Source: an uncultured virus (IMG/VR IMGVR_UViG_3300024999_000098) (taxonomy: Duplodnaviria > Heunggongvirae > Uroviricota > Caudoviricetes). Taken from it: a stretch of 64,000 nucleotides of DNA. The notes under the pieces were generated by a model. The model searched no databases. It was not told where the DNA came from and was given only the letters and a program-made list of their open reading frames with translations. The stretch lies in IMG/VR virus record IMGVR_UViG_3300024999_000098, one strand, 5' to 3'. Made by a program: the position numbers and the translations under genes. Below are positions 1-64,000 of this stretch, in pieces. Numbering within the stretch: position 1 is the stretch's first letter; the number at the start of each line of letters is the position of its first letter.

Positions 1-210
1 CAGGTTCGGGGTTGCCGACTGGGGTGAATTGAACCCGAAGGAAGATCCGGCGATGGTGAGGTTGATGATAGCCGTAGAACCATTATCGGCCTTGGCCTCC
101 AAGCTGACCGGCGTGACCCGGCCAGCGCAGCCGGAAAGCGATGACATGAATACCGCAACTACCAGGCAGAAAACAAACCCAACGAATATTTCGCAAAAAT
201 CCTTAAGCAT
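1..210 (-). CDS. Lipoprotein, N-terminal part (runs off window start)
   Basis: Translated by hand: MLKDFCEIFVGFVFCLVVAVFMSSLSGC-AGRVTP...; hydrophobic stretch plus lipobox LSGC; AGGAGG SD upstream; start overlaps stop of 203..520; open to position 1. Confidence 0.7.
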   Translation of the reverse strand, partial: MLKDFCEIFVGFVFCLVVAVFMSSLSGCAGRVTPVSLEAKADNGSTAIINLTIAGSSFGFNSPQSATPNL

Positions 211-520
211 CCTTCACCTCCTTCTTGGCCGCTCTTTTGGCAGCGATACTACTGGTGATTCCGACCTTGGCGCTGGTGGCGAACGTAGCGAACACGTTCA
301 ACGCGCCGACACACGACCACAGGGCCGTTGCCATGCCGACCTTCACGCCATCATCCATGGGGATCGAGATCCCGAAAATCTCCAGGATTCCCACGATCAA
401 CGTGAGAAGCGAGGAAACTGCGGTGACGGCTGCAGTGTTATTCTTCCACGACTCGGGATTGGCAATAATCTTCCCATGGTCGAGGGCCTTAATCAGTTCA
501 TCCGTTTTGACTGCTCTCAT
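203..520 (-). CDS. Small membrane protein, holin-like
   Basis: 105 aa, two hydrophobic segments, basic C-terminus. Confidence 0.55.
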   Translation of the reverse strand: MRAVKTDELIKALDHGKIIANPESWKNNTAAVTAVSSLLTLIVGILEIFGISIPMDDGVKVGMATALWSCVGALNVFATFATSAKVGITSSIAAKRAAKKEVKDA

Positions 521-711
521 GCTTCCCCCGTGAATTCGCGATTGCGCTTGTCGATCAACATCGCGGATCTTACCAGCGTGTTGACCAGTTTAGATCTGGA
601 ACCGCCCTGCCGTTTGAGCCAGAGCACAAGCTCCGGATCAAGACGAATGCAGATCCCGATCTTTTTAATCCCCTCGGGTTTCCGTGGGGCTCCCCTTTTT
701 TTGTCGGCCAT
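517..711 (-). CDS. Ribbon-helix-helix DNA-binding protein (BrnA antitoxin-like)
   Basis: RGAPRK...IRLDPELVLWLKRQG...VNTLVR pattern; GGAGGAG SD. Confidence 0.6.
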   Translation of the reverse strand: MADKKRGAPRKPEGIKKIGICIRLDPELVLWLKRQGGSRSKLVNTLVRSAMLIDKRNREFTGEA

Positions 712-757
712 AGGCTCCTCCAGTTGAATTGACAGTTACCGAAAAAACAATATCTAT

Positions 758-786
758 ATTGTATATTGTTTTACAATAATTGTCAA
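758..786 (-). promoter_or_regulatory. Sigma70 promoter with overlapping operator-like repeats
   Basis: Minus strand TTGACA-17nt-TACAAT; spacer contains palindrome TATTGT-AAA-ACAATA. Confidence 0.75.
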
Positions 787-799
787 CTGTAAAAAACGA

Positions 800-1312
800 T
801 TACCCAGAAACTTCCTTCTTCAGCGGGAGCATCCCGTATTTGTTGTTCAGGTACGACTGGGCAAGTTTGCGGAATTCAATCTCAATACTGAACAATCCCC
901 GCTCCACGTGCTCAAGTAACATACCAACCGGCATAACATCCTCACAATAAATCAAGACCAGCTTCTCGCCCGAGCTGTTCTCAATAATCCGGATCTCCCC
1001 GCGCACCCTCTCGGTATAGGCGACACCCGTCTCCTCGGGCTTTGTGAAGAAGTCGACAGATAATTCTACCTCCTTCCCCGCCAGGATCATGTCGAGCATA
1101 GACTCATTTGCCATTACTGGGGCATCCGGGAGAGGGAATTGGTGCTGACGGCAGATCAAATCAATAGGGTCCTCACAAACTCCTTCCTTCATTTCTTCGT
1201 TAATAAACTCGCCATGGTCAACCTGGTGGCCGCAGCACTGGCTATGGTCACCGGTTTTTTTACAGCAATCATCCCCTTTATTACAGGAACAAACGTCCTT
1301 CTCCTCATTCAT
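800..1312 (-). CDS. Hypothetical protein with Cys-rich N-terminus
   Basis: ORF 800..1492; start moved to MNEEKDVCSC (ATGA overlap with upstream gene). Confidence 0.55.
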   Translation of the reverse strand: MNEEKDVCSCNKGDDCCKKTGDHSQCCGHQVDHGEFINEEMKEGVCEDPIDLICRQHQFPLPDAPVMANESMLDMILAGKEVELSVDFFTKPEETGVAYTERVRGEIRIIENSSGEKLVLIYCEDVMPVGMLLEHVERGLFSIEIEFRKLAQSYLNNKYGMLPLKKEVSG

Positions 1313-1509
1313 TTTCCGAACCCCCGTAAGAATATTTTTTTGACAATGGCGGCAATCAACCACCCAATTACGACAAACATCACAAGGACAATCACACAAG
1401 CCGTCAGGTATAGCGCTGTGATTATCAACGCCATCACCGCTTCGAATATGTTCGACCCCGATAAAATGTTCGTCGTTCCCGATACAGCGCATATCCTCTC
1501 TATCAGCAT
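1309..1509 (-). CDS. Small membrane protein
   Basis: Long hydrophobic stretch; coupled to HNH gene end, SD AGGAGG. Confidence 0.55.
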   Translation of the reverse strand: MLIERICAVSGTTNILSGSNIFEAVMALIITALYLTACVIVLVMFVVIGWLIAAIVKKIFLRGFGK

Positions 1510-2036
1510 ACCCCTCCTTGTTTTATGATGTACTTTTTCGCGCTTGAATTTGTGTCACAGTCTTGAAAACCGAGGCACTGCTCCGCTGCATAGCGGGCAT
1601 AGGCAGCATCGAGAAGGTTGTCGTAATAACCCAAATGCTCATGACATCTGTTTATTGCGATCCTGGCCTCCCACCTACCCCTATCAACCCTCCATCGTAT
1701 GCCTTTTACGCCACAGACATTCCCAATACTTGTACTGCGATTTCTAGCCTGACACCGATGGGACGCCTCTCGCAGATTAATACGGCGGTTGTCTGTCCTC
1801 ACGCGATTACCGTGGTCAACGGTGTTTTCGGGCCAATACCCATCGGTGTAGAGAATGGCTAGGCGACTCGCAAGGTATGCAACCCCACATACTTTAATCT
1901 GAATATACCCATGAGAATCAACGCCACCAGCCTTAGCCCCAGCGGAAATCCCATTGGGTAGGGTTTTGTTCCACGTGAAAATCCCAGTCTCTGGGTTGTA
2001 GTCAAGCACCTCCTTGAGTCGTTCTTGTGTGATCAC
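1503..2036 (-). CDS. HNH (HNH_3)-AP2-like endonuclease, copy 1
   Basis: MITQERLKEVLDYNPETG...VDHGNRVRTDN..NLR...GVKGI.W..W.A.I..HLGYY. Confidence 0.85.
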   Translation of the reverse strand: MITQERLKEVLDYNPETGIFTWNKTLPNGISAGAKAGGVDSHGYIQIKVCGVAYLASRLAILYTDGYWPENTVDHGNRVRTDNRRINLREASHRCQARNRSTSIGNVCGVKGIRWRVDRGRWEARIAINRCHEHLGYYDNLLDAAYARYAAEQCLGFQDCDTNSSAKKYIIKQGGVC

Positions 2037-2416
2037 TTCTCTTGCCTCTCAAACCACTCAGTGATCAGCCTCTGAGCGATATGCTGGATGCTATAAGCAG
2101 CCGTCTCGTCGCCAACATTCTTTTCCCCGATCATCTCCAAATTCACTTGCCAGATATGCGTTGACTCATGGATAATTAAGCCTATCTGGTTAAGTACCTC
2201 AGCCTCTAAAGGAATGCACACAATAGCGTTTAGGCCATCTTCGCCATCGATAAAATGGGCACAGCCGTCCATCCCTGAACTAATAAATGGAATGTCATAG
2301 TCAGCAGCACCTATTTCCTTGAGACGTTTTTTAAACATCTTCCGAGAAGTACAAAGACAGTAGGCCATTTGTGCGTAGAGAATACCGTCAGTGAACCACA
2401 CTTGCTTTTTTTTCAT
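2033..2416 (-). CDS. Hypothetical protein with HExxH motif
   Basis: IIHESTH...DETAAY; possible zincin-like metalloprotein. Confidence 0.5.
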   Translation of the reverse strand: MKKKQVWFTDGILYAQMAYCLCTSRKMFKKRLKEIGAADYDIPFISSGMDGCAHFIDGEDGLNAIVCIPLEAEVLNQIGLIIHESTHIWQVNLEMIGEKNVGDETAAYSIQHIAQRLITEWFERQEK

Positions 2417-3108
2417 AGGATTCCCCTGTTGAATTTCAATAAAGCACAATCACCCACTATACCCTCCTCGTCAAGCTCAATCGCAGTATCTGCCTCACAA
2501 TAAGCACTACCACAGGCCCATTCACGGATGTCCTGCTCCTTGGCGGCGGCATCTTGGCGCTCCCTGGCCTCTTCCTCAAATTCAGCCCACTTCTCCCATT
2601 CAAAAACCCGCTGCTCCAGGGTTTTGCCGTCAGTCTTAAGGATGCCGGTGCCATACTGGTTCAACTGGGAGATGATATCACTGAACACCTTCATCTGGTC
2701 TGCCTGTTGGGCCTGGGCCTTGATCCGCTGGTCCTGCTCACAGAGGATCTGGCCGCGAGACTTGCGTTCCTCGGGAAAGACCATCTCGGAGAACCGTGCA
2801 GCCAATTCCTTTTCCCTGGATAGCTTCTTCTCCCGGCGCAGGATCACCAGGGCGGCAATATAAACGATGGCCCCCAGGTAGTCACAGATCGCCCGGTCGT
2901 CATCCTCGCAGTTCATCGCCTCCAGGACTTTCTTCCTGGCCTGGCCGACATGGAACCCCGGCCCAACCACTCGACCCTCTGTCACGATGGGCTGGTCCAG
3001 GAACGGGAGCCCGTTGGCGTGACACTCTTTACCCTTCCCGATCTGAGACTGATCGAGAGCCTGCTGCAGCACCTCTGCCAGCGGTTCGTACCCCGGTTCT
3101 ACCCGCAT
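2413..3108 (-). CDS. Phage hypothetical protein
   Basis: Start MRVEPGY after GGAGGTG SD; GKGKECHANGLPF motif resembles conserved phage proteins. Confidence 0.55.
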   Translation of the reverse strand: MRVEPGYEPLAEVLQQALDQSQIGKGKECHANGLPFLDQPIVTEGRVVGPGFHVGQARKKVLEAMNCEDDDRAICDYLGAIVYIAALVILRREKKLSREKELAARFSEMVFPEERKSRGQILCEQDQRIKAQAQQADQMKVFSDIISQLNQYGTGILKTDGKTLEQRVFEWEKWAEFEEEARERQDAAAKEQDIREWACGSAYCEADTAIELDEEGIVGDCALLKFNRGIL

Positions 3109-3150
3109 ATCACCTCCGTTGAATTGAGAGAAAAAATCATCCTCCTGATA

Positions 3151-3222
3151 CTTATACACCACTTGTGAAATAATGCAATATTAGAATTCGATTCTTGCAA
3201 TTTCCGGATTACCGGCTATACT
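3151..3222. promoter_or_regulatory. Divergent promoter pair
   Basis: Minus: TTGCAT-16-TATAAG; plus: TTGCAA-16-TATACT upstream of thyX. Confidence 0.55.
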
Positions 3223-3270
3223 ATGACAAATCAGAGGTGCATAGGGCACCGAAAAACCATTGGAGGATTT

Positions 3271-4191
3271 ATGTACACAGTGAACCCGGAGTACCAGATT
3301 CAAGACAGGAGGGGGATGACACTCTCCCGTCGTATCGAGATGTTCGGCAGGACAGCCTATCAATCCTGGGATAAGATGGACGATGACAGCGACCGGCGAT
3401 TCTGTGAGAAGCACGCCGCGCACCGGTCCACCTTCGAAGGTGCCTGTATGCATCTGCTTGTTTTCTCAGACTATGCCGAGGAAATCTCCTATTTCCTGAC
3501 GGCGACCGACCGGAAATACCTCATGATCGAGTCCCTGAAGAGCGGGGGCCTGCTGATCACCGGCACCGTTCGCGCCCTGCAGGAGTGGATCAACGGCGAC
3601 ACCGGTATAGGCATGAGGCTGCAGTATTTTCTCCATGAATTCGACCCGCTCCTGTTCCCGAATTTCCCCGGCGACGGATACAGTGTCGAGAAGAGCAGGA
3701 CTGATGTCATCTCTGTTCCGCCCGCAGCAGTAGTGGATCTATCGGCATACCCTGACAAGCACCTGATGGTCATGGTCAGGTTCGTCGTCAACCGGGCCGT
3801 CACCCATGAGCTGGTCCGCCATCGCCCGTGTTCCTTCCTGCAGGAGAGTCAGCGTTATTGCCGGTACAATCAGGAGCGTTTTGGGGAAGGTGTTACCTTT
3901 ATTAAGCCGACTGCTTTCTATAAAGAAGGAACCCGAGATTATATGCTCTGGGAAAAGGCCATGCGCGGCACCGAGAAGATCTACCTGGAGCTTTTGAAGA
4001 GCAGCACGCCACAGGCGGCACGGATCGTCCTGCCGAATTCCTGTAAGACAGAACTGGCTATGTATGCCACAGTAGCCGAATGGCGGCATGTGTTCAAAAT
4101 GAGAAACAACAAAGCCTGTGATCCATCCATGCAGGAGATCATGAAGCCGTTGGCAGGGGATTTTTTCCAGAACCGGGTACTCTGGGAATAG
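3271..4191 (+). CDS. thyX: FAD-dependent thymidylate synthase
   Basis: ThyX motif HELVRHR.CSFLQESQRY; ARIVLPN; W..VFKMR; GGAGG SD. Confidence 0.92.
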   Translation: MYTVNPEYQIQDRRGMTLSRRIEMFGRTAYQSWDKMDDDSDRRFCEKHAAHRSTFEGACMHLLVFSDYAEEISYFLTATDRKYLMIESLKSGGLLITGTVRALQEWINGDTGIGMRLQYFLHEFDPLLFPNFPGDGYSVEKSRTDVISVPPAAVVDLSAYPDKHLMVMVRFVVNRAVTHELVRHRPCSFLQESQRYCRYNQERFGEGVTFIKPTAFYKEGTRDYMLWEKAMRGTEKIYLELLKSSTPQAARIVLPNSCKTELAMYATVAEWRHVFKMRNNKACDPSMQEIMKPLAGDFFQNRVLWE

Positions 4192-4242
4192 GTCGAAAGA
4201 GACATAGCCCACGAAGAAGTCGAAAACGACTTGAGGGCGAAG

Positions 4243-4281
4243 AAAAAGGCGGCTTGGTTTGATTCCCGAGCCGCCTTTTTT
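4243..4281. terminator. Bidirectional intrinsic terminator
   Basis: AAAAA-GGCGGCTTGG...CCGAGCCGCC-TTTTTT between convergent genes. Confidence 0.8.
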
Positions 4282-4477
4282 ATTCAATCTAAATTATGGG
4301 AAGGCCGAAAACTTCGGTCCTCTTCCTTTTGTCACCTGTGGACCAGTGGCCACTTTGGCCATGCACAAACATGCTCTGGCAGGAAGTCCTTATCCTTCCA
4401 CCGGATACAGGTATGTTCACACCCGGACTTCGCTTCACTACAGACGCACGATAGATTCTTAATCCTTGGTCGCTCCA

Positions 4478-5434
4478 TCACTTTCTCCCTTTAAAAATCT
4501 TGGCAGTATTTTCTAATACCAGAACATCGGCCCAATCAAGGCCATCCTTGTCGGGAATATAAACTGACACCAGAAGGTCGCGGTGCTTTGGCGATGTCAT
4601 TATCCTGTTTGCCAGAGTGTACGCTGCACGTTGACCAGCGTAATTTTTATCATTGTCGCCGAAGATATAGAGATGAACAACCCCAGGCGGTGGTTCAAAT
4701 CCAACCAACAGGGAAGATGTCAGCGTTGCCCAGGTTGGGATACCTGCCTGCTCACTTGCCGCCAACATCGTCTCTACTCCCTCCCCAATTCCGAGCCTGT
4801 TGTCCGCAGGGTGTAATCGGATAGCCCCGCCGAGCATCTTTTTCAGGGCCGGTAGAAACCGCTTTGGTTCTTCCAGGTCCATTTTCTTTCCATCTTCCGT
4901 GATAAACGTTTCATGAATAGTGATTCCTTGGTTGTCAGGCCCCATAAAAACACCCAACATGGCATGTTCTTTTTTTCTTGTTTCAGTACACCAGCACTGG
5001 CTTGTGTAGCGCAGAGATGATGGAATTTTGGTGATGCCACGACCAACCAAATACTTCCATGCCGGATCTCCCGGCTTTACCGGCGCTGAATTGAGAAATA
5101 ACGCCCGCAGGTTTTCTGGTGATGCCTTCGCCTGAACCGACGCTGTACGAATTTCACACTTGTGGATTATTTTTCGAACCTCATAAGCGGCCTCTGGCAA
5201 GGTTAAATTGAAGAATTTCATCACCATCCCCCAACCGTCACCACCTCCGCAGTATGTACAGATCCACGACCCGGTTCCTTCCAGATCATCGAACCGAAAT
5301 GGCTTTGACTTACCCGGTTTCTTGCACAAGGGGCAGTCAACATGGCGACCATCACCAACATCAATACCGAGGTTGGAAAAAATGTCAACCCAGCGCCCAA
5401 TACAGTCCGATTTGAGATAATCAAACTGTGACAT
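4478..5434 (-). CDS. Primase (Zn-ribbon + TOPRIM), no fused helicase
   Basis: CPLC..FRFDD..WICTYC Zn ribbon; GEGVET and FGDND TOPRIM motifs; start MSQFDY. Confidence 0.85.
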   Translation of the reverse strand: MSQFDYLKSDCIGRWVDIFSNLGIDVGDGRHVDCPLCKKPGKSKPFRFDDLEGTGSWICTYCGGGDGWGMVMKFFNLTLPEAAYEVRKIIHKCEIRTASVQAKASPENLRALFLNSAPVKPGDPAWKYLVGRGITKIPSSLRYTSQCWCTETRKKEHAMLGVFMGPDNQGITIHETFITEDGKKMDLEEPKRFLPALKKMLGGAIRLHPADNRLGIGEGVETMLAASEQAGIPTWATLTSSLLVGFEPPPGVVHLYIFGDNDKNYAGQRAAYTLANRIMTSPKHRDLLVSVYIPDKDGLDWADVLVLENTAKIFKGRK

Positions 5435-5963
5435 TGCCCCTCCCCTGTGCGTCGATATATTGCTTCGCACTTGAGCTTGTGTCGCAATCTGGATATCCAA
5501 GGCATTGCTCTGCTGCATAGCGGGCGTATGCTGCCTCCAGTAGTGAATCATAATACCCCAGGTGTCTGTGTGAATTGTCAACGCGCATACCCACCTTCCA
5601 TTTTTTCCCCCGCTGCTGATTAGGGGAAACACCCTTGATTCCCGATGTATTCCTTTTGTTCATTCCGCTGTTCCTGGTTTGGCACTGCCTTGAGGCTTCA
5701 CGCAGATTCAACCGCCAGTTATGCCAACGCACGCGGTCAATATGATCTACCGTAGTTTCGGGTAGATAACCATCGGTATAGAGGATCGCCAGTCGGTGGG
5801 CATAATGATTCTTTCCGTTTATTCTTATCACAACGTATGCACTATTGTCTAAACACCCAGCTATATCACCGACGTTCCTGCCAGATCCGGCCTCTATCCA
5901 CGTAAAAATCCCAGTTTCTGAATTGTAGTCCAACACCTCCTTAAGCCGTTCCTGTGTAATCAC
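5421..5963 (-). CDS. HNH-AP2-like endonuclease, copy 2
   Basis: Paralog of 1503..2036; VDHIDRVRWHNWRLNLR. Confidence 0.85.
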   Translation of the reverse strand: MITQERLKEVLDYNSETGIFTWIEAGSGRNVGDIAGCLDNSAYVVIRINGKNHYAHRLAILYTDGYLPETTVDHIDRVRWHNWRLNLREASRQCQTRNSGMNKRNTSGIKGVSPNQQRGKKWKVGMRVDNSHRHLGYYDSLLEAAYARYAAEQCLGYPDCDTSSSAKQYIDAQGRGNVTV

Positions 5964-6127
5964 TTACCCTCCTTCTCTTTCCAGGATTCCTTTTCAAGTT
6001 CAATCAGATACTCGTACTTGGCGAGGCACCGATCAGAACAAACAGCTGGGATTGTGCCAACAGATATCTGATCGCCACAGATAATACAAGATACCATTTC
6101 CGTATGATTTGGCGTGACATTCATCAT
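5960..6127 (-). CDS. Small Zn-ribbon protein
   Basis: Hand-translated 55 aa, CIIC..CSDRC; stop/start overlaps on both sides. Confidence 0.55.
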   Translation of the reverse strand: MMNVTPNHTEMVSCIICGDQISVGTIPAVCSDRCLAKYEYLIELEKESWKEKEGK

Positions 6128-6645
6128 AGCTCCTCCATTCCTGGGGTTATTGGGTATTCCCGTGGTGCATAATTAAAAACCTTCGTCTTTTTCCAACCAC
6201 CAGGGGTTTCACGGTAAGGCCCACACTGGGTGATAATGGTGGCGGCATATTTTTTCTGGGTCTTATAAAACCTCTCCACAATTTGCTTATCAGACATTCT
6301 TTGTGTAAAAAACTGATCCAATGACGAGTCGGAGTAGGTGACCTCCGGGTATTTCCGCCTAAAAGTGCGGAACCTCGCGGCCCGGTCCTCCGTGGTGCCA
6401 AACCGGCGCGGAGCGCAGCTTGGGCAGTGTTTACGGTCACCCTTGCGAATAAGGTGATACAGGTCAACGTCGAACCTAAACCCACAGTGGTCACATTCCG
6501 CCCTGACTATACCGTAATGCCCCCCGTGGTTTCCATATGGAATGCGACGGAATGAATTATTGCAGATGTGAATAATCCCAAACTTCATCCCTACGTACTC
6601 GGGTTTCAACTTACCATTTTCAATGTATTTTACTTCACCCATCAA
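6124..6645 (-). CDS. Hypothetical protein with Zn finger
   Basis: CDHC...CPSC; coupled to helicase stop. Confidence 0.55.
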   Translation of the reverse strand: MMGEVKYIENGKLKPEYVGMKFGIIHICNNSFRRIPYGNHGGHYGIVRAECDHCGFRFDVDLYHLIRKGDRKHCPSCAPRRFGTTEDRAARFRTFRRKYPEVTYSDSSLDQFFTQRMSDKQIVERFYKTQKKYAATIITQCGPYRETPGGWKKTKVFNYAPREYPITPGMEEL

Positions 6646-8123
6646 CGCCTCCTATGATGATACTTTATATTCAAGTGTTTAAGATAATTCATAAACGCCT
6701 GATCTGGCTCAACCTCAGTGACATTATCCATCCCTCGCGGCCACTCTTTAAACTTCTCATTATATTTGTGAGAGCACCATCCAGCAGAGTATCCCTTAAA
6801 CCGAGCCCACCTTTTTAACATACCAAGGAAAATTCTTTTGTCAACAACTGAATCGACTTTACCGATCTCTTTCAAGGTGCCCTCCTTGACCTCGACCTTT
6901 TTCCCATGGCGCTTAAGAACAGACCCGCAGTCCGGACAGGTGATCCCTTCCTCTAGAACCCGATTGCAAACCTGGCACTTCAACACGCCCTTCTCCTTTT
7001 TCGCCCGCTCCGCCTTTGACCAGACTCGGGCTTTGCCATCGAGCGACCATTCGTGCGGCCACTCCAGAAGCCCATGTTCTTCAAGGCATCCAGCGTGATC
7101 GAGGATTATACAGTCGTGCTTGCCGGGGTACAGCCGGGAGCCGCGACCACCCATCTGGATGAACCGCCCAAGGCTTTTTGTAGGCCTGGCAAGCACTATA
7201 CAAGAGGCTATAGGAAGGTCCGTACCTTCGCAGGCGATCCCGACGTTCACGAGTACCTGCAGTTCACCATCAGTGAACGCGTCGAACGCAGCACTCCGGG
7301 TTTCATGATCAGTCTTCGCGTCGATGTGCATTGCCTCGATCCCATTATTCCTGAACTGGCTTTCCAGGGCAATCGAATGTGCAACGCTGGTGGCGAATAC
7401 GATGGTCGACCGTTCCGGGCAGATCTCGGACCAGTTCTGATAGATATCACCGACCAGCTTCGGTTTATTGGTCCGGCGCTCAAGCTCTCCCAAGTTATAG
7501 TCTCCAGCCACAAGTGGGGGCATATTGTCGAGATCAGGTTCTCCAGGCGCGAAGTAGCGGAACGGGACCAATTTCCCCTTATCTATCAGCTCCGCGATCC
7601 CGACCGTGGGAATGATCGCATCGTAGAATTCTCCCAAACCACGGCCATCTTGGCGGCATGGGGTTGCAGTTAGACCGATGACAACTTTCGATTGGTCGTA
7701 GGCCTTCAGGATCTTCTGGTATGATGGAGATATAGAGGAGTGAGCCTCGTCCACGAAAATAATATCGGCATCATGCCACCATCTATTAAGCGCAAACTCC
7801 TCCAGATCCATGCGCCTTGAGTACGTCTGCATCGACGCGATCTGGATTGCAGCCTCATGGTCGCACGCCTCCCCAGCCATAACGATCCCAGTGGTCAAGC
7901 CGGTGGACTCGATTGTACGCTTGGCCTGGAAGACCAATTCACGCCTATTCGCAAGGAATAACACCTGCTTATCTTTACCCCTAGCTAACCCAGTGATCAT
8001 TGCAGCCATCACCGTCTTGCCGCTGCCGGTCGGAGCTACGATGATAACCCTGCGTTTTCCCGAAGCAATTGCCGCTCTGGCATCCGCGACCGCCTTGTCT
8101 TGAAAGTCGTATGGAGTGAACAT
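6642..8123 (-). CDS. SF2 DEAD/DEAH helicase (RadD/YejH-like)
   Basis: APTGSGKT, DEAH, TATP, QMGGRGSR, C-terminal CxxC/CxxC. Confidence 0.92.
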   Translation of the reverse strand: MFTPYDFQDKAVADARAAIASGKRRVIIVAPTGSGKTVMAAMITGLARGKDKQVLFLANRRELVFQAKRTIESTGLTTGIVMAGEACDHEAAIQIASMQTYSRRMDLEEFALNRWWHDADIIFVDEAHSSISPSYQKILKAYDQSKVVIGLTATPCRQDGRGLGEFYDAIIPTVGIAELIDKGKLVPFRYFAPGEPDLDNMPPLVAGDYNLGELERRTNKPKLVGDIYQNWSEICPERSTIVFATSVAHSIALESQFRNNGIEAMHIDAKTDHETRSAAFDAFTDGELQVLVNVGIACEGTDLPIASCIVLARPTKSLGRFIQMGGRGSRLYPGKHDCIILDHAGCLEEHGLLEWPHEWSLDGKARVWSKAERAKKEKGVLKCQVCNRVLEEGITCPDCGSVLKRHGKKVEVKEGTLKEIGKVDSVVDKRIFLGMLKRWARFKGYSAGWCSHKYNEKFKEWPRGMDNVTEVEPDQAFMNYLKHLNIKYHHRRR

Positions 8124-8396
8124 TTTCCCCACTTTCCGCATTCGATGCGGTTTTAATGTTAAATCAGGTGGTTATAGGCTGTCCAATGAAGAAGTGTAAT
8201 AGTTTCCGGTACTTTGAGAAACCGCTTTTCTTCTTTTATGGTTTGACAGGTCAAAATGACCCGTGCTACAATAACCTCCGTCTCCCTTAGAACGCTTTTG
8301 AAAAAACAGGCCGTTGAATAGGCTACGGCTTGCACGCCTGCTACTGCTATCTGATCCTTTTCTTTCATTGGTCAGCCGCTGTACAGTCTGGCTACC

Positions 8397-8511
8397 TACT
8401 GAGACGCTGCTTACTGAGACGCTGTTGAAGGCGAGCTTAAGGCGAGCCCTGTATTGAGTTGCTCCCAGTGTTAGGCATGTTACCAAACGGTAACTGTTAC
8501 CAAACGGTAAC
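8397..8511. repeat. Short direct repeats and tandem palindromes in non-coding gap
   Basis: TACTGAGACGCTG x2 (8397, 8412); TGTTACCAAACGGTAAC x2 (8478, 8495). Confidence 0.8.
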
Positions 8512-8512
8512 A

Positions 8513-8830
8513 TCATTGCTGATACTCCCACCAGCCAACCCGGACCTCCTTGGGACGCTTCCGGTCGTCGTCACCCAGAGCCCGCCAGGCATCGTTACCG
8601 ACCCCCATTTCATACCGCTGTGACTTCGGAGTCCTACGCTGCAGCATGATCTTGGGGTCATCCCACTCCAATACCTCCAGGCGCTTATACATGGCGGCGA
8701 TCCTGACGTTCTTGGCATTAGCGATCTCCTGAATGGTCATGGGGCCTTCGTCGGTCATCAAAAATTTTGGCCATCTCTGCCCGTTTTTAATGGGTTTTTC
8801 TATCAGCCTGGTCGGGTTCCTCTCTTCCAT
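8513..8830 (-). CDS. Hypothetical protein, possible HTH
   Basis: First gene after leftward promoter; AGGAGG SD; TIQEIANAKNVRIAAMYKRL. Confidence 0.55.
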   Translation of the reverse strand: MEERNPTRLIEKPIKNGQRWPKFLMTDEGPMTIQEIANAKNVRIAAMYKRLEVLEWDDPKIMLQRRTPKSQRYEMGVGNDAWRALGDDDRKRPKEVRVGWWEYQQ

Positions 8831-8874
8831 AGTGCCTCCTGTGGTGGTTAATAAATGTACTGCCTATGATGGGG

Positions 8875-8946
8875 GTTATACACCTGGGAAAAAAAGATGT
8901 CAATATTTTCTTTTATCCTTGCATTATTCTTTTTGTAGTCTATAAT
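8875..8946. promoter_or_regulatory. Divergent sigma70 promoters
   Basis: Minus: TTGACA-17-TATAAC (8903..8875); plus: TTGCAT-16-TATAAT (8919..8946). Confidence 0.75.
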
Positions 8947-8985
8947 ATGAGGCTGAACTGAGGGAAATTCAACCCAGGAGGGAGT

Positions 8986-9465
8986 ATGAAGACGGTCACG
9001 CTGTTGGCTAAGGTTTTCGAAGGGGAGATTGTTCCGGACAGCCCAAGGAATTGGGACACTGCCATGAAGATCCTTGAGGGGAAACAGGTGTCGGTCAAGA
9101 TCGGCCCGCGTACCAGGGTTCGCAGCACCTTACAGAACAACTACCTCTGGGGGGTTGTGTACAAGACGATCTCCGATGAAACCGGTAACGACTCCAAGGA
9201 TTTACATGAGTATTTCAAGGAGAAGTTTATATCAACAATCGTATACCGGACAATGCATAAGCCGGATGGGACCAGTGAGGTGATTGATTTTCGTCATACT
9301 CGTTCCACAACGGACTTGACAACGACAGAATTCATCGAGTATTATCGTAATATCATTGCGTTCGCCGCCGAGGATCTCGGGATCTATGTGCCCGAACCCA
9401 ATGAGGAAGAGATGTGGCAACTGCTCAAGATGGTTGAAGAAGAAGAAAAACGGAGGAAGCTATGA
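8986..9465 (+). CDS. NinB/YbcN-like recombination protein
   Basis: RSTLQNNYLWG..Y..I...G....LHEYFK..F..STTDL motif. Confidence 0.65.
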   Translation: MKTVTLLAKVFEGEIVPDSPRNWDTAMKILEGKQVSVKIGPRTRVRSTLQNNYLWGVVYKTISDETGNDSKDLHEYFKEKFISTIVYRTMHKPDGTSEVIDFRHTRSTTDLTTTEFIEYYRNIIAFAAEDLGIYVPEPNEEEMWQLLKMVEEEEKRRKL

Positions 9466-9866
9466 TTGGATTTGGGCATCCCAGGCCGCCGCAAGGCCCG
9501 CCGCCTGGTAAAGAGAAGAAGGAATATGAGTTTGTGATTGCCGATGGTGAATACGAGATCTCCTGGGCGCGGCTGGACTTTGAGGATGTGAATGGGAAAA
9601 TGTTCACCTTGGATGTTTATGGTGCTGCTCTTTTTGATTCGTATCGCGTGGCTATCAGTGGGAATGACATAATTGCTGATGGCGTTTGGGTGGTTGACGT
9701 TGACACCTCAATCACCAATACCATGAAGCGGTTTCAAGAAAACGGCTGTTGGGCCTTTGACGACCGGATACTCCTTTACAAGGATATTAAAAAGACCTCA
9801 GTCCAGCGGTTCAAAAAGAAGGTTCGTTGTCAGTGTGTGAGGCGGCTCCGGGTTTACCATGGGTAA
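9462..9866 (+). CDS. Hypothetical protein
   Basis: ORF with ATGA overlap and SD. Confidence 0.55.
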   Translation: MIGFGHPRPPQGPPPGKEKKEYEFVIADGEYEISWARLDFEDVNGKMFTLDVYGAALFDSYRVAISGNDIIADGVWVVDVDTSITNTMKRFQENGCWAFDDRILLYKDIKKTSVQRFKKKVRCQCVRRLRVYHG

Positions 9867-10170
9867 GATCCGCGAGTCAGCGAAAGGACAGATGTGCCTG
9901 GTCCGCCTGCCGGGGATCTGAAACTGGAAACCCGAGACGGTCGTCCTGGCACACATGAATGGCGCAGGTATGGCGCTGAAGGAGCATGATTTCCTTGCCG
10001 CCTACTGCTGCTCTACCTGCCATGCGGTGATCGATGGGGCTCCGTCGAGCCTATCGTGGGAAATGGTGCTGAGATACTTCTATGAGGGTATCTTTCGCAC
10101 TCAACAGTCCTTATATTATCAGGGATTGCTCATAATCCAGGGAGAAAAAAATGTCAGAAGAAAAAAGTGA
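9859..10170 (+). pseudogene. DUF1364/YbcO-like nuclease gene with in-frame TGA at codon 21 (pseudogene, error or recoded)
   Basis: MGKIRESAKGQMCLVRLPGI*NWKPETVVLAH...YCCSTCH..ID matches YbcO pattern (..C.VRIPGVCN..PET.VLAH..CS.CH..ID); TGA at 9919-9921. Confidence 0.7.
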
Positions 10171-10891
10171 GATCAAAAGAGAGGAGAGGACGGTGGAGGA
10201 AATCCAGAGGGAAGCCCTGAAGAAACTGGCTGTCCCGTTCCCCGAGTCGGCCATTTCGATGCTGCCAAAACCGACAGCATCCCAGACCGAGGCGGTGAAA
10301 AAGGATTTCAAGGCCGGTATTCGGTGCAAGATCTGCGGTGCATGGCATCACCCGGATGTAATCCATCTCCCCTATGTCGGCCATGCGGCCCTGACGGCCC
10401 GGCTCCTTGAGGTTGACCCGCTGTGGGATTGGAGGCCGATGGCAACCGACGACGCGACTGGCCTGCCGATCTATGACAAGGGGGGTGGCCTGTGGATCTA
10501 CCTGACGATCTGTGGGGTGACCCGCAGGGGTTATGGCCATGCCGGTGGAAAAACCGGTGGCGATGCCATTAAGGAGATCATTGGCGATGCCCTGCGGAAC
10601 GCTGCAATGCGCTTCGGCTGTGCGCTCGATCTGTGGTTCAAGGGTGAGATGCCTCTTAGCACTCTGCCCGAGGCCATCCCCGAGTCCACCAATGACGAGC
10701 CGCCTGATGCCGGGATCAGCCCGTTCATCTCCCCGGAACAGGTGACCATCCTCCGGAACCTACTGAAGGGCAAGGGGAAGACTGAGGAGGCCTTCTGTAA
10801 GCACTTCAAACACGGCGATACTTTGGAAGAGATCCCGGTAGGGCTGTTCTCCCAGGCAGAGACGGTCATTAAGCAGGCCAAAAAGAAGTAA
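10151..10891 (+). CDS. Single-strand annealing protein (Rad52/Sak-like)
   Basis: YVGHAALTARLLEVDPLW..LTICGVTR.G.G..KEIIGDALRNAAMRFG; upstream of exonuclease. Confidence 0.7.
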   Translation: MSEEKSEIKREERTVEEIQREALKKLAVPFPESAISMLPKPTASQTEAVKKDFKAGIRCKICGAWHHPDVIHLPYVGHAALTARLLEVDPLWDWRPMATDDATGLPIYDKGGGLWIYLTICGVTRRGYGHAGGKTGGDAIKEIIGDALRNAAMRFGCALDLWFKGEMPLSTLPEAIPESTNDEPPDAGISPFISPEQVTILRNLLKGKGKTEEAFCKHFKHGDTLEEIPVGLFSQAETVIKQAKKK

Positions 10892-10899
10892 TCAACTTG

Positions 10900-10927
10900 A
10901 GCCCCGGCCCAGAAAGCCGGGGTTTTT
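10900..10927 (+). terminator. Intrinsic terminator
   Basis: GCCCCGGC-CCAGAAA-GCCGGGG-TTTTT. Confidence 0.7.
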
Positions 10928-10942
10928 CTATGGGGAGATCCA

Positions 10943-11551
10943 ATGATCATTATTGACTGTGAGCAAGGAACACCAGACTGGTTTTCTTGTCGCCTTGGAC
11001 GGCCGTCCGCAAGCAGGTTCGCTGAGATCTACACTAATACGGGGAAGGCGAGTCAATCTAAAAACAAGTACCTCTATGAACTGGCAGGGGAGCGGATCTC
11101 GGGCCAGATGGACGTAGGGTATAAGAACGGTTATATGAGTCGCGGTAACGAGATGGAGGAGGAAGCCCGCAGCACCTTTGAGTTTATTGAAGGGGTGGAG
11201 GTCAAAAAGGTCGGCTTCTGTTTGGAAGACGGTGAGCGGTGGGGATGTTCTCCTGATGGGCTTATTATCCCTAATGGTGGTGTCGAAATAAAATGCAAAA
11301 ATCTTGCCCTTCATGTCGAGTGCCTTAAGAGTGACAAGATGCCAACCCAGCACACGGCCCAGGTGCAGGGCGGAATGTTTGTCACTGGTGCTGATCACTG
11401 GTTTTTTGTATCATATTTCCCTGGTGTGAAGATGTTCATTAAGCGGGTTGAGCGAGATGAAAAATATATCGTAGGGCTCAGTAGCGCACTGGTGGAGTTC
11501 TGTGAAGAGCTGGACGCTGTGGAGCGTTTTGTTCGTGGGTATGGCCAGTGA
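10943..11551 (+). CDS. YqaJ/lambda-exonuclease family
   Basis: QGTPDWF..R.G..SAS; SPDGL; EIKC; QVQGGM. Confidence 0.9.
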   Translation: MIIIDCEQGTPDWFSCRLGRPSASRFAEIYTNTGKASQSKNKYLYELAGERISGQMDVGYKNGYMSRGNEMEEEARSTFEFIEGVEVKKVGFCLEDGERWGCSPDGLIIPNGGVEIKCKNLALHVECLKSDKMPTQHTAQVQGGMFVTGADHWFFVSYFPGVKMFIKRVERDEKYIVGLSSALVEFCEELDAVERFVRGYGQ

Positions 11552-12081
11552 TCACGCAGGAGCGGCTTAAGGAGGTGCTTGATTACGATCCAGACACTGG
11601 AATTTTTCGGTGGAGGGTTACCGCTAGTAATAGAGCTGTGGCTGGTTCTACTGCTGGATCTCCAGATGATGATGGCTATCTCAAGATCAGGGTCGATGGA
11701 AGACTTTATCTTGCCCACCGTTTAGCTATCCTCTACACAGACGGTTATCTCCCAGAAAACACGGTTGACCATAAAGATAGAATTCCATGGCACAATTGGC
11801 GATTAAACCTGCGCGAGGCTTCACACCAATGTCAGGTTAGGAATTGTGGGATGAGAAAAGACAATAGGTCTGGCGTTAAAGGGGTTTATTGGGACAAAAC
11901 GACAGGCAGGTGGGCTGCTTATGTTAGGGTTGGTGGTGTAATGAGTAATCTCGGTCGTTTCGATAATCTCCTTGAGGCAGCCTATACCCGCTATGCTGCC
12001 GAACAGTGTCTTGGGTTTCAAGATTGCGATAAAAACTCAAGCGCCAAGAAGTATATCAAAGAGCAAGGAGGAAAAATTTGA
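11548..12081 (+). CDS. HNH-AP2-like endonuclease, copy 3
   Basis: Paralog; VDHKDRIPWHNWRLNLR. Confidence 0.85.
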   Translation: MITQERLKEVLDYDPDTGIFRWRVTASNRAVAGSTAGSPDDDGYLKIRVDGRLYLAHRLAILYTDGYLPENTVDHKDRIPWHNWRLNLREASHQCQVRNCGMRKDNRSGVKGVYWDKTTGRWAAYVRVGGVMSNLGRFDNLLEAAYTRYAAEQCLGFQDCDKNSSAKKYIKEQGGKI

Positions 12082-12965
12082 AAAGATCCACATGGCTCCA
12101 GCTGCTTAAGCTGGAGCATGAATTTGAAAAGCGAGGGGAGGTATTTTCCAGACCAAAAATACAAGATGCAATGAAGGTGTCGGCAGGGCAAGCGAGGCTC
12201 TATGATGCCTTCCTAAAAGCGAAAGAGATCATACGAAGCGAGGACCGGGAGCAGACATTCGATGGCCAGCGGGTTGGGTTGATTGCTGATATCCATATCC
12301 CGTTTCAGGACAACGTCGCCGTCGAAGCGGCCCTTGCTTACCTTGATGAATTCCGTCCGGACACACTGGTCCTCTTGGGTGATGTCATGGACTTTTATAA
12401 GCTATCCAGGTTCATGAAGAAGATCGGCAGGAAGAGCGTCAAGCAGGAGCTGAAGCAGTGCGCTGCCTTCCTGCGGATGCTGCGGGAGCGGTTCCCGAAA
12501 GCCGAGATAATCTACAAGGAGGGTAATCATGAGATGCATATGGAGAGATATATCCTTGAGAATGCCCCTGAGATCGCGGATCTGGTGGATGACCTACTGG
12601 TTTCGAAGCTGTGCCTTCGCGAATTGGATATCGATTACCGTGTCAACTTCTTCTCCATTGGTAAGCTCTGGTATATGCATGGCGACGAGAAGACAGGCGG
12701 TGGAATGGCCGAGTACGTGGCGAACGTGACCTTCCGGCAGACCCTGGATCACACCATCTTTGGTCACCACCACCGGGTGCAGGAGAAGGTCTTTAAGCGG
12801 ATCGACGGATCGACTCTCTGGTGCGGATCTTGTGGCTACCTGGCAGGACCGCTTGAATATGCCCGGCTGAATCAGTGGAGCCAGGGGTTCGCGACCATCG
12901 TCTATCAGGGCAATGGTCACTTCAAGGCCAGGCTCCATAAAATACAGGACGGAATAATCTATTAG
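12078..12965 (+). CDS. Calcineurin-like metallophosphoesterase
   Basis: DIH, GD..D, GNHE, HGD, GHHH motifs. Confidence 0.85.
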   Translation: MKRSTWLQLLKLEHEFEKRGEVFSRPKIQDAMKVSAGQARLYDAFLKAKEIIRSEDREQTFDGQRVGLIADIHIPFQDNVAVEAALAYLDEFRPDTLVLLGDVMDFYKLSRFMKKIGRKSVKQELKQCAAFLRMLRERFPKAEIIYKEGNHEMHMERYILENAPEIADLVDDLLVSKLCLRELDIDYRVNFFSIGKLWYMHGDEKTGGGMAEYVANVTFRQTLDHTIFGHHHRVQEKVFKRIDGSTLWCGSCGYLAGPLEYARLNQWSQGFATIVYQGNGHFKARLHKIQDGIIY

Positions 12966-12979
12966 ATTGTTTTTTATGC

Positions 12980-13007
12980 TTGACTCCCCTGCAAAAAGTG
13001 GTAGAGT
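12980..13007 (+). promoter_or_regulatory. Promoter
   Basis: TTGACT-16-TAGAGT with TGn extension. Confidence 0.5.
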
Positions 13008-13033
13008 AAATGGTAATACAAAAGGAGCCAGCT

Positions 13034-13276
13034 ATGACACGACAAGAATTCCTGCTTTCCACGTTGCGCCGTTTCTGTGACACTCCACTGGAGGTCAAGA
13101 TGCGGAAAACCCACCGACCGGTAACCACAACCCATCACGGGATGTGCATTAAGCTGGTCTTCGGGCCTTCGATGAATTTTGATATCACTATTTCTATCGA
13201 CGGTGATGAACTGGTCACAACGACCGTCCCGTTTATGAAGCGGGCTATCGAAAAAGGCTGGACTATAAAGGAGTGA
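13034..13276 (+). CDS. Hypothetical protein
   Basis: AAGGAG SD, MTRQEF. Confidence 0.55.
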   Translation: MTRQEFLLSTLRRFCDTPLEVKMRKTHRPVTTTHHGMCIKLVFGPSMNFDITISIDGDELVTTTVPFMKRAIEKGWTIKE

Positions 13277-13279
13277 GAT

Positions 13280-14101
13280 ATGGCTGAAGAAAAAGCACTG
13301 GTGGTTTTTGACGAAGATAGAAATGGTGATGTCCTTACTATTAACGGTGTGAAGCTGGACTTCGTCACCGGCACCGGGATTGATCTCTTGATCAAGAGGG
13401 TCCGTGAGGCCGCGATTCTGGTTCCGGACCTCTCCACCGGCAAGTCCCGGCAGGAGATCGCCAGTATGTCCGGCAAGGTTTCCTCTTCGAAGGTGGTCCT
13501 TGAGAAGCTGGGGAAGGGCCTGGTTGATGGCGAGAAGGAGTTGATTGCGGCCCGCCTGAAACGTATTGACGGGATCAATGCCAGCCGTAACAAGATCAAG
13601 ACCGAGCTTGATGCCCTGCGCGACGAGGTCCGGGCTCCGCTGACCCAGTGGGAAAAGGACCAGGCTGCAGAAAAGGCCAGGATAGCCCTGGAGATCCAGA
13701 TCGAGGCCGACCATGCCCAAGCCCTCATCGACAACGAAGTGTTCGACCAGCGCCTAGAATTGACCCAGCGTGAGGCAGCAATCAAGAAGCAGGAGGAAGA
13801 GCTGGCCATCCAACAGAAAGCCCAGCGGTTGGCCCAGGAAATGGTCATCGAAGCGGCCCGTAAGGCCCCGGAGCCATCTGTCAAGGCAGCTGTCGAATAC
13901 GCGGAAACCCTTAAGTGGGAGAAGGAGCCGGATGCCCCCGCCGAACCCAAGGCCCTGGATGAAAACGATCAGGTGCTGAATGATATTCTGCATGACCTCA
14001 AGGCCCTTGGCTTAAGTACCTTCCTGGCGGTGGGTGTTATTGTCGCCCTGGAGCGCGGCGAGATCCGGCACCTGACTATCGATAGAGGTGACGAGTGGTA
14101 G
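13280..14101 (+). CDS. Coiled-coil phage protein
   Basis: PDLSTGKSRQEIAS..KV..SK..L..LRDEVRAPLT.WE pattern; helical, E/K/A-rich. Confidence 0.65.
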   Translation: MAEEKALVVFDEDRNGDVLTINGVKLDFVTGTGIDLLIKRVREAAILVPDLSTGKSRQEIASMSGKVSSSKVVLEKLGKGLVDGEKELIAARLKRIDGINASRNKIKTELDALRDEVRAPLTQWEKDQAAEKARIALEIQIEADHAQALIDNEVFDQRLELTQREAAIKKQEEELAIQQKAQRLAQEMVIEAARKAPEPSVKAAVEYAETLKWEKEPDAPAEPKALDENDQVLNDILHDLKALGLSTFLAVGVIVALERGEIRHLTIDRGDEW

Positions 14102-14221
14102 ACCTCAAGGTCGATGCAATCAAGAAGAAGGTCGCGGCCAAGGCGAGAAGGGATTTCAGCCGGATGTGGCGAGAGGACTGGAAAATGTTGATGCGCTTTT
14201 ATGGTTACAAGGGGAAAGGCA

Positions 14222-14764
14222 ATGATTACAAAACCCGTTTATAGGTACGGCAACCTGGAGGCCGGGCAGTTATCGCGCCTGTGCCGGTCGGAGGATGTGT
14301 ATATCCCATCTTCGGATGATTACACCGACGCACGATACGTACAGCGGTTCATCGACAACTGCCTGTCGTCGCCGTCGATCTGGATTATGGGCCGCGATCC
14401 GCGACATGAGGCCTATATCATGAGCCCGTTGCACAACCTCACGACCTATATCTGTCATGTTGCTGTCCGGAAGGACCGCCGTGGTCCTGAGACGCTGCGG
14501 AGTGCAGCCGCTGCCGGCGCCATGGTATTCCGGAACACGCTCTGTAGGACCGTCCTGGCGTTCATCCCGGTCGAGAACCGGACAGCCCAGTTCTTTACGA
14601 TTCAGCTCGGGTTCCATCGTATCGGCGCTACCATTGGCACGCACAAGAAGGGTGGCGACTTCAGGCCAGAGGTTATCTATGAGCTGACCCTGGATGACTA
14701 CAATAAAAAATGGGGTAAGGAGGTTGGCTATGTCATCTTCGGAAATCGTCCCGGTCGTCGGTAA
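14222..14764 (+). CDS. GNAT-like acetyltransferase
   Basis: HVAVRKDRRG...IPVENRTA....LGF.RIG. Confidence 0.6.
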   Translation: MITKPVYRYGNLEAGQLSRLCRSEDVYIPSSDDYTDARYVQRFIDNCLSSPSIWIMGRDPRHEAYIMSPLHNLTTYICHVAVRKDRRGPETLRSAAAAGAMVFRNTLCRTVLAFIPVENRTAQFFTIQLGFHRIGATIGTHKKGGDFRPEVIYELTLDDYNKKWGKEVGYVIFGNRPGRR

Positions 14765-15158
14765 GGAATACAAGGTCAGTCATAATGGTGCAACTTGGGT
14801 TACGAGGGTTTTTCTTTACAGGAATGTTCTTGGCCTTTATATCTGTCAGACGAACCTTGGTTGGAATAATGGCGATCTGCCCTCCATGTGTAGGCCGTAT
14901 ACCTATATCAAGGAGATCCCTGTGGAAATACCCAAGATGAAAAAGGTGATCATGGTCAAGAAGGCGAACGAGATTATGCAATACCTCCTTCGTGAGGGTT
15001 ATAGGCCTGACGAGAAGGGTTACTGGCATAACGGCATGGCTTGTGCGTTCGCCTCTCCCATGTGGTTTTATTGCGGGAAAGAGAGGCCGTCTTATGAATG
15101 GTCCTGGCTGGACGAATGGCTTTACGCTGAGTGGGTGCCGGTGGAGGAGAGCAAATGA
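14730..15158 (+). CDS. Hypothetical protein (paralog of 16335..16724)
   Basis: AGGAGG SD; shared motifs with 16335..16724. Confidence 0.6.
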   Translation: MSSSEIVPVVGKEYKVSHNGATWVTRVFLYRNVLGLYICQTNLGWNNGDLPSMCRPYTYIKEIPVEIPKMKKVIMVKKANEIMQYLLREGYRPDEKGYWHNGMACAFASPMWFYCGKERPSYEWSWLDEWLYAEWVPVEESK

Positions 15159-15496
15159 GAGTGTATATCGCTTCGCCATACACGCAGGGTGACCAGGCTG
15201 AAAACGTCCGGAAACAGATCCTGGCCGCAGACAATCTGATGACCCTTGGCCATGTCCCGTTCGCGCCGACGCTGTCACACTTCCAGCACATGGTTAGGCC
15301 CCGTCCTTACGAGGACTGGATGAAGTGTTGCCTGGCCTGGGTTGAGGTGTGCGACATTGTCCTTCGCCTGCCGGGATATTCTCCTGGCGCTGACCGCGAG
15401 GCCTTTCATGCGAAGCAGATCGGCATCCCGGTCGTGTATTCGCTCACAGAGCTTGATAAATACGGTGAGGCAATCAAGGAGGCCTATGGCCATTAA
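15155..15496 (+). CDS. DUF4406/DUF1937 nucleoside deoxyribosyltransferase-like
   Basis: VYIASPY..G..PF.P..CD.VLRLPG.S.GA..E...A...GIPV. Confidence 0.7.
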   Translation: MRVYIASPYTQGDQAENVRKQILAADNLMTLGHVPFAPTLSHFQHMVRPRPYEDWMKCCLAWVEVCDIVLRLPGYSPGADREAFHAKQIGIPVVYSLTELDKYGEAIKEAYGH

Positions 15497-15716
15497 GATG
15501 ATCTTGTGGAGCGAGGTTGGCAAAGGACACCGGCACGTAAGGAAAAACCGGGCTATCGTAGAAATCGAAGGCTTTGAGGAATTAGAACTTGACGAAGTCT
15601 TCATTCTTATGGTAAAAGAGGAGTTGCAAAAAGCGTTCGGCACAATTATGAACGACGACCTGATCCATGTTGTGCGGTGCAATAATCCGCCACCTACAAA
15701 AGGAGCCTTGCGATGA
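15486..15716 (+). CDS. Hypothetical protein
   Basis: AGGAGG SD, MAIKMILW. Confidence 0.5.
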   Translation: MAIKMILWSEVGKGHRHVRKNRAIVEIEGFEELELDEVFILMVKEELQKAFGTIMNDDLIHVVRCNNPPPTKGALR

Positions 15717-16147
15717 GAGGTGATTACGAACAAGATCTGAAAGCGATTGTCCTTGACAGGGATTCAGAAGTTGGTAGGTTGAAAAGGGAGCTTGCCGCTG
15801 CCGAGAAGATCCTCTACCGGCTGGCCCGGCTTGCCCGTAACACTGACGGCCTCTTCCCGACAGCGAAGGCAAAGGAGGTTGCCCATGAATTACTGGCGCT
15901 TCGTCGGCTCGACTGTGCCAGGTACGACCGGGAGATTATCGCGACCAAGGAAATAGACCCGGCTGCAGCAGCAAGGGCTCTGGCCAGGCGCGAGATCGAG
16001 CTTATGAAAATGACCTTGATCGGTCCCGGTGGTTTTGGTGAGCGTCGCCAGTTATCACTGCCGTTGTCGGAGCATGGGACAATCGTGGCCCGTGAGCAGA
16101 GCGAAGATCGATGGAAGTGGGACTATATCGCGGGGGAGGCAGAATGA
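15713..16147 (+). CDS. Hypothetical protein
   Basis: ATGA-coupled ORF. Confidence 0.55.
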   Translation: MRGDYEQDLKAIVLDRDSEVGRLKRELAAAEKILYRLARLARNTDGLFPTAKAKEVAHELLALRRLDCARYDREIIATKEIDPAAAARALARREIELMKMTLIGPGGFGERRQLSLPLSEHGTIVAREQSEDRWKWDYIAGEAE

Positions 16148-16338
16148 TACCTGAATGTGTACTGGATTTTCTTTTTAACGTGGTGCTGGTGAATCTGGTG
16201 GGGATCGGGATCGCGGTAGGCACCACAATCGAGGACGGTAGTCATGAGAATTTTCGTGACATGCTGATCAGCCTGCTTTTAACGGTAGTCTTTTGGCCGA
16301 TAGCAATCGGCATGGCCTTAAGGGGGAGACATAAATGA
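16144..16338 (+). CDS. Small membrane protein
   Basis: Two hydrophobic segments, ..FWPI.. Confidence 0.55.
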   Translation: MIPECVLDFLFNVVLVNLVGIGIAVGTTIEDGSHENFRDMLISLLLTVVFWPIAIGMALRGRHK

Positions 16339-16724
16339 TTCTGGGTGACAAGGTGAAGGTGAGTAACACCTCAGAAGAGGATGCTCTTTTGCAGAATGAA
16401 GTTTGGCGCTATCTCTATACTCGGGAGAGTGGGGCGAAGAGGATCGTATGCCAGCCTAATCAGGATTATAAAGACAACACGCTAAAGGGGATCGATGTTT
16501 GGAAATTCTCGGTTATCGTGGTAGGCCCTATCGCGTTCCTGAAGAAGGCATCCGATATCTGTCTCTGGCTTGAGGCTAACGGTTATACCGCGTCGGAAAC
16601 TGGTGTCTGGCGCAATGCCCAGACGGGGGGGCAGTTCGGTCGGGATATCTTCTTCCTGGCTGGCAAGCAAATACCGGAAGCGGATATCCCGCTTTACCCG
16701 GTGGACCTAATCACGTTCGTGTGA
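16335..16724 (+). CDS. Hypothetical protein (paralog of 14730..15158)
   Basis: ATGA-coupled; shared motifs. Confidence 0.6.
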   Translation: MILGDKVKVSNTSEEDALLQNEVWRYLYTRESGAKRIVCQPNQDYKDNTLKGIDVWKFSVIVVGPIAFLKKASDICLWLEANGYTASETGVWRNAQTGGQFGRDIFFLAGKQIPEADIPLYPVDLITFV

Positions 16725-16734
16725 GGAGAGAGAG

Positions 16735-17451
16735 ATGATTACAGTGTCATGGTTTAGCGCTGGTGTGTCTTCTGCTGTGGCAACAAAGCTGATGATTGGG
16801 CGGGTTGACAGAGTTATTTATACTCATATTGATGACCAACATCCCGATACTTTGAGATTTGTTGCTGACTGCGAGGCGTGGTTCGGAAGGCCTATCGAGA
16901 TCCTACAGTCCCCTTACAAGAATGTCGAGAACGCCTGCAGGATGTCTGGTGGTCGTGGTTATATTAACGGGCCGGGCGGCGCGGCCTGTACCAAATTTCT
17001 GAAGCGACGAGTCAGAAAAGAGTGGGAGATGGGCCAGACAGAACAATTAAGGTATGTGTGGGGTATGGATTTCAAAGAGAGGGGTCGCTGTGACCGGATA
17101 AGGGGGGGGATGTCCCAGCAAGAGCACGTTTTTCCACTGGTAGAGCGGGAGTTGAGCAAGGAAGACGCCCACAAGATCCTGAAAGCCAGCGGAATAGTGA
17201 GGCCGAAGATGTACGAGTTGGGATATCGGAACAATAACTGCATTGGCTGTGTGAAAGGAGGCATGGGATATTGGAATCACATCCGTAGGGATTTCCCGGC
17301 AGTATTTGAGGCTCGGGCAAGAATGGAGCGAGTGATTCGGGCCACCTGTATCAAGGGTGTATATCTGGATGAGTTAGATCCAGAAAGGGGGCGCAATGAA
17401 CCTCCAATTATTGGAGATTGTGGTATTTTGTGTGAGTTTTTGGGGCTTTAG
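16735..17451 (+). CDS. PAPS-reductase-like PP-loop protein
   Basis: SWFSAGVSSAVA PP-loop; C...LK; FPL; NNCIGCVK. Confidence 0.7.
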   Translation: MITVSWFSAGVSSAVATKLMIGRVDRVIYTHIDDQHPDTLRFVADCEAWFGRPIEILQSPYKNVENACRMSGGRGYINGPGGAACTKFLKRRVRKEWEMGQTEQLRYVWGMDFKERGRCDRIRGGMSQQEHVFPLVERELSKEDAHKILKASGIVRPKMYELGYRNNNCIGCVKGGMGYWNHIRRDFPAVFEARARMERVIRATCIKGVYLDELDPERGRNEPPIIGDCGILCEFLGL

Positions 17452-17479
17452 TAATATAAGACAAAAAAAGGAGTGAGTT

Positions 17480-17905
17480 ATGATCAATAAAGTAATCTTG
17501 TTGGGAAACCTTGGTGCAGATCCGGAAATCCGTTACACTGCAGGCGGTACTGCAGTCGCAACCCTGCGGGTGGCAACAACCGAGCAGTGGAAGGATAAGG
17601 ACGGCGAGAAAAAAGAGCACACCGAATGGCACCGCGTGATCGTGTGGGGCCGACTCGGTGAGATCTGCGGCGAGATCCTGGAGAAGGGGTCCAAGGTTTA
17701 TATCGAGGGCAAGAACCAGACCCGCGAGTGGACCGACCAGAATGATGTGAAGAAATACACCACAGAGGTCGTCGCCAAGGAGATGAAGGCCCTGTCGCGC
17801 CGGAAGTCTGAAGGCCAGCACAATCCTGGCGGATCTTCCCCGGATGATTCATTCCCCGAACCGCCCCCAGGCATGACTGGCACAGGCGAAGACGTTCCTT
17901 TTTGA
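17480..17905 (+). CDS. ssb: Single-stranded DNA-binding protein
   Basis: [30 protein letters not shown]; acidic tail EDVPF. Confidence 0.95.
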
Positions 17906-17934
17906 TGTTACAATAAATCGGTAAGGAGTGGGAT

Positions 17935-18192
17935 ATGATCGAGAGATTGACCGCAAAATGGCATGATGCCCCTGTAAAGGCTGTGCCGGTAACCGATGGA
18001 GAGCTGGTTAGGTATGATGATTATCTTGTCCTCTGGAAAGCCCTTTTCAACATTCATCAGGTCTTGAAATTCGTGACTACGGATCTACAGCTGGAGCCGA
18101 ACGAGAAGGGAATGGTTAAGCGGGCGCTCAAGCGCGGCCAGATAACCTTGGATCTGAGGGAGGGGTCGGATTGTGAAGAACCTGAAGTCTAA
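17935..18192 (+). CDS. Hypothetical protein
   Basis: AAGGAG SD; DGELVRYDDY. Confidence 0.55.
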   Translation: MIERLTAKWHDAPVKAVPVTDGELVRYDDYLVLWKALFNIHQVLKFVTTDLQLEPNEKGMVKRALKRGQITLDLREGSDCEEPEV

Positions 18193-18475
18193 CCTGGGAA
18201 AATTGATGCGTGCGCGGGCAGATCATGATAAACTGCCAACTGATCATCTTCTCCGCACACTGGCTGATCGTTTTGACCTTGACCTATGTCGATATATGGA
18301 CCAGCAAGGAAAATGCACTGCTGGGCAATTTTTAGCCTCCTGGGCGAAAGCGAGAAAGGCTTGGTGTGCATATTCTGGCGAGGTTATAGTGGATGTCATG
18401 GCCAGGGATCTCAGTATGAAGATGTGCGATCTTTTTGTAGTGGAACAGGAGGTGAAGTTTGAAGGTAAAAAATAA
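18173..18475 (+). CDS. Hypothetical protein
   Basis: GGAGG SD, GTG start. Confidence 0.5.
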   Translation: MKNLKSNLGKLMRARADHDKLPTDHLLRTLADRFDLDLCRYMDQQGKCTAGQFLASWAKARKAWCAYSGEVIVDVMARDLSMKMCDLFVVEQEVKFEGKK

Positions 18476-18652
18476 ACCTCCCAAGCCGATGATGGGGGCA
18501 GCGCCTGAACCAGATCGGATTTGTTGTTGGTGGTGCCGCCAGCGCAGCCAGATGGTGGGTAAGGATTTACCAGCGGGCTGGCGCTATATTGAGATGGTGA
18601 ATCCAGATTTTCCTGGAGAGCACGCACGGTATTTTTCCTGCGGAGGTGAGAA

Positions 18653-19030
18653 GTGCGGACAGTAGGAAGTGAGATCAGCGCCTGTAAGCAGGTGATCGAG
18701 TTGTGGACCCTGATCAGGGATCTCGATGTCCTGGGTGCGTACCGTAGATTTGAGCTGAAGACTCACGCCTGCGGTATGCTTGGCATGGAACATTATATTG
18801 CCCGCTGCCCATGCTGCGAATTCGACACAAAGGACTGTGAGAGATGTCCGATGGGCGGGTTCTGGCGCGGTGATGGAATAGCCGATGGCGAGTGCATAGG
18901 TGGTATTTTCGGGGTTTGGCAAAGAGCCAGAGGCCATTATGAGAGGGTGGCTGCTGCTGAGGAATTGGTAGAAGCCGCAAGAGAGGCGCTGGCCTATTGG
19001 CAGGCCATGCGCGAAATGAACCAACAGTAG
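18653..19030 (+). CDS. Cys-rich hypothetical protein
   Basis: CPCCE..DCERCP; GGAGG SD. Confidence 0.55.
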   Translation: MRTVGSEISACKQVIELWTLIRDLDVLGAYRRFELKTHACGMLGMEHYIARCPCCEFDTKDCERCPMGGFWRGDGIADGECIGGIFGVWQRARGHYERVAAAEELVEAAREALAYWQAMREMNQQ

Positions 19031-19175
19031 GAGGGTGTATGACGCGGGACGAATTGCTGGAGATCTTGGAGCAGGTAGCAGATGGTGATCTTGATCCGGA
19101 TGAAGCTGTTGACGAGATCTGTGATGGGTGTGATTGTATTGAGTAGGCTGTAAGCAGGAAGTAGTATAGCAGAAG

Positions 19176-19214
19176 AAAGGCCCGTGCCGGTTCGATCCCA
19201 GCACGGGCCTTTTT
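19176..19214. terminator. Bidirectional terminator with T-loop-like apex
   Basis: AAA-GGCCCGTGCCGG-TTCGATC-CCAGCACGGGCC-TTTTT at convergence of the two arms. Confidence 0.8.
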
Positions 19215-19523
19215 ATTAGAATAGCCAGGCGATGAACCTGGCCAGCCATCTGTGATGGATTTTGATATAGATGAACGGTATGTGGCGCATCATGTGGATG
19301 TGCCTGTGCAGAGTCATTTGGTCCTCCCCTTGGTCATGTCCATGTGGACGGTCTTCTGTACCACCGAGGCTTCACCGGAGCGGTGGAACCAGACGGTGCT
19401 GTACTCAGTGAATTCCCCGAGCTTCATTGTGAAGATGCAATTCCACAAGATCCTCGTTGACCTGTACGGTACAAGCGTTCTTTCAATATAATTCATCTCA
19501 CACCTCATGGAATTGCAGCCAGG

Positions 19524-19820
19524 TTATTTTTTAAAGATGAAAGGGAATCCTCCACCTCCGATCAGCATCCCCAGGACCAGCCCGAGGGATGCCAGCTTCT
19601 CAGTCACCAGATCCAGATCAGCCGGATCTCCCGGTGTCTGGAAATTCGTGTTGGGGGTACGCTGGTAGAATTTCTCCATCCCGACATAGGCCTGGACATG
19701 CGGCAGCAACCGGATCGGCACCAGGCCGTCCGATAGCTCGCTACACAGGTCTTTCAGGTGCTCTGGTTTCATACTCCTCGCCTCAAAGGCTGGCGGTCGC
19801 CTTACCGGTAGATCATTCAT
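19524..19820 (-). CDS. Hypothetical early protein
   Basis: GGAGG SD, MNDLPVRR. Confidence 0.55.
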   Translation of the reverse strand: MNDLPVRRPPAFEARSMKPEHLKDLCSELSDGLVPIRLLPHVQAYVGMEKFYQRTPNTNFQTPGDPADLDLVTEKLASLGLVLGMLIGGGGFPFIFKK

Positions 19821-20067
19821 CGTCGTCCTCCCATCCGTATTCATTCGGGTTAAGAATGCGATCGATCGCCTGCCAGTAGGGAAAGCCCTGCGGGGTTTGC
19901 GACCAGCAGAAGCAGGCAGAGAGGTCCAGGTGAGGGTAAAACCCGATGAGCCTATTTTGTGACCGGGGAATAACCGGCGCTTCGTGCAGGAGCCATACAG
20001 ACGCGTCTGGATCGATCTGTGCGACCCGGTCGATCAGCCGCTGGTAGCCTTCATAATATCTTCTCAT
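19813..20067 (-). CDS. Hypothetical early protein (TPQG-motif paralog A)
   Basis: F.WSQTPQG..YW. Confidence 0.65.
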   Translation of the reverse strand: MRRYYEGYQRLIDRVAQIDPDASVWLLHEAPVIPRSQNRLIGFYPHLDLSACFCWSQTPQGFPYWQAIDRILNPNEYGWEDDDE

Positions 20068-20306
20068 TTTTTCCTCCTATACAGCTTCCGTTCGATTTCA
20101 AGCCAGTATTTGTGGCCCTGTGGGGTTTTGCACCAAACAAACGCTGCACACAAGGGGGCATTCTCACACAGGGCGGTATAGTGGTTGCCGGTGTGTCTGC
20201 GGCTCATGATCGGGGCAACGTGCAGCAGGTAGTTTGCCGCGTCGCAGTCGAATTTAGACACAAGGGTGATCAGGGCCTGGTAGTAAGTCCCGTAGTATCT
20301 TCTCAT
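20064..20306 (-). CDS. Hypothetical early protein (TPQG-motif paralog B)
   Basis: Start MRRYYG after GGAGG; F.WCKTPQG..YW. Confidence 0.65.
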   Translation of the reverse strand: MRRYYGTYYQALITLVSKFDCDAANYLLHVAPIMSRRHTGNHYTALCENAPLCAAFVWCKTPQGHKYWLEIERKLYRRKK

Positions 20307-20474
20307 TTGACCTCCACATAGATGATGGTTACCAGGGAGCCATCCCCCTGATCCTTGGTACATGCCGGGAGCATCTCACACAGGGTGATAGTCTCTCGAC
20401 CGACACAGTTACGACATGATCCTGGCCAGACTGGGGCCTCAGCCCTGAATCGCCTGCCCAGGATCTCGATGATT

Positions 20475-20864
20475 TCATTCGACCACATAATAGTCGCCTC
20501 CATCCTTCGTCCAGCCGTCGTGCAACATGGCCTGGTCGACAGTAACGTGCTTCAGGGTGCCAATGGCCTCCAATTTTTCGCCAGCCAGGAAGAACAGGTT
20601 GGCGGTCCTCTTGTGGTTCTTGGGCCGGTTCAGGATCAGGATCGATTCCTGATTATGCTTCCGGCAGAGAGCGGCGACATCCGCGCTGTAGGAGCCGCCC
20701 CAGAGCGCCACATAGCTGGTTTCCTGCTGGCCCTTGTAGGAGCCCAGGACTTTCTTTACAGGAGCGCCGATCTGCTTCTCTACATACTCCTGTTCCTTCT
20801 TACCGAGCTGCGTGTTGACGGCGAAGATGGCCAGCGCCGACTGGCTTTTCAGGAAGCGTTTCAT
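20475..20864 (-). CDS. Hypothetical early protein
   Basis: GSYKGQQETSY...QESIL; 129 aa ORF. Confidence 0.55.
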   Translation of the reverse strand: MKRFLKSQSALAIFAVNTQLGKKEQEYVEKQIGAPVKKVLGSYKGQQETSYVALWGGSYSADVAALCRKHNQESILILNRPKNHKRTANLFFLAGEKLEAIGTLKHVTVDQAMLHDGWTKDGGDYYVVE

Positions 20865-20866
20865 GA

Positions 20867-21070
20867 TCAGATCCCCATGTTGAATGCTTTACGGTTCTGA
20901 GCAAAGCGGAATGTCACCAGGCCATGCTCCTTCGAATCCTTATTCATTGGTCGCCCATCCCAAGGGCTGGAGTAATCATTGATGATGAAGTCTTTGCCCT
21001 GCTCCCATGCTTCAACAACCTCTTTTCTGCTTTTGTAGTCGCGCCCGTAGGCCGGTGTCAAGGTAATCAT
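20867..21070 (-). CDS. Hypothetical early protein
   Basis: LTPAYGRDYKS..V..AW..GKDF; GGAGG SD. Confidence 0.6.
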   Translation of the reverse strand: MITLTPAYGRDYKSRKEVVEAWEQGKDFIINDYSSPWDGRPMNKDSKEHGLVTFRFAQNRKAFNMGI

Positions 21071-21097
21071 GGTGTCCTCCATATATGGAATTGAATC

Positions 21098-21147
21098 GTT
21101 TGACTGCCCATAACCGAGCCCCGTAAGGCCCGGCTATCGAAGGTCAA
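21098..21147 (-). ncRNA. Structured RNA hairpin motif, copy 1
   Basis: 50 nt, 36/50 identical to 22444..22493 with compensatory changes. Confidence 0.65.
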
Positions 21148-21459
21148 TACTCGTTAATCATATCTCCCCAAGGCCCGCGATAGAGTGCGACCAGGCGATC
21201 CGGGTGATTCTCTCCGAGATCCAAGGCCACATCCATCATGAAGAAGCTGGTTTCAAGACCTATCGAAACACCAGCCTCAGTCCACATTGTCAACATCATA
21301 AGCATCATCATACCGGTCCCTCCCCGAGAATTCTTGTGAGCCTGATGAATTTCTTGTAATTGAGCTTACGAATGGCGCTGGCAATCATCCATTCGTAGAG
21401 CCCATTACCAGATTTACCAGACCGTTCCCATTGCCACACCATCATTGCGAAAGTCATGG

Positions 21460-21639
21460 TTACCTCCTGATCAGATCGCAGCCGATATAGGCCTCTGCTA
21501 CGTGGACATATTCCCGCCCCATGTTCCAGACCAGGCCGGTGTCAACAAGCATCTGGAACAGGGCGGTGATTTCATCTTCGTCCATCATACCATTTTCGTA
21601 GTATGATATCAACGTCGTGAGTTCTTTTTCGATTTCCAT
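21460..21639 (-). CDS. Small hypothetical early protein
   Basis: Hand-translated 59 aa: ..YENG.MDEDEITALFQMLVDTGLVW.. Confidence 0.55.
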   Translation of the reverse strand: MEIEKELTTLISYYENGMMDEDEITALFQMLVDTGLVWNMGREYVHVAEAYIGCDLIRR

Positions 21640-22046
21640 ACCGGTTCCGGCAGCTCCTCAAATACTGCCTCTCCATTAGAAAAGTGACCAATCAGCCGGT
21701 GGGTTCCGAAGACCTTGAGGAAATTCTCTTCGACCCGTTCCATAAACTTGACTGCCATTGGGGTATTGCGACCGCCGACAGGGGTCATCCAGATCGCGAT
21801 CTGTCCGCAGTATTCGCTGATCCCAACCCAGCAGAGCTTATTCTGGGCCAGTGCATGATACTCCCGGCCCAGCCACCGATTCACCTTGATGAACGACGGC
21901 CAGCGGTGCAGGGTTTCGGCCTGGATGAAATCGATCAGGTCGTCAAACCGGTCGCTGATATCATCTTCGGACTCTTCGTCGGCCCAGTCGGACCAGATCT
22001 GAAAGGCTACCAGGCTATCCATTGGATACGCTACGCTTCTTGACAT
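21609..22046 (-). CDS. Hypothetical early protein
   Basis: AGGAGG SD, MSRSVAYP; GHFSNGEAVF. Confidence 0.6.
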   Translation of the reverse strand: MSRSVAYPMDSLVAFQIWSDWADEESEDDISDRFDDLIDFIQAETLHRWPSFIKVNRWLGREYHALAQNKLCWVGISEYCGQIAIWMTPVGGRNTPMAVKFMERVEENFLKVFGTHRLIGHFSNGEAVFEELPEPVWKSKKNSRR

Positions 22047-22050
22047 ATCT

Positions 22051-22260
22051 CTACCTCCTACCATGAGTGAGGTCGTCGTATTCAGCACCGAGCATACCGA
22101 TGATTTTGACGACTTTATAATACTTCCGGCCTGCGTTTACCCCAAAACCTTTTTCCGCATCTTCGCGTGTTGCGTAGATCTTGCCAGTGGTTTTGTGTAG
22201 ATCGCAGTAAGTGTTTCCATCCGCCCTCTTGACCATTAATACATAGAATTCACATGCCAT
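22051..22260 (-). CDS. Hypothetical early protein
   Basis: AGGAGG SD. Confidence 0.55.
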   Translation of the reverse strand: MACEFYVLMVKRADGNTYCDLHKTTGKIYATREDAEKGFGVNAGRKYYKVVKIIGMLGAEYDDLTHGRR

Positions 22261-22269
22261 AATAACCTC

Positions 22270-22428
22270 CTAGAATGAAAAACGTATCTTCAGCGCCCTC
22301 TCAGAAGCGTTCATGATGAAGTGAATAACCTCTTCCAGATCAGCTTCTTTGTCGGCATATCTCTGCCAGTGTTTCTTGACATACAAGATAAAGTCAATCC
22401 TGTTGTATGGTGGTGGCTTGATTTCCAT
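22270..22428 (-). CDS. Hypothetical early protein
   Basis: GGAGG SD, MEIKPPPY. Confidence 0.5.
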   Translation of the reverse strand: MEIKPPPYNRIDFILYVKKHWQRYADKEADLEEVIHFIMNASERALKIRFSF

Positions 22429-22443
22429 ATTGAACCTCCATAG

Positions 22444-22493
22444 GTTTAATTGCCCATGGCAAGGCCCCGTGAGGCCAAGCCATCGAGAGTTAA
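22444..22493 (-). ncRNA. Structured RNA hairpin motif, copy 2
   Basis: See copy 1; lies just upstream of ATGGAGG SD. Confidence 0.65.
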
Positions 22494-22723
22494 CTCCGTG
22501 CTGCCTTTTCCTTGATGCGGCGAAAGGCGATGTTCCAGGTTGAGCCCATGCCATAGAAGGACGGCCCGGACCCGGAGATCTCGGGGTGAGCCCAGCAGGT
22601 AACCTGGACCCCTTCCTTGCTGACCTTGGTATCGTAGTAAACCTGATAGCCAGGGAATTCGATTTCCATGGATACAAACCGTGCGATCTCGATACTGGTC
22701 TTACTTCTAAGATAGGTTCTCAT
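22490..22723 (-). CDS. Hypothetical early protein
   Basis: ATGA-coupled ORF. Confidence 0.5.
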   Translation of the reverse strand: MRTYLRSKTSIEIARFVSMEIEFPGYQVYYDTKVSKEGVQVTCWAHPEISGSGPSFYGMGSTWNIAFRRIKEKAARS

Positions 22724-22887
22724 GATGCCTGCTCCTTTTTGGGTTGAATATTACAGGTCACGTAGCCATGTCTCCGGAGCCGTTCTTCTGCTTCCGGGGT
22801 TTCGGCTATTACGTATGACCAGAAACGCTCGGGCCAACCAGTCCGTCCGTAGCACATCCTCTTCGGTTGATATTCTGTCTTTTCCAT
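22720..22887 (-). CDS. Hypothetical early protein
   Basis: AAGGAG SD, MEKTEY. Confidence 0.5.
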   Translation of the reverse strand: MEKTEYQPKRMCYGRTGWPERFWSYVIAETPEAEERLRRHGYVTCNIQPKKEQAS

Positions 22888-22906
22888 GATGCTCTCCTTA
22901 AGATGA

Positions 22907-23007
22907 ATGGGCGGTCCCAGGTCCGTGTCCCTGAGATCTCCTTCCGGTCCTCCGCGTCTGCAGTCGCTCGGGCCAGTCGGCGCATTACCGATTATGCTGC
23001 CGCCCAT
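22907..23007 (-). ncRNA. Cloverleaf/tRNA-like intergenic RNA
   Basis: 8-bp closing stem ATGGGCGG/CCGCCCAT; D-arm-like GCAT-AATCGGTA-ATGC; TCTCAGG/CCTGGGA arm. Confidence 0.5.
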
Positions 23008-23011
23008 AGTG

Positions 23012-23509
23012 TTATACTGCAATCAGCCTCTCGCCGCAGCGAGTGCATTTGTATTCCTGCTTGCCAGCCACCACCCGGTTGTGCCGGATCGAGGTGAGCT
23101 CGACAGTCCTGCAGGAGCACTTGTAGGTGTGGCGCTTCTTCTCACATACCTGAACCTTGCTGACATCGTAATGATGGGTCCGCTCGGGTGAGAGGCCCGC
23201 GTCCATCATCATGCACTGCCAGCGGTGACCGTGGTTGCTGGTGCCGAAGATACAGGCTTCTACGTGATGCACTGCCTCATGGCCGGGTGTCCTTTTGACG
23301 AATTTCTCGCCTTCCTGAAAGAGAAGGTCGCGGTTCAATTTTATTTCCCTGCCGTTCGCCTGGCCAGCACATTTGCCGCGCTTGTCGAAAGTGATCGCTG
23401 GCCGGGGAATCATCCGGCAGTATTTATTCTCAAAATATCGTGTCACGCGCTCGATTTCCGCGTGACACATACTGATCAGCTGTCCTCTTAACCACTGTTC
23501 GTTATCCAT
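23012..23509 (-). CDS. SprT-like Zn metalloprotease
   Basis: AGQA, HEAVH, HG..W..M, YKCSC, H, YKCTRC. Confidence 0.85.
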   Translation of the reverse strand: MDNEQWLRGQLISMCHAEIERVTRYFENKYCRMIPRPAITFDKRGKCAGQANGREIKLNRDLLFQEGEKFVKRTPGHEAVHHVEACIFGTSNHGHRWQCMMMDAGLSPERTHHYDVSKVQVCEKKRHTYKCSCRTVELTSIRHNRVVAGKQEYKCTRCGERLIAV

Positions 23510-23511
23510 GG

Positions 23512-23886
23512 TTATCTCCTTGGAAATTTTTCCTTTACACTGTGGCTTTCCTTCCACTCCTGTGCCAAGTGATACCACTTGTCGTCACGGTCGCTCACAA
23601 CCTCCGGATGGATCTCATAACAGGTCCGGTAACCGGAATAGGATTTGAGATATTCGAAGGCCTCCTCCGGAGTGCTGAAGTAGTTTTCTGCATACTTCAT
23701 ATCGACCGATCTCCCGAAGGTGAAGTCGCTACCGTAATCCACGAAGGTCATCCGTTTTTCTCCGCATGAGTCAATTGTCCGCTCAACAACCATGCAGAGT
23801 GCGATGTCGTCTTCGCCGGTCTTGTAGATCATTGAGATGTTCCCCGAGGCCCTGTAGACCTTCTGTCCTTTCTTGAATTTCGCCAT
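23512..23886 (-). CDS. Hypothetical early protein
   Basis: GGAGG SD, MAKFKKGQKV. Confidence 0.6.
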   Translation of the reverse strand: MAKFKKGQKVYRASGNISMIYKTGEDDIALCMVVERTIDSCGEKRMTFVDYGSDFTFGRSVDMKYAENYFSTPEEAFEYLKSYSGYRTCYEIHPEVVSDRDDKWYHLAQEWKESHSVKEKFPRR

Positions 23887-23897
23887 GGTGTCCTCCA

Positions 23898-24158
23898 TTA
23901 ACTGAGTTCATCAATTTGCTTCTTCAGATCGACAATGTCCATCTGCTTTAAGTAGATCATCCTCTCAAGCTCCTCGACTTTTTCCGCCCGAGGGAGCATG
24001 TCGTGAATTACCGTCATACCGAAGCGGGTGTAGATGTCGGCTATGTCCTGTTTATACTTCATTGCCGGGTGAAACGTGTAAACCTTCTCGATAACCTTGT
24101 AATCCTCTTCCGAGACGCTGGCTATTTTTGCCCGTGCTGTGAATTCATGCATCATCAT
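23898..24158 (-). CDS. Hypothetical early protein
   Basis: AGGAG SD; 86 aa. Confidence 0.6.
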   Translation of the reverse strand: MMMHEFTARAKIASVSEEDYKVIEKVYTFHPAMKYKQDIADIYTRFGMTVIHDMLPRAEKVEELERMIYLKQMDIVDLKKQIDELS

Positions 24159-24169
24159 AATTTCGCTCC

Positions 24170-24361
24170 TTAGAAGGTGAATCCGAAGTAGACTTCCTTG
24201 TCGGCCTTGATGAAGATCTCCGTGTTGTGGTCGAACCAGCAGGTACAGGAAAAGCTCTTCGTTGCCCTGTCGTAATGGCCCTTGGTAAAGACCATCTGGC
24301 TGTTCTCTTTGCGCTTGATGAATTCGCCCTTCTTCAGGTGCCTGATCGCGATCTTATCCAT
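24170..24361 (-). CDS. Hypothetical early protein
   Basis: LKKGEF..R..V..KGHYDR..K.FSC..F.D. Confidence 0.6.
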   Translation of the reverse strand: MDKIAIRHLKKGEFIKRKENSQMVFTKGHYDRATKSFSCTCWFDHNTEIFIKADKEVYFGFTF

Positions 24362-24372
24362 AATCCCCTCCG

Positions 24373-24474
24373 TTACTTTCTATTCATTTCCCATCTGTCC
24401 CATAACCAGCAACAGAACCATACAACAGCCATCATTGCCAAAGCGATGGCGAATTCAATAAAGAATGTAAACAT
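24373..24474 (-). CDS. Small membrane peptide, first ORF of early transcript
   Basis: Hand-translated 33 aa MFTFFIEFAIALAMMAVVWFCCWLW..; GGAGG SD. Confidence 0.45.
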   Translation of the reverse strand: MFTFFIEFAIALAMMAVVWFCCWLWDRWEMNRK

Positions 24475-24490
24475 GATGCCCTCCAAAAAT

Positions 24491-24579
24491 TGCTACTCCC
24501 GGCAGGATTCGAACCTGCATCCAATGGCCTACTAAGCCAACGGCAGACCCCTTTGAACTGCCTCAAGGTGTCGGGAGCA
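24491..24579 (-). ncRNA. Non-canonical tRNA-like element
   Basis: Acceptor-like TGCTCCCG/CGGGAGTA; perfect T arm GCAGG-TTCGAAT-CCTGC; D and anticodon arms non-canonical; no encoded CCA. Confidence 0.7.
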
Positions 24580-24584
24580 TATCT

Positions 24585-24643
24585 TGTGTTTTCGACCATT
24601 CTCTGTGGTCATCGTCAGCGGTGCGAAGAAGCACCGGAACACA
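24585..24643 (-). ncRNA. Type III hammerhead ribozyme
   Basis: UGUGUUC^CGGUGC-UUCUUC-GCACCG-CUGACGA-U-GACCA-CAGAGAA-UGGUC-GAAA-ACACA: three stems plus CUGANGA/GAAA/UH core. Confidence 0.88.
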
Positions 24644-24751
24644 TATCGCCTGGCGAAGGGGCCTGATTGCCTGCTCCGCCTTAAGGGTTCTCGATTAACC
24701 TCCCCCTGTTGCTTCCGGCCTCTCTCCGGGTCGTCCTCTGCCTTCACCTAT

Positions 24752-24857
24752 ATCGTAATACCAAAACACCAGGGAGTCAAGGGTATTTTGTAATATTTTT
24801 AATATCGAGTGAAATCGGTGGAGTATGGTTGCATAAAAAGAATTGATGCTTTATATT
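24752..24857. promoter_or_regulatory. Divergent promoters (early leftward; rightward toward terminase)
   Basis: Minus: TTGACT-17-TACGAT (24780..24752); plus: TTGCAT-17-TATATT (24829..24857). Confidence 0.65.
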
Positions 24858-24922
24858 AGTAAACATGCGACCAGGAGTCTCCATAATAGTATGGGGCGGG
24901 CCTGGCGATTGGCTCTTTTTGG

Positions 24923-25231
24923 GTGATTATCATGGAGGCGACAAAAAAAGGATTACAAGTTTACCTGGGAGTTCGGCTGCTTAAGCATCTGATCAAAAAC
25001 CACCCGGCTGTCGGAGAAATGGGCATGACGGTGGAGGTCACAGACTGGGATGCATTTTTTTCTGACATAGCTAAAGCCCTGTGGACAGTGACAAAAGACG
25101 CTGACTCTCCCATGCATCGCGCCATCCATGATGCCGTCCTTTTGGCACTTGACAAGTCAAAACACGCCGCAATGGTCGATAATGACAGTGATATCCTCGA
25201 CTTGGTCGATTTTATGGAGCAGAACGCATGA
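24923..25231 (+). CDS. Hypothetical protein
   Basis: First ORF of rightward arm; start uncertain. Confidence 0.5.
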   Translation: MIIMEATKKGLQVYLGVRLLKHLIKNHPAVGEMGMTVEVTDWDAFFSDIAKALWTVTKDADSPMHRAIHDAVLLALDKSKHAAMVDNDSDILDLVDFMEQNA

Positions 25232-25590
25232 CCGGTGTCCTTCATGAGCTGAAGAAGTTATTTGTTAGGAGCCCTGGCTGGAATAAAGTCCGCAGGGCTC
25301 GTATCAAAGGCGACGGAAGTAAATGTCAGGCATGTGGTCGGACCCGCAACCTGCAGGTTCACCATGTCCTCCCCGTTCACCTGTTCCCCTGGTTGGAACT
25401 GGCCATCACCAATCTGATTACATTATGTGGCCCGTGCCACCTGTTCCTTGGCCATCTCAATCATTGGCAAGCCTATAATCCGAACATAAGGGCGCTGGCC
25501 CGGCATATGAGAACCATGATCCTCAATCGCTGGGATAAGCTCCGCACCATGGAATCTGAAGCTGATCAGGAGAAGCAATGGCAAAAGTGA
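25228..25590 (+). CDS. HNH endonuclease (Zn-binding McrA-like type, unrelated to the five AP2 copies)
   Basis: CQACG...VHH..P...NLITLCGPCH; upstream of terminase. Confidence 0.8.
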   Translation: MTGVLHELKKLFVRSPGWNKVRRARIKGDGSKCQACGRTRNLQVHHVLPVHLFPWLELAITNLITLCGPCHLFLGHLNHWQAYNPNIRALARHMRTMILNRWDKLRTMESEADQEKQWQK

Positions 25591-25756
25591 CGATTGTTGT
25601 CGAGGATTGTGAAGGTGATGAACTGGTGAGAGTCCGGATGGAATATGACCCACCGATCCCTGGTGCTGTCGCTGCTGCAGATCTTACGTGCGCTCAATTA
25701 TTGGGACTGCAGTTCATGCAGGACTATGGTATTCAACCTCAAAAAACCACAGTGCA

Positions 25757-25960
25757 ATGATGAACAAGCTCTGCTACCAGTGTGTACATTATGAGCTGAC
25801 GAGATGCCGAAGGCCTGGCGCAGATACCGTCTGCCTTGTCAATGGCTATCACACATATCCACTGTGCGAAGTTGAGCGGGAATTCGGTGCATTCCTCTCA
25901 CGCATTGTAGGAAGATGCGGCCAAGAAGGACGGTATTATGACTTCAAAGGAGATCACTGA
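25757..25960 (+). CDS. Cys-rich hypothetical protein
   Basis: CYQCVHY..C..C..ER..CG.EG.YY. Confidence 0.55.
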   Translation: MMNKLCYQCVHYELTRCRRPGADTVCLVNGYHTYPLCEVEREFGAFLSRIVGRCGQEGRYYDFKGDH

Positions 25961-26160
25961 TGCTCGATATCTATGATGACAGAAAAACTGGTACGCTGGT
26001 ACGCTGGTTGTGCGAAGCAGAGCATACCAATACCGGCGATAAACTCGTTGTGTACTGCTATCAGAACGACCCGGCAGACGTTAAGGCGATGGATGCATCC
26101 GACTTCCACCGGCAGTATCAATTGAGGCTGGATTGTGTTCTGCTGGAGGGAGTAAAATGA
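25960..26160 (+). CDS. DUF1653-like protein
   Basis: AEHTNTGDKLVVY..F pattern. Confidence 0.45.
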   Translation: MLDIYDDRKTGTLVRWLCEAEHTNTGDKLVVYCYQNDPADVKAMDASDFHRQYQLRLDCVLLEGVK

Positions 26161-26558
26161 AAGGCAAAGGTATTCAGGTTACAAATAAGGCCTATCGAGA
26201 TGGATACGAGCGCACGTTCAAGAAGCCCACTCTTTTGGAGAAAATGAGAACTGCAACTGATGAGCTTGAGCGGAATAGCGAGATCCCTTCTCTCTTGGAT
26301 AGCCTGAGAGATGTAAACTCATACACCAAGGAAGAGCTGAACAAGCACTTCCACCTGGCAGACTTCGTTGCCCTGCGTGATGGTGAATGGACTGAAGAGA
26401 AGGTCTACGCTATCACCAACGAAGAGATCACTGATCCAGGTTCATGGGTAAAGGCCAGGTTCATCGAAAAGACTGAGGTCTGTGTAGAGAATATCGATAC
26501 CAAGCCACTGATGGAGAGCTGGGTTCTCGATATCAATCACTTCGAAGGACTCGATTAA
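26157..26558 (+). CDS. Hypothetical protein
   Basis: GGAGG SD; NKAYRDGYERTF. Confidence 0.55.
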   Translation: MKGKGIQVTNKAYRDGYERTFKKPTLLEKMRTATDELERNSEIPSLLDSLRDVNSYTKEELNKHFHLADFVALRDGEWTEEKVYAITNEEITDPGSWVKARFIEKTEVCVENIDTKPLMESWVLDINHFEGLD

Positions 26559-26559
26559 G

Positions 26560-27189
26560 ATGGCAGGCGCAAGACACGACTGGCAATTACTTGAGGAGGA
26601 CTGGAGAAGAAACGAGAAGAGCCTGGCCCAGATGGCAGAGGACTATCTCAGGTTGACAGGTAAGAAGATATCGCGCAATGCGATCCAGAAGCACTTCAGG
26701 GATCAACCTCGCGATCTTGCGAAGAAAATTAAAGCAGCGACTGAACGGAAAGTGGTCGAAGCTAAACGTAAGTTGACAGAGGTCGAGGCCAAGGTGACAA
26801 AGGCCCGTCGTAAGTTGACAGACAAGGATATTGTCGAAGCACGTAGCGACGTAATTGCCCGAATTCGCACGGAACAAGAGGATGATGCAACCGATAACCG
26901 ACGCTTCATTTCCGATGTCCTGGCCGAGGTTAAGAAAGCATATCATGAGCCTGAGAAGCTGGTTGAACTGGTTGGAATGATTAACGAAGAGCATCCTGAC
27001 TACGTGCTGGTGACCAGGCAATTCGAAAAGCTCATTGCACTTGGCGAGATGGTTGACATTCTGAAGAAGCTGATGGAGCTCTGGATCAAGCTGGCCGAGG
27101 CCGAAGCACGGATCTACGGCATTGATAAGGCCGATGGTGACAAGGGAGTCTGGACCGTGCGGTTGACCGAAGACGAGGCTAACCTGTGA
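26560..27189 (+). CDS. Terminase small subunit (putative)
   Basis: DW..LE.DWR N-terminal HTH-like; directly upstream of TerL. Confidence 0.65.
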   Translation: MAGARHDWQLLEEDWRRNEKSLAQMAEDYLRLTGKKISRNAIQKHFRDQPRDLAKKIKAATERKVVEAKRKLTEVEAKVTKARRKLTDKDIVEARSDVIARIRTEQEDDATDNRRFISDVLAEVKKAYHEPEKLVELVGMINEEHPDYVLVTRQFEKLIALGEMVDILKKLMELWIKLAEAEARIYGIDKADGDKGVWTVRLTEDEANL

Positions 27190-28571
27190 TCAAGACCTAC
27201 GACGCACCTTCAGCCGAGAATCCCGACTTCAGGCTCACGCCGAAGCAAGTCGAAGCACAGCACCTGATCGCCACACCGGGCATTTCGGACATCCTTCTCT
27301 ATGGTGGAGCTCGTAGCGCCAAGACGTTTCTGATCTGCCGGACCATCGCCATCCGGGCCATGAAATCGCCCTTCTCCCGGCACGCGATCATGCGCTACCG
27401 GTTCAACCATGTCAAGCAGTCAATCATCCTGGATACATGGCCGAAGATGATGCGGCTGTGCTTCCCCGGTGTCAAGTGTCATATCGATAAGTCCGACTGG
27501 TACGCGCAGTTCCCGAACGGAGCACAGGTATGGTTTGGTGGCCTGGACGAGGGCGAGCGCCTGGAGAAGCTCCTGGGTATGGAGTATGTAACCATATTCC
27601 TGAATGAGTGCAGCCAGATATCACTACAGGCCCGTGAGACGATGATCACCCGGCTTGCCCAGAAGGTCTATCAGGAGGTCGAGGGGAAAGGCCTGCGGTT
27701 GCTGGTGCCGAAGATGTTCTACGACGAGAACCCACCTTCGAAAGGCCATTGGTCTTACAAGATGTTCATTCAGAAGATGAAGGCTGACAAGCGGGAAACA
27801 CTCGCACATCCGGAGCGTTACGCCGTCATGCAGATGAACCCGAAAGACAACCTGGCCAATCTGTCGCCCGACTTCATGGAGAAGCTGGATGCCATGACAG
27901 CCAGGATGCGCCTGCGGTTCAGGGATGGTGTGTTCAGCGAGATCGTAGAGAACCAGCTCTTTGACGATGTGAAGATCGAGACATACAGGGTGGTTAATGA
28001 CATCGATGTACCCGACATGGTCAGGATCGTAGTGGCGGTTGACCCGTCCGGATCTGGCGACGAGGAAAACGCGAAGAACGACGAGATCGGTATTGTCGTG
28101 GCCGGGCTCGGGATCGATGGCCTTGGATATCTCCTGGCGGACTGTACTGTCAAGGCAGGGCCTGCTACATGGGGCAAGGTGGCCACTGATTCGTTCGAAC
28201 GCTTCGAAGCCAATACCATCGTAGCAGAGCAGAACTTCGGTGGCGCTATGGTCGAACGCGTGATCCAGGTCACCAGGCCAAGAACACCATATAAGGCCGT
28301 CACTGCATCCCGAGGTAAACAGGTCAGGGCCGAACCCATCGCCGCACTGGTAGAGCTGGGGAAGATCCGGCACGTAGGCTATTACCCATTGCTGGAGGAC
28401 GAGCTGGTGCAGTTCACCACCAACGGCTACCAAGGCCCGAACAGCCCGAACCGTGCTGATGCCTATGTGTGGGCATTCACAGAGCTTTTCGGTGCAATCG
28501 TGAAGAAGGTCAAGAAGAACCAGGCCGTCATGCCGCCGCGTGTCCCGCTGGATCGAGGCGTGGGGTACTGA
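27186..28571 (+). CDS. terL: Terminase large subunit
   Basis: YGGARSAKT Walker A; NP motif; VAVDPS, AEQNFGG, K..RAEP, PNRADA nuclease motifs. Confidence 0.92.
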   Translation: MIKTYDAPSAENPDFRLTPKQVEAQHLIATPGISDILLYGGARSAKTFLICRTIAIRAMKSPFSRHAIMRYRFNHVKQSIILDTWPKMMRLCFPGVKCHIDKSDWYAQFPNGAQVWFGGLDEGERLEKLLGMEYVTIFLNECSQISLQARETMITRLAQKVYQEVEGKGLRLLVPKMFYDENPPSKGHWSYKMFIQKMKADKRETLAHPERYAVMQMNPKDNLANLSPDFMEKLDAMTARMRLRFRDGVFSEIVENQLFDDVKIETYRVVNDIDVPDMVRIVVAVDPSGSGDEENAKNDEIGIVVAGLGIDGLGYLLADCTVKAGPATWGKVATDSFERFEANTIVAEQNFGGAMVERVIQVTRPRTPYKAVTASRGKQVRAEPIAALVELGKIRHVGYYPLLEDELVQFTTNGYQGPNSPNRADAYVWAFTELFGAIVKKVKKNQAVMPPRVPLDRGVGY

Positions 28572-28694
28572 TGTTAGGCATGGTTTGTACTGAGCCCGTA
28601 TTTTTGGAGACACCGCGACACGGAAGCCCCGTGATTGCTGGTTGGTTAATTTATTTGCTAGGCAGCAAAATGGAGCATACTGTGGAGGTAATTG

Positions 28695-31223
28695 ATGGCT
28701 AGGAAGCAGACTGATGTGGAGCGGGACACCGAAGACCGCATGTACGAGGAAGAGGAAGCGAGCCTCCTGGCAAGCGAGGAAGATCTCGACTCGGTTGTGT
28801 CCGGTAAGAACGTACTGGAGGACGATGCGACAGAGGGCGCTCCGGAAGGCGCGATCCACTCCGTACTGAGCGAAGCTGATGAGGCCGAGCTGGCCATGAT
28901 CGAGGAAGAGGCCGTCATGACCGTAGCTCAATCGATCCTCACGACACGCAGCGAGGCAGTCGAGTGGCGGGCCATGTCCGGGGTCGAACTGTGGTGGAGG
29001 ATCAGCGAGGAGCTGCTGGACTATACCACAGATCTCCCGGCCTACAGCACGATGATGGACTATGTGTCCGGCAACGCACCGATCAAGCAGACCGGCGAGG
29101 TAGCCCGCAGCAAGGCCGTCATGAACATCATCCGGGGCCGGTGCGAGGTAGCGCAGGGCAGGATCGAAGATATCCTCTTCCCGGTGTTCGCAAAGAACTA
29201 CGGTTTCAAGGTCACGCCGAGGCCTGAAGTAGCCCAGATGAAGGGCGACATGAGCCCGGCAGTCGGACCCAAGGGAGAGCCGATCCAGTTCACGAACGGA
29301 CAGCCTGCAGCCCTGAATGATGTCTACAATGAGCTGATGGTACGAGCCACCGGGGCCATGGCCAAGATGGAACAGATCGTGGATGATCAGCTCACAGAGT
29401 GTCAGTACAACGAAGAGGCCAGGAAGGTCATCTCCCGAGCCGTCCGTATGGGCACCGGCATCATCAAAGGCCCGTGCGCTTCGAAGAAGCTCCGCAGGAT
29501 CTGGAACCCCACCAAGGACAAGAAGGGCAAGCTGGTCCACATCCTTGAGTACAAGCAGGACAACAGGCCCATCTCCAAGGAGATCGATCCCTGGAACCTG
29601 TACCCAAGCCCTGACTGTGGCGACGACCCGCAGAAGGCAGCGTACTTCTGGGAGAAGGACACCATGCGTGTTGCCGAGGTGCAGCGCCTTATCGGTCAGC
29701 CTGGGTACTCAGCCCGGCAGCTTGAGCTGGTCCTGGGAGAGCAGCCGAAGCGCCTGAACGTGGCCCAGGATCAGCACGCGAATGCTTTCAAAGTCCGGGT
29801 CGAGAACGCCCAGCGCGGTGAGCTGTATGAGGTATGGGAGTACAACGGCAACGTCCGGCCCGACTTCCTGGAGATCCTGAACTGCAAATGCACAGGCGAC
29901 AAGCCGGTCAGCGCCCGCGTCATCTTCATTAATGATCACCCGGTCAAGGCAGATCTCAACCTGCTGGACACTGGTGACAACCTCTATGATTTCTTCCCTT
30001 GGTCGCCCATAGATGGATTGCCATGGGGTGCAGGCGAACCCATGAAGATGGCCTGGGCTCAACGGATCATCAACGCCGCATGGAGGCAGATGCTGGATAA
30101 TGCTGGTGATTCATCCGGCAGCAACGTCGCCATCAAGGGCATTGAACCGGCTGACGGCATCTGGGAATTGACAGGCAAGAAGCTGTGGAAGTGGGACGGC
30201 GACACCGACTTCGATGACATCAGGAAGGCGATCACCTCGTTCCAGACCACCAATAACCAGGCAGACTTACAGAATATGTTGGAGCTGGCCTTGCGATTTG
30301 TGGATCTCATGACTGCAACTCCAACCATCTTCCAGGGGGAAGCTCAAGAAGCCCCTGAGACGTTGGGAGCCACGAACATCGTGGTTGACAGTTCCAACAT
30401 CACCTATCGTTCCAAGGTCAAACTGTGGGATGATCGTGTCACCGTTCCCCACCTGAGACGGTATTACGACTACAACATGCAGTATCATCCTGATCACAAA
30501 GCGAAAGGAGACTTCGACGTTGACCCACGCGGAGCGTCTATTCTCTTCGAAAAGGACCAGATGCGGCAGATGCTCCTCACGGTCTGGCAGATGAAGGCAG
30601 ATCCGGACATCCTCCGCAGGACCGACTGGGATAAGGCTGTCGAACAGCTCTATGCCAGCGCCCATTTGGATATCCTGAAGCCGAAGGAAGAGCAGGGCGA
30701 AGGCCAGCCGCAGGCACCGGCAGATCCGGCAGCAGCCGCCAAGCAGGCCCAGCAGCAGGCCGCAATCGAGGTTGCCAAGATCCGCCAGGCCACTGAGATG
30801 GACAAGGCCAAGCTGGTCCAGGATGCAACCATGCAGGAGCTGCAGTTCAAGGCCCAGCAGGCAGAGATGGAACGGGGCCATGATCTGAAGATGAAAGAGA
30901 TGGACCTTCAGATCCGCATGATGGAATATTCCGAGAAATCCAAGATAGAGCTTTCAAAACTGAAAGTGCAGCTGGCCATCTCCGCTGAAGGGATGAACCT
31001 GCAGCAGAACCTGTCTGAGAAGAGCGCAGCGCAGACCGACGAGCTGGATGCCAGGGATAAGGCCCATAGCGACATCCAGGGCGACAAGCAGTCTGAACGC
31101 GATGAACGGAAGATGGACAAGCAGGGAGAGCAGCAGGCGCGGCAGATCGTAGCAAAACAGGTAGCCACTCCACCCACTGAGCCAGCAGGTAGAGCACCAG
31201 CCGGGCAGGCATACCCGAGATAA
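28695..31223 (+). CDS. Portal protein
   Basis: Follows TerL; GTGIIKGP, IDPWNLYP.P, WG.G, ETLGAT; helical C-terminal barrel typical of podovirus portals. Confidence 0.8.
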   Translation: MARKQTDVERDTEDRMYEEEEASLLASEEDLDSVVSGKNVLEDDATEGAPEGAIHSVLSEADEAELAMIEEEAVMTVAQSILTTRSEAVEWRAMSGVELWWRISEELLDYTTDLPAYSTMMDYVSGNAPIKQTGEVARSKAVMNIIRGRCEVAQGRIEDILFPVFAKNYGFKVTPRPEVAQMKGDMSPAVGPKGEPIQFTNGQPAALNDVYNELMVRATGAMAKMEQIVDDQLTECQYNEEARKVISRAVRMGTGIIKGPCASKKLRRIWNPTKDKKGKLVHILEYKQDNRPISKEIDPWNLYPSPDCGDDPQKAAYFWEKDTMRVAEVQRLIGQPGYSARQLELVLGEQPKRLNVAQDQHANAFKVRVENAQRGELYEVWEYNGNVRPDFLEILNCKCTGDKPVSARVIFINDHPVKADLNLLDTGDNLYDFFPWSPIDGLPWGAGEPMKMAWAQRIINAAWRQMLDNAGDSSGSNVAIKGIEPADGIWELTGKKLWKWDGDTDFDDIRKAITSFQTTNNQADLQNMLELALRFVDLMTATPTIFQGEAQEAPETLGATNIVVDSSNITYRSKVKLWDDRVTVPHLRRYYDYNMQYHPDHKAKGDFDVDPRGASILFEKDQMRQMLLTVWQMKADPDILRRTDWDKAVEQLYASAHLDILKPKEEQGEGQPQAPADPAAAAKQAQQQAAIEVAKIRQATEMDKAKLVQDATMQELQFKAQQAEMERGHDLKMKEMDLQIRMMEYSEKSKIELSKLKVQLAISAEGMNLQQNLSEKSAAQTDELDARDKAHSDIQGDKQSERDERKMDKQGEQQARQIVAKQVATPPTEPAGRAPAGQAYPR

Positions 31224-31232
31224 GGAGATATT

Positions 31233-31736
31233 ATGGGATTACCAGAGTTTATTGCAGACTTTTTCAGGCCAGCCAACAAGGAAGAGATCACCGAGATCCC
31301 GCCTTCAACCGAACCCCTGATCGAGGGCACGACCCCGAGGCCTGGCGACATCACTGACACGCCGCCCGTCGCCAACCATCCCGTCCCGGATCTCGTAGCC
31401 CTGGCAAAGAAGCACGGCCTGGAGTCGATGGCCAAAGTCCTAGAGGAAAAGATCTCCCTGGCCCAAGTAGCCATGGCCGACAAAGACTATGCCAAGGTCA
31501 CCCAGATGCTTGAGGCCGAGAAGCCCCTCATTATTGGTAATCCAACAATTCCGGTACTTGATACAAATTCCCCGACCTGGCAATGGATCGTAATTTGGGC
31601 CACCGAGGAACTTGACAAATCAAGGAAATTGAATGATAGTATCATTAGAACTGATAAAGACACCGCAGTTCTTCGCGGAGAGATCAAAAGACTGAAGGAA
31701 ATACTTGCATTACCAGAAAAATTGGCCGGGAAATAA
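31233..31736 (+). CDS. Hypothetical head-module protein
   Basis: TAVLRGEIK.LK.IL.L C-terminus. Confidence 0.55.
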   Translation: MGLPEFIADFFRPANKEEITEIPPSTEPLIEGTTPRPGDITDTPPVANHPVPDLVALAKKHGLESMAKVLEEKISLAQVAMADKDYAKVTQMLEAEKPLIIGNPTIPVLDTNSPTWQWIVIWATEELDKSRKLNDSIIRTDKDTAVLRGEIKRLKEILALPEKLAGK

Positions 31737-31780
31737 CCGCCCGTAGACTGTCCACCCGGAAGGCTGGAAAGGAGTAGTGA

Positions 31781-32656
31781 ATGGCAGTAGAAAACGAGCA
31801 GGACAAGGCAGAACGCGAAGAGCGTGAATTGTACGCAGAGGTCAACGCTGAGATCTACGGTCAACAGGAAGTAACGGAAGGTGTAACCGATGAGTTACCC
31901 CCGGTCGTTACGCCCGAGGCCAGCACCGAAGTCATCGATCCATGGGCAGGAACGAGCCCAGCCTTACGGCAAATGATGGAAGGGATCAGTAACAGGATGG
32001 CCGACCTGGATGCAATGAACGACAGGTTGAAGCAGGCAGAGCGCAGGGTTGGAAGTCTCAACAACAAGCTCTCCGCAGCACCCGCAATGCCCAAAGCACC
32101 GACCGCCGAAGAAATCGCACAGGCTGCAGAATCCGATGAGAAACTGCAGGAGTTTTTGCGTGACTTCCCGGTCCATGCAGAAGGCATTCAAGCTCTGATC
32201 AACAAGAAGCTGCAGGCCCAGGGGACTGGGGTTCCGGTGGAAGAGATCGAGCGAATGCGGGCCGAGTTGCAAACCGACTTCGACCAGAAACTTGACACTG
32301 CCCAAAAGGGTTACGAACTGAAGCTGCTTAAGTCCAAGTACAAAAATCATCGTGAGATCGCCCTTTCACCCGAGTTTACCGGCTGGATCGAGACACAGGA
32401 TGAAGAGACAAAGACGAAGGCAGGCGGATGGAACGCCCTGGATGGTATTGAGGTTCTCGACAGGTTTTTTGAGAGCCGTAAAGCGAAGAACGATCTGCCC
32501 GATATCACGGGCGAACGAGAGGCCCGTTTGGATTCTGCTGCTGCCGACACTCGGAACACCAGCCGGAACAAACCGGTACGACAAAAAACAGTGGCTGAGA
32601 TGAATGAAGCAGAGCTTTATGATTACGAAGCCAAGAAGATATGGGGGAAACAATAA
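31781..32656 (+). CDS. Scaffold protein (putative)
   Basis: Acidic, helical, directly before capsid. Confidence 0.6.
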   Translation: MAVENEQDKAEREERELYAEVNAEIYGQQEVTEGVTDELPPVVTPEASTEVIDPWAGTSPALRQMMEGISNRMADLDAMNDRLKQAERRVGSLNNKLSAAPAMPKAPTAEEIAQAAESDEKLQEFLRDFPVHAEGIQALINKKLQAQGTGVPVEEIERMRAELQTDFDQKLDTAQKGYELKLLKSKYKNHREIALSPEFTGWIETQDEETKTKAGGWNALDGIEVLDRFFESRKAKNDLPDITGEREARLDSAAADTRNTSRNKPVRQKTVAEMNEAELYDYEAKKIWGKQ

Positions 32657-33696
32657 TGGCCCAGCAGACATATTCACTGGTTCCGTCTCGGAACCTGATT
32701 CGCGCTGAATTGGAAATGCTTTCTCACGCCGAGCCTGTAATGGTTATCGGCACCTTCGGAAAGCAAATGGAGCAGCCGCTCAATAAAACGGACACCGTCG
32801 TGTTCCGTCGTTTGGACCCCTATGCAATGGGTTCGAATGGTGTTGCAGTTATCAATCCCGCTGATTTCCAGCTGTCGGAAGGTACGACCCCGACCCCCGG
32901 AACGATCAGCTATACCGACGTTTCGGTTACCCTGAAGCATTACGCCGTACTGTTCAAATTGACCAGTAAGTCCGAGCTGATGTACGAAGACGACATCCCC
33001 GGCGATATGAAAATCACCACCGGCCAGACCCTTGGTGAGGTCGCAGAGCTTGTCGCTTATGGCGAGTTTAAAGCTGGAAGTTCGGTTATTTACGCCAACG
33101 GCTCGACCCGCGCTGGCCTGAACACCGCGCTCTCCATCCAGAAACTCCGTATGGCCGCTCGTACCCTGGAGAACAACCTGGGCAAGAAGGTCACCACCTG
33201 GATTCAGCCTGGCTTGAAGTTCGCCACCGCTGGTTTCCCGGCTGGTTATATCGTATTCTGCCACACCGACGTAAGCTCGGACATCCGGGATCTCCCGCAT
33301 TTCCGTGATCGCGTTGACTACGGCACCGCAGTTCGCCCGGTCCATGACCGTGAGTTCGGCGCTTGTGAGGAGTTCAGGTTCGTATCGAGCCCCTTGTTCC
33401 GTCCCTTCTTGGCCGCTGGTTCCGCAACCCTGAATGGTATGGTTGCCGCTGACGACACCAACACCGACGTTTATCCTCTGATGGTAATCGCCGCTGAGTC
33501 CTGGGGTCATGTCAGCCTGAAGGGTCATGGCAAGACTTCGATCAGCCCGACCTACCTGCCGCCCAGCCAGAAGACCCATGCCAACCCGAGTGGTACTTTC
33601 GGTTATGTTGGTGCTGACTTCTGGTACGCGCCGATCAGATTGAACGAGAACTGGTTCGTTCGGATCGAGTGCTGTGTAACGGATCTTGAGGCCTAA
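32656..33696 (+). CDS. Major capsid protein (N4-gp56-like)
   Basis: P.NKT.TV.FRR..LSEG.TP; CHTD..DIR; EFG..EE.RFV.SP; RLNE.W..RIE. Confidence 0.85.
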   Translation: MAQQTYSLVPSRNLIRAELEMLSHAEPVMVIGTFGKQMEQPLNKTDTVVFRRLDPYAMGSNGVAVINPADFQLSEGTTPTPGTISYTDVSVTLKHYAVLFKLTSKSELMYEDDIPGDMKITTGQTLGEVAELVAYGEFKAGSSVIYANGSTRAGLNTALSIQKLRMAARTLENNLGKKVTTWIQPGLKFATAGFPAGYIVFCHTDVSSDIRDLPHFRDRVDYGTAVRPVHDREFGACEEFRFVSSPLFRPFLAAGSATLNGMVAADDTNTDVYPLMVIAAESWGHVSLKGHGKTSISPTYLPPSQKTHANPSGTFGYVGADFWYAPIRLNENWFVRIECCVTDLEA

Positions 33697-33704
33697 ACAC
33701 TAAC

Positions 33705-33732
33705 GGGGCAGGGGTAACAGCCTGCCCTTTTT
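33705..33732 (+). terminator. Intrinsic terminator after capsid gene
   Basis: GGGCAGG...CCTGCCC-TTTTT. Confidence 0.75.
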
Positions 33733-33743
33733 CGGAGGATATT

Positions 33744-34358
33744 ATGGGACAAAGTGTGAAGCGTCGGATCAATGGTATAGCCAATAAGAACGACGCGTTT
33801 GAACTGAGGAAACTGCTGGATGCGGTCCTCGCTGACTTGACCGAGCTTCGCACGCGAGTGGCTGCTCTGGTTGCCGACGCGACGGATCTGACCGCAGACG
33901 CGAGGAATAAGATCCTTACCAACCCAACCCTTACTATTGCCGGTGGCAAAAAGACCGCAGAATCGACAACCGGTTTCTTCTATCGGATCGGTCAGTTCTT
34001 TGGTTATAAACCGGCTGGTCAGGATATGTCGGCCCTTGTCGGCACCATCGCGGACAACAAGACCGCTGGCTGGGCCTTCTACGTTGACGGCGATGCAAAC
34101 ATCACCACCAGCGCAAAGACCGCCGACGCTGATGACCTGGCCACTGCTGTGACCTACCTGACCGCTGTCGCCGTCCCGGAAAACAAGGCCCTGATCGGTT
34201 ATCTGTTCGTATCGACCGCAGGCGCGACGTTCGTCGGCGGGACCACGGATCTCGATGCAGGCACCGCAACCGACTATTATTTCTCTTTCATGGGAAGTGC
34301 AATCGATCCTGGCGCGATGACCGCCACGACCCCGGCAGTACTGGCCCTGGAAGCATAA
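33744..34358 (+). CDS. Capsid-associated/decoration protein (putative)
   Basis: After MCP; FVGGTTDLDA motif also in next gene. Confidence 0.5.
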   Translation: MGQSVKRRINGIANKNDAFELRKLLDAVLADLTELRTRVAALVADATDLTADARNKILTNPTLTIAGGKKTAESTTGFFYRIGQFFGYKPAGQDMSALVGTIADNKTAGWAFYVDGDANITTSAKTADADDLATAVTYLTAVAVPENKALIGYLFVSTAGATFVGGTTDLDAGTATDYYFSFMGSAIDPGAMTATTPAVLALEA

Positions 34359-34382
34359 CCTATTGATTTTAAGGAGATAAGA

Positions 34383-34853
34383 ATGAACAACCTGTCTGAT
34401 GGAGCCCGAGGCGGGACCATGTGTTTCACGAAAGGAGCCCTCGCTATTGGCGACGGCGCAAAGACCGGCGTGGCCGTACCCACTACCGTTATCGATTATG
34501 CCATTGACGGTATTGGCTATGCTACCACTGCAGCCGCAACCAATAAACCCCTGTCCGCCGACACTGCACAGGCTGCGCTGACTAAATGCCTGTACCTGAT
34601 CTGCGTTGACGCTGATGTTGCTTTCACCAGTGTGAAAGGCCGTGAGGTTCTGGTGGCCGATCTGGTGGCCGGTAACGATGTACTGGAATGGCCCGAAGTA
34701 CCGGCCAACAAGGTAGCAATCGGCGCAGTCAAGATCGAAACCGGCGCAGCCACAACCTTCACCCCCGGCACGACCGCCTTGGACGCTGCCAATATCACCG
34801 ACACCTACTACAATATCGTTGGTGGTGTTCCGATCAAACCGCTGGCCAGCTAA
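34383..34853 (+). CDS. Capsid-associated/decoration protein (putative)
   Basis: FTPGTTALDA motif; Ala/Thr-rich. Confidence 0.5.
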   Translation: MNNLSDGARGGTMCFTKGALAIGDGAKTGVAVPTTVIDYAIDGIGYATTAAATNKPLSADTAQAALTKCLYLICVDADVAFTSVKGREVLVADLVAGNDVLEWPEVPANKVAIGAVKIETGAATTFTPGTTALDAANITDTYYNIVGGVPIKPLAS

Positions 34854-34880
34854 TAGCTGATCGCTGGTGAAACAGTAACG

Positions 34881-34911
34881 AAGCCGCCTTTCATATCGGG
34901 AGGCGGCTTTT
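34881..34911 (+). terminator. Intrinsic terminator
   Basis: AAGCCGCCTTTC..GGGAGGCGGCTTTT. Confidence 0.75.
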
Positions 34912-34931
34912 GTACTATCTAAGGAGGAAAA

Positions 34932-35384
34932 ATGAGTAAATACGGACAGCTTGACGTGGCCAAAGAAGACGAGATCGGCGAGGGTCTTGGCCTGGATGAA
35001 CTGAACATCGCCGGTGGAATTGAGCAGGTTTCCGAGTTCGATTTGAAGTACATAGCTGACATGGAAAAATTCATGAACGAGCGCCTGGTGATCCTGGTCT
35101 TCCCGGATCGGAGTGAAGGTGCCCTGCGTGTGATCCGGCCCGAGGTCAATGGCCTCTGCCAGCCGATCCTTCGCGGAGTGAAGACCAAGGTTAAACGGAA
35201 ATATGTCGAGGCTCTGGCCCGGACAATCTCCACAGCCTATGATCAGGTGCAGCGTGACCCGTCTGACCGGTCGAGCCTGGAGATGATCCCGATGTCGAAC
35301 CAGACATATCCGTTCACGGTTATCCATGACCCGAACCCGGCAGGCCGTGCATGGCTTGAGGCAATCATCGCAGAGAAAAACTAA
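34932..35384 (+). CDS. Conserved phage protein
   Basis: VNG....RG....VKRKYVEALAR..YPF.V..DPNP.G..WL. Confidence 0.6.
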   Translation: MSKYGQLDVAKEDEIGEGLGLDELNIAGGIEQVSEFDLKYIADMEKFMNERLVILVFPDRSEGALRVIRPEVNGLCQPILRGVKTKVKRKYVEALARTISTAYDQVQRDPSDRSSLEMIPMSNQTYPFTVIHDPNPAGRAWLEAIIAEKN

Positions 35385-35393
35385 GGAGAGCCC

Positions 35394-36062
35394 ATGACCC
35401 GTCTGGAACTGGTGAAGAGGTTGAGTAGAGAATCAGGTGTCAATAAGGTCGGCCCCATCTCCAGTGAAGGACAGGTCGGAACTTACCTTCAGCTGGTAGA
35501 GTGGATCGATGAAGCCTACGCGGCCATCCAGGGAGTACACGATACGTGGCGCTTTCATAAGGCCCCGTTCAGTAAAGCCCTGTCGATGGACGATGGGCTC
35601 TATGCACCCGCCGATCTTGACATCACCGACTTCAAGCACTGGATTCCGGACGGGGTTTCTCTCTATGAAAACCTCGCAGACGAGGCTCCCCTCCACTGGC
35701 TGGAGTGGGAGGATTTTCAATTGAATTTCGGGGTGGGGAACAACACGATTCTGACGGGCAGGCCCGGTTTCTGGACCAATGACCCGGACGATAATTTGAA
35801 GCTGTACCGCATTCCGGATAAGGCATACATCCTGAGGGGTGAATACTTCCAGAAGAACGATGTAATGACCCAGGATGGGGATGTACCGATCTACCATGAA
35901 GACTACCATATGGGGATCGTCTGGCGGGCGCTGATGTATTACGGCCTGGCGTTTGCCGAGAGCGATAGGTACACCGTGGGAATGCAGGAGTTCAAGAAGG
36001 TACTCAGGAATATGGAGCGCAAATACCTGCCCAAGCTCAGATACGGGAAGACATTGGCATGA
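35394..36062 (+). CDS. Head-tail adaptor / tail tubular protein A-like
   Basis: MT.LELV.RL..E; G.P....PD; D.P..H..IV..A. Confidence 0.65.
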   Translation: MTRLELVKRLSRESGVNKVGPISSEGQVGTYLQLVEWIDEAYAAIQGVHDTWRFHKAPFSKALSMDDGLYAPADLDITDFKHWIPDGVSLYENLADEAPLHWLEWEDFQLNFGVGNNTILTGRPGFWTNDPDDNLKLYRIPDKAYILRGEYFQKNDVMTQDGDVPIYHEDYHMGIVWRALMYYGLAFAESDRYTVGMQEFKKVLRNMERKYLPKLRYGKTLA

Positions 36063-38161
36063 GTTCGATAAACCGTGGAATGCCGAAGGTTAAAGTGGTC
36101 CCGCAGTTCATCCCCTTCACGGGCGGTCTTGACACGGACACGCCTATTTTGATGGCGAAGCCCGGCCTACTCCGTGGCTCTGTCAACGTATATGAAGGAA
36201 TAACAGGCGGTTACTGGACAGCACCCCCGTATGAGGCCTTCGACGGCCAGAGCGCCCCGAGCGACCAGACCTATACCCTGCTGCCAATCGTCATTTCCGG
36301 CTCGATCTCCGTTGGCGACACAATTGAACAGGTAGCTCCCCTGACCGGCGCGACAGGCTATGTCCTGGCAGTTGGCGCTGACTATGTCATCATCACGGCC
36401 TCGACCGGCACCTGGGAGGATGGGAATGCCGAGGTCGCCGCTGTGGTCGTTGGAGTGGTTGACGCTGACGGCCTGCAGATCGATGGCGGGCCTACGGCTG
36501 CACTCCGGGCTGAATACCTGGCTCTCGCCGCCGACTACCAGCGTGCCTTCATAGAGGCTATTCCCGGTGACGGACCAGTGCGCGGAATCTGGTATTACAA
36601 CCAGGTCTATTACGGCATCCGGAACAACGCTACCAATACCGCAATGGCCATGTACAAGTCAACCTCTTCCGGCTGGACCCTGGTGCCACTGGGATTTGAA
36701 CTGTCGTTCACAAGTGGCGGTGGTGGCGCTGGTGAGGCTATTGAAGAGGGCCAGACACTGGTGGGTGCAACCTCCGGATTCTCGTTTGTCGTCACCCGCG
36801 TGATAGTGAATAGCGGTTCATTCGGCGCTGGCACCGCCGCAGGCCGGTTGATCCTGGCAAGCAAGACAGGTGTCCTTGTCGCCGAGAACCTTAACAAGAC
36901 CCTGCCGCTGCCGGTCGTGAATAACATCTGTACCATCGCCGGGGATGCAATGGCAATCACCTTCACGAACCCCAATGGCCGGTGTGAATTCATCAACGCC
37001 AACTTCACCGGCAACGTGGACACGCTCCGGATGTACGGATGCGATGGTGTAAACAGGGCTTTTGAATTTGACGGAACCGTATTCGTTCCGCTGAATACTG
37101 GCATGGAGCCCCGATATCCATCGCATATTATAGAGCACAAATACCACCTCTTCCTGGCGTTCGGAAGCTCTGTTCAGCACGCGGTAACAGGAGATCCTTA
37201 TAATTGGGTTTTGTGGATGGGCGCTGACGAGATCGGCATGTCGGATTATATCACCGGCTTCGTCTCAATGCCTGGTACAGAGACGAGCGCCACCCTTGCT
37301 ATCCTAAACCGGCAATCGATAGGTATTCTGTATGGCACGAACCATGATGATTTCAACCTGCAGCTGTACAAGAATGGCGTAGGTGCAATCGAACATACGG
37401 CTCAGTTCATTGGCAGCACGTTCATGCTTGACGACCGGGGTATAATGGACATTAAAGCGTCCATGGTCTACGGCAATTTCACTGACGCATCCGTAAGCCA
37501 GCACGTATCGAAATACATGGCGACCAAGAAGGCGCAGGTTCTTGCCTCTTTCGTGAGCGCGGAACACAACCTCTATGTGATATCGTTCAACGACAATACC
37601 GCCATCTTCTGTACGATCAACGGTGGCAAGATGAAAGCGATCTGCCCGATGTATTTTCCGAACAAGATGCATGTTGTCTGTGCTACTGAAGACCAGACCG
37701 GAGATGAACGAATCATGTTTGGAGATGAGAACGGGTTTGTGCATGAGCTGTACCGTGGTTTGAACTTTAACGGTGCGAGTATCGACTGGTCGATGTACCT
37801 CGTACCTGACTTCTTTAAATCACCGACCACAACGAAACGCTATAGGAAGGCACGGTTTGAAGTTGGCGGCGAGGGCTACGCTGAGTTCCATTTCTCGTAC
37901 CAGTTAGGTTACACCGCCGACTCATTTCCGCAGCCCAGCAGTGAATCGGATGTGCTGGAACTTATCTCCAACAACTGGGATGATGGCGGCACGTGGGACT
38001 CTGGTTCTTGGGATGCAGTTGAATTACTACCATCCGGGTTCGATCTTATGGGATCGGAAACGAACATCATCCTGCAGCTGAGTGGAGCTGGAAACTACTT
38101 CTCGCAGATGCACTTCTCTGGGGTGATTATTCAATATACACCGACAAGGGAGCTCAGATAA
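36059..38161 (+). CDS. Tail nozzle / tubular protein B-like
   Basis: F.GGL N-terminus; beta-rich 700 aa after adaptor. Confidence 0.65.
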   Translation: MSSINRGMPKVKVVPQFIPFTGGLDTDTPILMAKPGLLRGSVNVYEGITGGYWTAPPYEAFDGQSAPSDQTYTLLPIVISGSISVGDTIEQVAPLTGATGYVLAVGADYVIITASTGTWEDGNAEVAAVVVGVVDADGLQIDGGPTAALRAEYLALAADYQRAFIEAIPGDGPVRGIWYYNQVYYGIRNNATNTAMAMYKSTSSGWTLVPLGFELSFTSGGGGAGEAIEEGQTLVGATSGFSFVVTRVIVNSGSFGAGTAAGRLILASKTGVLVAENLNKTLPLPVVNNICTIAGDAMAITFTNPNGRCEFINANFTGNVDTLRMYGCDGVNRAFEFDGTVFVPLNTGMEPRYPSHIIEHKYHLFLAFGSSVQHAVTGDPYNWVLWMGADEIGMSDYITGFVSMPGTETSATLAILNRQSIGILYGTNHDDFNLQLYKNGVGAIEHTAQFIGSTFMLDDRGIMDIKASMVYGNFTDASVSQHVSKYMATKKAQVLASFVSAEHNLYVISFNDNTAIFCTINGGKMKAICPMYFPNKMHVVCATEDQTGDERIMFGDENGFVHELYRGLNFNGASIDWSMYLVPDFFKSPTTTKRYRKARFEVGGEGYAEFHFSYQLGYTADSFPQPSSESDVLELISNNWDDGGTWDSGSWDAVELLPSGFDLMGSETNIILQLSGAGNYFSQMHFSGVIIQYTPTRELR

Positions 38162-38937
38162 TGGCCAATAACGACTTCTACGACAGCACTGGTATCCCGC
38201 AGAGTGGTCCTTTCACGTCTGCTGGCATGCGGGCCGAGTTCGATCTGATACAGAATGCCTTCTCTAAATTTCCAATCCTGGCTGGCCATGCCGGGGAAAT
38301 TGTTCGTGTAAACCCCGTTGGAACCGCTCTGGACACTGCAGCACTGGCGACCATTATTGGCGCTATCGCTTATGAAGACATGACACAAAAGGATCAGGTT
38401 GACGGCTATTGCGGCCTTGATGCCTTCCGTCTCAAGCTGCTGGATAATGCCGGATCTGGTATTTCCCTCCTACGGAACCAGGCGACCGCCGCAAGGGCAT
38501 GGGTACTGCCAGACAAGAGCGGAACCCTGGCTGATAGTGCGGATCTGACCGGTAAGGCAGTTCTCGCTGGCCAGGCCTTTACCGGTTCACCGCAGGCACC
38601 GACACAGGCAGCTACTGACGACAGCAAAAAAATTGCGTCGGCGGCATTTGTGAAAAGCATGGTCACGTACACCAATGCCACAAAAGGGCGCATCCGGTTT
38701 CACACTGGAGTCACCTTGCAATGGGGGAAAATACAGGTATCTGCTGTGCCTCCATATCAGGCAACAGACACATTCCTTACAGCGTTTACCAATTCATGGA
38801 TCTTGGGTACTTGCGGGTATGGTGGAACCGGCGCAACGTCGACCGCTGGTAATAGAACTACAACACAGATTACCGTCTACGCAAGCAATGCATCGCAATG
38901 GGTTTACTGGTGGTGTATCGGAACAACTGCCGCATAA
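38161..38937 (+). CDS. Tail fibre paralog 1
   Basis: RAEF..I..F; FTGSPQAPT..IAS.AFV; LQWG gp53-like C-terminus. Confidence 0.65.
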   Translation: MANNDFYDSTGIPQSGPFTSAGMRAEFDLIQNAFSKFPILAGHAGEIVRVNPVGTALDTAALATIIGAIAYEDMTQKDQVDGYCGLDAFRLKLLDNAGSGISLLRNQATAARAWVLPDKSGTLADSADLTGKAVLAGQAFTGSPQAPTQAATDDSKKIASAAFVKSMVTYTNATKGRIRFHTGVTLQWGKIQVSAVPPYQATDTFLTAFTNSWILGTCGYGGTGATSTAGNRTTTQITVYASNASQWVYWWCIGTTAA

Positions 38938-38946
38938 GGAGAAGAG

Positions 38947-39732
38947 ATGCCAGCCAACGAATATTATGATAGCACTGGAGTTCCGGCGCAAAGTGGCCCT
39001 AAATTATCTGCAGCACTCCGCGCAGAATTCAACGCCATTGAAGCGGGTTTTGGCAAAATGCCAAGCCTTGCTGGAAATAATGGGAAGATCTTGGAGGTGA
39101 ACTTCGGTGGGGATGGATTTAATACTGTACCCCCAGGCCATCTCCTTGAGCTTGAGGATATCGAAATAATTACAAACAAGAACGCAGCCGATGGTTATTG
39201 TGGGAAGATAGGTCATAAACTGGCCCTTAAGAATCTTCTTGGAAATGTCACATCAACGCTTGGTAACGCCAATACTGCAGCAAGAACATATACTATGCAG
39301 GATCGCAATGGAACCCTGTTGACCTCTGCAGATACTGCTCTCTTGGCACCTATCGCAAGCCCGGCATTGACTGGTGCCCCTACAGTACCGACACCAGCGG
39401 ATACTGTGACTGGTAATGAAGTTATAAACGGACACTGGATGCGTTCTGTATTCTCCACAGACAACACATACTATGTTAAGATTAACGATAATTATGCGAT
39501 TCAAGTAGGGACAATCTCAACCCCGCTTGTCAATACGCAATACCTGTGGACTTTCACAATACCGTTCACTTCAACCCCCAACCTTATTATGGCTGGTTTC
39601 GGTTTAAACGGAGGTGCATCATTGAGTCGTGCATCTATTACTACCATCTCAGCAACGCAAATTGGTGGAGCAACTGGTGTGGCGAACGGGAAGATCCATT
39701 TTATAGTCTTTGGTCCGATTGCGGCATCATAA
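38947..39732 (+). CDS. Tail fibre paralog 2
   Basis: Same N-terminus; APIASPALTGAPTVPT; IQVG..F..PF. Confidence 0.65.
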   Translation: MPANEYYDSTGVPAQSGPKLSAALRAEFNAIEAGFGKMPSLAGNNGKILEVNFGGDGFNTVPPGHLLELEDIEIITNKNAADGYCGKIGHKLALKNLLGNVTSTLGNANTAARTYTMQDRNGTLLTSADTALLAPIASPALTGAPTVPTPADTVTGNEVINGHWMRSVFSTDNTYYVKINDNYAIQVGTISTPLVNTQYLWTFTIPFTSTPNLIMAGFGLNGGASLSRASITTISATQIGGATGVANGKIHFIVFGPIAAS

Positions 39733-39741
39733 GGAGATCTC

Positions 39742-40521
39742 ATGCCGACGAATGAATATTATGACAGTTCCGGGGTTCCATCGCAAGGCTCTTCTTTGAG
39801 CCCACGACTTATAAGGGCAGAGTTTGATGCGATAGAGGCAGGTTTCAATAAGATGCCACAGCTCCAAGGACACGACGGCGAGCTGGTCCGTATTAACACT
39901 GGCGGTTCGCGACTTGAGGCAGTCCCTGCGGCTAACCTTTCTGGTACTCTTGGTATTGAGATGATGGCTAACAGGGATATACATAATGGCCATATAGGAA
40001 AGACCGGCAGTAAGGCGAACCTCTATAACGATGCCGGAACCTATAAATCTCTTCTGGAACATAATTCTGCAATAGGTAGAATATGGACCCTTCCAGATGC
40101 AAGCGGAACGCTTCTTGATACCGCAGATACTGCAGCGATTACCACAGTGGATAGCCCGGTTTTTACCGGAAGTCCTACAGTCCCCAGTGTAACATATCCA
40201 TGGGACGCTGGCTATGAGGTCTTAAACACAGAGTCGATTAAGGATATTCTCGATGGTAATGCTTCAAGTCAATATTTTACTGGCGATATGTGTCTTCAAT
40301 TTGGGGCAGTCCAATTGCCAGCGACCGCTGGTACGCCATTAACTGTTAATTTCCCCCATACGTGTTCAGGTATCCCAATAGGTGGTGTTGTTGTGTGTCC
40401 AATCTCAAGCTCAACTTATTTTACATGCGTATATGATATCACCACAAGCGGGTTCACAGTGAAGGGTGCTATTGGCGGTTTATGGGTCGGCTGGATAGCT
40501 CTGACAAGGGTTTCAAGATAA
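39742..40521 (+). CDS. Tail fibre paralog 3
   Basis: Same N-terminus; SPVFTGSPTVP; LQFG..V.FP..T.SGF..WIA. Confidence 0.65.
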   Translation: MPTNEYYDSSGVPSQGSSLSPRLIRAEFDAIEAGFNKMPQLQGHDGELVRINTGGSRLEAVPAANLSGTLGIEMMANRDIHNGHIGKTGSKANLYNDAGTYKSLLEHNSAIGRIWTLPDASGTLLDTADTAAITTVDSPVFTGSPTVPSVTYPWDAGYEVLNTESIKDILDGNASSQYFTGDMCLQFGAVQLPATAGTPLTVNFPHTCSGIPIGGVVVCPISSSTYFTCVYDITTSGFTVKGAIGGLWVGWIALTRVSR

Positions 40522-40534
40522 GGAGAAAAAAGAT

Positions 40535-41320
40535 ATGTCACTTTTATTACTTGGTGAAAATGGGACTGGCTCCACACCGGCGACACCTGCACCGCCATTG
40601 CCTGATCCGTCGAAACCGGCACCCGGAGTGTACCCCGGTGATATGCCGAAGCCTGTTTCACCGGAATTCTACGGCACAGCACAGGGTTATCAAGATCCTG
40701 ACACAATCGACACAAAGTCCCAACTAGACGCGGACCCTAAGAAGGCAACCATCGAGGGGAGATTGCCGGGCATCCTGAGCCAAGACTCTGAGTTGCTGCA
40801 GGCGGCTAGGGCTGGGGCGGATCGGGCCTATAACGCCAAAGGCCTGCTAATGTCTGCTGGTGGGGTTCAGGCTGGCACTGGCGCTGTCATCGATAAAGCC
40901 CTACAGATCGCCGCTCCGGATGCCAAGCTATACGGGGATGCCTCGCTGAACAATCAGCTGGCTGATATCGAGCGCAAGAAAGGCATCAACACCTACGGTC
41001 AGGAGGGTGCTCTGCAGACCCAGCGGTCGAAGAACGACATGCAGATCCAGATGATGCAGTCGCAGGCCCAGATGCGGATCGCTGAGGTCGAAAATCAGTG
41101 GAAAGACGCGATGAATATCGATGCCCTGCAGACCGACCAGAAGAAGGCCCTAATGGGTGTTGTCGCAGAGATCGGCACGGAGTTCCAGGGGAGCCTGGAG
41201 CGGATCTTCCGCGATCCCGGAATCACAGAAAAGCAGCCTGCTATCGCAGCCCTGCTGCAGAGATATCAGGCCCAGATTACGACCGCAGGCAACGTGGTCG
41301 GCATCAAATTGACTTGGTAA
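40535..41320 (+). CDS. Putative ejection/internal virion protein
   Basis: Position; A...N.KGLL.S; ALQIA.PDA. Confidence 0.5.
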   Translation: MSLLLLGENGTGSTPATPAPPLPDPSKPAPGVYPGDMPKPVSPEFYGTAQGYQDPDTIDTKSQLDADPKKATIEGRLPGILSQDSELLQAARAGADRAYNAKGLLMSAGGVQAGTGAVIDKALQIAAPDAKLYGDASLNNQLADIERKKGINTYGQEGALQTQRSKNDMQIQMMQSQAQMRIAEVENQWKDAMNIDALQTDQKKALMGVVAEIGTEFQGSLERIFRDPGITEKQPAIAALLQRYQAQITTAGNVVGIKLTW

Positions 41321-41334
41321 TGAGGAGATAAGAT

Positions 41335-42333
41335 ATGCCATTTCTTGCACCAATTGGAATAGCGGCTGCCGGTGCCTTCGGGGTTAGCCTTGCCGCCACA
41401 GGAATTTCCGCCATGGTTATCGGCGGGCTGGTTGTCGGGGCCGCAGTCGGCGGGCTGTATTCGGCCTTCACTGGCGGGAACATCCTAAAGGGAGTTCTCT
41501 ACGGAGCGGTGGGTGGCGCGGCCCTTGGTGCCGGTGCCTACGCAATGGGCTTCGGCGGATACGGGGTTGTTTCCACGGAAAGCCTGGCTGGTGCCACCTC
41601 TGTGGGGATGGGTGAAAACGTCACCGGAGCCATGGCTGCAGCGAAGATGACCACTGGTGCTACTGAAATCAGCGGTGTTTCTGGTGGCACTGGCGGGCTC
41701 ATCGCGGAGGGTGGCGAAAAAGCTATCTCCGCAAAGGGCTGGTTCACCGCCGAGAACTACCTTGCGGTCGGGGCCATCTCCAACCTTGGGAGTAAATTCC
41801 TGGCCGGTGGTGCTGCTGGTGATGCAGCGGGCGCTGACCGGAAACAGCAGAACGAGCAGTTCTATAAGAAGCTGGAAGCCGATAAGAAAATGCAGGAAGA
41901 GAGCCTACTGGCCCAACGGGAAATGAACGCCGCCCAGGTCGAGGCCCAGCTTGAAGGGATTTCAGCCCAGGAACGAACCGCTGATAAAAACAGGGACGAA
42001 AACGCCAGGCAGTTCGGGTTGGAATTCGGTGAATCGCAGTGGCGCGACCGTGAGGGCAGGGCCGAGACTGAACGCCAGCGGGTCCGCGTGAATGAGGGCA
42101 TCCATGGCGCTGCAGCCTACGTCGCTGGTAGCACAAAGGTTGTTAACCTTGTCGAGTCAACCCTGAAACGCAAGGGCCTCCCTGGACCGTCATGGGCTGG
42201 CAGTACGCAGCCCGGCCAGCAGCAGCCTCAACCGGCACCGCAGCAGCAGGTAGCCCAACAGGCACCGGCACCTATATCGGCCCCGGCACCGCAGCAAGCA
42301 CCGCAACAACAATCCATCTTGGGGGCAGCATAA
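41335..42333 (+). CDS. Putative DNA-ejection (pilot) protein
   Basis: Gly/Ala-rich hydrophobic N-terminus, Gln-rich coiled C-terminus. Confidence 0.55.
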   Translation: MPFLAPIGIAAAGAFGVSLAATGISAMVIGGLVVGAAVGGLYSAFTGGNILKGVLYGAVGGAALGAGAYAMGFGGYGVVSTESLAGATSVGMGENVTGAMAAAKMTTGATEISGVSGGTGGLIAEGGEKAISAKGWFTAENYLAVGAISNLGSKFLAGGAAGDAAGADRKQQNEQFYKKLEADKKMQEESLLAQREMNAAQVEAQLEGISAQERTADKNRDENARQFGLEFGESQWRDREGRAETERQRVRVNEGIHGAAAYVAGSTKVVNLVESTLKRKGLPGPSWAGSTQPGQQQPQPAPQQQVAQQAPAPISAPAPQQAPQQQSILGAA

Positions 42334-42334
42334 C

Positions 42335-43180
42335 ATGGCAGGATTACTAACACTTTCGTCAGACGTTCTCAAGGGCGACCGGCTTAAAAACGATCCGCTC
42401 AAAATGGAATACGACCCGGTTTCCAAGAAAAACAGCAAGCGGGTTCGGTATGCGAGTGAACAGCTTGGTGGCCTACTGGTCCATCCTGAAGAGGAAGAGG
42501 CTATGCTCAACTACAAGAGCAAAATGGATTCTGCCGTCGCCGAACAGCGCCAGCGGATGAAAGAATACGAGGAGAGCCAGAATTCTCTGATTGGTCAGGC
42601 CAGGTCGGAAGCTGAGAGTAAAATCGGCTCCTACGAGGATAAGGCCAGGGGAGGAATAAAAGACCCCAGGCCCAAGCTGATCCCGATCAGAGTCGTGGGC
42701 GCGGATGGTAATACCATAGAGGGGACGTACATGCTCCCCGAGGATGTTGCCAGACAGATCGCCGAGCAGCAGGAATTCGTCTCTGGAAAAAACGACGACG
42801 GTTCGTTCAACGTCTCCGTCCGGACGAAGCACGGATACACCCGTGGACAGGAGCTGCATGATGCCCTGCGGGAGGGAACGCAGCAATTAGGCGAATACGA
42901 CAAGCTCTATGACGAACAGGCTAGAGCCCAGAACGCAATGATCGACGCGCAGGTTAATGCCGCCCAGCAGGGTGTTAATTCGCAAGTAAATCAGGCATAC
43001 CTGAACCGCGATCAGCAGCTCGGTTTTGCAAACCAGACAATCAGCCAGGTCATTGGCCGGTGGGGGCAGATGCTGGCAGACAGGCAGGGCTTTTTTGCAT
43101 CTGGCAGTCTTGCCGCAAAAGAGACAATCAGTTCTCTGCTTGCGAGTGGAGTCCTCCAAAAAACAGGCAAGGTGGCATAA
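42335..43180 (+). CDS. Putative internal virion protein
   Basis: Position in ejection cluster. Confidence 0.5.
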   Translation: MAGLLTLSSDVLKGDRLKNDPLKMEYDPVSKKNSKRVRYASEQLGGLLVHPEEEEAMLNYKSKMDSAVAEQRQRMKEYEESQNSLIGQARSEAESKIGSYEDKARGGIKDPRPKLIPIRVVGADGNTIEGTYMLPEDVARQIAEQQEFVSGKNDDGSFNVSVRTKHGYTRGQELHDALREGTQQLGEYDKLYDEQARAQNAMIDAQVNAAQQGVNSQVNQAYLNRDQQLGFANQTISQVIGRWGQMLADRQGFFASGSLAAKETISSLLASGVLQKTGKVA

Positions 43181-43894
43181 ATGGCACAGCAAATGATGAT
43201 GGAAGAAGAGATGCCTCAAGATCCGGCAATGCAGCAAGCCCCTCCCCAGGAGCCCATGCCGCAGGAAGCCCCACAGGAAGGATCGATCCAACCTGATCCG
43301 GAAGCATCCGAGCAGATGGAGAATGAGCTGGTAAACGAAGAGGGTGAGATGGAGCTTGGTGAGGCACAGCAGCTGCAGCTGGATGCCTATCGCGACAACG
43401 CTACCATCGTCGTTTTCTCGGAAGACTCCCAGCCCGCTATCCTACAACAGCTGCAGGTTGGCGAAAACCCTATTGATGGGGTTGCCTCTACAGCCTACAC
43501 CATTCACCGGCAACTGGAGGAGAGCCTGAAGCAGACTGGTGAACAGATGACCGAGGTGACCCTGGTCCTTGGAGCCGCGCACCTCGTCACCGAGCTTATC
43601 GTCCTGGCTGAGGCCGCAGGGCTTTTCACCATGGAACCAGGAGAGAGGGCGGAAGCCTTTCGTCATGCCGCGATGAAATACTTTGAGACAGGGCTTAAGA
43701 ACGGCTCAATCGATCCGGTGAAGCTGCAGCAGGAGATCGAGCCGCTGATGAACCAGGAACAGCGGGCCTTTGGCGAGGGACACGCGGAGCAGAACAAGCT
43801 CCTAAAGACACCGCCGCCGAGTGGGTTTGGCAGATCCACACCACAGCAAGCACCGCCTCAACAGGGTGGTGGTATACTTACCGGAGGTATGTAA
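43181..43894 (+). CDS. Acidic hypothetical protein
   Basis: ORF in structural operon. Confidence 0.55.
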   Translation: MAQQMMMEEEMPQDPAMQQAPPQEPMPQEAPQEGSIQPDPEASEQMENELVNEEGEMELGEAQQLQLDAYRDNATIVVFSEDSQPAILQQLQVGENPIDGVASTAYTIHRQLEESLKQTGEQMTEVTLVLGAAHLVTELIVLAEAAGLFTMEPGERAEAFRHAAMKYFETGLKNGSIDPVKLQQEIEPLMNQEQRAFGEGHAEQNKLLKTPPPSGFGRSTPQQAPPQQGGGILTGGM

Positions 43895-43895
43895 C

Positions 43896-45005
43896 ATGGG
43901 GTTCAATTGGGCTGGAGCTACAGCTGGATTGTTAGGTGCGGTGTCGGAAGAGGCCGATCAATACGGTGCGCGGAAGGCAGAGCAGCAGAAGCTGCAGATG
44001 GAGCGAGAGCTTGCTGACCGCAAGGAGCGGGCGCAATATGCCAAAGAAATCGCCATGGAAAAATGGAAGATGATGGTCGAAGACCGCAAGGATGAGCGCC
44101 AGAATAAGCAGTTTGAACAGCAGGATAAGCGAGACACAGCACGATTCGAACAGCAGAATTCCATCTTGGCCGCTCGTTTAGACGCGAAGGGTGGTTCTGG
44201 TGGTGGATCTGGGAAAATGTCCGCTGCAGAAAGGAAGATAGAGATAGCCAGGGATATGGTGGAGTCTGGGGAATGGACCGAGGACGAGGCAAAGCAGTAC
44301 CTTGGCGCGAAGTCGAAAGCCGGTGGTAGTGGTGGTATGAACCAGACTGACCAGCTGAAGATCTACGACAAGATCGATGAGATCACCGCTGGTGGGATCA
44401 CCGACGAAAACCTCCCAAGCCTGAATCGATATCTGGCTGCAGTTGGTGAACCGCCCTATGAAAAGGTCATCAAGAAGCCAGCCAAGAAGGGAGGGATCTT
44501 GGGCTTCGGTGGCCAGGAAGAGGAGTCCGAATTCAGGCAGTCAGTTGCTATCAAAAAAACTGATGAAAACCCTTCTACTGACTTGCCAAAAGAAGGCGCG
44601 GGTGATACAGTAAAAGGCAGCGGTGCCAATAAGTTCAGTGCAATGCTGACCACGAAAACAGAGGGACAACCGGCTAAGGTAAATGGGACAACTATCAGTT
44701 TGAATGATGATATCCCGAAAAAGAAATCGCCAGTTGGTGGGTCCACAGATGTGGGCACAGAGCTTGGTGAGGCGGTAAAGGTTATCGTTGCCGGTGGGGA
44801 GGTTACGGTTGATATGGTCAAGGCTATGCCTGGATTGGCCGAAGCACTGGTCGATGCATCTACGCGTGCCGAGGGTGCAACCGCGAAGAAGCTGATAGCA
44901 GCAGCCAAGAAGGCCGAAGGGTTCGTGAAGAACATGGTCAGAAAGGAAAGCCTCGGTGAAAAAGAGGCCAGGATCAGAAGCGGAGCATTCAGGGCGGGAG
45001 AATAA
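43896..45005 (+). CDS. Putative internal virion protein
   Basis: GGAGG SD, MGFNWAGA; coiled coil. Confidence 0.55.
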   Translation: MGFNWAGATAGLLGAVSEEADQYGARKAEQQKLQMERELADRKERAQYAKEIAMEKWKMMVEDRKDERQNKQFEQQDKRDTARFEQQNSILAARLDAKGGSGGGSGKMSAAERKIEIARDMVESGEWTEDEAKQYLGAKSKAGGSGGMNQTDQLKIYDKIDEITAGGITDENLPSLNRYLAAVGEPPYEKVIKKPAKKGGILGFGGQEEESEFRQSVAIKKTDENPSTDLPKEGAGDTVKGSGANKFSAMLTTKTEGQPAKVNGTTISLNDDIPKKKSPVGGSTDVGTELGEAVKVIVAGGEVTVDMVKAMPGLAEALVDASTRAEGATAKKLIAAAKKAEGFVKNMVRKESLGEKEARIRSGAFRAGE

Positions 45006-45008
45006 GCC

Positions 45009-47966
45009 ATGATATCATACGATGAATTCCTCCAGTCGCCGGAATTTCTTTATGCAAATGAAGAGGCCCGACCGCTGGTTATGGAAACCTATGCCACCGA
45101 CTTCTGGAAAGAGGTCATGTCAGATCCCGAATACGCCAGCAACCACGATGCGCCCGAGTGGCAGCAGGTTCGTGATCAGTTCGACAGTATGTTCCCGACC
45201 GGCAGGTATATCCGCGCCGAGCTTGAGGGCCAGGATACCGGCATTAAGAAGGGCTGGGAGGGGCTGAAGTCTGGTGCCAAGCAGGCCTACGGTGTCGTCA
45301 CCGGCAACGCCGATATGGTGGCAGAAGAGGTTGCCAAACAGGACGAATACGAGCGGAATAATCCTGGCACCCGCGCAGGCGGAGAGATGGAGAAAGCGTT
45401 TCAATCTGGCGGTGACCGGCCTGGTGTGATCGGCGGCATCAAGAACGTCGCAGGCGGTATTCTGGGTGTCGGCCGGGAATTCAAGAAGGATGTTGTTGAA
45501 GCGCCAGATATCTGGACCGGCACAAAAGCCGCCTGGGATAACCTGGCCGCATTCGCCAACGCCAACCTTGAGCAGCTTCCGAATTCAGCACCGGGTATGA
45601 CCGGCACGCTGGCCGGTGGCGCTGCAGGTTGGGCCAGTGGCGGACCAATCGGTGCAATCCTGGGGAGTATCGGTGGTGGCACTGTCGGTAATTCAATCGT
45701 GGAGATGCGCGGTAAAATCCTCCAGGGCCTGCAGGAAGCAAAAATAAACCCGGTTGATCGCGATGCCGTATCAAAATGGGTCGCCGAGAACCAGGCCCAG
45801 ATCATCACTGACACAGCCCAGAAATCAGCAGTAATATCAGTAGTTGATGCTCTCACATTGGCAGCTGGTGCGAAGATCCTCGCTGGCCCGGCTCTCGCTG
45901 CGTCGAACCGTACCCTTGCAAAAATGGGTGTGGATGCCGCAAGTCCGGACATGGTGAAAGCCGCAAAATCCAGCCCGCAGTATAAGGCCCTGATGGCCGC
46001 TGACGAGCCGTTCCAGAAAACACTCACTGGTGTCAATAAGCTCTCCCGCAACGTCGGTGCAGCCGCTCTTGAGCCTGCCGGTGAGGCCTTTGGCGAGTAC
46101 ATGGGTGAGAAGTGGTCCACCGGCAAGCAGGATATGCGCGAGGCATTCCTGGAGGGGATCTTCTCCCTGGGCACCTCAGCCGGTGTGTTTGCTGGCCAGA
46201 AAGCCTTCCAGGCAATCAAGGCCCCAGGCAAACCAGCAGTTCCTGAAAAGCCTATCGGAGCAGCAACGCAGGGAATCCTTGCAACCGAGTCCGTCGATGA
46301 GGCAATCGAGACATTCAAGACCGCAGTCGAGACACCGGCTATGCCCACCGAAGAGCTTGGCGTGCAGGCCCCTGTCGACCAAGCCATTGACGAATTCAAA
46401 AGCAACGTCCGTACCGGCGACCAGCGCGTAGCAGAGCGGGATATTGAATCGATCTTGACATCTAGCCAGGTTCCGGTAGATCCGCAGACCTACGGCCCGG
46501 CCTACGACTACACCATCAACGACGAGCCAACAGTCTCCGCGCCGGTTGAATCAATCGAAGAGCGCAAGGCGGCAATCGAATCATCTCCACTGACCGATGA
46601 GGAAATCCGTGGTAAGGCAGGGGCTGAATATATCCCGTCTGTCGACGGCGATCGCCTTAAAAAACAGGCAGATAGAGAGTTCGCGTATGAGGTATCAGAG
46701 AGGCCTGACGAGCCCGAATACGAGAGCCCCGAGGAACGACGGGCCGTCATTAAATACTCCGAGCTGACAGAGGAAGAGATCCGGGGAAAAGCCGGAACTA
46801 CATACACTCCGTCAGTTGACGGCGACCGGCTCAAAAAGCAGGCGGAACTGGAGGAAACCTTCGCACTGCCGACAAGGGAAGAGCAGCGCAGATCTACGAA
46901 AGCAGAAACCTACGAGACGCTTGCCAATAAGGAAGAGACTCCGCTAGACCGGAAGATGGCCAAGGTCGAGGAGGATCTCGATGCCCGGCGTGCCGTGGGA
47001 ACAGCACGCCCGGAAATCGCAACCGAAACCCTGGAGCGCCAGGAGGTCTTTGAGTCCAAGCCCGCAGACTTCACCGCCAGCAACGGTAAACCGTTCAGCA
47101 ACGAGAAGACACTGAAGTGGTCTGCAGCCCAGCGCAAAGTCTCCCTGGAAGGGATGGCCATCGTCCCGTACAAGGGCGGTGTCATCGCCGTGTCGAAAGC
47201 AGCCGAAAAAGCGCCTGTACGGCACGACGCTGCGGTCAAACTGGAAAACGGGCACTGGGAGATCAACGGCGACAAATCAACGGCTAAGGGTCAAACAGTC
47301 GATCTGGATGCCACCCAGCCCCAGAAGGAAGCCGGGAACTACAAGAAGGCCCATGTTCGGATCAACGGCCTGGAAATCTCCATCGAGAACCCTATCGGCT
47401 CCACCCGCACAGGAATCGCTCCAGATGGCTCTGAGTGGCAGACACCGATGAAAGCGGACTATGGGTATATCAAGGGCACAACCGGCAATGACAAGGACCA
47501 CCTTGACGTTTTTATCAAGCCGAAATACCGTGGCGGCGACGGGCCGGTATTCGTCGTCAATCAGGTGGACCCGGAAACCGGCAAGTTCGATGAGCACAAG
47601 GTCGTCATGGGCGCGAAGACCGAAGACGAGGCCATGGAGATCTACGAGTCGAATTACGAGAAGGGCTGGCCGGGCGGGAAGTCGGTAGTACCGATGACCC
47701 AGGAACAGTTCTCCTCTTGGTCGCGCTCTGAAGCACCGAAGAAGGGAGAAGTGAAGCTGGCTGATCTGCCCAAGGCCCCCAAAGCACCGAAGGCCCTACC
47801 ATCTGTAGACCTTGAAAGTATCCCGAGCGATCTTATGGTACAGGTTAAAGAAATTACCAAGGACGGTAAGGAGCAGCCCGTCACCAGAAATGCCCGTGCG
47901 GCACTGAAAGAGCACGGAGAACTGATCGAAAAGTACAGCACACTGTTAGGATGTCTCCAATCATAA
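45009..47966 (+). CDS. Large internal virion protein with InPase (polyvalent-protein pyrophosphatase-like) domain
   Basis: GNYKK.HV...GL.ISIENP.GS.R.G...W...M..DYGYI.GT.G.D.D.LDVF..FDEHKV. Confidence 0.75.
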   Translation: MISYDEFLQSPEFLYANEEARPLVMETYATDFWKEVMSDPEYASNHDAPEWQQVRDQFDSMFPTGRYIRAELEGQDTGIKKGWEGLKSGAKQAYGVVTGNADMVAEEVAKQDEYERNNPGTRAGGEMEKAFQSGGDRPGVIGGIKNVAGGILGVGREFKKDVVEAPDIWTGTKAAWDNLAAFANANLEQLPNSAPGMTGTLAGGAAGWASGGPIGAILGSIGGGTVGNSIVEMRGKILQGLQEAKINPVDRDAVSKWVAENQAQIITDTAQKSAVISVVDALTLAAGAKILAGPALAASNRTLAKMGVDAASPDMVKAAKSSPQYKALMAADEPFQKTLTGVNKLSRNVGAAALEPAGEAFGEYMGEKWSTGKQDMREAFLEGIFSLGTSAGVFAGQKAFQAIKAPGKPAVPEKPIGAATQGILATESVDEAIETFKTAVETPAMPTEELGVQAPVDQAIDEFKSNVRTGDQRVAERDIESILTSSQVPVDPQTYGPAYDYTINDEPTVSAPVESIEERKAAIESSPLTDEEIRGKAGAEYIPSVDGDRLKKQADREFAYEVSERPDEPEYESPEERRAVIKYSELTEEEIRGKAGTTYTPSVDGDRLKKQAELEETFALPTREEQRRSTKAETYETLANKEETPLDRKMAKVEEDLDARRAVGTARPEIATETLERQEVFESKPADFTASNGKPFSNEKTLKWSAAQRKVSLEGMAIVPYKGGVIAVSKAAEKAPVRHDAAVKLENGHWEINGDKSTAKGQTVDLDATQPQKEAGNYKKAHVRINGLEISIENPIGSTRTGIAPDGSEWQTPMKADYGYIKGTTGNDKDHLDVFIKPKYRGGDGPVFVVNQVDPETGKFDEHKVVMGAKTEDEAMEIYESNYEKGWPGGKSVVPMTQEQFSSWSRSEAPKKGEVKLADLPKAPKAPKALPSVDLESIPSDLMVQVKEITKDGKEQPVTRNARAALKEHGELIEKYSTLLGCLQS

Positions 47967-47978
47967 AGAGGTAAGTGA

Positions 47979-50900
47979 ATGAGTTCTCTCTCAAATTGTC
48001 TGTCTGTCCACAAGATTCCTACCACAGAAGCTGAGTTCATCAAAAGCAAATCCGCCGAGTATCGCAGTGAGGGTTTCGATGCCCAGGCCGCGAACGAGGG
48101 CGCAGTCAAGGATCTGATCAATAACCTGCGTGGCGAATACGAGGCCATGGTTGCACAGGTTCAAGGGAAAGCCACCAAGCCGACCGATAACGTGGTTGAT
48201 GCCGAGGAGGCCCTGAAAGACCCGGAACTTGCCAAGTTCAAGGGCAATAAGTTTTTCACCGCAGCCGTGGTCAAAGGGGCCAGGGATCGGATCGCCGCCA
48301 GCAGCAAAACCCTTTCTTCTGGATTCGATATTACCCTCCTGAAGGATCTCATTCTGATCGGCGGTGCCTACTTCGAAAAGGGTGCTAGGGAATTCACCGC
48401 ATGGGCAAAGAAGATGCGGGAAACCCACAAGGATGTCAGCGAGAAGTATCTGGTGGATACGTTCAAGATCGTCTCCAAACATCCGGCATTCGACGGCGAA
48501 ACCCGCAAGGCCGGTTCCCATATCGATTGGCAACCCGAGGTCGCTGGCACCGGCCGGATCTTCGGTTCCCCGGAAGACATCAATACCATGGAGGATTTTG
48601 AAAACAAGCTGAAGTTCGTCACAGGCCTCCGCGATGAAGGTGTTTCCGGGCGCTACTGGTACGAGCAGTCGGCCCGCTACATCTGGGAGGCTATGCAGGG
48701 AAACCCGCTCCTGGCCGAGAAGTTCATCAAGATCCTGGCGATCTACTCACCGCAGTCCGCTGTCGGCTCCAACACCACCATGGGGATCAAGGCCTTCAAT
48801 CAGTGGCTCAATGGTGTACCCGAGCCGATGCTGAAGACGAAGACCACAGCCCAGGATGCAAAGGCAAGGAACGTCCTGTACCATGATGGTCACTTTGAGG
48901 GACGCAAGACCGAATCCTTCTATTACAACCTGCTGACCCAGATCATTTATGAGCACCCGGAAGCCATCGTTGAGATGACCTTAAGTGCAGAGGATATGGA
49001 GAAGCTCGGTATTAAGAGCACGGTCGATGTTTGGATGCTCCGTTCGTTTCACTATCGCCGGGCAGGAACCCCCAATGACCTTGGTAATGGCGCTTACTCG
49101 TTCGTAGAGAATTCGCTCCTGCGGCTGGTGGACGAGGCTAACGCGAACCTCCCCGAGGGTGAACCCAAATGGACCCCATACCAGTATCAGGCTGCAGTCT
49201 GGACCGCCATGAAGGCCCGGTATGAAGATCCGGCAGTCAAGGCCAAGACGAACCAGATGTCCCTGGACGCTGGCTTCTCCTACATGGGAACCGACAAGAA
49301 GGGAAACCCCGCACTCCTTCGCAAGACGGATAAGGTGTCGAAAGAAGGGCACATGGAAATCTGGTATCAGAACGCCATGTCAATGGTCACACCAGAGCAA
49401 GCCAGGAATAATGCAGAGGAATGGGGTGCAGACTTCGCAACCCACCTGACCAAGCGCACCGCCGTCGCAACCTGGGAAGCCAACCCGAGCACAGTCTTTA
49501 AGCATGAGATCAATGATGCATCCAGGGCCATCAAGGAAGAGTTCCAGTCCATGGCGCAGCAGATCATCACCGGGGAGGAGGGCGAGAACCTTGTGTCCTC
49601 CGCTCTCGGGATAGGGCTCACATACGATAAAAAGGGCTCAGGGGCTTATGCTGGAACTGTCTCCCCGAATACCCTGTCGCACCTTACGCCGACCGTTTCC
49701 CCGCTGTCAAAGCATACCGTCAACGCCTACACTAAGATCCTGCAGTACGTGTTTAAACAGGACGCAGTGCCATGGTTCCAGGTAAACCCACAGGCGCTAA
49801 ACAAGGGTGAAGCGAACGAGAATAAATACCGCGTCATCGACAAGAACGATAAGACCTACCGGACCTTCCCCACCATCGCAGAGGCCCGTGCGGTCGCCGC
49901 CGAGAAGGGCTCCGGGTATGCCGTAAAGGGCGGGCCTTATGCCCGTGGTATGATGTTGACCTACGGGAGCGACATTACCCCCGAGCAGGAAGCTGCATTG
50001 TCTGTGGCGCTTGACGCGAAGTTCGGCAACGGTGGGGGGTTTACCAGGCTGAATAACCGACAAGTCGCGGTTGTCAATTTCAGGGATGATGACACCAAAA
50101 TCCCCGAAATGGAGGATGAGGATTTTATAGAAGGCCTGCGTGATATCACCGATGATATCACCGGCATTGAATCACAGAAAGGCTTCTGGGCCGAGGGACG
50201 ATATGGCTACCATGACTGGACGAAAGACAAGGAAGGTAAGGCGCTTACCGATGACAGAATTATCACAGGAATCCCCGGACTTCTCAACAGGGTACGTGCT
50301 TGGAGAGCAGAATACGAAGAGCTTGTCACAGAGTTCTCCGGAGAAGCCCTCCGAGAGCGCGAACGACAAGTCGCAGCAGGAAGGGGCCGATTTCGTATCG
50401 AAGACGCTGGCAAGGGAATTCAAACAGAGTCAGGGCTCCCGGTAAACCCGGACGGAACTGTTCCCTTATTTCATTGGTCAGCAAAATCCGATCTCACAGA
50501 ACTCGATCCTGGGAAGTATGGCACCGGCATCAAGGGTGCAGAGCTTCGCCGCAAACAGAACGACCCGGCAAACTGGGTCAACCGGACCTACTATGGAGTG
50601 GAAGGAGGTGGATACACCAAGGAGCCAGGTCTGGGCGGGCAGAGGTACGATACATCAATTCCATTTATGAGACTGTACGATTTTCAGAAAGACCCTGACA
50701 ATCTGATGGACGCTGTTCGTAAGGAGAAGGCTGGCGATCCCTTTATCAATCAAGCCAATCTCTATGAGCGAAAAATCAAGGAGGCAGGATACGCCGGATA
50801 TATCAGTAAAAGTGATATGGGGTATGTTGCTGCCGTCTTTGAAAAGCAACCGGTGTCACGCAGGGCTATAACCACTTGGCCAAGTGATATTTCCAACGCC

Positions 50901-53519
50901 AAGGCCTTTTACTCCAAGATCCAGCAGGTAGCGTCCGATAAATTCACCGGCATGAAGGCGCAAGGTGTCGAGAACTTCCTCTTGAAGCAGGGTGTCAAGA
51001 AGGCCGAGATCGAATCGACCGGTCTGCGGGAATGGCTGGGCGCGATGAAGCCTACCGACAAGGTAACGAAGGAGCAGTTGAGCGACTTCGTGCAGGCGAA
51101 CACCGTTGAGTTTGAGGATGTGGTGATGGGGGCCAGAGATCAGGCCAAGGTTGCACCTATCGCGAAAAAGCTTAGGGCTGTCGTAAAGGCCAATGATGAC
51201 TTGGGTTACGATACAACCGGGGAGGCCGTTTCTGATTTGCGAGACAATAAGCTGGACCCAAATAATGTAGAATGGAACGACGCCGAAGATAAAGAACTGG
51301 CGATTGATCTAATAAGGAAATTGCGCGATGCGATAGGATGGCCTACCCACTTCGACCAGTACACCGAGCCAGGAGCCGAGGAAGGCAGCTACCGGGAGAT
51401 GTTCGTTACTGCGCCGGGGAATAAGGTTGATGAGTCTGGGTGGGAAGTAAAATATATTGAACTTAATGCCGAGGTAAAGAGAAAACTAAAAGAAAGGGGG
51501 ATAGATAGATCAGGTGGGTATCGTGTTATTGATACCAATGGACACCCTATTTCTTTGTCAATACGGCAAACCAAAGAGGAGGCGCTTGCTGACGCGAGGA
51601 AAGTAAGGAGAACATGGAACGACGGCCACTCCCAATACTCAGAGATCCAAAACCCCATAGTCCGCATACGGTTCAACACCGTCAAGGATTCTGAGGGCAG
51701 AACAATTCTCCGCGTTGAAGAGATGCAGGGACCGTCCGACGCGAACCAGCAGAAGATGCCCAAGCACCTGAAGGACAATATCTACCAGACCGGTGTCAAG
51801 CGCGTCCTCGCCTATGCCAAGGAGAACGGGTTCGACGGGGTGGCGCTGGCTACGAAGCCGGGGCGGACTGCCGGGGAGACTCAGGCTGACCGGTATTCGC
51901 TTGAGAAGCAGATCAGGGAGATAAATTATACAAGGCATGATGATTTTGGGGAAATCACATACGACTTTTCCGCCACAGGACTAGACGGGAACGAAGCCAT
52001 GCAGCGGAATGGGTTGAGCCAGAACGAAGTGGCCGACTATCTTGGCAAAGATATGGCCGTAAAAATGGACAAAAAGGATGGGACGTTTGTTGAGGGCGGA
52101 GACGACAGCCATTATCAACTTTCCGGCCTTGATCTTCGCGTTGGTGGCTCCGGCCTGAAGCAACTCTATGACGTAGACCTCCCCAACATCTTTAAAGCAT
52201 GGGGCAAGGAGGCAATAGGGGAGGCTGCCGTCGCGACAAGCCAATCCTCATGGGAGGTTGTTGGGTATGACATCGAAGGATCGCGGCATGTTCTGAGTTC
52301 TCACGACAACAAAAGCGATGCTGATAGGGCGGCTAAAGACACCGGCAAATATGAAGATTCGCCCGTGTCGGTAGAGCGCGGCGGAACCGCAACCATGCCG
52401 TTTATCCCCATCACCCAGAACACGCCCAGCACCTTCCCGAAGTTCAGGCGAGGCACTGTCGCAGCCTCCGCTGACTCGGAGACTGCCAGGGTAAACCACA
52501 TATCGTCACTGCCAGTCCGACAGCAAGAAATAGTAAAACACCTTGAACGATCCGGCGTGCTGAATTTCGTCACCAACGACCGGATCTTGAAAATGATCAA
52601 GCAGCGAGACGGGGTTGATTTTGCCAGCCAGAACGTCAGGATCGCAGGTGTGGTTTGGGACGGACCGGCATTTATCGCCGCCGAGAACATCCCGGCTGAT
52701 CAGATCTGGAGCACCATCCGGCACGAAGTCGGTGTCCATGTCGGTTTTCTCCTGCAGTCCGATAAGGAATTCCAGATGATGAAGGATAGCGTCTGGGGCC
52801 GTCGCGATGAAAAAAGCACAACCGGCGAGGCGATCCGCGCTGCCATGAAGCTGATTCCCGCAGACACCGAATCCCAATACTACCGGGAAGAGATCATCGC
52901 ATACCTCGCTGGCCAGGAGGGTGATATCGGCATCATCCGCCGCCTGATCACCAAGGTCAAGATGGCCATGGTGAAGGCAGGCTTTGATATGAAGCTGTTC
53001 ACCGTGGACGATTTCAAGGCCATGGCAGATATGGCGATCAAGGCCTCTTCCAAAGAATGGATGGTCGCGAAGAACGCTGACGGCTCCAGCCGAAATATGG
53101 TCACAGTAGCAGCGCAACCAGCAAGGCACGCACAGGTTCCCATGGGTCGTGCAGCCGCGCCCCATACTGGGCCGATCCTGCCGATCCAGACCGTGCTTGA
53201 GAAGTCCTGGCTCGGTGAGAAGTTCGAAAAATTCGGCATCTGGGGGTGGAATGCGGACAAGGCAATCGAGACGGTGCAGAAGCAAATCCCTGACCAACCG
53301 GTTGAGCGTGACTATAATCTCCTGCGCGGGCTGGCCGGGAAGGCTATCGCCGGGCAGGTTCAGATCTTCGACAGCGAGAAGCTGCAGCCATACCTGAAGT
53401 CTCTGGTGGCCAATGGCCTGACCATTGACGATGTCGAGCGCCTGGGTTGGGCACAGCACGCCCCCGAGCGGAACCTGCAGATGCGCCGAGTGAACCACGC
53501 CGGTATGTCGATGCGGTGA
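47979..53519 (+). CDS. Giant polyvalent virion protein, N-terminal part
   Basis: 1846 aa; WY..SPQ..N..K..FY.NL..TVDVWM; FHWS..G.G..YYG; HEVGVH; ends HAPERN. Confidence 0.75.
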   Translation: MSSLSNCLSVHKIPTTEAEFIKSKSAEYRSEGFDAQAANEGAVKDLINNLRGEYEAMVAQVQGKATKPTDNVVDAEEALKDPELAKFKGNKFFTAAVVKGARDRIAASSKTLSSGFDITLLKDLILIGGAYFEKGAREFTAWAKKMRETHKDVSEKYLVDTFKIVSKHPAFDGETRKAGSHIDWQPEVAGTGRIFGSPEDINTMEDFENKLKFVTGLRDEGVSGRYWYEQSARYIWEAMQGNPLLAEKFIKILAIYSPQSAVGSNTTMGIKAFNQWLNGVPEPMLKTKTTAQDAKARNVLYHDGHFEGRKTESFYYNLLTQIIYEHPEAIVEMTLSAEDMEKLGIKSTVDVWMLRSFHYRRAGTPNDLGNGAYSFVENSLLRLVDEANANLPEGEPKWTPYQYQAAVWTAMKARYEDPAVKAKTNQMSLDAGFSYMGTDKKGNPALLRKTDKVSKEGHMEIWYQNAMSMVTPEQARNNAEEWGADFATHLTKRTAVATWEANPSTVFKHEINDASRAIKEEFQSMAQQIITGEEGENLVSSALGIGLTYDKKGSGAYAGTVSPNTLSHLTPTVSPLSKHTVNAYTKILQYVFKQDAVPWFQVNPQALNKGEANENKYRVIDKNDKTYRTFPTIAEARAVAAEKGSGYAVKGGPYARGMMLTYGSDITPEQEAALSVALDAKFGNGGGFTRLNNRQVAVVNFRDDDTKIPEMEDEDFIEGLRDITDDITGIESQKGFWAEGRYGYHDWTKDKEGKALTDDRIITGIPGLLNRVRAWRAEYEELVTEFSGEALRERERQVAAGRGRFRIEDAGKGIQTESGLPVNPDGTVPLFHWSAKSDLTELDPGKYGTGIKGAELRRKQNDPANWVNRTYYGVEGGGYTKEPGLGGQRYDTSIPFMRLYDFQKDPDNLMDAVRKEKAGDPFINQANLYERKIKEAGYAGYISKSDMGYVAAVFEKQPVSRRAITTWPSDISNAKAFYSKIQQVASDKFTGMKAQGVENFLLKQGVKKAEIESTGLREWLGAMKPTDKVTKEQLSDFVQANTVEFEDVVMGARDQAKVAPIAKKLRAVVKANDDLGYDTTGEAVSDLRDNKLDPNNVEWNDAEDKELAIDLIRKLRDAIGWPTHFDQYTEPGAEEGSYREMFVTAPGNKVDESGWEVKYIELNAEVKRKLKERGIDRSGGYRVIDTNGHPISLSIRQTKEEALADARKVRRTWNDGHSQYSEIQNPIVRIRFNTVKDSEGRTILRVEEMQGPSDANQQKMPKHLKDNIYQTGVKRVLAYAKENGFDGVALATKPGRTAGETQADRYSLEKQIREINYTRHDDFGEITYDFSATGLDGNEAMQRNGLSQNEVADYLGKDMAVKMDKKDGTFVEGGDDSHYQLSGLDLRVGGSGLKQLYDVDLPNIFKAWGKEAIGEAAVATSQSSWEVVGYDIEGSRHVLSSHDNKSDADRAAKDTGKYEDSPVSVERGGTATMPFIPITQNTPSTFPKFRRGTVAASADSETARVNHISSLPVRQQEIVKHLERSGVLNFVTNDRILKMIKQRDGVDFASQNVRIAGVVWDGPAFIAAENIPADQIWSTIRHEVGVHVGFLLQSDKEFQMMKDSVWGRRDEKSTTGEAIRAAMKLIPADTESQYYREEIIAYLAGQEGDIGIIRRLITKVKMAMVKAGFDMKLFTVDDFKAMADMAIKASSKEWMVAKNADGSSRNMVTVAAQPARHAQVPMGRAAAPHTGPILPIQTVLEKSWLGEKFEKFGIWGWNADKAIETVQKQIPDQPVERDYNLLRGLAGKAIAGQVQIFDSEKLQPYLKSLVANGLTIDDVERLGWAQHAPERNLQMRRVNHAGMSMR

Positions 53520-56050
53520 TCGGCTTTATGACCGGCACCGAGGCCAAGCCATACGAGGATCAGCTGGGCGACATCCAGGAAGAGTTCATCATGCAGGGCC
53601 AAACCCTGAACGAGAAGCGGGACCAGAATGTGGCCATGATGGACCAGATGATCGGAGAAATTCCGATTTGGACTGCAGCAATTGAACAAATGCAGCGGGA
53701 TCTCGATGCCCGCGTGTTCACTCCGCAGGAGGTTTCCAAGGGAACACCGGACTGGTTTCAGGCCAAAATCGACAAGCGGTGGGAAGACCTTGCCGAGCGT
53801 AAACGCCTGATAGATCAGTGGGAAGCTGAGAAAGGTATGCTTTCTGGCATGACAGATAGTGAGGCTGCAGCCATCATTCAGGAGTACAATGGCAACGCTT
53901 CCGCCTTTGACGCAACGGCAGAGATCCGTGGTTGGTCCGACGAAGCACTCGACCGGATGTTCCGAGCCGGGGAATTCGATCCGGAAGAGTATATCAACCT
54001 AAAGCGAATGTATCAGTATTACGTGCCCTTGATGCGTGAGGATCAGGATAACGCTGGCCTGGCGCAGGGTCGAAAAGGGCTCGGGCCGATCAGCCGTCCG
54101 TTCAAAACAGCAGCCGGTTCCACCCGCAAGGTTGTCGATATCTTCGCCAACGTGGTGGATCGCTGGCAGGGCTCCGTTGCGAGAGAGCAGAAATTAATCG
54201 CAGGAAGGGCACTGTACGACATGATCAGGGCAAACCCGAATGAAGAGATGTGGGCCATCGTTCCGCTCAAAAAAAGCCCTTATGAGGACAATGAGGGCAA
54301 TATCCGCTATTACACTGATCAGCGCCTGGACGACAAGACCCAGACCTATGTCAAGGTGGACGGCAAGAAGTACGTGATCCAGATCAACAAGAACAGCCCC
54401 ACCATGGTCCGTTTCATGGAAGCGATCAACCGGCAGGTTACCCAGATGGGTCCGGTCTACCAGGCTCTCGGTTCAGTCAACCGCGTACTGGCCAGGTTGT
54501 ACACCAGCTGGACCCCGGAATTCATGCTGCCCAACTTCGCCCGCGATATCCAAACCGCCATGGTCAACATGACGGCCACAGAGGCCAAGGGCCTGCAGAC
54601 CACGGTACTTAAGAACGTCGGTAAGGCAATCCGTGGAATCTGGCTGGAGGAGCGCGGCAAACCATCCGGAGTCTATGGTGCTGCCTACAAGGAAGCCAGG
54701 ATGACCGGTGGACTCATGGGGTGGATGACCAACTATGAGGACGTAAAAGAGCTTTCCAAGGAATTAAAGATGGACTTTGAGACGGCTCAAGGGCAGCACT
54801 GGACCCGCCATAAACTGGAGGCCATTGGGAAGTATGTCAACGACCTGAATATGGCAATCGAGAATGGTGTCCGTGTCGCAACCTATAAGGCCATGGTTGA
54901 TCGCGGGATCGACAAACGGATCGCAGCACAGACCGTATCGAACCTGACCGTGGACTTCACCAAGCACGGAACCGCAGGCCCGGCAATCAACAGCCTGTTC
55001 ATTTTCGCCAACGCGGCCATTCAGGGTACGGTGCGCGGCGGGCAGGCCCTGCTGACCTCTCATAAGGTCCAGGGTGTTGCAGCCAGTATCGTCGGCTTCG
55101 GGATGATGATGAACTTCCTGGGCGGCTGGATGGGCGGCGAGGACGAGGACGGCGAGGAATTCTACGAGAAGATGAAACGGGAACAGCCGGATCTCTTCCA
55201 GCGGAATATCGTCATCATGCAGCCGGGCGGCGGCGGGAAGCACTTCAAGATCCCGATGGCCTATTTCTGGAACACCTTCTACACGCTGGGCGATGAGGCC
55301 GCAAGCGCCATGAAGACCGGGCGCTGGGGTGAGGGATCGGTGCGAGTCGTCACCGCCCTGATGAATTCCTTCAATCCATTGGCCGCGTCTTCCGCACTGC
55401 AGATGGTCACTCCGACAATCGGTGATCCACTCGCACAGGTAGCAGAGAACAAGGCCTGGCACGGCGGCCCGCTGATGCCGAAAGAGAACCCGTTCGGTTA
55501 TAAGGCCGACAGCTGGCGGCACTGGAAGAACGTCAACCCGACCGTCAAGGAGACGATGCAATGGCTGAACGATGTGACCGGTGGTAGCCAGTTCAAGTCC
55601 GGGTGGATCGATATCTCCCCAGAGACAATCGAGATGCTGATCGGCACTTATGGCGGTGGTGCTGGCAAATTCATCGCCGACACCATGAGCCTGCCGATCA
55701 ACGCAGCCACTGGTGAGCTTACCCCCAGAAATACACCGCTTGTCAGGAAGATCTACGGGACGATGAATTTGCGCGTTAACATTGGTATTTTCTACGAAAA
55801 CCGTGAGGATCTTGAGATCTTTGAACAGGAGCTGAAGGTCGCCACTCCCGCAGAGCGCCGGGCCATGATTAAAGACCCGCTCTATAAACTCCTGGGGCCA
55901 TACAAACAGCTGGAGTCTTCGCTGCGGGTTTTGACGAAACAGAAGAAGGCATTGGTGGAGAAAGGACAAGACACCGATGTCATTGATAAAAGAATTTCCA
56001 AGCTCCAAGTGGAGTTCAACGCCAAGTACAATAAGGCGACCGGACGTTGA
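53447..56050 (+). CDS. Giant polyvalent protein, C-terminal part (LPD38-like), in -1 frame
   Basis: SGMTDSEA; YYVPL.R; NF.RD.Q; TVDF.K.G; F.NA.IQG; KIP..Y; ISPE.I. Confidence 0.7.
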   Translation: MGTARPRAEPADAPSEPRRYVDAVIGFMTGTEAKPYEDQLGDIQEEFIMQGQTLNEKRDQNVAMMDQMIGEIPIWTAAIEQMQRDLDARVFTPQEVSKGTPDWFQAKIDKRWEDLAERKRLIDQWEAEKGMLSGMTDSEAAAIIQEYNGNASAFDATAEIRGWSDEALDRMFRAGEFDPEEYINLKRMYQYYVPLMREDQDNAGLAQGRKGLGPISRPFKTAAGSTRKVVDIFANVVDRWQGSVAREQKLIAGRALYDMIRANPNEEMWAIVPLKKSPYEDNEGNIRYYTDQRLDDKTQTYVKVDGKKYVIQINKNSPTMVRFMEAINRQVTQMGPVYQALGSVNRVLARLYTSWTPEFMLPNFARDIQTAMVNMTATEAKGLQTTVLKNVGKAIRGIWLEERGKPSGVYGAAYKEARMTGGLMGWMTNYEDVKELSKELKMDFETAQGQHWTRHKLEAIGKYVNDLNMAIENGVRVATYKAMVDRGIDKRIAAQTVSNLTVDFTKHGTAGPAINSLFIFANAAIQGTVRGGQALLTSHKVQGVAASIVGFGMMMNFLGGWMGGEDEDGEEFYEKMKREQPDLFQRNIVIMQPGGGGKHFKIPMAYFWNTFYTLGDEAASAMKTGRWGEGSVRVVTALMNSFNPLAASSALQMVTPTIGDPLAQVAENKAWHGGPLMPKENPFGYKADSWRHWKNVNPTVKETMQWLNDVTGGSQFKSGWIDISPETIEMLIGTYGGGAGKFIADTMSLPINAATGELTPRNTPLVRKIYGTMNLRVNIGIFYENREDLEIFEQELKVATPAERRAMIKDPLYKLLGPYKQLESSLRVLTKQKKALVEKGQDTDVIDKRISKLQVEFNAKYNKATGR

Positions 56051-56075
56051 CCGATGTATCAATATGAGTTATAGT
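56047..56075 (+). promoter_or_regulatory. Promoter
   Basis: TTGACC-17-TATAGT. Confidence 0.55.
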
Positions 56076-56104
56076 TTTTATAAACGTATTTTATAGGAGG
56101 AAGT

Positions 56105-56407
56105 ATGTCAAAAAGGACAGTTATCGCCAAAGTAGCCGCAGCACGAACGATCACTAGGGATTTTGATAAGGGGTTTTTCCCAAAAACATTACAGCTTGAT
56201 GGGGTTCTTGGGGCAAATACGATCCCGGTGATGTTGGTTGGCATTGATGGGAACATTGACACAGCCGCCTATAATGACGCTGGTGTAGCCCTGGCCTTTT
56301 CAGCAACCAAAACCATCATTACCATCTATGGACCGTGCAGTATCGCACTCGTAAAGCCTGATACTGGCGCAGAAGCGGTTGGCGTTTCGCTAATCGAGAT
56401 GGGATAA
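56105..56407 (+). CDS. Hypothetical protein
   Basis: AGGAGG SD. Confidence 0.6.
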   Translation: MSKRTVIAKVAAARTITRDFDKGFFPKTLQLDGVLGANTIPVMLVGIDGNIDTAAYNDAGVALAFSATKTIITIYGPCSIALVKPDTGAEAVGVSLIEMG

Positions 56408-56408
56408 T

Positions 56409-56570
56409 ATGGGGAGCCCATTTGGTAGTTTTTCCGGTGACTCTGCGGGGGATGCTTTTTCTCAGGAGCCTGCAGAATTATTAGGTAATCGAGCGGATGT
56501 GACATTTGGCGGCGATATAGATGTAACCTTTGGCGGTGATCAAGATGTGTACTTCGGGAGGGAGTTATGA
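56409..56570 (+). CDS. Small protein with DVTFGGD repeats
   Basis: Hand-translated 53 aa filling the gap; ATGA overlap with next gene. Confidence 0.5.
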   Translation: MGSPFGSFSGDSAGDAFSQEPAELLGNRADVTFGGDIDVTFGGDQDVYFGREL

Positions 56571-58309
56571 GATATTGGTCGTTATTTTTTGCATTATTTT
56601 TATGTTTTACCACTCCGGTATTTGGCGCTGTTGAGCTTGACGCAGACAGTAACGGAGCCACTGATGTCGGTAAGGGCGGAACAAACTCCACTACTGCAGC
56701 GGGTGCCAGGACAAACCTGGGGGTTCCTGCTACAGCTTCAACCTTGGCTGGCTCTTGTACTGTGGGACCATGCCTCGACGGTACGAGCGATGGCGGTGAC
56801 CTGATTAAACTCTACGGCCCCGGAGGTTTCTGGACCGCGCTACAGGCTGGCAATGCAGTAGCAAATCGGTCCTGGCGATTACCCCTAGCCGCCCCGCCTA
56901 CTCCAGGGACAACGCGGCTGATGAATATGGACGAGGATGGCCAGATGGGCTTTGTCGATCCGGCAATTTTCCAACCCGACCTCGCCGTACCATCTCAGGC
57001 TGAAGCGGAGGGGGGGACGGCAACCACGGAAAGGGTGTGGACTGCAGAACGGGTCAAGCAGGCGATTGAAGCCTTAGGGGGTAGCGGAACCATCCCAGAT
57101 GGAACGATAGCCAACATGATCCTGCAATGGGACGGGGATTCTTGGGAGCCTACCTCCTCGGTTGCCGGGCTGATTGACGACACTGCCGGGGATGGGGATG
57201 TTGATAAGCTGCTGAGTGCTGATAGGGTTGTTGATTTGATTACTGCCGGTGGCGGCGGAACATTCACGCCTGATGCGTTCCCGGCTTACGAGGATTCGGC
57301 GCACACCTCAGGGATAGCCTGGAACAGCACGGCCCTGGCAGTATATGACACGGCCTCAAGCAAATGGTTGACCACTGCACTGACCGACACCCTTGATCCA
57401 TCCCCAGCGGCACCGACAGTAACCTCCGTGACCGTAGGAACACTTGGCCTCTCCGCTGATATCCTGTTCAATACCGCGATATCCGCTGGGATCGGCGGAC
57501 CGGTTGGATGGTCGATGATCTGCGACAGCGTGCCGATCTCTATGACCTACGACTCAGGACTCACCACATCCACACTCGCATATACCCTCGGCTCGACACC
57601 ATTTGACGGTGATACTTGTACTGTCGATTTTGAGCAGCCTGGGGATGGCCTTGTAAATGGGGCGAGTGTTGAGTTGGCATCTATCACAAATGGGGATGTG
57701 ACAAACAACAGCGAGGTTATCGCTGGCGGATATCTGTTCTCTTGGGACGCTGAAACAACTACTGCGAACCTCAGCTCCGGCACCGTTACGGGGACAGTCA
57801 CCGGCGACCCAATGCTATCCACGGACTACGCGGCATCGCCTACACAGTCACTCAAGGCTACGGGGGGCAGCGATTACTACCGATTCACTGCAAATGCCTA
57901 TGATCCCACAGGTGGCACGATCCGTCTTAAAATGTACGGGAACTATACAGCCGTAGGCTCCCAAGCCAGGGCGATGGCGGTATACGGAGACGCGAGCAAC
58001 AATATTGAGGTGCATCACAATACAACCAACAGGGTGACGTTTTACCATAGATTATCCGGCGCAAATGTCTATGCCACCTCAAGCAACAGTGTGATGCTCC
58101 CCGGCCAATGGAATGATGTAGTATTCACCTACGCCCAAAACGGCGGCGCAACAGACTGGTCACTGACAGTCAACGGGTCTGCGGCAGGCTCAGGCTCAAC
58201 CGCGAATCTGTGGAACTCAGGTATTACCCCTGTCCGGGTAGACGTGGGCACAACCAATGCCACTGCACCTATTGGCCCTATCTATGTAGATGATGTGGTG
58301 ATCGAATGA
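56567..58309 (+). CDS. Tail-fibre-like protein with signal peptide and LamG-like C-terminus
   Basis: Signal-like N-terminus; GGTNSTTAAGARTNLG and SQAEAE.GT motifs; GQWNDVVFTY..VNG..YVDDV. Confidence 0.6.
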   Translation: MRYWSLFFALFLCFTTPVFGAVELDADSNGATDVGKGGTNSTTAAGARTNLGVPATASTLAGSCTVGPCLDGTSDGGDLIKLYGPGGFWTALQAGNAVANRSWRLPLAAPPTPGTTRLMNMDEDGQMGFVDPAIFQPDLAVPSQAEAEGGTATTERVWTAERVKQAIEALGGSGTIPDGTIANMILQWDGDSWEPTSSVAGLIDDTAGDGDVDKLLSADRVVDLITAGGGGTFTPDAFPAYEDSAHTSGIAWNSTALAVYDTASSKWLTTALTDTLDPSPAAPTVTSVTVGTLGLSADILFNTAISAGIGGPVGWSMICDSVPISMTYDSGLTTSTLAYTLGSTPFDGDTCTVDFEQPGDGLVNGASVELASITNGDVTNNSEVIAGGYLFSWDAETTTANLSSGTVTGTVTGDPMLSTDYAASPTQSLKATGGSDYYRFTANAYDPTGGTIRLKMYGNYTAVGSQARAMAVYGDASNNIEVHHNTTNRVTFYHRLSGANVYATSSNSVMLPGQWNDVVFTYAQNGGATDWSLTVNGSAAGSGSTANLWNSGITPVRVDVGTTNATAPIGPIYVDDVVIE

Positions 58310-59490
58310 GCATACTACTAGCGATCGTAATATCTCTATGGGCGGCAGTATCGTGGGCCGAACCGAGTGTAACAAGTGTATCTGAATCAATGTCGCAGGG
58401 AAATCAGGTGACAATCGCCGGAATAGGTTTTGGCTCTCACGCGGATCATAATGATGCTCGGCCATACTTGGCGGCTGGCTGGGAAAACTTTGAAACAGGT
58501 GCTGCTGATTCGATATTTACAGCCAACTATGGCCCTGAGTTGGAGACGAATACGGCTCTACAAAAAGCCAACAGCAACTATGCGGCTAGAGGATATCGTT
58601 GGGCCACACCTCACGCATATACTAATGTGTGGGGGCAGGCTAAAAATACCGAAACAATGTATGGTTTTCACTTGCCGCTTGCGACGTTTCAGAAAAAGAT
58701 TTTCATCTCGGGATGGTATATGTTCCCCGAAGGTTTTGGTACAGGGATAAATTACCAGTGGGGTGACGCTGATCAAACAAAGTTTTTATGTATGACTCCG
58801 ATTGGTACTCTCAGTGGGAGTGATGGGGCGAAAACATATTTTCAGACTAGGCAAGATTTAGTAGATATTCCACTCCGCACAGAAACCGAGGACGGTTATC
58901 TGTCAGAAGGAAATGACGACCCGCTTTTCAATTATTCCCCAATGGGGACATGGCATAGATTCGATATTTACGTTGATCTCACCAAGCCTGAAGGCCAAAA
59001 AATCCATAACTGGTACGTTGACGGTAAAAAACTTCCGCGCGTTCATGAGTTTTATAACGCTGACGCAAACCTTACTTCTGCTGGGGTGATAAACGGATTC
59101 AATTATCTATCCTGGTTGATGTACCAGTTTGCAGGAGACGATACTTATACGTGGTTTCAATACATGGATGATGCTTTTGCCAATCTTACTCAGGCCAGGG
59201 TTGAAATCTCAGAAAGCGCTACATGGGATGAAACAGCGCAGACACACAAGGAGATACAAATTCCGTTATCATGGAGCAATACGGAGATAGTTGTCTCCGC
59301 AAACCTTGGCAGTTTTGACCCAGGGGCAACTCTGTATCTGTACGTGATTGATGATGATGGGGCGGTATCACCTGGGGTTGCGATTAACGTCCCCGGCGAG
59401 CCGCCCATCCCTCCCGCAGCAGGCGCAGCATCCCTCAGCGGCCCGCAAGGCGCGGGGTTGGGTGGGGCTGGGAGTGTGACGATACAGTAA
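58306..59490 (+). CDS. Secreted-type beta-sandwich protein
   Basis: Signal peptide ..AVSWA-EP; VTIAG.GFG; GTWHRF..Y..W.VDG..YMDD. Confidence 0.6.
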   Translation: MSILLAIVISLWAAVSWAEPSVTSVSESMSQGNQVTIAGIGFGSHADHNDARPYLAAGWENFETGAADSIFTANYGPELETNTALQKANSNYAARGYRWATPHAYTNVWGQAKNTETMYGFHLPLATFQKKIFISGWYMFPEGFGTGINYQWGDADQTKFLCMTPIGTLSGSDGAKTYFQTRQDLVDIPLRTETEDGYLSEGNDDPLFNYSPMGTWHRFDIYVDLTKPEGQKIHNWYVDGKKLPRVHEFYNADANLTSAGVINGFNYLSWLMYQFAGDDTYTWFQYMDDAFANLTQARVEISESATWDETAQTHKEIQIPLSWSNTEIVVSANLGSFDPGATLYLYVIDDDGAVSPGVAINVPGEPPIPPAAGAASLSGPQGAGLGGAGSVTIQ

Positions 59491-59505
59491 TATAAAAGGA
59501 GAGTT

Positions 59506-59799
59506 ATGTGGGATTTTTTCAAGGATCTATGGGGCATGTTTCTCTCCATTGCTTTGGGATTTTTATGGCTCGGGCGGCTGGAAATGAAAGTCCATAAGCT
59601 GGATACTGCCAAGCTGGTGACCAGGGAGTACAGTGATCTGCAGCATGGCCTGGAGGCGCAGCTTGCCGCGACAGAGGCGCTGATTGTCAAGGCGGAAATT
59701 GTCAACCTCAAGGAGATGATTGCCAAGAACGATGAGCGGAGTGAACAGCGTCATAACGACCTGATACTTATCCTGCAAAGCATAGGCCTCAAAAAATGA
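59506..59799 (+). CDS. Membrane-anchored coiled-coil protein (lysis-associated?)
   Basis: One N-terminal TM segment; directly before endolysin. Confidence 0.5.
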   Translation: MWDFFKDLWGMFLSIALGFLWLGRLEMKVHKLDTAKLVTREYSDLQHGLEAQLAATEALIVKAEIVNLKEMIAKNDERSEQRHNDLILILQSIGLKK

Positions 59800-60287
59800 C
59801 ACGGAATCAGAAAGCGTGGCTTGAAATGATAGCCTATGCTGAATGTGGCTATGCCCTGTTGGATGTCTCAGATAACGGGTACAACGTGCTGGTGTCTTCA
59901 ACGGCAGCACATCCGTATCTATTTTTCGATTATAGCAAACACCCTCGCAGATACATGAAGTTCTCAGCCCACATTATATCGTCGGCTGCAGGGCGGTATC
60001 AGATACTGTATGACACATATTTGGACATGGTAAAAGCCACTGGACTTAGTGACTTTTCGCCAGCCACACAGGACGCTATGGGCCTGAAGCTTGCCGAGCG
60101 ACGCGGTGCAATGCCATACATCCTGCAAGGGTTTATCGAGGAGGCAATATGGAGGTGCCGAAACGAATGGGCTTCACTCCCCGGAAATAGCTACGGACAG
60201 GGCGGCAAGGCTCTTGACCAGCTTCTCCTTGCCTACTACCGAGCTGGCGGTATTCTTATAGGGGGGCAGAGAAAGCAACTGCATTGA
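59796..60287 (+). CDS. Endolysin, lambda R-like transglycosylase
   Basis: L.MIAYAE; GYNVL; HPR; SAAGRYQ; DFSP..QD; EWASLPG..YGQ. Confidence 0.9.
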   Translation: MTRNQKAWLEMIAYAECGYALLDVSDNGYNVLVSSTAAHPYLFFDYSKHPRRYMKFSAHIISSAAGRYQILYDTYLDMVKATGLSDFSPATQDAMGLKLAERRGAMPYILQGFIEEAIWRCRNEWASLPGNSYGQGGKALDQLLLAYYRAGGILIGGQRKQLH

Positions 60288-60798
60288 CAAATTTCTTTGC
60301 ACTTGAACCATGATCCCAGTCATCAAAGCCAAGACACTGTTCGGCGGCATAGCGGGCGCATACGGCCTCCACGAACAATTCATAATGACCAAGGTGGCGA
60401 AAACTACCACGATGATGGATATATGCAGCCCACCTCCCGTTGCACTTGCGAAAGCTCACCCCCTGTACACCTGAAGAATTATCACTCCTATTTCCCCGAT
60501 TCATGGACTGCTCAAATGGGGATGCCTCTCTAAGGTTGCTCCACCTATTGTCACTCCGAACCCTGTTGGCGTGATCTACAGTCTCCATTGGCATATAACC
60601 CTTCATGTACAGAACCGCCAAACTGCCAGCGCTGTACATGATAGAATCAACACACATAAGCCGATAACCCGATATTCTGGAAATACACCCGGCAACGTCA
60701 CCAACTTTTACGCGCCTCGCCACAGCCACCCGCCACGTAAAAAGCCCCGTTTCCGGATTATAATCCAACACCTCCTTGAGCCGTTCTTGCGTGATCAT
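60256..60798 (-). CDS. HNH-AP2-like endonuclease, copy 4
   Basis: Paralog; VDHANRVRSDNRWSNLR. Confidence 0.85.
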   Translation of the reverse strand: MITQERLKEVLDYNPETGLFTWRVAVARRVKVGDVAGCISRISGYRLMCVDSIMYSAGSLAVLYMKGYMPMETVDHANRVRSDNRWSNLREASPFEQSMNRGNRSDNSSGVQGVSFRKCNGRWAAYIHHRGSFRHLGHYELFVEAVCARYAAEQCLGFDDWDHGSSAKKFVNAVAFSAPL

Positions 60799-61157
60799 TT
60801 ACGCTCCTTCATCTTGATCGTAACCACCAACCGGCCAATATGTTCCTTGTCGGGACGGACCCGGATCTTACGGATATCGACCTCTGGAAATTCGTTCATA
60901 AAATCCTCCAGCTGCCGGGCGATGATTTCCTCCTTGGCATAAAGAAGATCCCGCTTCCATATCCCGCGAAGCATCCCCGCATTGCCAATCGGCTGATCAT
61001 CCAGCTTAGGGATAGGGGGTGGCTTCGGTCGACCCTGGATCATCCTAATAGCCATACAGGTTTCACACATACACTCGGTCATTTTCGGGTCATGGCCAAC
61101 CTCGAGGTCGGTGCCCCACTGCTCCTCGTTCCAGTCCAGTGCTTCCCAGTCTTCCAT
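60795..61157 (-). CDS. Hypothetical protein
   Basis: GAGGTG SD; C.CETC. Confidence 0.55.
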   Translation of the reverse strand: MEDWEALDWNEEQWGTDLEVGHDPKMTECMCETCMAIRMIQGRPKPPPIPKLDDQPIGNAGMLRGIWKRDLLYAKEEIIARQLEDFMNEFPEVDIRKIRVRPDKEHIGRLVVTIKMKERK

Positions 61158-61187
61158 AATCACCTCGTAAAAAGTTTGTATTCGTAT

Positions 61188-61949
61188 TCAGATCCGGTGC
61201 GATCCGCTTCTTCCTGAAGCGCGGCGAGACATTCGTCCGCCTGTTTTCTTCAGCCGAAGCCGCGCACCTTGATCCATTCCGGTGACCACGTTACGCCCCA
61301 CAGGCCCTGCCGGACGCGGTGCTTTATGACGAATGCATGAAGGGAGAACTCGTCCGCGAAGTATCGCTTTTTTACCGGCGCAGCTTCTTCCACTTCTTCC
61401 CGGTACAGATCCGATGGTCGCATTTTTCGCTTCGCCACGCAATGACTCCCCGTGCAGCTGTTTGTAGGCATTATACGCCGCGATACTGTCCGCGATGTGT
61501 TCCATTTCCCCAGCTGCTTTGGGGAATGCCTTTGGAGCCCATGCCCCATACCTGTCCCGAACCCAACCCATGATATCCCTCTTGGTCGCCTCTGGATTTC
61601 CAAGCGCATATAACTTGACGTTACGGGGAGAGATCCATTTTATATAGAAACCCTTTACCCCGCAAGCCCCTATAGCAACACCGGTAGCCATCTTCATTGA
61701 GGCTGCGGCCTTGGCCGACTTGGAACCACCCGGCAACTCAGCTATTACCTGGGTAATCTCTGGATAGTCATCGAAAACCGCCCTAAAACCACAGGCGATC
61801 ACGAAGGCATCAAAAGCGGCCTGCTCGGAAATCTGACCAATAACGGCCTTAACAGGCTTTGTTCTCCAGACCCCAAAATCCAAGAGCATTCCATCCCGGA
61901 ATATCGACCACCCCGTATTCCTTATACCGAGATCTAAAGACAACTCCAT
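61188..61949 (-). CDS. RuvC-like Holliday junction resolvase
   Basis: LDLGIRNTGW; IAELP; P..VK....G...ATK; HIADSI. Confidence 0.75.
   Translation of the reverse strand: MELSLDLGIRNTGWSIFRDGMLLDFGVWRTKPVKAVIGQISEQAAFDAFVIACGFRAVFDDYPEITQVIAELPGGSKSAKAAASMKMATGVAIGACGVKGFYIKWISPRNVKLYALGNPEATKRDIMGWVRDRYGAWAPKAFPKAAGEMEHIADSIAAYNAYKQLHGESLRGEAKNATIGSVPGRSGRSCAGKKAILRGRVLPSCIRHKAPRPAGPVGRNVVTGMDQGARLRLKKTGGRMSRRASGRSGSHRI
61250..61438 (-). CDS. Small hypothetical protein nested in RuvC ORF tail
   Basis: GGGGAG SD + GTG; MAKRKMRPSDLYREE.. Confidence 0.45.
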   Translation of the reverse strand: MAKRKMRPSDLYREEVEEAAPVKKRYFADEFSLHAFVIKHRVRQGLWGVTWSPEWIKVRGFG

Positions 61950-62494
61950 TTCCACCCTCCCCTGGAGTCAATATACTGCTTTGCGCTGGAGTGGATATCG
62001 CACTCTGGGAACCCCAGGCACTGCTCTGCTGCAAACCTGGCGAAAGCGGCATCAAGGATTGAAGTGTAAAGACCCAGGTTCCGCATCTTACCATTCACAC
62101 AGATTCTTGCTATCCATTTTCTTGTCAGTTTATGCCAGTAAATCCCCTTTACCCCAGACGTGTTATCGCTCCTCATTTTGCAATTTCTCTGCTGACACTG
62201 ATATGAGGCTTCGCGTAAATTCAACCTCCAGTTATGCCAAGGCACCCTGTCGATGTGGTCTACGGTGTTCTCGGGAAGATAGCCGTCTGTATAGAGAATT
62301 GCAAGGCGGTGGGCAAAATAGCGCCTACCGTCGATCCCGATCTGGATATAGCCATCCCCGTCACGGGTGCCAGCCCTTGAACCCTCCAAAGCCCTATTGG
62401 CCAAAGACTCGATCCATGTAAAAAAACCAGTATCAGGGTTGTAGTCCAGCACCTCCTTAAGTCTCTCCTGCGTCAGGCTACAGTGTTGTTCCAT
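61934..62494 (-). CDS. HNH-AP2-like endonuclease, copy 5
   Basis: Paralog; LTQERLKEVLDYNP; VDHIDRVPWHNWRLNLR. Confidence 0.85.
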   Translation of the reverse strand: MEQHCSLTQERLKEVLDYNPDTGFFTWIESLANRALEGSRAGTRDGDGYIQIGIDGRRYFAHRLAILYTDGYLPENTVDHIDRVPWHNWRLNLREASYQCQQRNCKMRSDNTSGVKGIYWHKLTRKWIARICVNGKMRNLGLYTSILDAAFARFAAEQCLGFPECDIHSSAKQYIDSRGGWKWSCL

Positions 62495-62987
62495 CGCCAA
62501 CCACCCCCCTTTTAATAATCTTGGCACCGTAAGCCTCAATAATATTGATGAAATTCTGGGGGCTCACATGCTCGGCAGTGATAGTCTTCCAATTGAGATA
62601 TTGTATCAGTGGCGTTATTGCCCCCTCTGAGCAGAACAGCCGGTTTCGATTGCCCTTAACGAGCTTGAAGACAAACCCGATACAACCTGCCCAGTCGTAC
62701 TTGATCTTCATGGAGGCAAATCGATACATAGTCCAATCGGTGTACTTCTCCACCTCCGGAGGAACTTCCATCTCCCATATCTCGTATGGGGTTCCCTTGT
62801 GATGGTATTCCAGTTTTGAAAACCCCCATGCCTGGAATTTATTACCAGGCATGGGCCAGCATTCGATAACCCTGCCGTACTTATCGAGATATCCGATATG
62901 GCTGTAGAATGGGCTACGCGTTACGAAGCGGATCGCCTTCGATAGCAGCCCAATTCCACGGAAGCCAATAAACTTGACACTACCCAT
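62478..62987 (-). CDS. Permuted papain-like (NlpC/P60, YiiX-like) enzyme
   Basis: IR..TRS..SHIG; KYDW; FCSE; SP. Confidence 0.7.
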   Translation of the reverse strand: MGSVKFIGFRGIGLLSKAIRFVTRSPFYSHIGYLDKYGRVIECWPMPGNKFQAWGFSKLEYHHKGTPYEIWEMEVPPEVEKYTDWTMYRFASMKIKYDWAGCIGFVFKLVKGNRNRLFCSEGAITPLIQYLNWKTITAEHVSPQNFINIIEAYGAKIIKRGVVGDGTTL

Positions 62988-63150
62988 TTTCCCTCCTCAA
63001 ATGAAGGATTGCACGGAGATCATCTCTCAACATCTTCCTAACACCGGGGAGATTATAAGCCGGACTACCCGGATCTCGATAATGCTTCATGATCCAATCA
63101 TAGTCAAACTGCAGCATGTCGATCATTTCCTCATTTGTTTTTGCCTTCAT
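62980..63150 (-). CDS. Small hypothetical protein
   Basis: Hand-translated 56 aa MKAKTNEEMIDM..; GGAGG SD. Confidence 0.5.
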   Translation of the reverse strand: MKAKTNEEMIDMLQFDYDWIMKHYRDPGSPAYNLPGVRKMLRDDLRAILHLRRENG

Positions 63151-63163
63151 AAGCCTCCATATA

Positions 63164-63204
63164 GCAAAAGCCCAAGCAAGATCAAATCCTGTTTGGGCTT
63201 TTGC
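63164..63204. terminator. Intrinsic terminator hairpin
   Basis: GCAAAAGCCCAAGCA...TGTTTGGGCTTTTGC. Confidence 0.7.
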
Positions 63205-63217
63205 ATAAACCCCAATC

Positions 63218-64000
63218 CTACCACTCCATCCTTACGGTTTTACTTGAATCGCCAAACGGGGCATGTAGGTAAATTCCTCCATGGGATGTACCAATATCGT
63301 TGTCCCCGTCACCATTCGGCCTTCCGTTGCCGGGTTTGAACACAAAGCCATACATGCTGGCCCTTGAATCTCGGTTACAGGTATCCTCCCTGTCCCTGCA
63401 GTTTTTTGCCGTACTCTTTACGACGAAGGTTTTTCCAGACGCGAAGGTAAGTTTCACCGGCCCACTACCGAGAGAGTCTCCGCGTTTGTTAATTCGCCAA
63501 GCCTGTCGGCCACCATTTCGCACACCGTAACTGGTGTAGGTAGCCGAGTTTTTATACACTCCGGGGGCACCACCACCTCCACCAGAAGATCTGCTCACCG
63601 CCGAATAGGTTTTCCCGTCCGACATCTTGACCACAAAGACCAGCGGCCTTGTGTACTGTGCGTCCGGCTTGCTAAGGATGAACACCGGGGAACCCTTGTA
63701 AGGAGTGCCCACTCTTGCCCATTCACCATTCACCGAGACTGCAGTCACAGATCCAACCGGCAGTGTCCGGAAGAGAATACCGGGCAATCCACCACCTTGA
63801 TCAGTGGACCGTTCGTACTCAATCGCATGAGGGAACGGCAGCACAATCGGGTCGGGTGGCGGCGGTGGCGGCGGTGGCTGCGGAGTGATACCACCTCCAC
63901 CAGGGAACAGCTCAGAACACAGGGCGGTGCATTGTCCCAGGCTCTGCGGGATTTCCATAGGCTGCGCCTCAGACGGCAACATACCGCCAATCATCCCAAG
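63218..64000 (-). CDS. Protein with polyproline and Gly linkers, C-terminal part (open at window end)
   Basis: Frame open to 64000; PQPPPPPPPPDP and SSGGGGGA linkers. Confidence 0.65.
   Translation of the reverse strand, partial: LGMIGGMLPSEAQPMEIPQSLGQCTALCSELFPGGGGITPQPPPPPPPPDPIVLPFPHAIEYERSTDQGGGLPGILFRTLPVGSVTAVSVNGEWARVGTPYKGSPVFILSKPDAQYTRPLVFVVKMSDGKTYSAVSRSSGGGGGAPGVYKNSATYTSYGVRNGGRQAWRINKRGDSLGSGPVKLTFASGKTFVVKSTAKNCRDREDTCNRDSRASMYGFVFKPGNGRPNGDGDNDIGTSHGGIYLHAPFGDSSKTVRMEW

Follow-up and report, generated by a model that had tools for sequence, protein, structure and literature searches.

In the early region of phage T7, the RNase III signals are intercistronic hairpins of about 20 bp with an internal loop. 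They are paralogous to one another within a single early operon, and each sits at the 3′ end of the cistron before it. tRNA-shaped structures punctuate mitochondrial transcripts, and tRNA-like elements processed by RNase P, such as mascRNA, are also known. In synthetic insulators of the RiboJ type, a hammerhead strips the promoter-proximal leader and makes downstream expression leader-independent. A natural hammerhead in a comparable position, HHphage of the haloviruses HF1 and HF2, was described by Perreault et al. (2011) directly upstream of the first early gene, with a mapped 5′ end that coincides with the cleavage site (PMC3088659). The same paper describes prophage hammerheads that flank genes or short gene blocks; these were proposed to cut long transcripts into gene-length RNAs, and they show natural U3/A8 covariation and loop-loop pairing (PMC3088659). 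Finally, the HDV-like theta ribozymes lie downstream of phage tRNAs and were proposed to process the 3′ trailer, the linked tRNAs being described as functional and often suppressors (Kienbeck et al. 2024, PMC10879173).

Here we analysed the window, a stretch of 64,000 nucleotides from an uncultured virus (IMG/VR IMGVR_UViG_3300024999_000098). With somewhat better than even confidence, we read the region below as the early operon of a podovirus-like phage, which would be transcribed by the host polymerase and whose RNA would be punctuated by structured elements. The elements listed by the first-pass annotation were all recovered at their positions on the minus strand:

24752..24780, minus strand: sigma-70-type early promoter, TTGACT (24780-24775), 17-nt spacer, TACGAT (24757-24752), from a consensus scan
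24644..24746, minus strand: purine-rich leader RNA, predicted to form three hairpins and containing three GGAG motifs, its start estimated from the -10 element
24585..24643, minus strand: type III hammerhead ribozyme, from a descriptor match, the minimum-energy fold and a model built from relatives, with a predicted cut between C24637 and C24636
24494..24578, minus strand: degenerate tRNA (tRNA-like element) with a tRNA-Arg-type acceptor stem, T arm and discriminator A, and a non-canonical D region
23012..24474, minus strand: five-gene cassette of ORFs with SD sequences, unique to the window
22907..23007, minus strand: four-way-junction RNA ("second cloverleaf"), closing stem exactly 23007-22907, starting 4 nt past the stop codon of the SprT-like gene
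22446..22493, minus strand: hairpin 1, of a paralogous family, with the stop codon of the upstream gene in its outer stem UUAAC/UUAA
21100..21147, minus strand: hairpin 2, of the same family, with the stop codon of the upstream gene in its outer stem UUGAC/GUCAA

Three in-operon intergenic gaps reach at least 60 nt (124, 61 and 73 nt), and they are exactly those of the second cloverleaf and the two hairpins, which bears out the earlier view that the elements occupy the main gaps. The promoter matches the consensus at 9 of 12 positions, by itself nothing unusual; its two hexamers recur in relatives, the second as TACGAT or TACATT, around a spacer of different sequence. From this sigma-70 promoter and the SD sequences we infer a bacterial host. 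The cassette comprises genes for a membrane peptide of 33 aa, for products of 63, 86 and 124 aa, and for a protein of 165 aa that a Pfam match identifies as SprT-like. No homology to close relatives was found between 24651 and 23015; in the related contig L187, the homologue of the 124-aa gene lies immediately 3′ of the hammerhead. The conserved elements are isolated homology islands amid swapped genes. The leader, the hammerhead, the cloverleaf and both hairpins recur in every related lineage with a covering contig, as had been anticipated for the whole set, but the tRNA-like element is confined to the window.

The hammerhead of the window has its stem III open and stems I and II capped. Its three helices measure 6, 5 and 6 bp, with closing pairs 1.1-2.1, 10.1-11.1 and 15.1-16.1; stem III pairs GUGUU with AACAC, stem I CGGUGC with GCACCG, and stem II GACCA with UGGUC. 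The core CUGACGA (24618-24612) corresponds to C3-U4-G5-A6-N7-G8-A9 and is followed by one extra U (24611) between A9 and G10.1. Insertions at this place are known from natural hammerheads (PMC3705267, PMC4209133), and in the CChMVd hammerhead an extra U after A9 is reported to give faster cleavage (PMC3705267). The GAAA behind stem II supplies G12-A13-A14 (GAA, 24593-24591), and the cleavage triplet, UUC with C17 at 24637, follows the NUH rule, in which H is not G. When the 63 nt are folded on their own, the minimum-energy structure is precisely the hammerhead. A strict descriptor scan of both strands returned 2 matches in 952,148 bases, both at the homologous leader end, and 0 in each of five shuffles; a relaxed scan for all three hammerhead types gave 5 matches in 129,418 bases, every one of them where the leader ends, compared with 1 match altogether in ten shuffles. 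Only one hammerhead was found in each operon. The Rfam family RF00008 gave no match in the window at its gathering score, nor at E ≤ 10 on 331 nt.

At the same spot, six related contigs carry a second hammerhead with a U3/A8 core, 54 nt of which are identical amid three different kinds of flanks. This variant found no Rfam match even at E ≤ 10; U3/A8 is a known natural hammerhead variant that is active in vitro (PMC3088659). L187 carries a third variant, which matches Rfam Hammerhead_3 with 43.1 bits (E = 8e-7), below the gathering score of 48.5. In the relatives the cleavage triplet is GUC. Between the second and third variants, four pairs, including the core pair 3-8, are changed on both sides, that is, with compensation, and the two are 98% paired, compared with at most 44% in slid controls. 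The window hammerhead differs from these two variants in all three stems, yet it is the top-ranked match of a model built from them only (18.7 bits, E about 0.01; the next match reaches 10.2 bits). In L045 and L186, two more distant relatives, a duplex of roughly 25 bp with compensated differences takes the position of the hammerhead. The junction between leader and coding region always holds a cleavage-type element, be it one of the three hammerhead variants or the duplex. Because the core is swapped between homologues and a duplex can substitute for the ribozyme, the predicted cleavage itself appears to be selected at the 5′ end of this phage early operon. Altogether, these comparisons support the motif of the window as a genuine hammerhead that is under selection at the leader end.

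The hammerhead is predicted to cut after C24637. The cut would free a leader of about 108 nt (roughly 24746 to C24637) as a small RNA with a 2′,3′-cyclic phosphate end, and the coding RNA would keep a 5′-OH end capped by the folded ribozyme. The exchangeable gene cassettes would thereby be uncoupled from the leader, as by an insulator. The leader has an 80-nt core with almost no variation over four lineages, the most conserved stretch of all, and its 5′ hairpin CCGG-AGRGAGG-CCGG is present in L045, L186 and L187 too. This conservation exceeds that of the genes behind it.

The first-pass annotation knew of no description of a hammerhead combined with a tRNA mimic; hammerhead processing of phage polycistronic RNA was already published (PMC3088659). 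Like HHphage, our hammerhead belongs to the 5′ leader of a polycistronic early RNA and precedes the first gene by a few nucleotides. Compared with HHphage as portrayed there, the present host is probably bacterial rather than haloarchaeal, the core is canonical or U3/A8 instead of an HHmeta-type variant, a conserved leader is predicted to be cut off, and a degenerate tRNA separates ribozyme and SD in the window. U3/A8 covariation and self-cleavage of a phage transcript, predicted here, are shared with the prophage hammerheads; unlike those described, ours occurs once per operon and the other cassette boundaries hold non-ribozyme structures. The predicted removal of a promoter-proximal leader also recalls RiboJ, although our hammerhead is natural, sits upstream of exchangeable cassettes and would remove a highly conserved leader.

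The tRNA-like element that follows the ribozyme in the window has a 7-bp acceptor stem (GCUCCCG/CGGGAGU), a discriminator base (A24494) and a canonical T arm, with a 5-bp stem and a UUCRANY loop (GCAGG-UUCGAAU-CCUGC). Its 23-mer over T arm and acceptor recurs unchanged at 23 viral loci, 11 of which are tRNA-Arg calls, and the minimum-energy fold is a cloverleaf. In place of a canonical D arm behind a 2-nt 8-9 linker, we read a 9-nt linker followed by a 5-bp D-like stem, and the candidate anticodon arm consists of a 4-bp stem with an additional U-U mismatch and the loop UUAGUAG. ARAGORN called 0 tRNA genes here at default settings, and the Rfam tRNA model scored 20.5 bits against a cut-off of 29, in an alignment that skips the anticodon arm. 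A possible tRNA-like fold in L045 appears in the minimum-energy fold alone and is unseen by Rfam. A decayed tRNA, rather than the designed mimic first proposed, describes this window-specific element better. Because its acceptor stem and T arm are intact, it would be a plausible substrate for RNase P or RNase Z; it could also be just a decaying tRNA gene without a role. Like the theta ribozymes, a small ribozyme predicted to cleave itself is here linked to a phage tRNA-type structure; unlike them as described, it is a hammerhead, upstream of a degenerate tRNA and inside an mRNA leader. Phage hammerheads are thereby linked to tRNA-type structures. As in mitochondrial punctuation or mascRNA, a tRNA-shaped fold could guide RNase P or RNase Z to cut the longer transcript around it, with the difference that it is present in a single copy, is not kept in close relatives and has only putative processing. 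Separately, a type I hammerhead of other phages has its predicted cut precisely at position +1 of tRNA-Tyr; if it cuts there, this would be a case of RNase P-independent 5′ maturation of a tRNA.

Further downstream, the four-way junction is predicted to form 30 pairs, with a z-score of -2.49. Its five distinct sequences show no compensatory change, and L139 breaks two pairs; it forms a 131-nt island of 93-94% identity with non-homologous genes on both sides. The hairpins have 19 pairs (5 + 2 + 12) and conserved internal-loop residues. Among the 11 distinct copies of the family, 93.8% of pair cells are paired, compared with at most 55% in slid controls. The covariation reported for them at first reading is confirmed at three pairs with compensatory change, mostly between the two paralogues and hence in few independent events. 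The stop codon of the upstream gene lies within the outer stem in all 11 copies. By contrast, the placement directly upstream of an SD, also claimed at first, is not conserved, the distance from hairpin to next SD-like start being 6 to 153 nt. The hairpins are interrupted intercistronic duplexes of about two turns, as in the T7 RNase III type, and share with the T7 signals their architecture, paralogy and 3′-end position, a likeness in form; they differ in a lower stem of just 5+2 bp, and their cleavage is predicted. The four-way junction and the two hairpins would furnish the preceding cistron with a structured 3′ end where cassettes meet, and by analogy with T7 they are most likely processing sites or 3′-end stabilisers. 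The ribozyme of the window is well supported; the remaining cutting steps we only infer.

One could suppose that the hammerhead alone acts on RNA and that junction and hairpins are DNA-level homology patches for cassette recombination, with incidental folds. Islands of 50 to 131 nt with 90-94% identity between non-homologous flanking genes (lineage C, L154) would suit such patches, as would the lack of compensatory change in the four-way junction. We nevertheless consider them unlikely, since the hairpin arms diverge between paralogues and in L045 (a divergent copy of 31.3 bits) with pairing retained, the family scores, via G-U pairs, 70.8-78.2 bits on the sense strand against 16.7-31.9 bits on the antisense strand, and the position of the stop codon is fixed in every copy. 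Less likely still is a control of transcription elongation, with the hairpins as attenuators without a U-tract and the leader as a cis-acting antiterminator RNA, of which HK022 put is the model. The leader does stand immediately after the early promoter, with 2-3 conserved hairpins in that most conserved stretch, and the hairpins are GC-rich and at gene ends. However, the minus strand holds none of the 8 terminator-like sites between 18000 and 26500, no U-run follows the hairpins (their tails are AAUUAAACCUAUGG and AGUCAAACGAUUC), the hammerhead would cut the leader off the elongating transcript, and the Rfam search gave no family match for these elements.

The hairpin internal loop is invariant (UCRAU opposite RUGGGCRG) within variable stems, as might be expected if hairpins and junction were operators recognised by an RNA-binding protein of the phage or the host, for instance a translational repressor, and not nuclease sites. 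A downstream SD at such variable distances is ill-suited to occlusion of the ribosome site and the ORFs yielded no candidate binding protein, which makes operators very unlikely. Finally, we find it hardly credible that the phage uses the tRNA-like element as a functional tRNA of unusual structure (with the anticodon AGU or an Arg-type identity), whose 5′ leader the hammerhead merely helps to trim. The sequence does accommodate all four arms and a variable loop of 5 nt, ARAGORN calls a tRNA-Thr(AGU) at an 80% threshold only, and the tRNA-Tyr arrangement of other phages would be a parallel. Against this stand the default ARAGORN and Rfam results, the missing U8, the spacing of 9 nt instead of 2 from acceptor to D stem, the poor, mismatched acceptor on which the 80% call relies, and a type III cut that would keep about 58 nt of leader attached.

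We retain the reading of an early RNA punctuated by structured elements, in which the first-pass interpretation survives in part: a genuine hammerhead and the co-occurrence of elements stand, and the tRNA mimic and a fixed SD spacing do not. A wider proposal, which as a whole we regard as doubtful, is that of a modular RNA punctuation code. Cleavage of leader from mRNA would be selected and the devices interchangeable (three hammerhead variants, an RNase III duplex of roughly 25 bp, a tRNA-shaped RNase P signal), the freed leader, rich in GGAG, would have a function as a small RNA, and stop-codon hairpins and four-way junction would mark where the mRNAs of swapped cassettes are cut and stabilised. 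Were this true, the leader might, for example, act as a decoy that draws ribosomes or a GGAG-directed nuclease. The elements could find use as natural insulator or processing parts and as markers of cassette boundaries in phage genomes. The locus also provides a natural case in which the position of a ribozyme is kept and its sequence replaced, with a core swap from C3-G8 to U3-A8 between homologues.

The window encodes the small and large terminase subunits (26560-28571), the major head protein (32641-33696), an SU10-type adaptor, large internal virion proteins, a primase, a helicase and ThyX. Its leftward early operon is composed of small ORFs, mostly of no assigned function, with strong GGAG-type SD sequences, that overlap or are spaced by 2-11 nt except at three places, where gaps of 124, 61 and 73 nt occur. 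These gaps are exactly those taken up by the second cloverleaf, a four-way junction, and by the two hairpins, in line with the proposal of the first-pass annotation that RNA elements fill the main intergenic gaps. Indeed, the seven items that it had listed were all recovered where it had placed them:

24780-24752, minus strand: promoter (TTGACT, 17 nt, TACGAT), an ordinary 9/12 match
Between promoter and hammerhead, minus strand: leader of about 108 nt
24643-24585, minus strand: hammerhead
24578-24494, minus strand: tRNA-like element
23007-22907, minus strand: four-way junction
22493-22446, minus strand: hairpin 1
21147-21100, minus strand: hairpin 2

At gathering thresholds Rfam recognised no family in the whole window and ARAGORN no tRNA, so that the elements needed testing by other means. 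No match to 20800-25300 was obtained by blastn against 50,697 phage records, and PHROGs and Pfam assigned no RNA-repair or nuclease function to early ORFs near the operon. Six runs compared with 21000-24800 each contained a 0.00 share of its words, and no run with RNA from this stretch was among them. The 64-kb window carries four HNH endonuclease genes, two of them with AP2-like domains:

1503-2036: HNH endonuclease gene
11548-12081: HNH endonuclease gene
25228-25590: HNH endonuclease gene
61934-62539: HNH endonuclease gene

It also contains a 480-nt stretch (19341-19820) that is 93% identical to lineage B, one of the related phage lineages, while its neighbours are 77-82% identical; the ORFs within it match no family.

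The predicted hammerhead reads, from 5′ to 3′:

Minus strand: stem III 5′ strand GUGUU, then C17 (24637), 3′ of which the cut is predicted
Minus strand: stem I CGGUGC-UUCUUC-GCACCG, then the core CUGACGA and one extra U
Minus strand: stem II GACCA-CAGAGAA-UGGUC, then GAAA and the stem III 3′ strand ACAC(A)

The minimum-energy fold of the isolated 63 nt is exactly this three-stem structure. A strict descriptor (types I and III, stems of at least 4 bp) matched twice in 952,148 bases comprising both strands of the window and of 71 terL-related loci, at the window site and at the homologous site in the relative L006, and gave no match in each of five shuffles. By eye, loop 1 (UUCUU) is able to pair with loop 2 (GAGAA), and loop-loop pairing is described for all three hammerhead types in the accessible text of Perreault et al. 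(PMC3088659). Some natural hammerheads have an additional nucleotide between A9 and G10.1; when this was a U in the CChMVd ribozyme, cleavage rose 3-4-fold (PMC3705267, PMC4209133, accessible text). Against the hammerhead, Rfam detected none in the window or in the U3/A8 variant found in relatives, even when short stretches were searched at E ≤ 10.

Searching metagenomes with a degenerate hairpin pattern gave 31 loci. By blastn, 13 of them are relatives; the remaining 18, with neither similarity to the window nor a complementary 5′ arm, were dropped as chance. In every relative that covers the region, homology to the window ends exactly at the end of the leader (24651/24652), and it restarts at 23015. 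Six contigs, representing three lineages by their flanks and first gene, have an identical 54-nt hammerhead at this breakpoint (variant 2), whose core UUGAUAA is of the U3/A8 type, a natural covariation reported as active in vitro in the accessible text of Perreault et al. (PMC3088659). A third variant came from the leader-pattern scan, in the relative L187: its core is CUGAUGA, stems I and III are different and stem II is the same, and Rfam Hammerhead_3 scores it at 43.1 bits (E = 8e-7; gathering score 48.5). Variants 2 and 3 can be aligned gap-free; they are 98% paired, against at most 44% in slid controls, and differ by four pairs changed on both sides, including the 3-8 core pair. A covariance model built from these two variants alone, searched unfiltered against the entire window, placed the window hammerhead first, with the full model matched (18.7 bits, E about 0.01; next 10.2 bits). 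With a relaxed descriptor covering types I, II and III, the window and close relatives (129,418 bases) gave five matches, all at the leader-end site, compared with one in total over ten shuffles. A further point against the hammerhead is that among the 71 terL loci the relaxed scan matched L006 alone; thus, in more remote relatives (terL 33-60%) no hammerhead occurs within 10 kb. Altogether, descriptor, fold, homologous site in relatives and relatives-only model agree with the hammerhead initially proposed, and this prediction is well supported.

In L187, the first gene after the hammerhead (3137-3510, plus strand) is a homologue of the fourth cassette gene of the window (23886-23512, minus strand; 124 aa). 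Hence the position of this gene differs between the two phages: it follows the hammerhead directly in L187 and lies three genes further on in the window.

Upstream of the ribozyme, relatives retain the promoter hexamers and have a replaced spacer. An 80-nt core of the leader is nearly invariant across four lineages whose adjacent genes are just 72-90% identical. The leader contains three GGAG motifs and three predicted hairpins; L187 retains hairpins 1 and 2, the latter, by reading, with one compensatory pair (GGG/CCC to GGC/GCC). Hammerhead cleavage, if it occurs, would free this leader as an RNA about 108 nt long. A 71-aa GTG frame across it (24747-24532) was rejected as coding because indels break the frame in relatives, and a regulatory switch in which leader CCGGAA would pair with UUCCGG of the window hammerhead was discarded since the pairing is not conserved in the other variants. 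Scanning viral contigs for leader 18-mers returned the L006 contig and one unrelated chance locus (L072). The leader pattern matched 29 loci in genome contigs, nearly all by chance in GC-rich coding DNA; only L203 and L207, from Acidobacteria MAGs, resemble 5′ UTR hairpins. Near position 3001 both have the same 5′ hairpin, CCCGGAGUGAGGCCGGAAG, with a promoter-like TTGAC element upstream and a small Cys-rich ORF downstream. It is possible that their origin hints at the host phylum.

In two further relatives, L045 (64% identity in terL) and L186, the promoter lies at the same position and the first hairpin of the leader, CCCGGAGRGAGGCCGGAAG, is also present; neither has a hammerhead. Just ahead of their first gene, at the leader end, they have a 7 + 18 bp duplex (roughly 25 bp) enclosing 85-100 nt, where the window has its hammerhead:

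L045, about 5200-5060, minus strand: duplex
L186, about 3118-3270, plus strand: duplex

The differences between the two duplexes are compensated (A-U to G-C, G-C to G-U). We infer that the duplex could provide, via RNase III, an alternative route to the same predicted cut.

The Rfam tRNA model scores the tRNA-like element at 20.5 bits (cut-off 29) and skips the anticodon arm, and ARAGORN calls it only once the threshold is lowered to 80%, and then as a poor tRNA-Thr(AGU). The acceptor stem has GCUCCCG (24578) as its true 5′ strand, which forms seven pairs with CGGGAGU, and at minimum energy the element folds into a cloverleaf with four arms. Read by eye, the sequence accommodates all four arms and a 5-nt variable loop, and 9 nt, not 2, separate the acceptor from a 5-bp D-like stem. 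The T arm together with the 3′ acceptor strand makes up a 23-mer that is present in 23 viral loci, 21 of them with an ARAGORN tRNA call; tRNA-Arg accounts for 11 of the matched genes, several of which (L173, L175, L179, L181, L184) likewise start with GCTCCCG. Given the partial tRNA match and the low detector scores, we term the element a degenerate tRNA, in which, judging from sequence, the part recognised by RNase P and RNase Z is intact. In the IMG/VR loci L168 and L171, the 23-mer lies near position 1501 within sequences that have no ARAGORN tRNA call and may be further degenerate tRNA-like elements. The elements had been expected to co-occur in relatives, which does not hold here: the tRNA-like element and the five genes after it are unique to the window. 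L045 possibly has a tRNA-shaped fold at the same relative place, perhaps of independent origin, as predicted by its minimum-energy fold.

The four-way junction is a 131-nt island of 93-94% identity between unrelated genes, starting 2-4 nt past the upstream stop codon in the five distinct sequences available. These differ at few positions and show no compensatory change in 30 predicted pairs, two of which are disrupted in L139; the z-score is -2.49. The first arm, GCAU-AAUCGGUA-AUGC, resembles a D-arm by eye, and no tRNA model matches the junction. In 785,122 bases, the junction model R2 matched only its own five training members. A JUMPstart/ops-like match, GGGCGGCAGCAU (22993-23019, minus strand; 12.5 bits, E = 3.7), is probably due to chance and was treated as such.

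The hairpins form one family, with eleven distinct copies of two paralogous types sharing one architecture: a 5-bp outer stem (UURAC/GUYAA), a conserved internal loop, a 12-bp inner stem and a 4-nt loop. In this family 93.8% of cells are paired, three pairs show compensatory change, and the model gives 70.8-78.2 bits for the sense strand versus 16.7-31.9 bits for the antisense strand. Applied to 39 terL loci, the hairpin model R1 matched only a divergent copy in L045 (31.3 bits); L186 and L187 gave no match. The hairpins had been described as lying directly upstream of an SD, and this had to be revised: the next SD-like start lies anywhere from 6 to 153 nt away, and in 11/11 copies the outer stem holds the in-frame stop codon of the upstream ORF (at least 72 open codons). 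The hairpins are therefore 3′-end structures of the upstream cistron, not SD-proximal elements. They have no U-tail, and their shape resembles that of the T7 RNase III signals. Each hairpin has, in its 3′ internal loop, an AUGGGCRG motif similar to the JUMPstart/ops-like match. Lineage B has, downstream of hairpin 2, an additional stretch of about 170 nt (L006 5480-5400, minus strand) with two T-loop-like motifs, GCAG-UUCGAUU-CUGC and GGGG-UGCGAAU-CCUC, which Rfam did not recognise at E ≤ 10.

Complete type I hammerheads were also observed in six IMG/VR loci, with the predicted cut exactly at +1 of an ARAGORN tRNA-Tyr(GUA):

L080 396-449: type I hammerhead-tRNA-Tyr
L081 546-596: type I hammerhead-tRNA-Tyr
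L083 396-449: type I hammerhead-tRNA-Tyr
L086 524-471: type I hammerhead-tRNA-Tyr
L101 526-473: type I hammerhead-tRNA-Tyr
L127 524-471: type I hammerhead-tRNA-Tyr

They represent six of the eight type I hammerheads among 56 pattern-matched loci. The first 5 nt of each tRNA-Tyr double as the 3′ strand of stem I, and Rfam Hammerhead_1 gives 20.8-24.7 bits on L080, L081 and L101, below the gathering score of 34. Our literature search returned no description of a type I hammerhead cutting at +1 of tRNA-Tyr; such a cut would form tRNA 5′ ends without RNase P.

According to the accessible text of Perreault et al. 2011 (PMC3088659), hammerheads flank gene blocks in prophage polycistronic RNAs, and in HF1/HF2 a hammerhead precedes the first early ORF by 13 nt, with a mapped 5′ end at the cleavage site. 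The literature search found no phage hammerhead adjoining a tRNA-type structure, and the supplementary alignments of PMC3088659 could hold related sequences; the accessible part of the theta-ribozyme paper (PMC10879173) does not mention hammerheads. The observation as a whole is confirmed, and the proposed processing by host nucleases is plausible. The window ribozyme joins the already published hammerheads of phage polycistronic RNAs as a new member.

What the first reader, a model, noticed from the sequence alone, without database searches (positions are those of the whole stretch)
24491..24579. Non-canonical tRNA-like element 5 nt downstream of the ribozyme
Seen: 8-bp acceptor-like stem UGCUCCCG/CGGGAGUA followed by GCA, stacked on a perfect T arm GCAGG-UUCGAAU-CCUGC. 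The interior is not a normal D/anticodon arrangement: GGCAG-UUCAAAGGGGU-CUGCC, then UGGC-UUAGUAG-GCCA. The 8/5 stem geometry, G after the stem, a UUCAAA loop segment and an extra arm loosely recall bacterial tRNA-Sec, but there is no proper D arm. It ends just before the SD of the first early ORF. Inference: a tRNA mimic (RNase P/Z processing signal, mRNA 5' stabiliser or anticodon-nuclease decoy) rather than a decoding tRNA.
Basis: partly seen in the sequence, partly recalled or inferred. Interest (0 to 1): 0.75.

Follow-up and report, generated by a model that had tools for sequence, protein, structure and literature searches.

The report
Irregular phage tRNA behind hammerhead ribozyme
A groundwater phage carries, between a self-cutting RNA and its first early gene, a misshapen tRNA gene with a perfect upper half and a swollen middle; it probably no longer decodes and at most marks where host tRNA-trimming enzymes cut the message, and its closest relatives do without it.

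Summary
The element is real, on the minus strand (G1 = 24578, A73 = 24494), and not chance (0 of 500 shuffled windows). It is a tRNA gene with a 7/5 acceptor/T domain, not a Sec-like 8/5 one: the eighth pair is U-1:A73, also seen in 68 of 108 ordinary tRNAs with this acceptor. The 'extra arm' sits exactly where an anticodon arm belongs (7-nt loop, AGU; 104 of 200,000 shuffles). What is odd is a 31-nt D region with two crossing helices, no U8, an anticodon nearly absent from bacteria, only 3 of 7 Thr identity elements and no encoded CCA. It lies in a 1.6-kb swappable cassette with its own type III hammerhead; both sister alleles have another hammerhead directly before the ribosome site and no tRNA-like part. 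No homologue was found, so no covariation test was possible. Best reading (0.45): a non-decoding, tRNA-derived cut signal for RNase P/Z; a decaying pseudo-tRNA (0.3) is not excluded. Irregular tRNAs and t-elements are published, so this is a new variant of a known kind.

The parts
24752..24780 (-). Sigma-70-like promoter (TTGACT, 17 nt, TACGAT) of the leftward early operon
   Evidence: 9 of 12 match; 2 sites found, 1.1 expected, so weak alone; both hexamers kept while the spacer diverges in L279, and -35 plus 5 of 6 of -10 kept in L308
24651..24745 (-). Leader conserved in sister phages; its 3' end is the cassette boundary
   Evidence: 89-90% identity over 24651-25000 with L088 and L308; fold no better than shuffles (z -0.2)
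24585..24643 (-). Type III hammerhead ribozyme; predicted cut between 24637 and 24636; core CUGACGA 24618-24612 with one extra U (24611) before stem II
   Evidence: descriptor finds it once in the window, 0 in 100 shuffles; folds as drawn; below Rfam cut-offs; activity not tested
24572..24578 (-). Acceptor stem 5' strand, G1-G7 (U-1 at 24579)
   Evidence: sequence; pair probabilities 0.98-1.0 for six pairs, 0.25 for G7-C66
24541..24571 (-). Expanded D region, 31 nt, A at position 8; helix S1 24568-24565/24553-24550 and crossing helix S2 24562-24558/24546-24542
   Evidence: two folds within 0.7 kcal/mol; pseudoknot-compatible pair in 89 of 20,000 shuffles (post hoc)
24524..24540 (-). Anticodon-type arm: 4 Watson-Crick pairs plus U.U, 7-nt loop 24535-24529 with U33, AGU at 24533-24531, A37
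   Evidence: 104 of 200,000 shuffled interiors; ARAGORN below threshold reads Thr(AGU), score 98.3 with a shifted acceptor
24519..24523 (-). 5-nt variable loop
   Evidence: sequence
24502..24518 (-). Perfect T arm
   Evidence: sequence; T arm plus 3' acceptor 23-mer is shared exactly with 23 IMG/VR loci, 20 of them ARAGORN tRNAs at that site, 12 Arg
24494..24501 (-). Acceptor 3' strand and discriminator A73 (24494)
   Evidence: sequence
24485..24493 (-). 9-nt trailer beginning GCA in place of CCA, then a U run
   Evidence: CCA is encoded in 88 of 170 matching phage tRNA tops
24373..24484 (-). SD (24484-24480) and first early ORF, 33 aa (24474-24373), no Pfam family
23016..24650 (-). Swappable cassette: hammerhead, tRNA-like element and five ORFs (33, 63, 86, 128 aa and a SprT-like protein)
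   Evidence: no match to L088 between the homology blocks ending at 23015 and starting at 24651; PF10263 SprT-like, E 3.8e-10

Best explanation
A tRNA gene that has lost its decoding features but kept its acceptor/T domain, acting as a t-element at the head of the early transcript. Steps: (1) the early promoter fires and the type III hammerhead cuts at 24637/24636, leaving a 58-nt leader on the tRNA-like fold (fold shown; cutting inferred). (2) Host RNase P recognises the 7/5 top half and cuts before G1 (inferred; U-1 and G1 are present, bacterial RNase P tolerates large truncations and CCA-less substrates per PMC4919922 and PMC1874595 passages). (3) With no encoded CCA, RNase Z or another 3' nuclease cuts after A73, freeing an 85-nt tRNA-like RNA and an mRNA that starts 9 nt before its SD (inferred). 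The element is accessory: sister phages manage with the hammerhead alone (shown).
For: Top half flawless while every departure from a working tRNA lies outside it: no U8, 31-nt D region, U27.U43, A34, GCA for CCA. AGU is among anticodons missing from most bacteria and phages (PMC8007984 passages). Only 3 of 7 bacterial Thr determinants are present (C2-G71, G35, U36; not G1-C72, G4-C69, G5-C68, G34; Table 1 of PMC9976931). It fills the gap between hammerhead and SD where sister alleles have only 5-7 nt. The interior is more structured than shuffles, which fits a kept fold better than long decay. Precedent: t-elements set mRNA ends through RNase P/Z (PMC1920247 passages); hammerheads flank phage genes (PMC3088659).
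Against: Absent from 2 of 2 distinct sister alleles (L088/L279/L306 and L308). No homologue in any search and no variant in 4 runs, so no covariation supports selection. The element was noticed because its top half is perfect, so the asymmetry is partly ascertainment. A 5'-phosphate made by RNase P/Z would undo the 5'-OH hairpin end that the hammerhead gives (inference). In fold S1 the G7-C66 pair is weak (0.25), and no canonical D-loop/T-loop elbow is evident. Host unknown (uninformative).
Confidence: 0.45

Rival explanations
1. A decaying pseudo-tRNA: a hammerhead-plus-tRNA unit was captured with the cassette and is now drifting, with no present role; any processing is incidental.
For: Not kept in sister alleles; trailer is one change from CCA; the interior matches no tRNA class by sequence (36-518 of 1000 shuffles score as well against nine profile HMMs; best pairwise score 25 is reached by 22 of 60 shuffled queries); hammerheads ahead of real tRNA genes exist in other phages (7 of 55 loci); the published irregular tRNAs with enlarged D loops were labelled 'pseudo?' (supplement of PMC5389517).
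Against: No broken pair in 12 top-half pairs; three perfect interior helices; the hammerhead of the same cassette is intact.
Confidence: 0.3
2. The released RNA is the product that matters: a tRNA-shaped decoy made at the start of infection that soaks up tRNA-targeting defence nucleases, toxins or synthetases, possibly offering two anticodon-like loops.
For: First RNA product of the early operon, in the most variable cassette (three different gene sets in three alleles); both hairpins begin with Y-U-N-N-N-R loops; CCA could be added after RNase Z (PMC1874595 passages).
Against: No target known; no expression data; searches for printed decoy cases gave no phage example in their listings.
Confidence: 0.12
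3. A working but atypical tRNA-Thr (AGU, perhaps edited to IGU), matured by host RNase P, RNase Z and CCA addition.
For: Canonical anticodon arm and variable loop; ARAGORN picks AGU in 149 of 150 runs even with the D region shuffled; A8 occurs in ARAGORN-called phage tRNAs; two CCA-ending atypical Thr(UGU)-like phage genes, L360 and L368, share the first 7 interior letters, and L368 shares 6 of 7 loop letters; 82 of 170 matching phage tRNA tops also lack encoded CCA.
Against: 3 of 7 Thr determinants; rare anticodon; the link to L360/L368 is not significant overall (anchored 7-mer chance about 0.02); best single in-silico deletion scores 113.5 but 25 of 150 shuffled D regions do as well; the published E-loop tRNA1 was not charged by E. 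coli ThrRS.
Confidence: 0.1
4. One reading: no D arm, first hairpin as anticodon arm, second as long variable arm, akin to tRNA-Sec or to D-armless phage tRNAs.
For: First hairpin non-random (371 of 200,000); five D-armless phage tRNA-like genes with the same acceptor have similar linker and variable-region lengths and also end in AU before the T arm (L009, L215, L222, L223, L228); in the MFE the second arm extends to 2 nt from the T stem, as a class II variable arm would.
Against: Loop is 11 nt, not 7; no sequence likeness to the D-armless set (518 of 1000 shuffles score as well, 5 training sequences only); Sec features not met.
Confidence: 0.08

Closest known systems
t-elements of plant mitochondria (PMC1920247, passages read)
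   Same: tRNA-like fold with a perfect T arm and non-canonical cloverleaf next to an mRNA 5' end; proposed RNase P/Z cut signal
   Different: bacteriophage early operon; paired with a hammerhead; no mapped RNA end here
Irregular tRNAs of Mukai et al. (PMC5389517: abstract, passages, supplement rows): E-loop tRNA1 and 7/5 tRNA2 with 38- or 64-nt D loops
   Same: extra sequence in the D region, A8, odd anticodons including ANN, doubtful decoding
   Different: E-loop tRNA1 is 8/4 with U73 and lies in polycistrons from soil metatranscriptomes; the long-D-loop entries keep U8 and a normal D stem; none of three short motifs of this element occurs in that supplement
Type III hammerhead ribozymes flanking phage and prophage genes (PMC3088659, sections 8 and 11 part 1 and passages)
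   Same: core, position ahead of early genes; the sister alleles show the U3-A8 covariant described there
   Different: extra U between A9 and stem II, not among the variants named in the text I read (figures not seen); followed by a tRNA-like fold
Theta ribozymes next to phage tRNAs (PMC10879173, abstract and passages)
   Same: small self-cleaving ribozyme beside a phage tRNA
   Different: HDV-like and on the 3' side, cutting at the tRNA end; here a hammerhead 58 nt upstream of G1; 'hammerhead' occurs 0 times in that paper's main text
Bacterial tRNA-Sec (features from PMC7609411 passages)
   Same: about 90 nt; a UUCAAA stretch; an eighth pair can be drawn
   Different: no 6-bp D stem with 4-nt loop, no 7-nt UCA loop, eighth pair is the common U-1:A73

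Membership tests
bacterial tRNA-Sec (8/5) | 13-bp acceptor domain with G73 | tested here: inconclusive
   An 8/5 register with G can be drawn, but the eighth pair is U-1:A73, found in 68 of 108 ordinary tRNAs with this acceptor; 7/5 with A73 is the simpler reading
bacterial tRNA-Sec (8/5) | 6-bp D stem with 4-nt loop | tested here: not met
   No such arm follows the acceptor in any fold
bacterial tRNA-Sec (8/5) | UCA anticodon in a 7-nt loop | tested here: not met
   The UUCAAA stretch lies in an 11-nt loop
bacterial tRNA-Sec (8/5) | Score at Rfam tRNA-Sec cut-off | tested here: not met
   No family at gathering score; best clan match is tRNA at 20.5 bits, one lower same-clan match was left out unnamed
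canonical tRNA-Thr | Cloverleaf called by ARAGORN or Rfam at default threshold | tested here: not met
   98.3 of 100 only with a shifted acceptor
canonical tRNA-Thr | Anticodon arm with 7-nt loop, U33, purine 37, 4-5-nt variable loop | tested here: met
canonical tRNA-Thr | U8 and a normal-sized D arm | tested here: not met
   A8; 31 nt from position 8 to 26
canonical tRNA-Thr | Bacterial Thr identity set | tested here: not met
   3 of 7 determinants of Table 1 in PMC9976931
canonical tRNA-Thr | Aminoacylation and decoding | not testable with these tools
   needs experiment
t-element (RNase P/Z cut signal) | Intact T arm stacked on an acceptor-like stem | tested here: met
t-element (RNase P/Z cut signal) | Lies at the edge of an mRNA | tested here: met
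   A73 is 9 nt before the SD of the first ORF
t-element (RNase P/Z cut signal) | RNA ends coincide with the element's ends | not testable with these tools
   only DNA contigs could be laid
t-element (RNase P/Z cut signal) | Fold kept by compensatory change in relatives | tested here: inconclusive
   no homologue or variant found; sister alleles lack it
E-loop tRNA1 (PMC5389517) | 8/4 acceptor/T structure with U73 | tested here: not met
   T stem is 5 bp; rows read
E-loop tRNA1 (PMC5389517) | Extra loop between acceptor and D stem | tested here: inconclusive
   true in fold S2 (9-nt linker), not in fold S1
type III hammerhead (upstream part) | CUGANGA and GAAA core, three stems, NUH site | tested here: met
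   one extra U before stem II
type III hammerhead (upstream part) | Self-cleavage | not testable with these tools
   needs in vitro transcription

The most novel reading that the evidence does not exclude
The D region is a selected structure, an H-type pseudoknot (S1 plus S2) or a two-state switch, built into a tRNA scaffold. The phage would then release, as the first product of infection and by a hammerhead followed by host RNase P/Z, a tRNA mimic with a knotted D domain that either gates its own processing (and so the 5' end of the early mRNA) or acts as a decoy with two anticodon-like loops. Basis: crossing 4- and 5-bp helices with feasible loop lengths in 89 of 20,000 shuffles, two folds within 0.7 kcal/mol. 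I met no such tRNA architecture in searches or in the Mukai supplement rows seen.
Probability: 0.1. Interest if true: 0.75.

Novelty: new variant of a known kind. Interest (0 to 1): 0.38.

Why it matters
If processed, it is a compact case of a phage chaining its own ribozyme to host tRNA-maturation enzymes to shape the first early transcript, with natural sister alleles that lack the element as ready controls. It also shows that tRNA finders miss phage tRNA-derived genes with enlarged D regions. As a singleton without covariation or RNA data it does not yet change what is known.

Tried and rejected
No whole genome is held for the window. No RNA holder listed; this says nothing on expression. 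Relatives of the 63-aa ORF (3 loci) have no such RNA upstream. Of 71 terminase relatives only L088 reaches across the site with DNA homology. Kinship with L360/L368 was attractive but failed its control. A hidden normal D arm behind one insertion failed its control. L347/L484 and L345/L365/L264 are other irregular tRNA-like genes before an SD, not homologues. attP remnant: rejected because the 5' acceptor strand is present; I did not scan all window proteins for an integrase. Host assignment through SSB was uninformative. RNAfold pairs 5 leader bases with the trailer and first SD base; too weak to build on. Earlier findings by place and by sequence: none.

Full report
Setting. The window is a tailed phage: terminase subunits, major head protein, helicase, exonuclease and SSB by PHROGs; no close GenBank phage (best terminase identity 47%). 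Thirteen public runs hold part of the 600 bases around the finding, from groundwater and soil. The element lies on the minus strand at the head of a leftward run of small genes, after a sigma-70-like promoter at 24780-24752 whose hexamers are kept in sister phages while the spacer changes.

The observation. The quoted letters are there. Contigs of X5 and X6 span the element with no difference; X8 and X10 cover parts with none (4 runs, 2 studies). A T arm with an in-register 7-bp acceptor occurs once in the window and never in 500 shuffles; a type III hammerhead descriptor matches once and never in 100 shuffles. ARAGORN finds no tRNA in the window; Rfam gives nothing at gathering score and a partial tRNA match of 20.5 bits.

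The top half is that of ordinary phage tRNAs. The 23 letters of T arm and 3' acceptor occur exactly in 23 IMG/VR loci, 20 with an ARAGORN tRNA at the site, 12 of them Arg. Among 117 distinct matches with this acceptor type, 108 were ARAGORN tRNAs and 68 of those can also pair U-1 with A73. The '8-bp' stem is therefore no sign of tRNA-Sec; G1 is 24578 and A73 is 24494. The other Sec features listed in PMC7609411 (passages; section 7) are not met.

The interior. The second hairpin has four Watson-Crick pairs, a 7-nt loop with U33 and A37, and a 5-nt variable loop before the T stem; 104 of 200,000 shuffled interiors achieve this, and ARAGORN chose AGU in 149 of 150 runs in which the D region was shuffled. 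So the simplest reading is a full tRNA gene with anticodon AGU and a D region of 31 nt. Forcing either gives -35.8 or -35.1 kcal/mol; a pseudoknot-compatible pair of this size arises in 89 of 20,000 shuffles, a post hoc test. By sequence the interior belongs to no class: against nine profile HMMs built from tRNA interiors in my loci, 36 to 518 of 1000 shuffles scored as well. A resemblance to atypical Thr(UGU)-like genes L360 and L368 ranked first and sixth of 1086 interiors but 22 of 60 shuffled queries reached the same score. A single in-silico deletion can raise the ARAGORN score to 113.5, but 25 of 150 shuffled D regions do as well.

Decoding is unlikely. It lacks U8; AGU is reported missing from most bacteria and phages (PMC8007984 passages); 3 of 7 bacterial Thr determinants are present (PMC9976931 Table 1 and passages). 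The missing CCA is not decisive: 88 of 170 matching phage tRNA tops encode it, and RNase P and RNase Z handle CCA-less precursors in B. subtilis (PMC1874595 passages; PMC10424219 passages). Bacterial RNase P tolerates large truncations and cuts non-tRNA substrates, phage RNAs among them (PMC4919922 passages).

Relatives. L088 is 87% identical over 24651-26123 and resumes at 23015. In it, in L279/L306 (same allele) and in L308 (a third allele whose leader matches the window's) the leader is followed by a different type III hammerhead with the U3-A8 core and then, 5-7 nt later, the SD of a different first gene. The hammerhead slot is conserved in 3 of 3 alleles; the tRNA-like part is in 1 of 3. 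A T-loop pattern search of the whole 27.5-kb L088 record gave one hit, far from this site. The element belongs to a 1.6-kb cassette with five ORFs, one SprT-like.

How it probably works. Hammerhead cleavage would leave a 5'-OH, hairpin-capped RNA with a 58-nt leader on the tRNA-like fold; RNase P and then RNase Z would cut out an 85-nt RNA and leave the mRNA starting 9 nt before its SD. All cutting steps are inferred. The flawless top half and the structured interior favour a kept function (0.45 cut signal, 0.12 released decoy) over decay (0.3), a working tRNA (0.1) or the D-armless layout (0.08). These overlap little but none is proven.

Known or new. t-elements (PMC1920247 passages), irregular tRNAs with extra D-region sequence (PMC5389517 abstract, passages and supplement rows), hammerheads around phage genes (PMC3088659 sections 8 and 11 part 1, passages) and theta ribozymes beside phage tRNAs (PMC10879173 abstract and passages) cover each ingredient. 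Searches listed no paper on hammerheads placed before phage tRNAs or tRNA-like folds; the library lacks most subscription papers. Earlier notes of this scan report similar arrangements in other phages; they are unchecked leads and pointed me to two of the papers. Verdict: real, a new variant of a known kind, a singleton; interest 0.38.

Noticed in passing
L029, L030, L032, L035, L050, L075, L076 (IMG/VR): Type I hammerheads whose stem I pairs with the 5' acceptor strand of a tRNA, so that cleavage falls exactly at base 1; 7 of 55 loci, with an ARAGORN tRNA-Tyr(GUA) starting at the cut in 6. A natural ribozyme substitute for RNase P, the 5' counterpart of theta ribozymes; not met in searches or in earlier findings. 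Probably more interesting than the finding itself.
   Followed up: partly
window 22896-23008, minus strand: Intercistronic multi-arm RNA closed by an 8-bp stem just before an SD; 93% identical in sister phage L088 although the genes on both sides differ; no Rfam match at E up to 5; fold z -1.6 to -1.9.
   Followed up: partly
window 24651-24745, minus strand: Leader conserved in all three alleles up to the cassette boundary; no Rfam match, fold no better than shuffles.
   Followed up: partly
window about 19174-19214: Strong two-way terminator-like hairpin between convergent operons (z -5.5) whose apex resembles a T loop.
   Followed up: no
L009, L215, L222, L223, L228: Phage tRNA-like genes with no D arm, a normal Arg(UCU) or Ile(UAU) anticodon arm right after a 6-9-nt linker, and a 20-23-nt variable region containing a D-loop-like UGG; missed by ARAGORN.
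   Followed up: partly
L360:801-873 and L368:801-873: CCA-ending atypical Thr(UGU)-like genes with A8 and a 3-nt linker, below ARAGORN and Rfam thresholds.
   Followed up: partly
L347, L484; L345, L365, L264: Irregular tRNA-like genes of about 95 nt directly before an SD; L347 scores 23.8 bits on Rfam tRNA-Sec (cut-off 47); L345 has two long arms and no D arm.
   Followed up: no
L088/L279/L306 and L308, just after the leader: Type III hammerhead with the U3-A8 covariant core in the same slot as the window's hammerhead; three alleles carry three different first genes.
   Followed up: yes
L006 about 1330-1530: Long structured RNA ending in the same T arm and 3' acceptor strand, no ARAGORN call.
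   Followed up: no

Follow-up and report, generated by a model that had tools for sequence, protein, structure and literature searches.

The DNA examined here, referred to as the window, is a 64,000-nt contig of an uncultured tailed phage, with small and large terminase genes at 26560-28571 and the gene for the major head protein at 32641-33696, together with genes for a primase, a helicase, a YqaJ recombinase and very large polyvalent proteins. The sequencing runs that contain it are all DNA metagenomes, from groundwater and soil, with no RNA run listed among them, and a search of the INPHARED phage genomes returned no match to 24300-25000 in distant mode or to 20000-32000 in near mode. For the 1846- and 867-residue proteins, an identity as N4-like virion RNA polymerase was rejected, as Pfam assigned the polyvalent-protein domains LPD38 and InPase.

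A divergent control region spans 24362-24922, with its plus side leading to an HNH gene and the terminase genes and its minus side to a tight row of small ORFs, mostly without an assigned function. The first of these (24373..24484, minus strand) has a GGAGGG Shine-Dalgarno at 24484..24479 and runs from an ATG at 24474 to a stop at 24373, encoding a 33-residue hydrophobic peptide; in the ORF list its start is TTG 24486, and here we chose the ATG behind the Shine-Dalgarno. At ~19148..19295 a GC-rich hairpin bordered by runs of A and T (GGCCCGUGC...GCACGGGCC) surfaced as weak Thr-leader matches on both strands, and this is probably a bidirectional terminator that ends the leftward operon. We infer that the operon is an 'early' one from its small ORFs of no known function, which lie behind a sigma-70-like promoter.

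This promoter is located on the minus strand at 24752..24780 and is composed of TTGACT (-35), a 17-nt spacer and TACGAT (-10), which would place the transcription start near 24745. A pattern scan scored it 9/12, and such a match is by itself not above chance, with 4 sites in the region compared with 2.0 expected. By eye, the relatives described below all have a TTGAC(A/T/C) box and a -10-like hexamer at the same place, separated by a spacer of different sequence. The initial annotation had put the promoter ~110 nt upstream of a hammerhead motif on the transcribed strand, and we measured this distance (from 24780..24752) at 109 nt. Likewise, its placement of the motif in a transcript leader fits with the strand, the promoter, and the Shine-Dalgarno and ORFs downstream.

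The motif itself, at 24585..24643 on the minus strand, is a predicted type III hammerhead ribozyme, which we evaluated by direct reading, folding, a descriptor scan, a blind covariance model and covariation. Every element that had been listed from the sequence alone was found at 24643..24585. Stem III is formed by UGUGUU and AACACA (24643..24638 and 24590..24585) and includes the A15.1-U16.1 pair (U24638-A24590), and it is followed by C17 (24637), the last residue of a UUC triplet, with the cut predicted between 24637 and 24636. Stem I pairs CGGUGC with GCACCG (24636..24631 and 24624..24619) around a UUCUUC loop and leads into the core CUGACGA (24618..24612; C3 U4 G5 A6 N7 G8 A9), which is followed by one extra U (24611) between A9 and G10.1. 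Stem II pairs GACCA with UGGUC (24610..24606 and 24598..24594) around a CAGAGAA loop, opening with G10.1-C11.1 (G24610-C24594), and GAA (G12 A13 A14; 24593..24591) completes the core. All 13 conserved core positions are intact, and the residue at position 17 is a non-G, with a triplet that follows the NUH rule for hammerhead cleavage.

On their own the 59 nt adopt exactly this three-way junction, with modest stability (-18.3 kcal/mol, z -1.95; 11 of 200 shuffles are as stable), and all three helices are present in the minimum free energy fold, where loops cap stems I and II and stem III is open (6, 5 and 6 pairs, respectively, by the descriptor). As both capped stems lack free binding arms, the idea of one such ribozyme cutting many matching sites in trans was rejected on structural grounds. 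In a transcript running from the predicted start to 60 nt beyond the motif, the hammerhead is also the minimum free energy fold with a mean pair probability of 0.89. If the transcript stops at the last base of the motif, an alternative fold is favoured by 3.1 kcal/mol and the mean pair probability of the hammerhead is 0.29. Hammerhead folds of the relatives lie 0-4.1 kcal/mol from their own minimum. Tertiary contact of loop II with loop I or a stem I bulge is what permits rapid cleavage of hammerheads at low Mg2+, and the further observation that loop I (UUCU) is complementary to loop II (AGAA) holds, with four Watson-Crick pairs (five with a G-U). However, this pairing is not kept in the relatives, which have 1-3 pairs, and although it reaches p 0.04 against uniform random loops it gives p 0.39 against shuffles of the same loops. 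As far as sequence can tell, the loop-loop complementarity is real but not distinctive, and contacts of a non-Watson-Crick kind are beyond its reach.

We scanned both strands of the window (128 kb) with a type III descriptor that specified a CTGANGA or TTGANAA core, 0-1 inserted base after A9, and stems I, II and III of at least 4, 3 and 4 pairs, and this copy, with 17 stem pairs, was the one match. When the window was shuffled 300 times with dinucleotides preserved, a descriptor match turned up in 7 shuffles (11-15 pairs), and in none did it have 17 pairs or more. A type I/II descriptor match at 22427..22285 (143 nt; stems of 4, 2 and 3 pairs) is inside coding sequence and was put down to chance.

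Among the loci fetched around terminase relatives, L006, whose terminase is 92% identical, has the leader in common with the window at 89% identity as far as 24651 and nothing thereafter, and it has a differently spelled type III hammerhead at the equivalent place. The leader also contains a 22-nt box (GGGGGAGGTTAATCGAGAACCC; 24685..24706, minus strand), and searching with its cores retrieved 7 viral loci (18-nt core) and 14 metagenome loci (20-nt core), giving 21 loci in which the 20-nt core is identical, from at least 18 contigs that are distinct by name and length. A type III hammerhead is present 46-56 nt past the box in 20 of these 21 loci, or in 21 of 22 counting the window, with the cleavage site 66-76 nt after the box start; the exception is L091, where the sequence ends 38 nt after the box start.

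Parsing of the window and the 21 loci, with the core pattern relaxed to admit A6G, yielded eight distinct hammerhead sequences that fall into four deep classes. The window copy, with its core CUGACGA and extra U, is the first class. The second comprises L078/79/86, L080/83/87 and L088 and has the core UUGAUAA, in which C3-G8 is replaced by U3-A8. The third is made up of L072/73/77/81/82 and L075/85 (core CUGACGA) and L074/76/89/90/92 (core CUGGCGA), while the fourth is L084, with the canonical core CUGAUGA. Stem I is spelled CGGUGC, UGCUUG, UUUGAUU/UCUGAUU or UGCGAUU and stem II is spelled GACCA, GGCC or GCCC, and this respelling of the stems around a kept core is visible by eye in the parsed loci.

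A search against the Rfam hammerhead models with cmscan, which the initial annotation had suggested as a check, did not report the window copy at the gathering score or below it. No Rfam hammerhead was detected in the window at gathering, at E≤10 in 24300-24900 (601 bases) or at E≤5 in 17500-25500, and the window copy falls outside RF00008 (Hammerhead_3; gathering 48.5 bits). This model has the same secondary structure and core as the copies described here, and it gave significant sub-gathering scores for L072 (41.7 bits), L084 (38.6 bits) and L076 (38.2 bits), aligning with the relatives' copies end to end (model positions 1-54 of 54), compared with a window copy that went unreported at E≤10. 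It did not match the copies of the U3-A8 relatives, and no leader type III copy in this phage lineage reaches its gathering score. The Rfam miss is a limit of the curated model and is not decisive on ribozyme status.

We also built a covariance model (R1) from an alignment (A2) of seven distinct relatives with a hand-written structure, leaving the window out. With default filters R1 detected nothing in the window, and with filters off it returned 24645..24583 (28.1 bits, E 1.3e-5), aligned along the whole of the model and treating the extra U as an insertion. The runner-up in the 64-kb window scored 10.7 bits (E 1.6), and the hammerhead copy was the only significant match.

The window and the seven relatives were then fitted to the model (alignment A3), replacing a MAFFT-only alignment (A1) that was discarded with the window copy misaligned. 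A3 is fitted to the structure, its rows are related, and seven of the eight had served to build the model. Within these limits, pairing holds in 97.7% of its 128 cells, and compensatory changes on both sides are seen for 12 of 16 pairs. By stem, the double changes affect 5 of 6 pairs in III, all 6 in I and 1 of 4 in II. As controls, none of 500 shuffles reached any of the five measures, and sliding the partners by 1-3 columns reduced pairing to 30-45%. A lack of covariation in homologous phages had been named at the outset as grounds for rejecting the ribozyme, and the 12 double-changed pairs of A3 show that stems I-III do covary.

Leader identity between the window and L006, L078, L083, L086 and L088 is 87-89% as far as 24651/24652. 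There, 8-9 nt short of the motif, similarity to the relatives stops, and it is not regained until 23015. Furthermore, contigs from short-read assembly break and branch at 24651, where depth changes from ~10 to 100-400. The end of similarity and the assembly branching therefore place the ribozyme at the point where exchangeable cassettes adjoin a conserved promoter-leader module. In the relatives the ribozyme is followed by a Shine-Dalgarno and an ATG within 14-22 nt, and the first ORF differs among phages that have the same leader and the same ribozyme.

We consider it likely that this locus contains a genuine type III hammerhead in the 5' leader of a leftward operon (~24745 to ~19200) that is driven by a host-type sigma-70 promoter, and that it cuts itself as proposed. 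The motif, its structural conservation and its position are supported by the sequence, and cleavage in vivo and its consequence are what we infer. After transcription had passed stem I, stem II and the 3' strand of stem III, the RNA would fold into the three-way junction, and the 2'-OH of C24637 would attack the adjacent phosphate and split the transcript in two. The first product would be a leader RNA of ~109 nt (24637..24745, minus strand, given the predicted start) that carries the invariant 22-nt box and ends in a 2',3'-cyclic phosphate at C24637, and the second would be a message starting with a 5'-OH and the stem I hairpin. Such a cut would uncouple the conserved promoter-leader module from the freely exchanged cassettes downstream. 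The message would gain a defined, hairpin-capped 5'-OH end insulated from the leader, with translation of any cassette likewise insulated, and as a poor substrate for 5'-end-dependent decay it may be degraded more slowly.

Hammerheads in phage leaders are already in print (PMC3088659; Perreault et al. 2011), and the arrangement described here does not change what is known of hammerheads or of phage transcription. In the accessible part of that paper, multiple hammerheads are described as flanking single genes or short gene blocks in prophages. As in the window, these have the same catalytic motif at intergenic or leader sites in polycistronic transcripts, sometimes with several per operon, and they include natural U3-A8 cores and slow A6 variants, both of which recur in the window's lineage. 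The window copy differs in its U inserted after A9, which is not among the variants in the accessible part of PMC3088659, in being below Rfam detection, and in its place at the edge of a conserved leader that gives way to exchangeable cassettes. Type II hammerheads beside phage-origin genes are reported to cleave in vivo in Desulfovibrio vulgaris (PMC8782182, accessible part).

The HHphage hammerhead of haloviruses HF1/HF2 is also similar in that it belongs to the leader of a polycistronic early transcript and is only a few nt upstream of the first ORF. It is reported to lie 13 nt before the first early ORF, with the transcript 5' end mapped within 3 nt of the cleavage site, compared with the 14-22 nt before the ATG in the relatives here (PMC3088659, accessible part). 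However, HHphage is an archaeal-virus variant, whose structural analogue HHmeta is described as needing very high Mg2+ (PMC3088659). The window differs further in having an 85-nt tRNA-like element inserted between the ribozyme and the first ORF. The same placement is seen in RiboJ, an engineered cis-cleaving hammerhead-type insulator between the promoter/5' leader and the ribosome-binding site, which strips off the variable RNA upstream of it so that the 5' end is capped by a hairpin. Whereas RiboJ was engineered for this, insulator logic in the phage is suggested by position alone, and the location at a module boundary fits the idea of phage ribozymes as natural insulators or processing points.

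It is possible, though on balance unlikely, that the main job of the ribozyme is instead to form the 3' end of the leader, with the ~109-nt leader and its box serving as a functional small RNA that could target RNA polymerase, the ribosome or a host factor; cleavage would be the same and the other product would matter. The box argues for this, as it is identical in 21 of 21 loci despite changes elsewhere in the leader and in all three ribozyme stems, and the element conserved beside the ribozyme is the leader and not the first gene. GGGGGAGGTTAATCGAGAACCC contains a Shine-Dalgarno-like GGAGG and could form a GGUU/AACC hairpin, and it occurs once per genome: there is a single copy per related locus, with the leader around it otherwise diverged, and one copy in the window even when 3 mismatches are allowed, compared with none in 100 shuffles. 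However, the leader (24637..24745) matches no Rfam family and its consensus fold is weak (RNAalifold -5.65 kcal/mol, with 0 compensatory pairs), the box likewise has no Rfam family or supported fold, and its invariance could equally reflect a DNA-level site, with nothing to tie it to a target. A search for the box in one genome per prokaryote species gave 0 matches and it therefore provides no clue to a host or prophage.

Returning to the predicted hammerhead, the extra U at 24611 is unique to the window copy among the parsed loci; scanning viral contigs for the exact pattern of its own stem II and core gave 0 matches, and no second copy with a U insertion was found. The initial annotation had noted that single-nucleotide insertions after A9 occur in natural hammerheads, and this is documented for the CChMVd (+) viroid hammerhead, which likewise has one extra nucleotide between A9 and G10.1 (PMC3705267, accessible part). 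There, the extra A10 is described as moderately lowering the trans-cleavage rate, C or G as harmful, and U as 3-4-fold faster (PMC3705267), in work that reviews attribute to De la Pena & Flores 2001 (PMC3705267, PMC1636495, accessible parts). The settings differ in that CChMVd is a rolling-circle viroid RNA whose natural residue is A, whereas the window is a DNA phage mRNA leader in which the residue is U. This viroid hammerhead, assayed in trans, is the only support for tolerance of the insertion. As CChMVd stays active with its natural insertion after A9, we did not treat strict core adjacency as defining, and the U of the window may be tolerated likewise.

Core variation is also present in the sister lineages. 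The U3-A8 replacement of C3-G8 is, in the accessible text of PMC3088659, a natural covariation already proven active in vitro. The A6G core (CUGGCGA) occurs in L074, L076 (1567-1624, plus strand), L089, L090 and L092, in at least three contigs from different samples, and this lineage also shows a strengthening of stem I from U-G to C-G. By analogy with an A6C phage hammerhead variant described as having low activity (PMC3088659), the A6G lineage is probably a slow cleaver, and as changes at A6 give low activity, fast cleavage would therefore not be strictly kept in every lineage. The U insertion of the window, together with the U3-A8 and A6G cores of its sisters, forms a compact natural series for studying tolerance of core variation, and the window adds a well-supported, predicted natural hammerhead that current Rfam models miss.

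We consider it unlikely that the window copy is a hammerhead-derived relic, made slow or dead by the extra U (or, in a sister lineage, by A6G) and with its 5'-UTR hairpins kept to stabilise or shape the message. The restriction of the extra U to the window copy, the rejection of this copy by Rfam models, the persistence of A6G in at least three contigs of another lineage and the slow phage variants on record (PMC3088659, accessible part) would all fit with such a relic. However, 13 of 13 core positions, the A15.1-U16.1 and G10.1-C11.1 pairs and the NUH triplet remain intact, and a role as hairpins only would not fix CUGANGA...GAAA while every stem was respelled; an insertion at this position, of U especially, is moreover compatible with activity in CChMVd (PMC3705267, accessible part). 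That the motif is a chance resemblance to the hammerhead consensus within an ordinary untranslated region is extremely improbable and, so far as sequence analysis goes, already refuted: although 7 of 300 shuffled windows held some descriptor match, these had at most 15 stem pairs compared with 17, 20 of 21 related loci have the same architecture, with covarying stems, at this place in their leader, and the window-blind R1 found the window copy.

Between the hammerhead and the first Shine-Dalgarno there is an 85-nt tRNA-like element (24494..24578, minus strand) that is seen only in the window phage among the loci compared. It has a perfect 7-bp acceptor (GCUCCCG/CGGGAGU) with discriminator A and no CCA, a 10-nt connector (2 nt in tRNA), a D-like hairpin (GCAG/CUGC) in an aberrant D region, an anticodon-like arm (UUGGC-UUAGUAG-GCCAU, with UUAGUAG as the loop), a 5-nt variable loop and a canonical T arm (GCAGG-UUCGAAU-CCUGC; GGTTCGAATCC). 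The Rfam tRNA model scored 20.5 bits (gathering 29; E 0.13) over 24547..24494 only, with the anticodon arm deleted. ARAGORN called no tRNA at 24578..24494 with default settings, and with lowered thresholds it called a 78-nt 'tRNA-Thr(AGU)' with a poor, mismatched acceptor stem. The fold z of the element is -0.90, for 24575..24489, which leaves out the first 3 nt of the acceptor stem. The element thus falls short of a cloverleaf with standard connectors that tRNA models detect at normal thresholds, and is tRNA-like only.

A variant copy of this element was found on one low-depth contig (run X2), with other flanks and a broken anticodon-like stem, and longer stretches of the element gave 0 and 0 matches in viral contigs. 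The 25-mer formed by the T arm and acceptor is present in 19 genomes from many phyla, and 7 of 11 scanned loci had tRNA calls, which at the match itself were tRNA-Arg or tRNA-Leu, with two tRNA-His and a second Leu nearby. These 25-mer matches hold no information on the host or on the origin of the element. If RNase P were to recognise the tRNA-like element, the message might, speculatively, be trimmed a second time.

Further downstream in the leftward operon, a 125-nt intergenic element (22887..23011, minus strand) is formed by a closing helix (AUGGGCGG/CCGCCCAU) with inner hairpins, and is flanked by a 188-residue ORF (23578..23012), with a HEAVHH motif that we take to be metalloprotease-like, and a 55-residue ORF (ATG 22886). 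The element is 93% identical in L078 and L080 despite differing flanking ORFs, and 23011..22887 matched no Rfam family. An ops/JUMPstart identity was rejected with a match at chance level (12.5 bits, E 3.5), and a viral contig (L112) that matched a 20-mer of the element was dropped, its surrounding sequence being unrelated.

In sister phages, predicted type II hammerheads were identified in L072 (837-900, minus strand; 44.5 bits) and L076 (2183-2246, plus strand; 46.9 bits), where the Rfam gathering score is 37, and the motif is likewise present in L073, L075, L077, L081, L082, L085, L089, L090 and L092. In L072 it comes after the second ORF's stop codon and before the Shine-Dalgarno of the third ORF, with the leader hammerhead ~500 nt upstream on the same transcript. 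The 23011..22887 element occupies a stop-to-Shine-Dalgarno slot, as does the type II hammerhead of these sister phages, and therefore could be a new processing element; by this analogy, it could even be a new self-cleaving RNA. The invariant leader box and the 125-nt intergenic RNA carry more novelty than the hammerhead. A broader view, which we hold only tentatively and think rather unlikely, is that the leftward operon is a set of exchangeable cassettes joined by conserved non-coding 'junction' RNAs, of which the hammerhead would be one kind, with the leader and 23011..22887 as undescribed functional RNAs, and the same low probability applies to a processing or self-cleaving role for 23011..22887.

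More distant terminase relatives (L008-L071; 33-64% identity) had no type III hammerhead in the fetched flanks, except for a minimal match in L062. Among these, L045 (terminase 64% identical) has no ribozyme match in its leader and only the first leader hairpin in common with the window (CCCGGAGGGAGGCCGG). At ~60-205 (minus strand), in the place of the hammerhead, it has a ~26-bp long-range inverted repeat around ~85 nt, which is possibly an RNase III-type site. Just upstream and on the other strand is a normal tRNA (442-514, plus strand; anticodon CAU; 54.8 bits). In L084, an int-alpA RNA (RF02996) was detected at 1750-1816 (minus strand) with 45.5 bits, compared with a gathering score of 35.8, and is located on the same strand as the leader, ~900 nt upstream.
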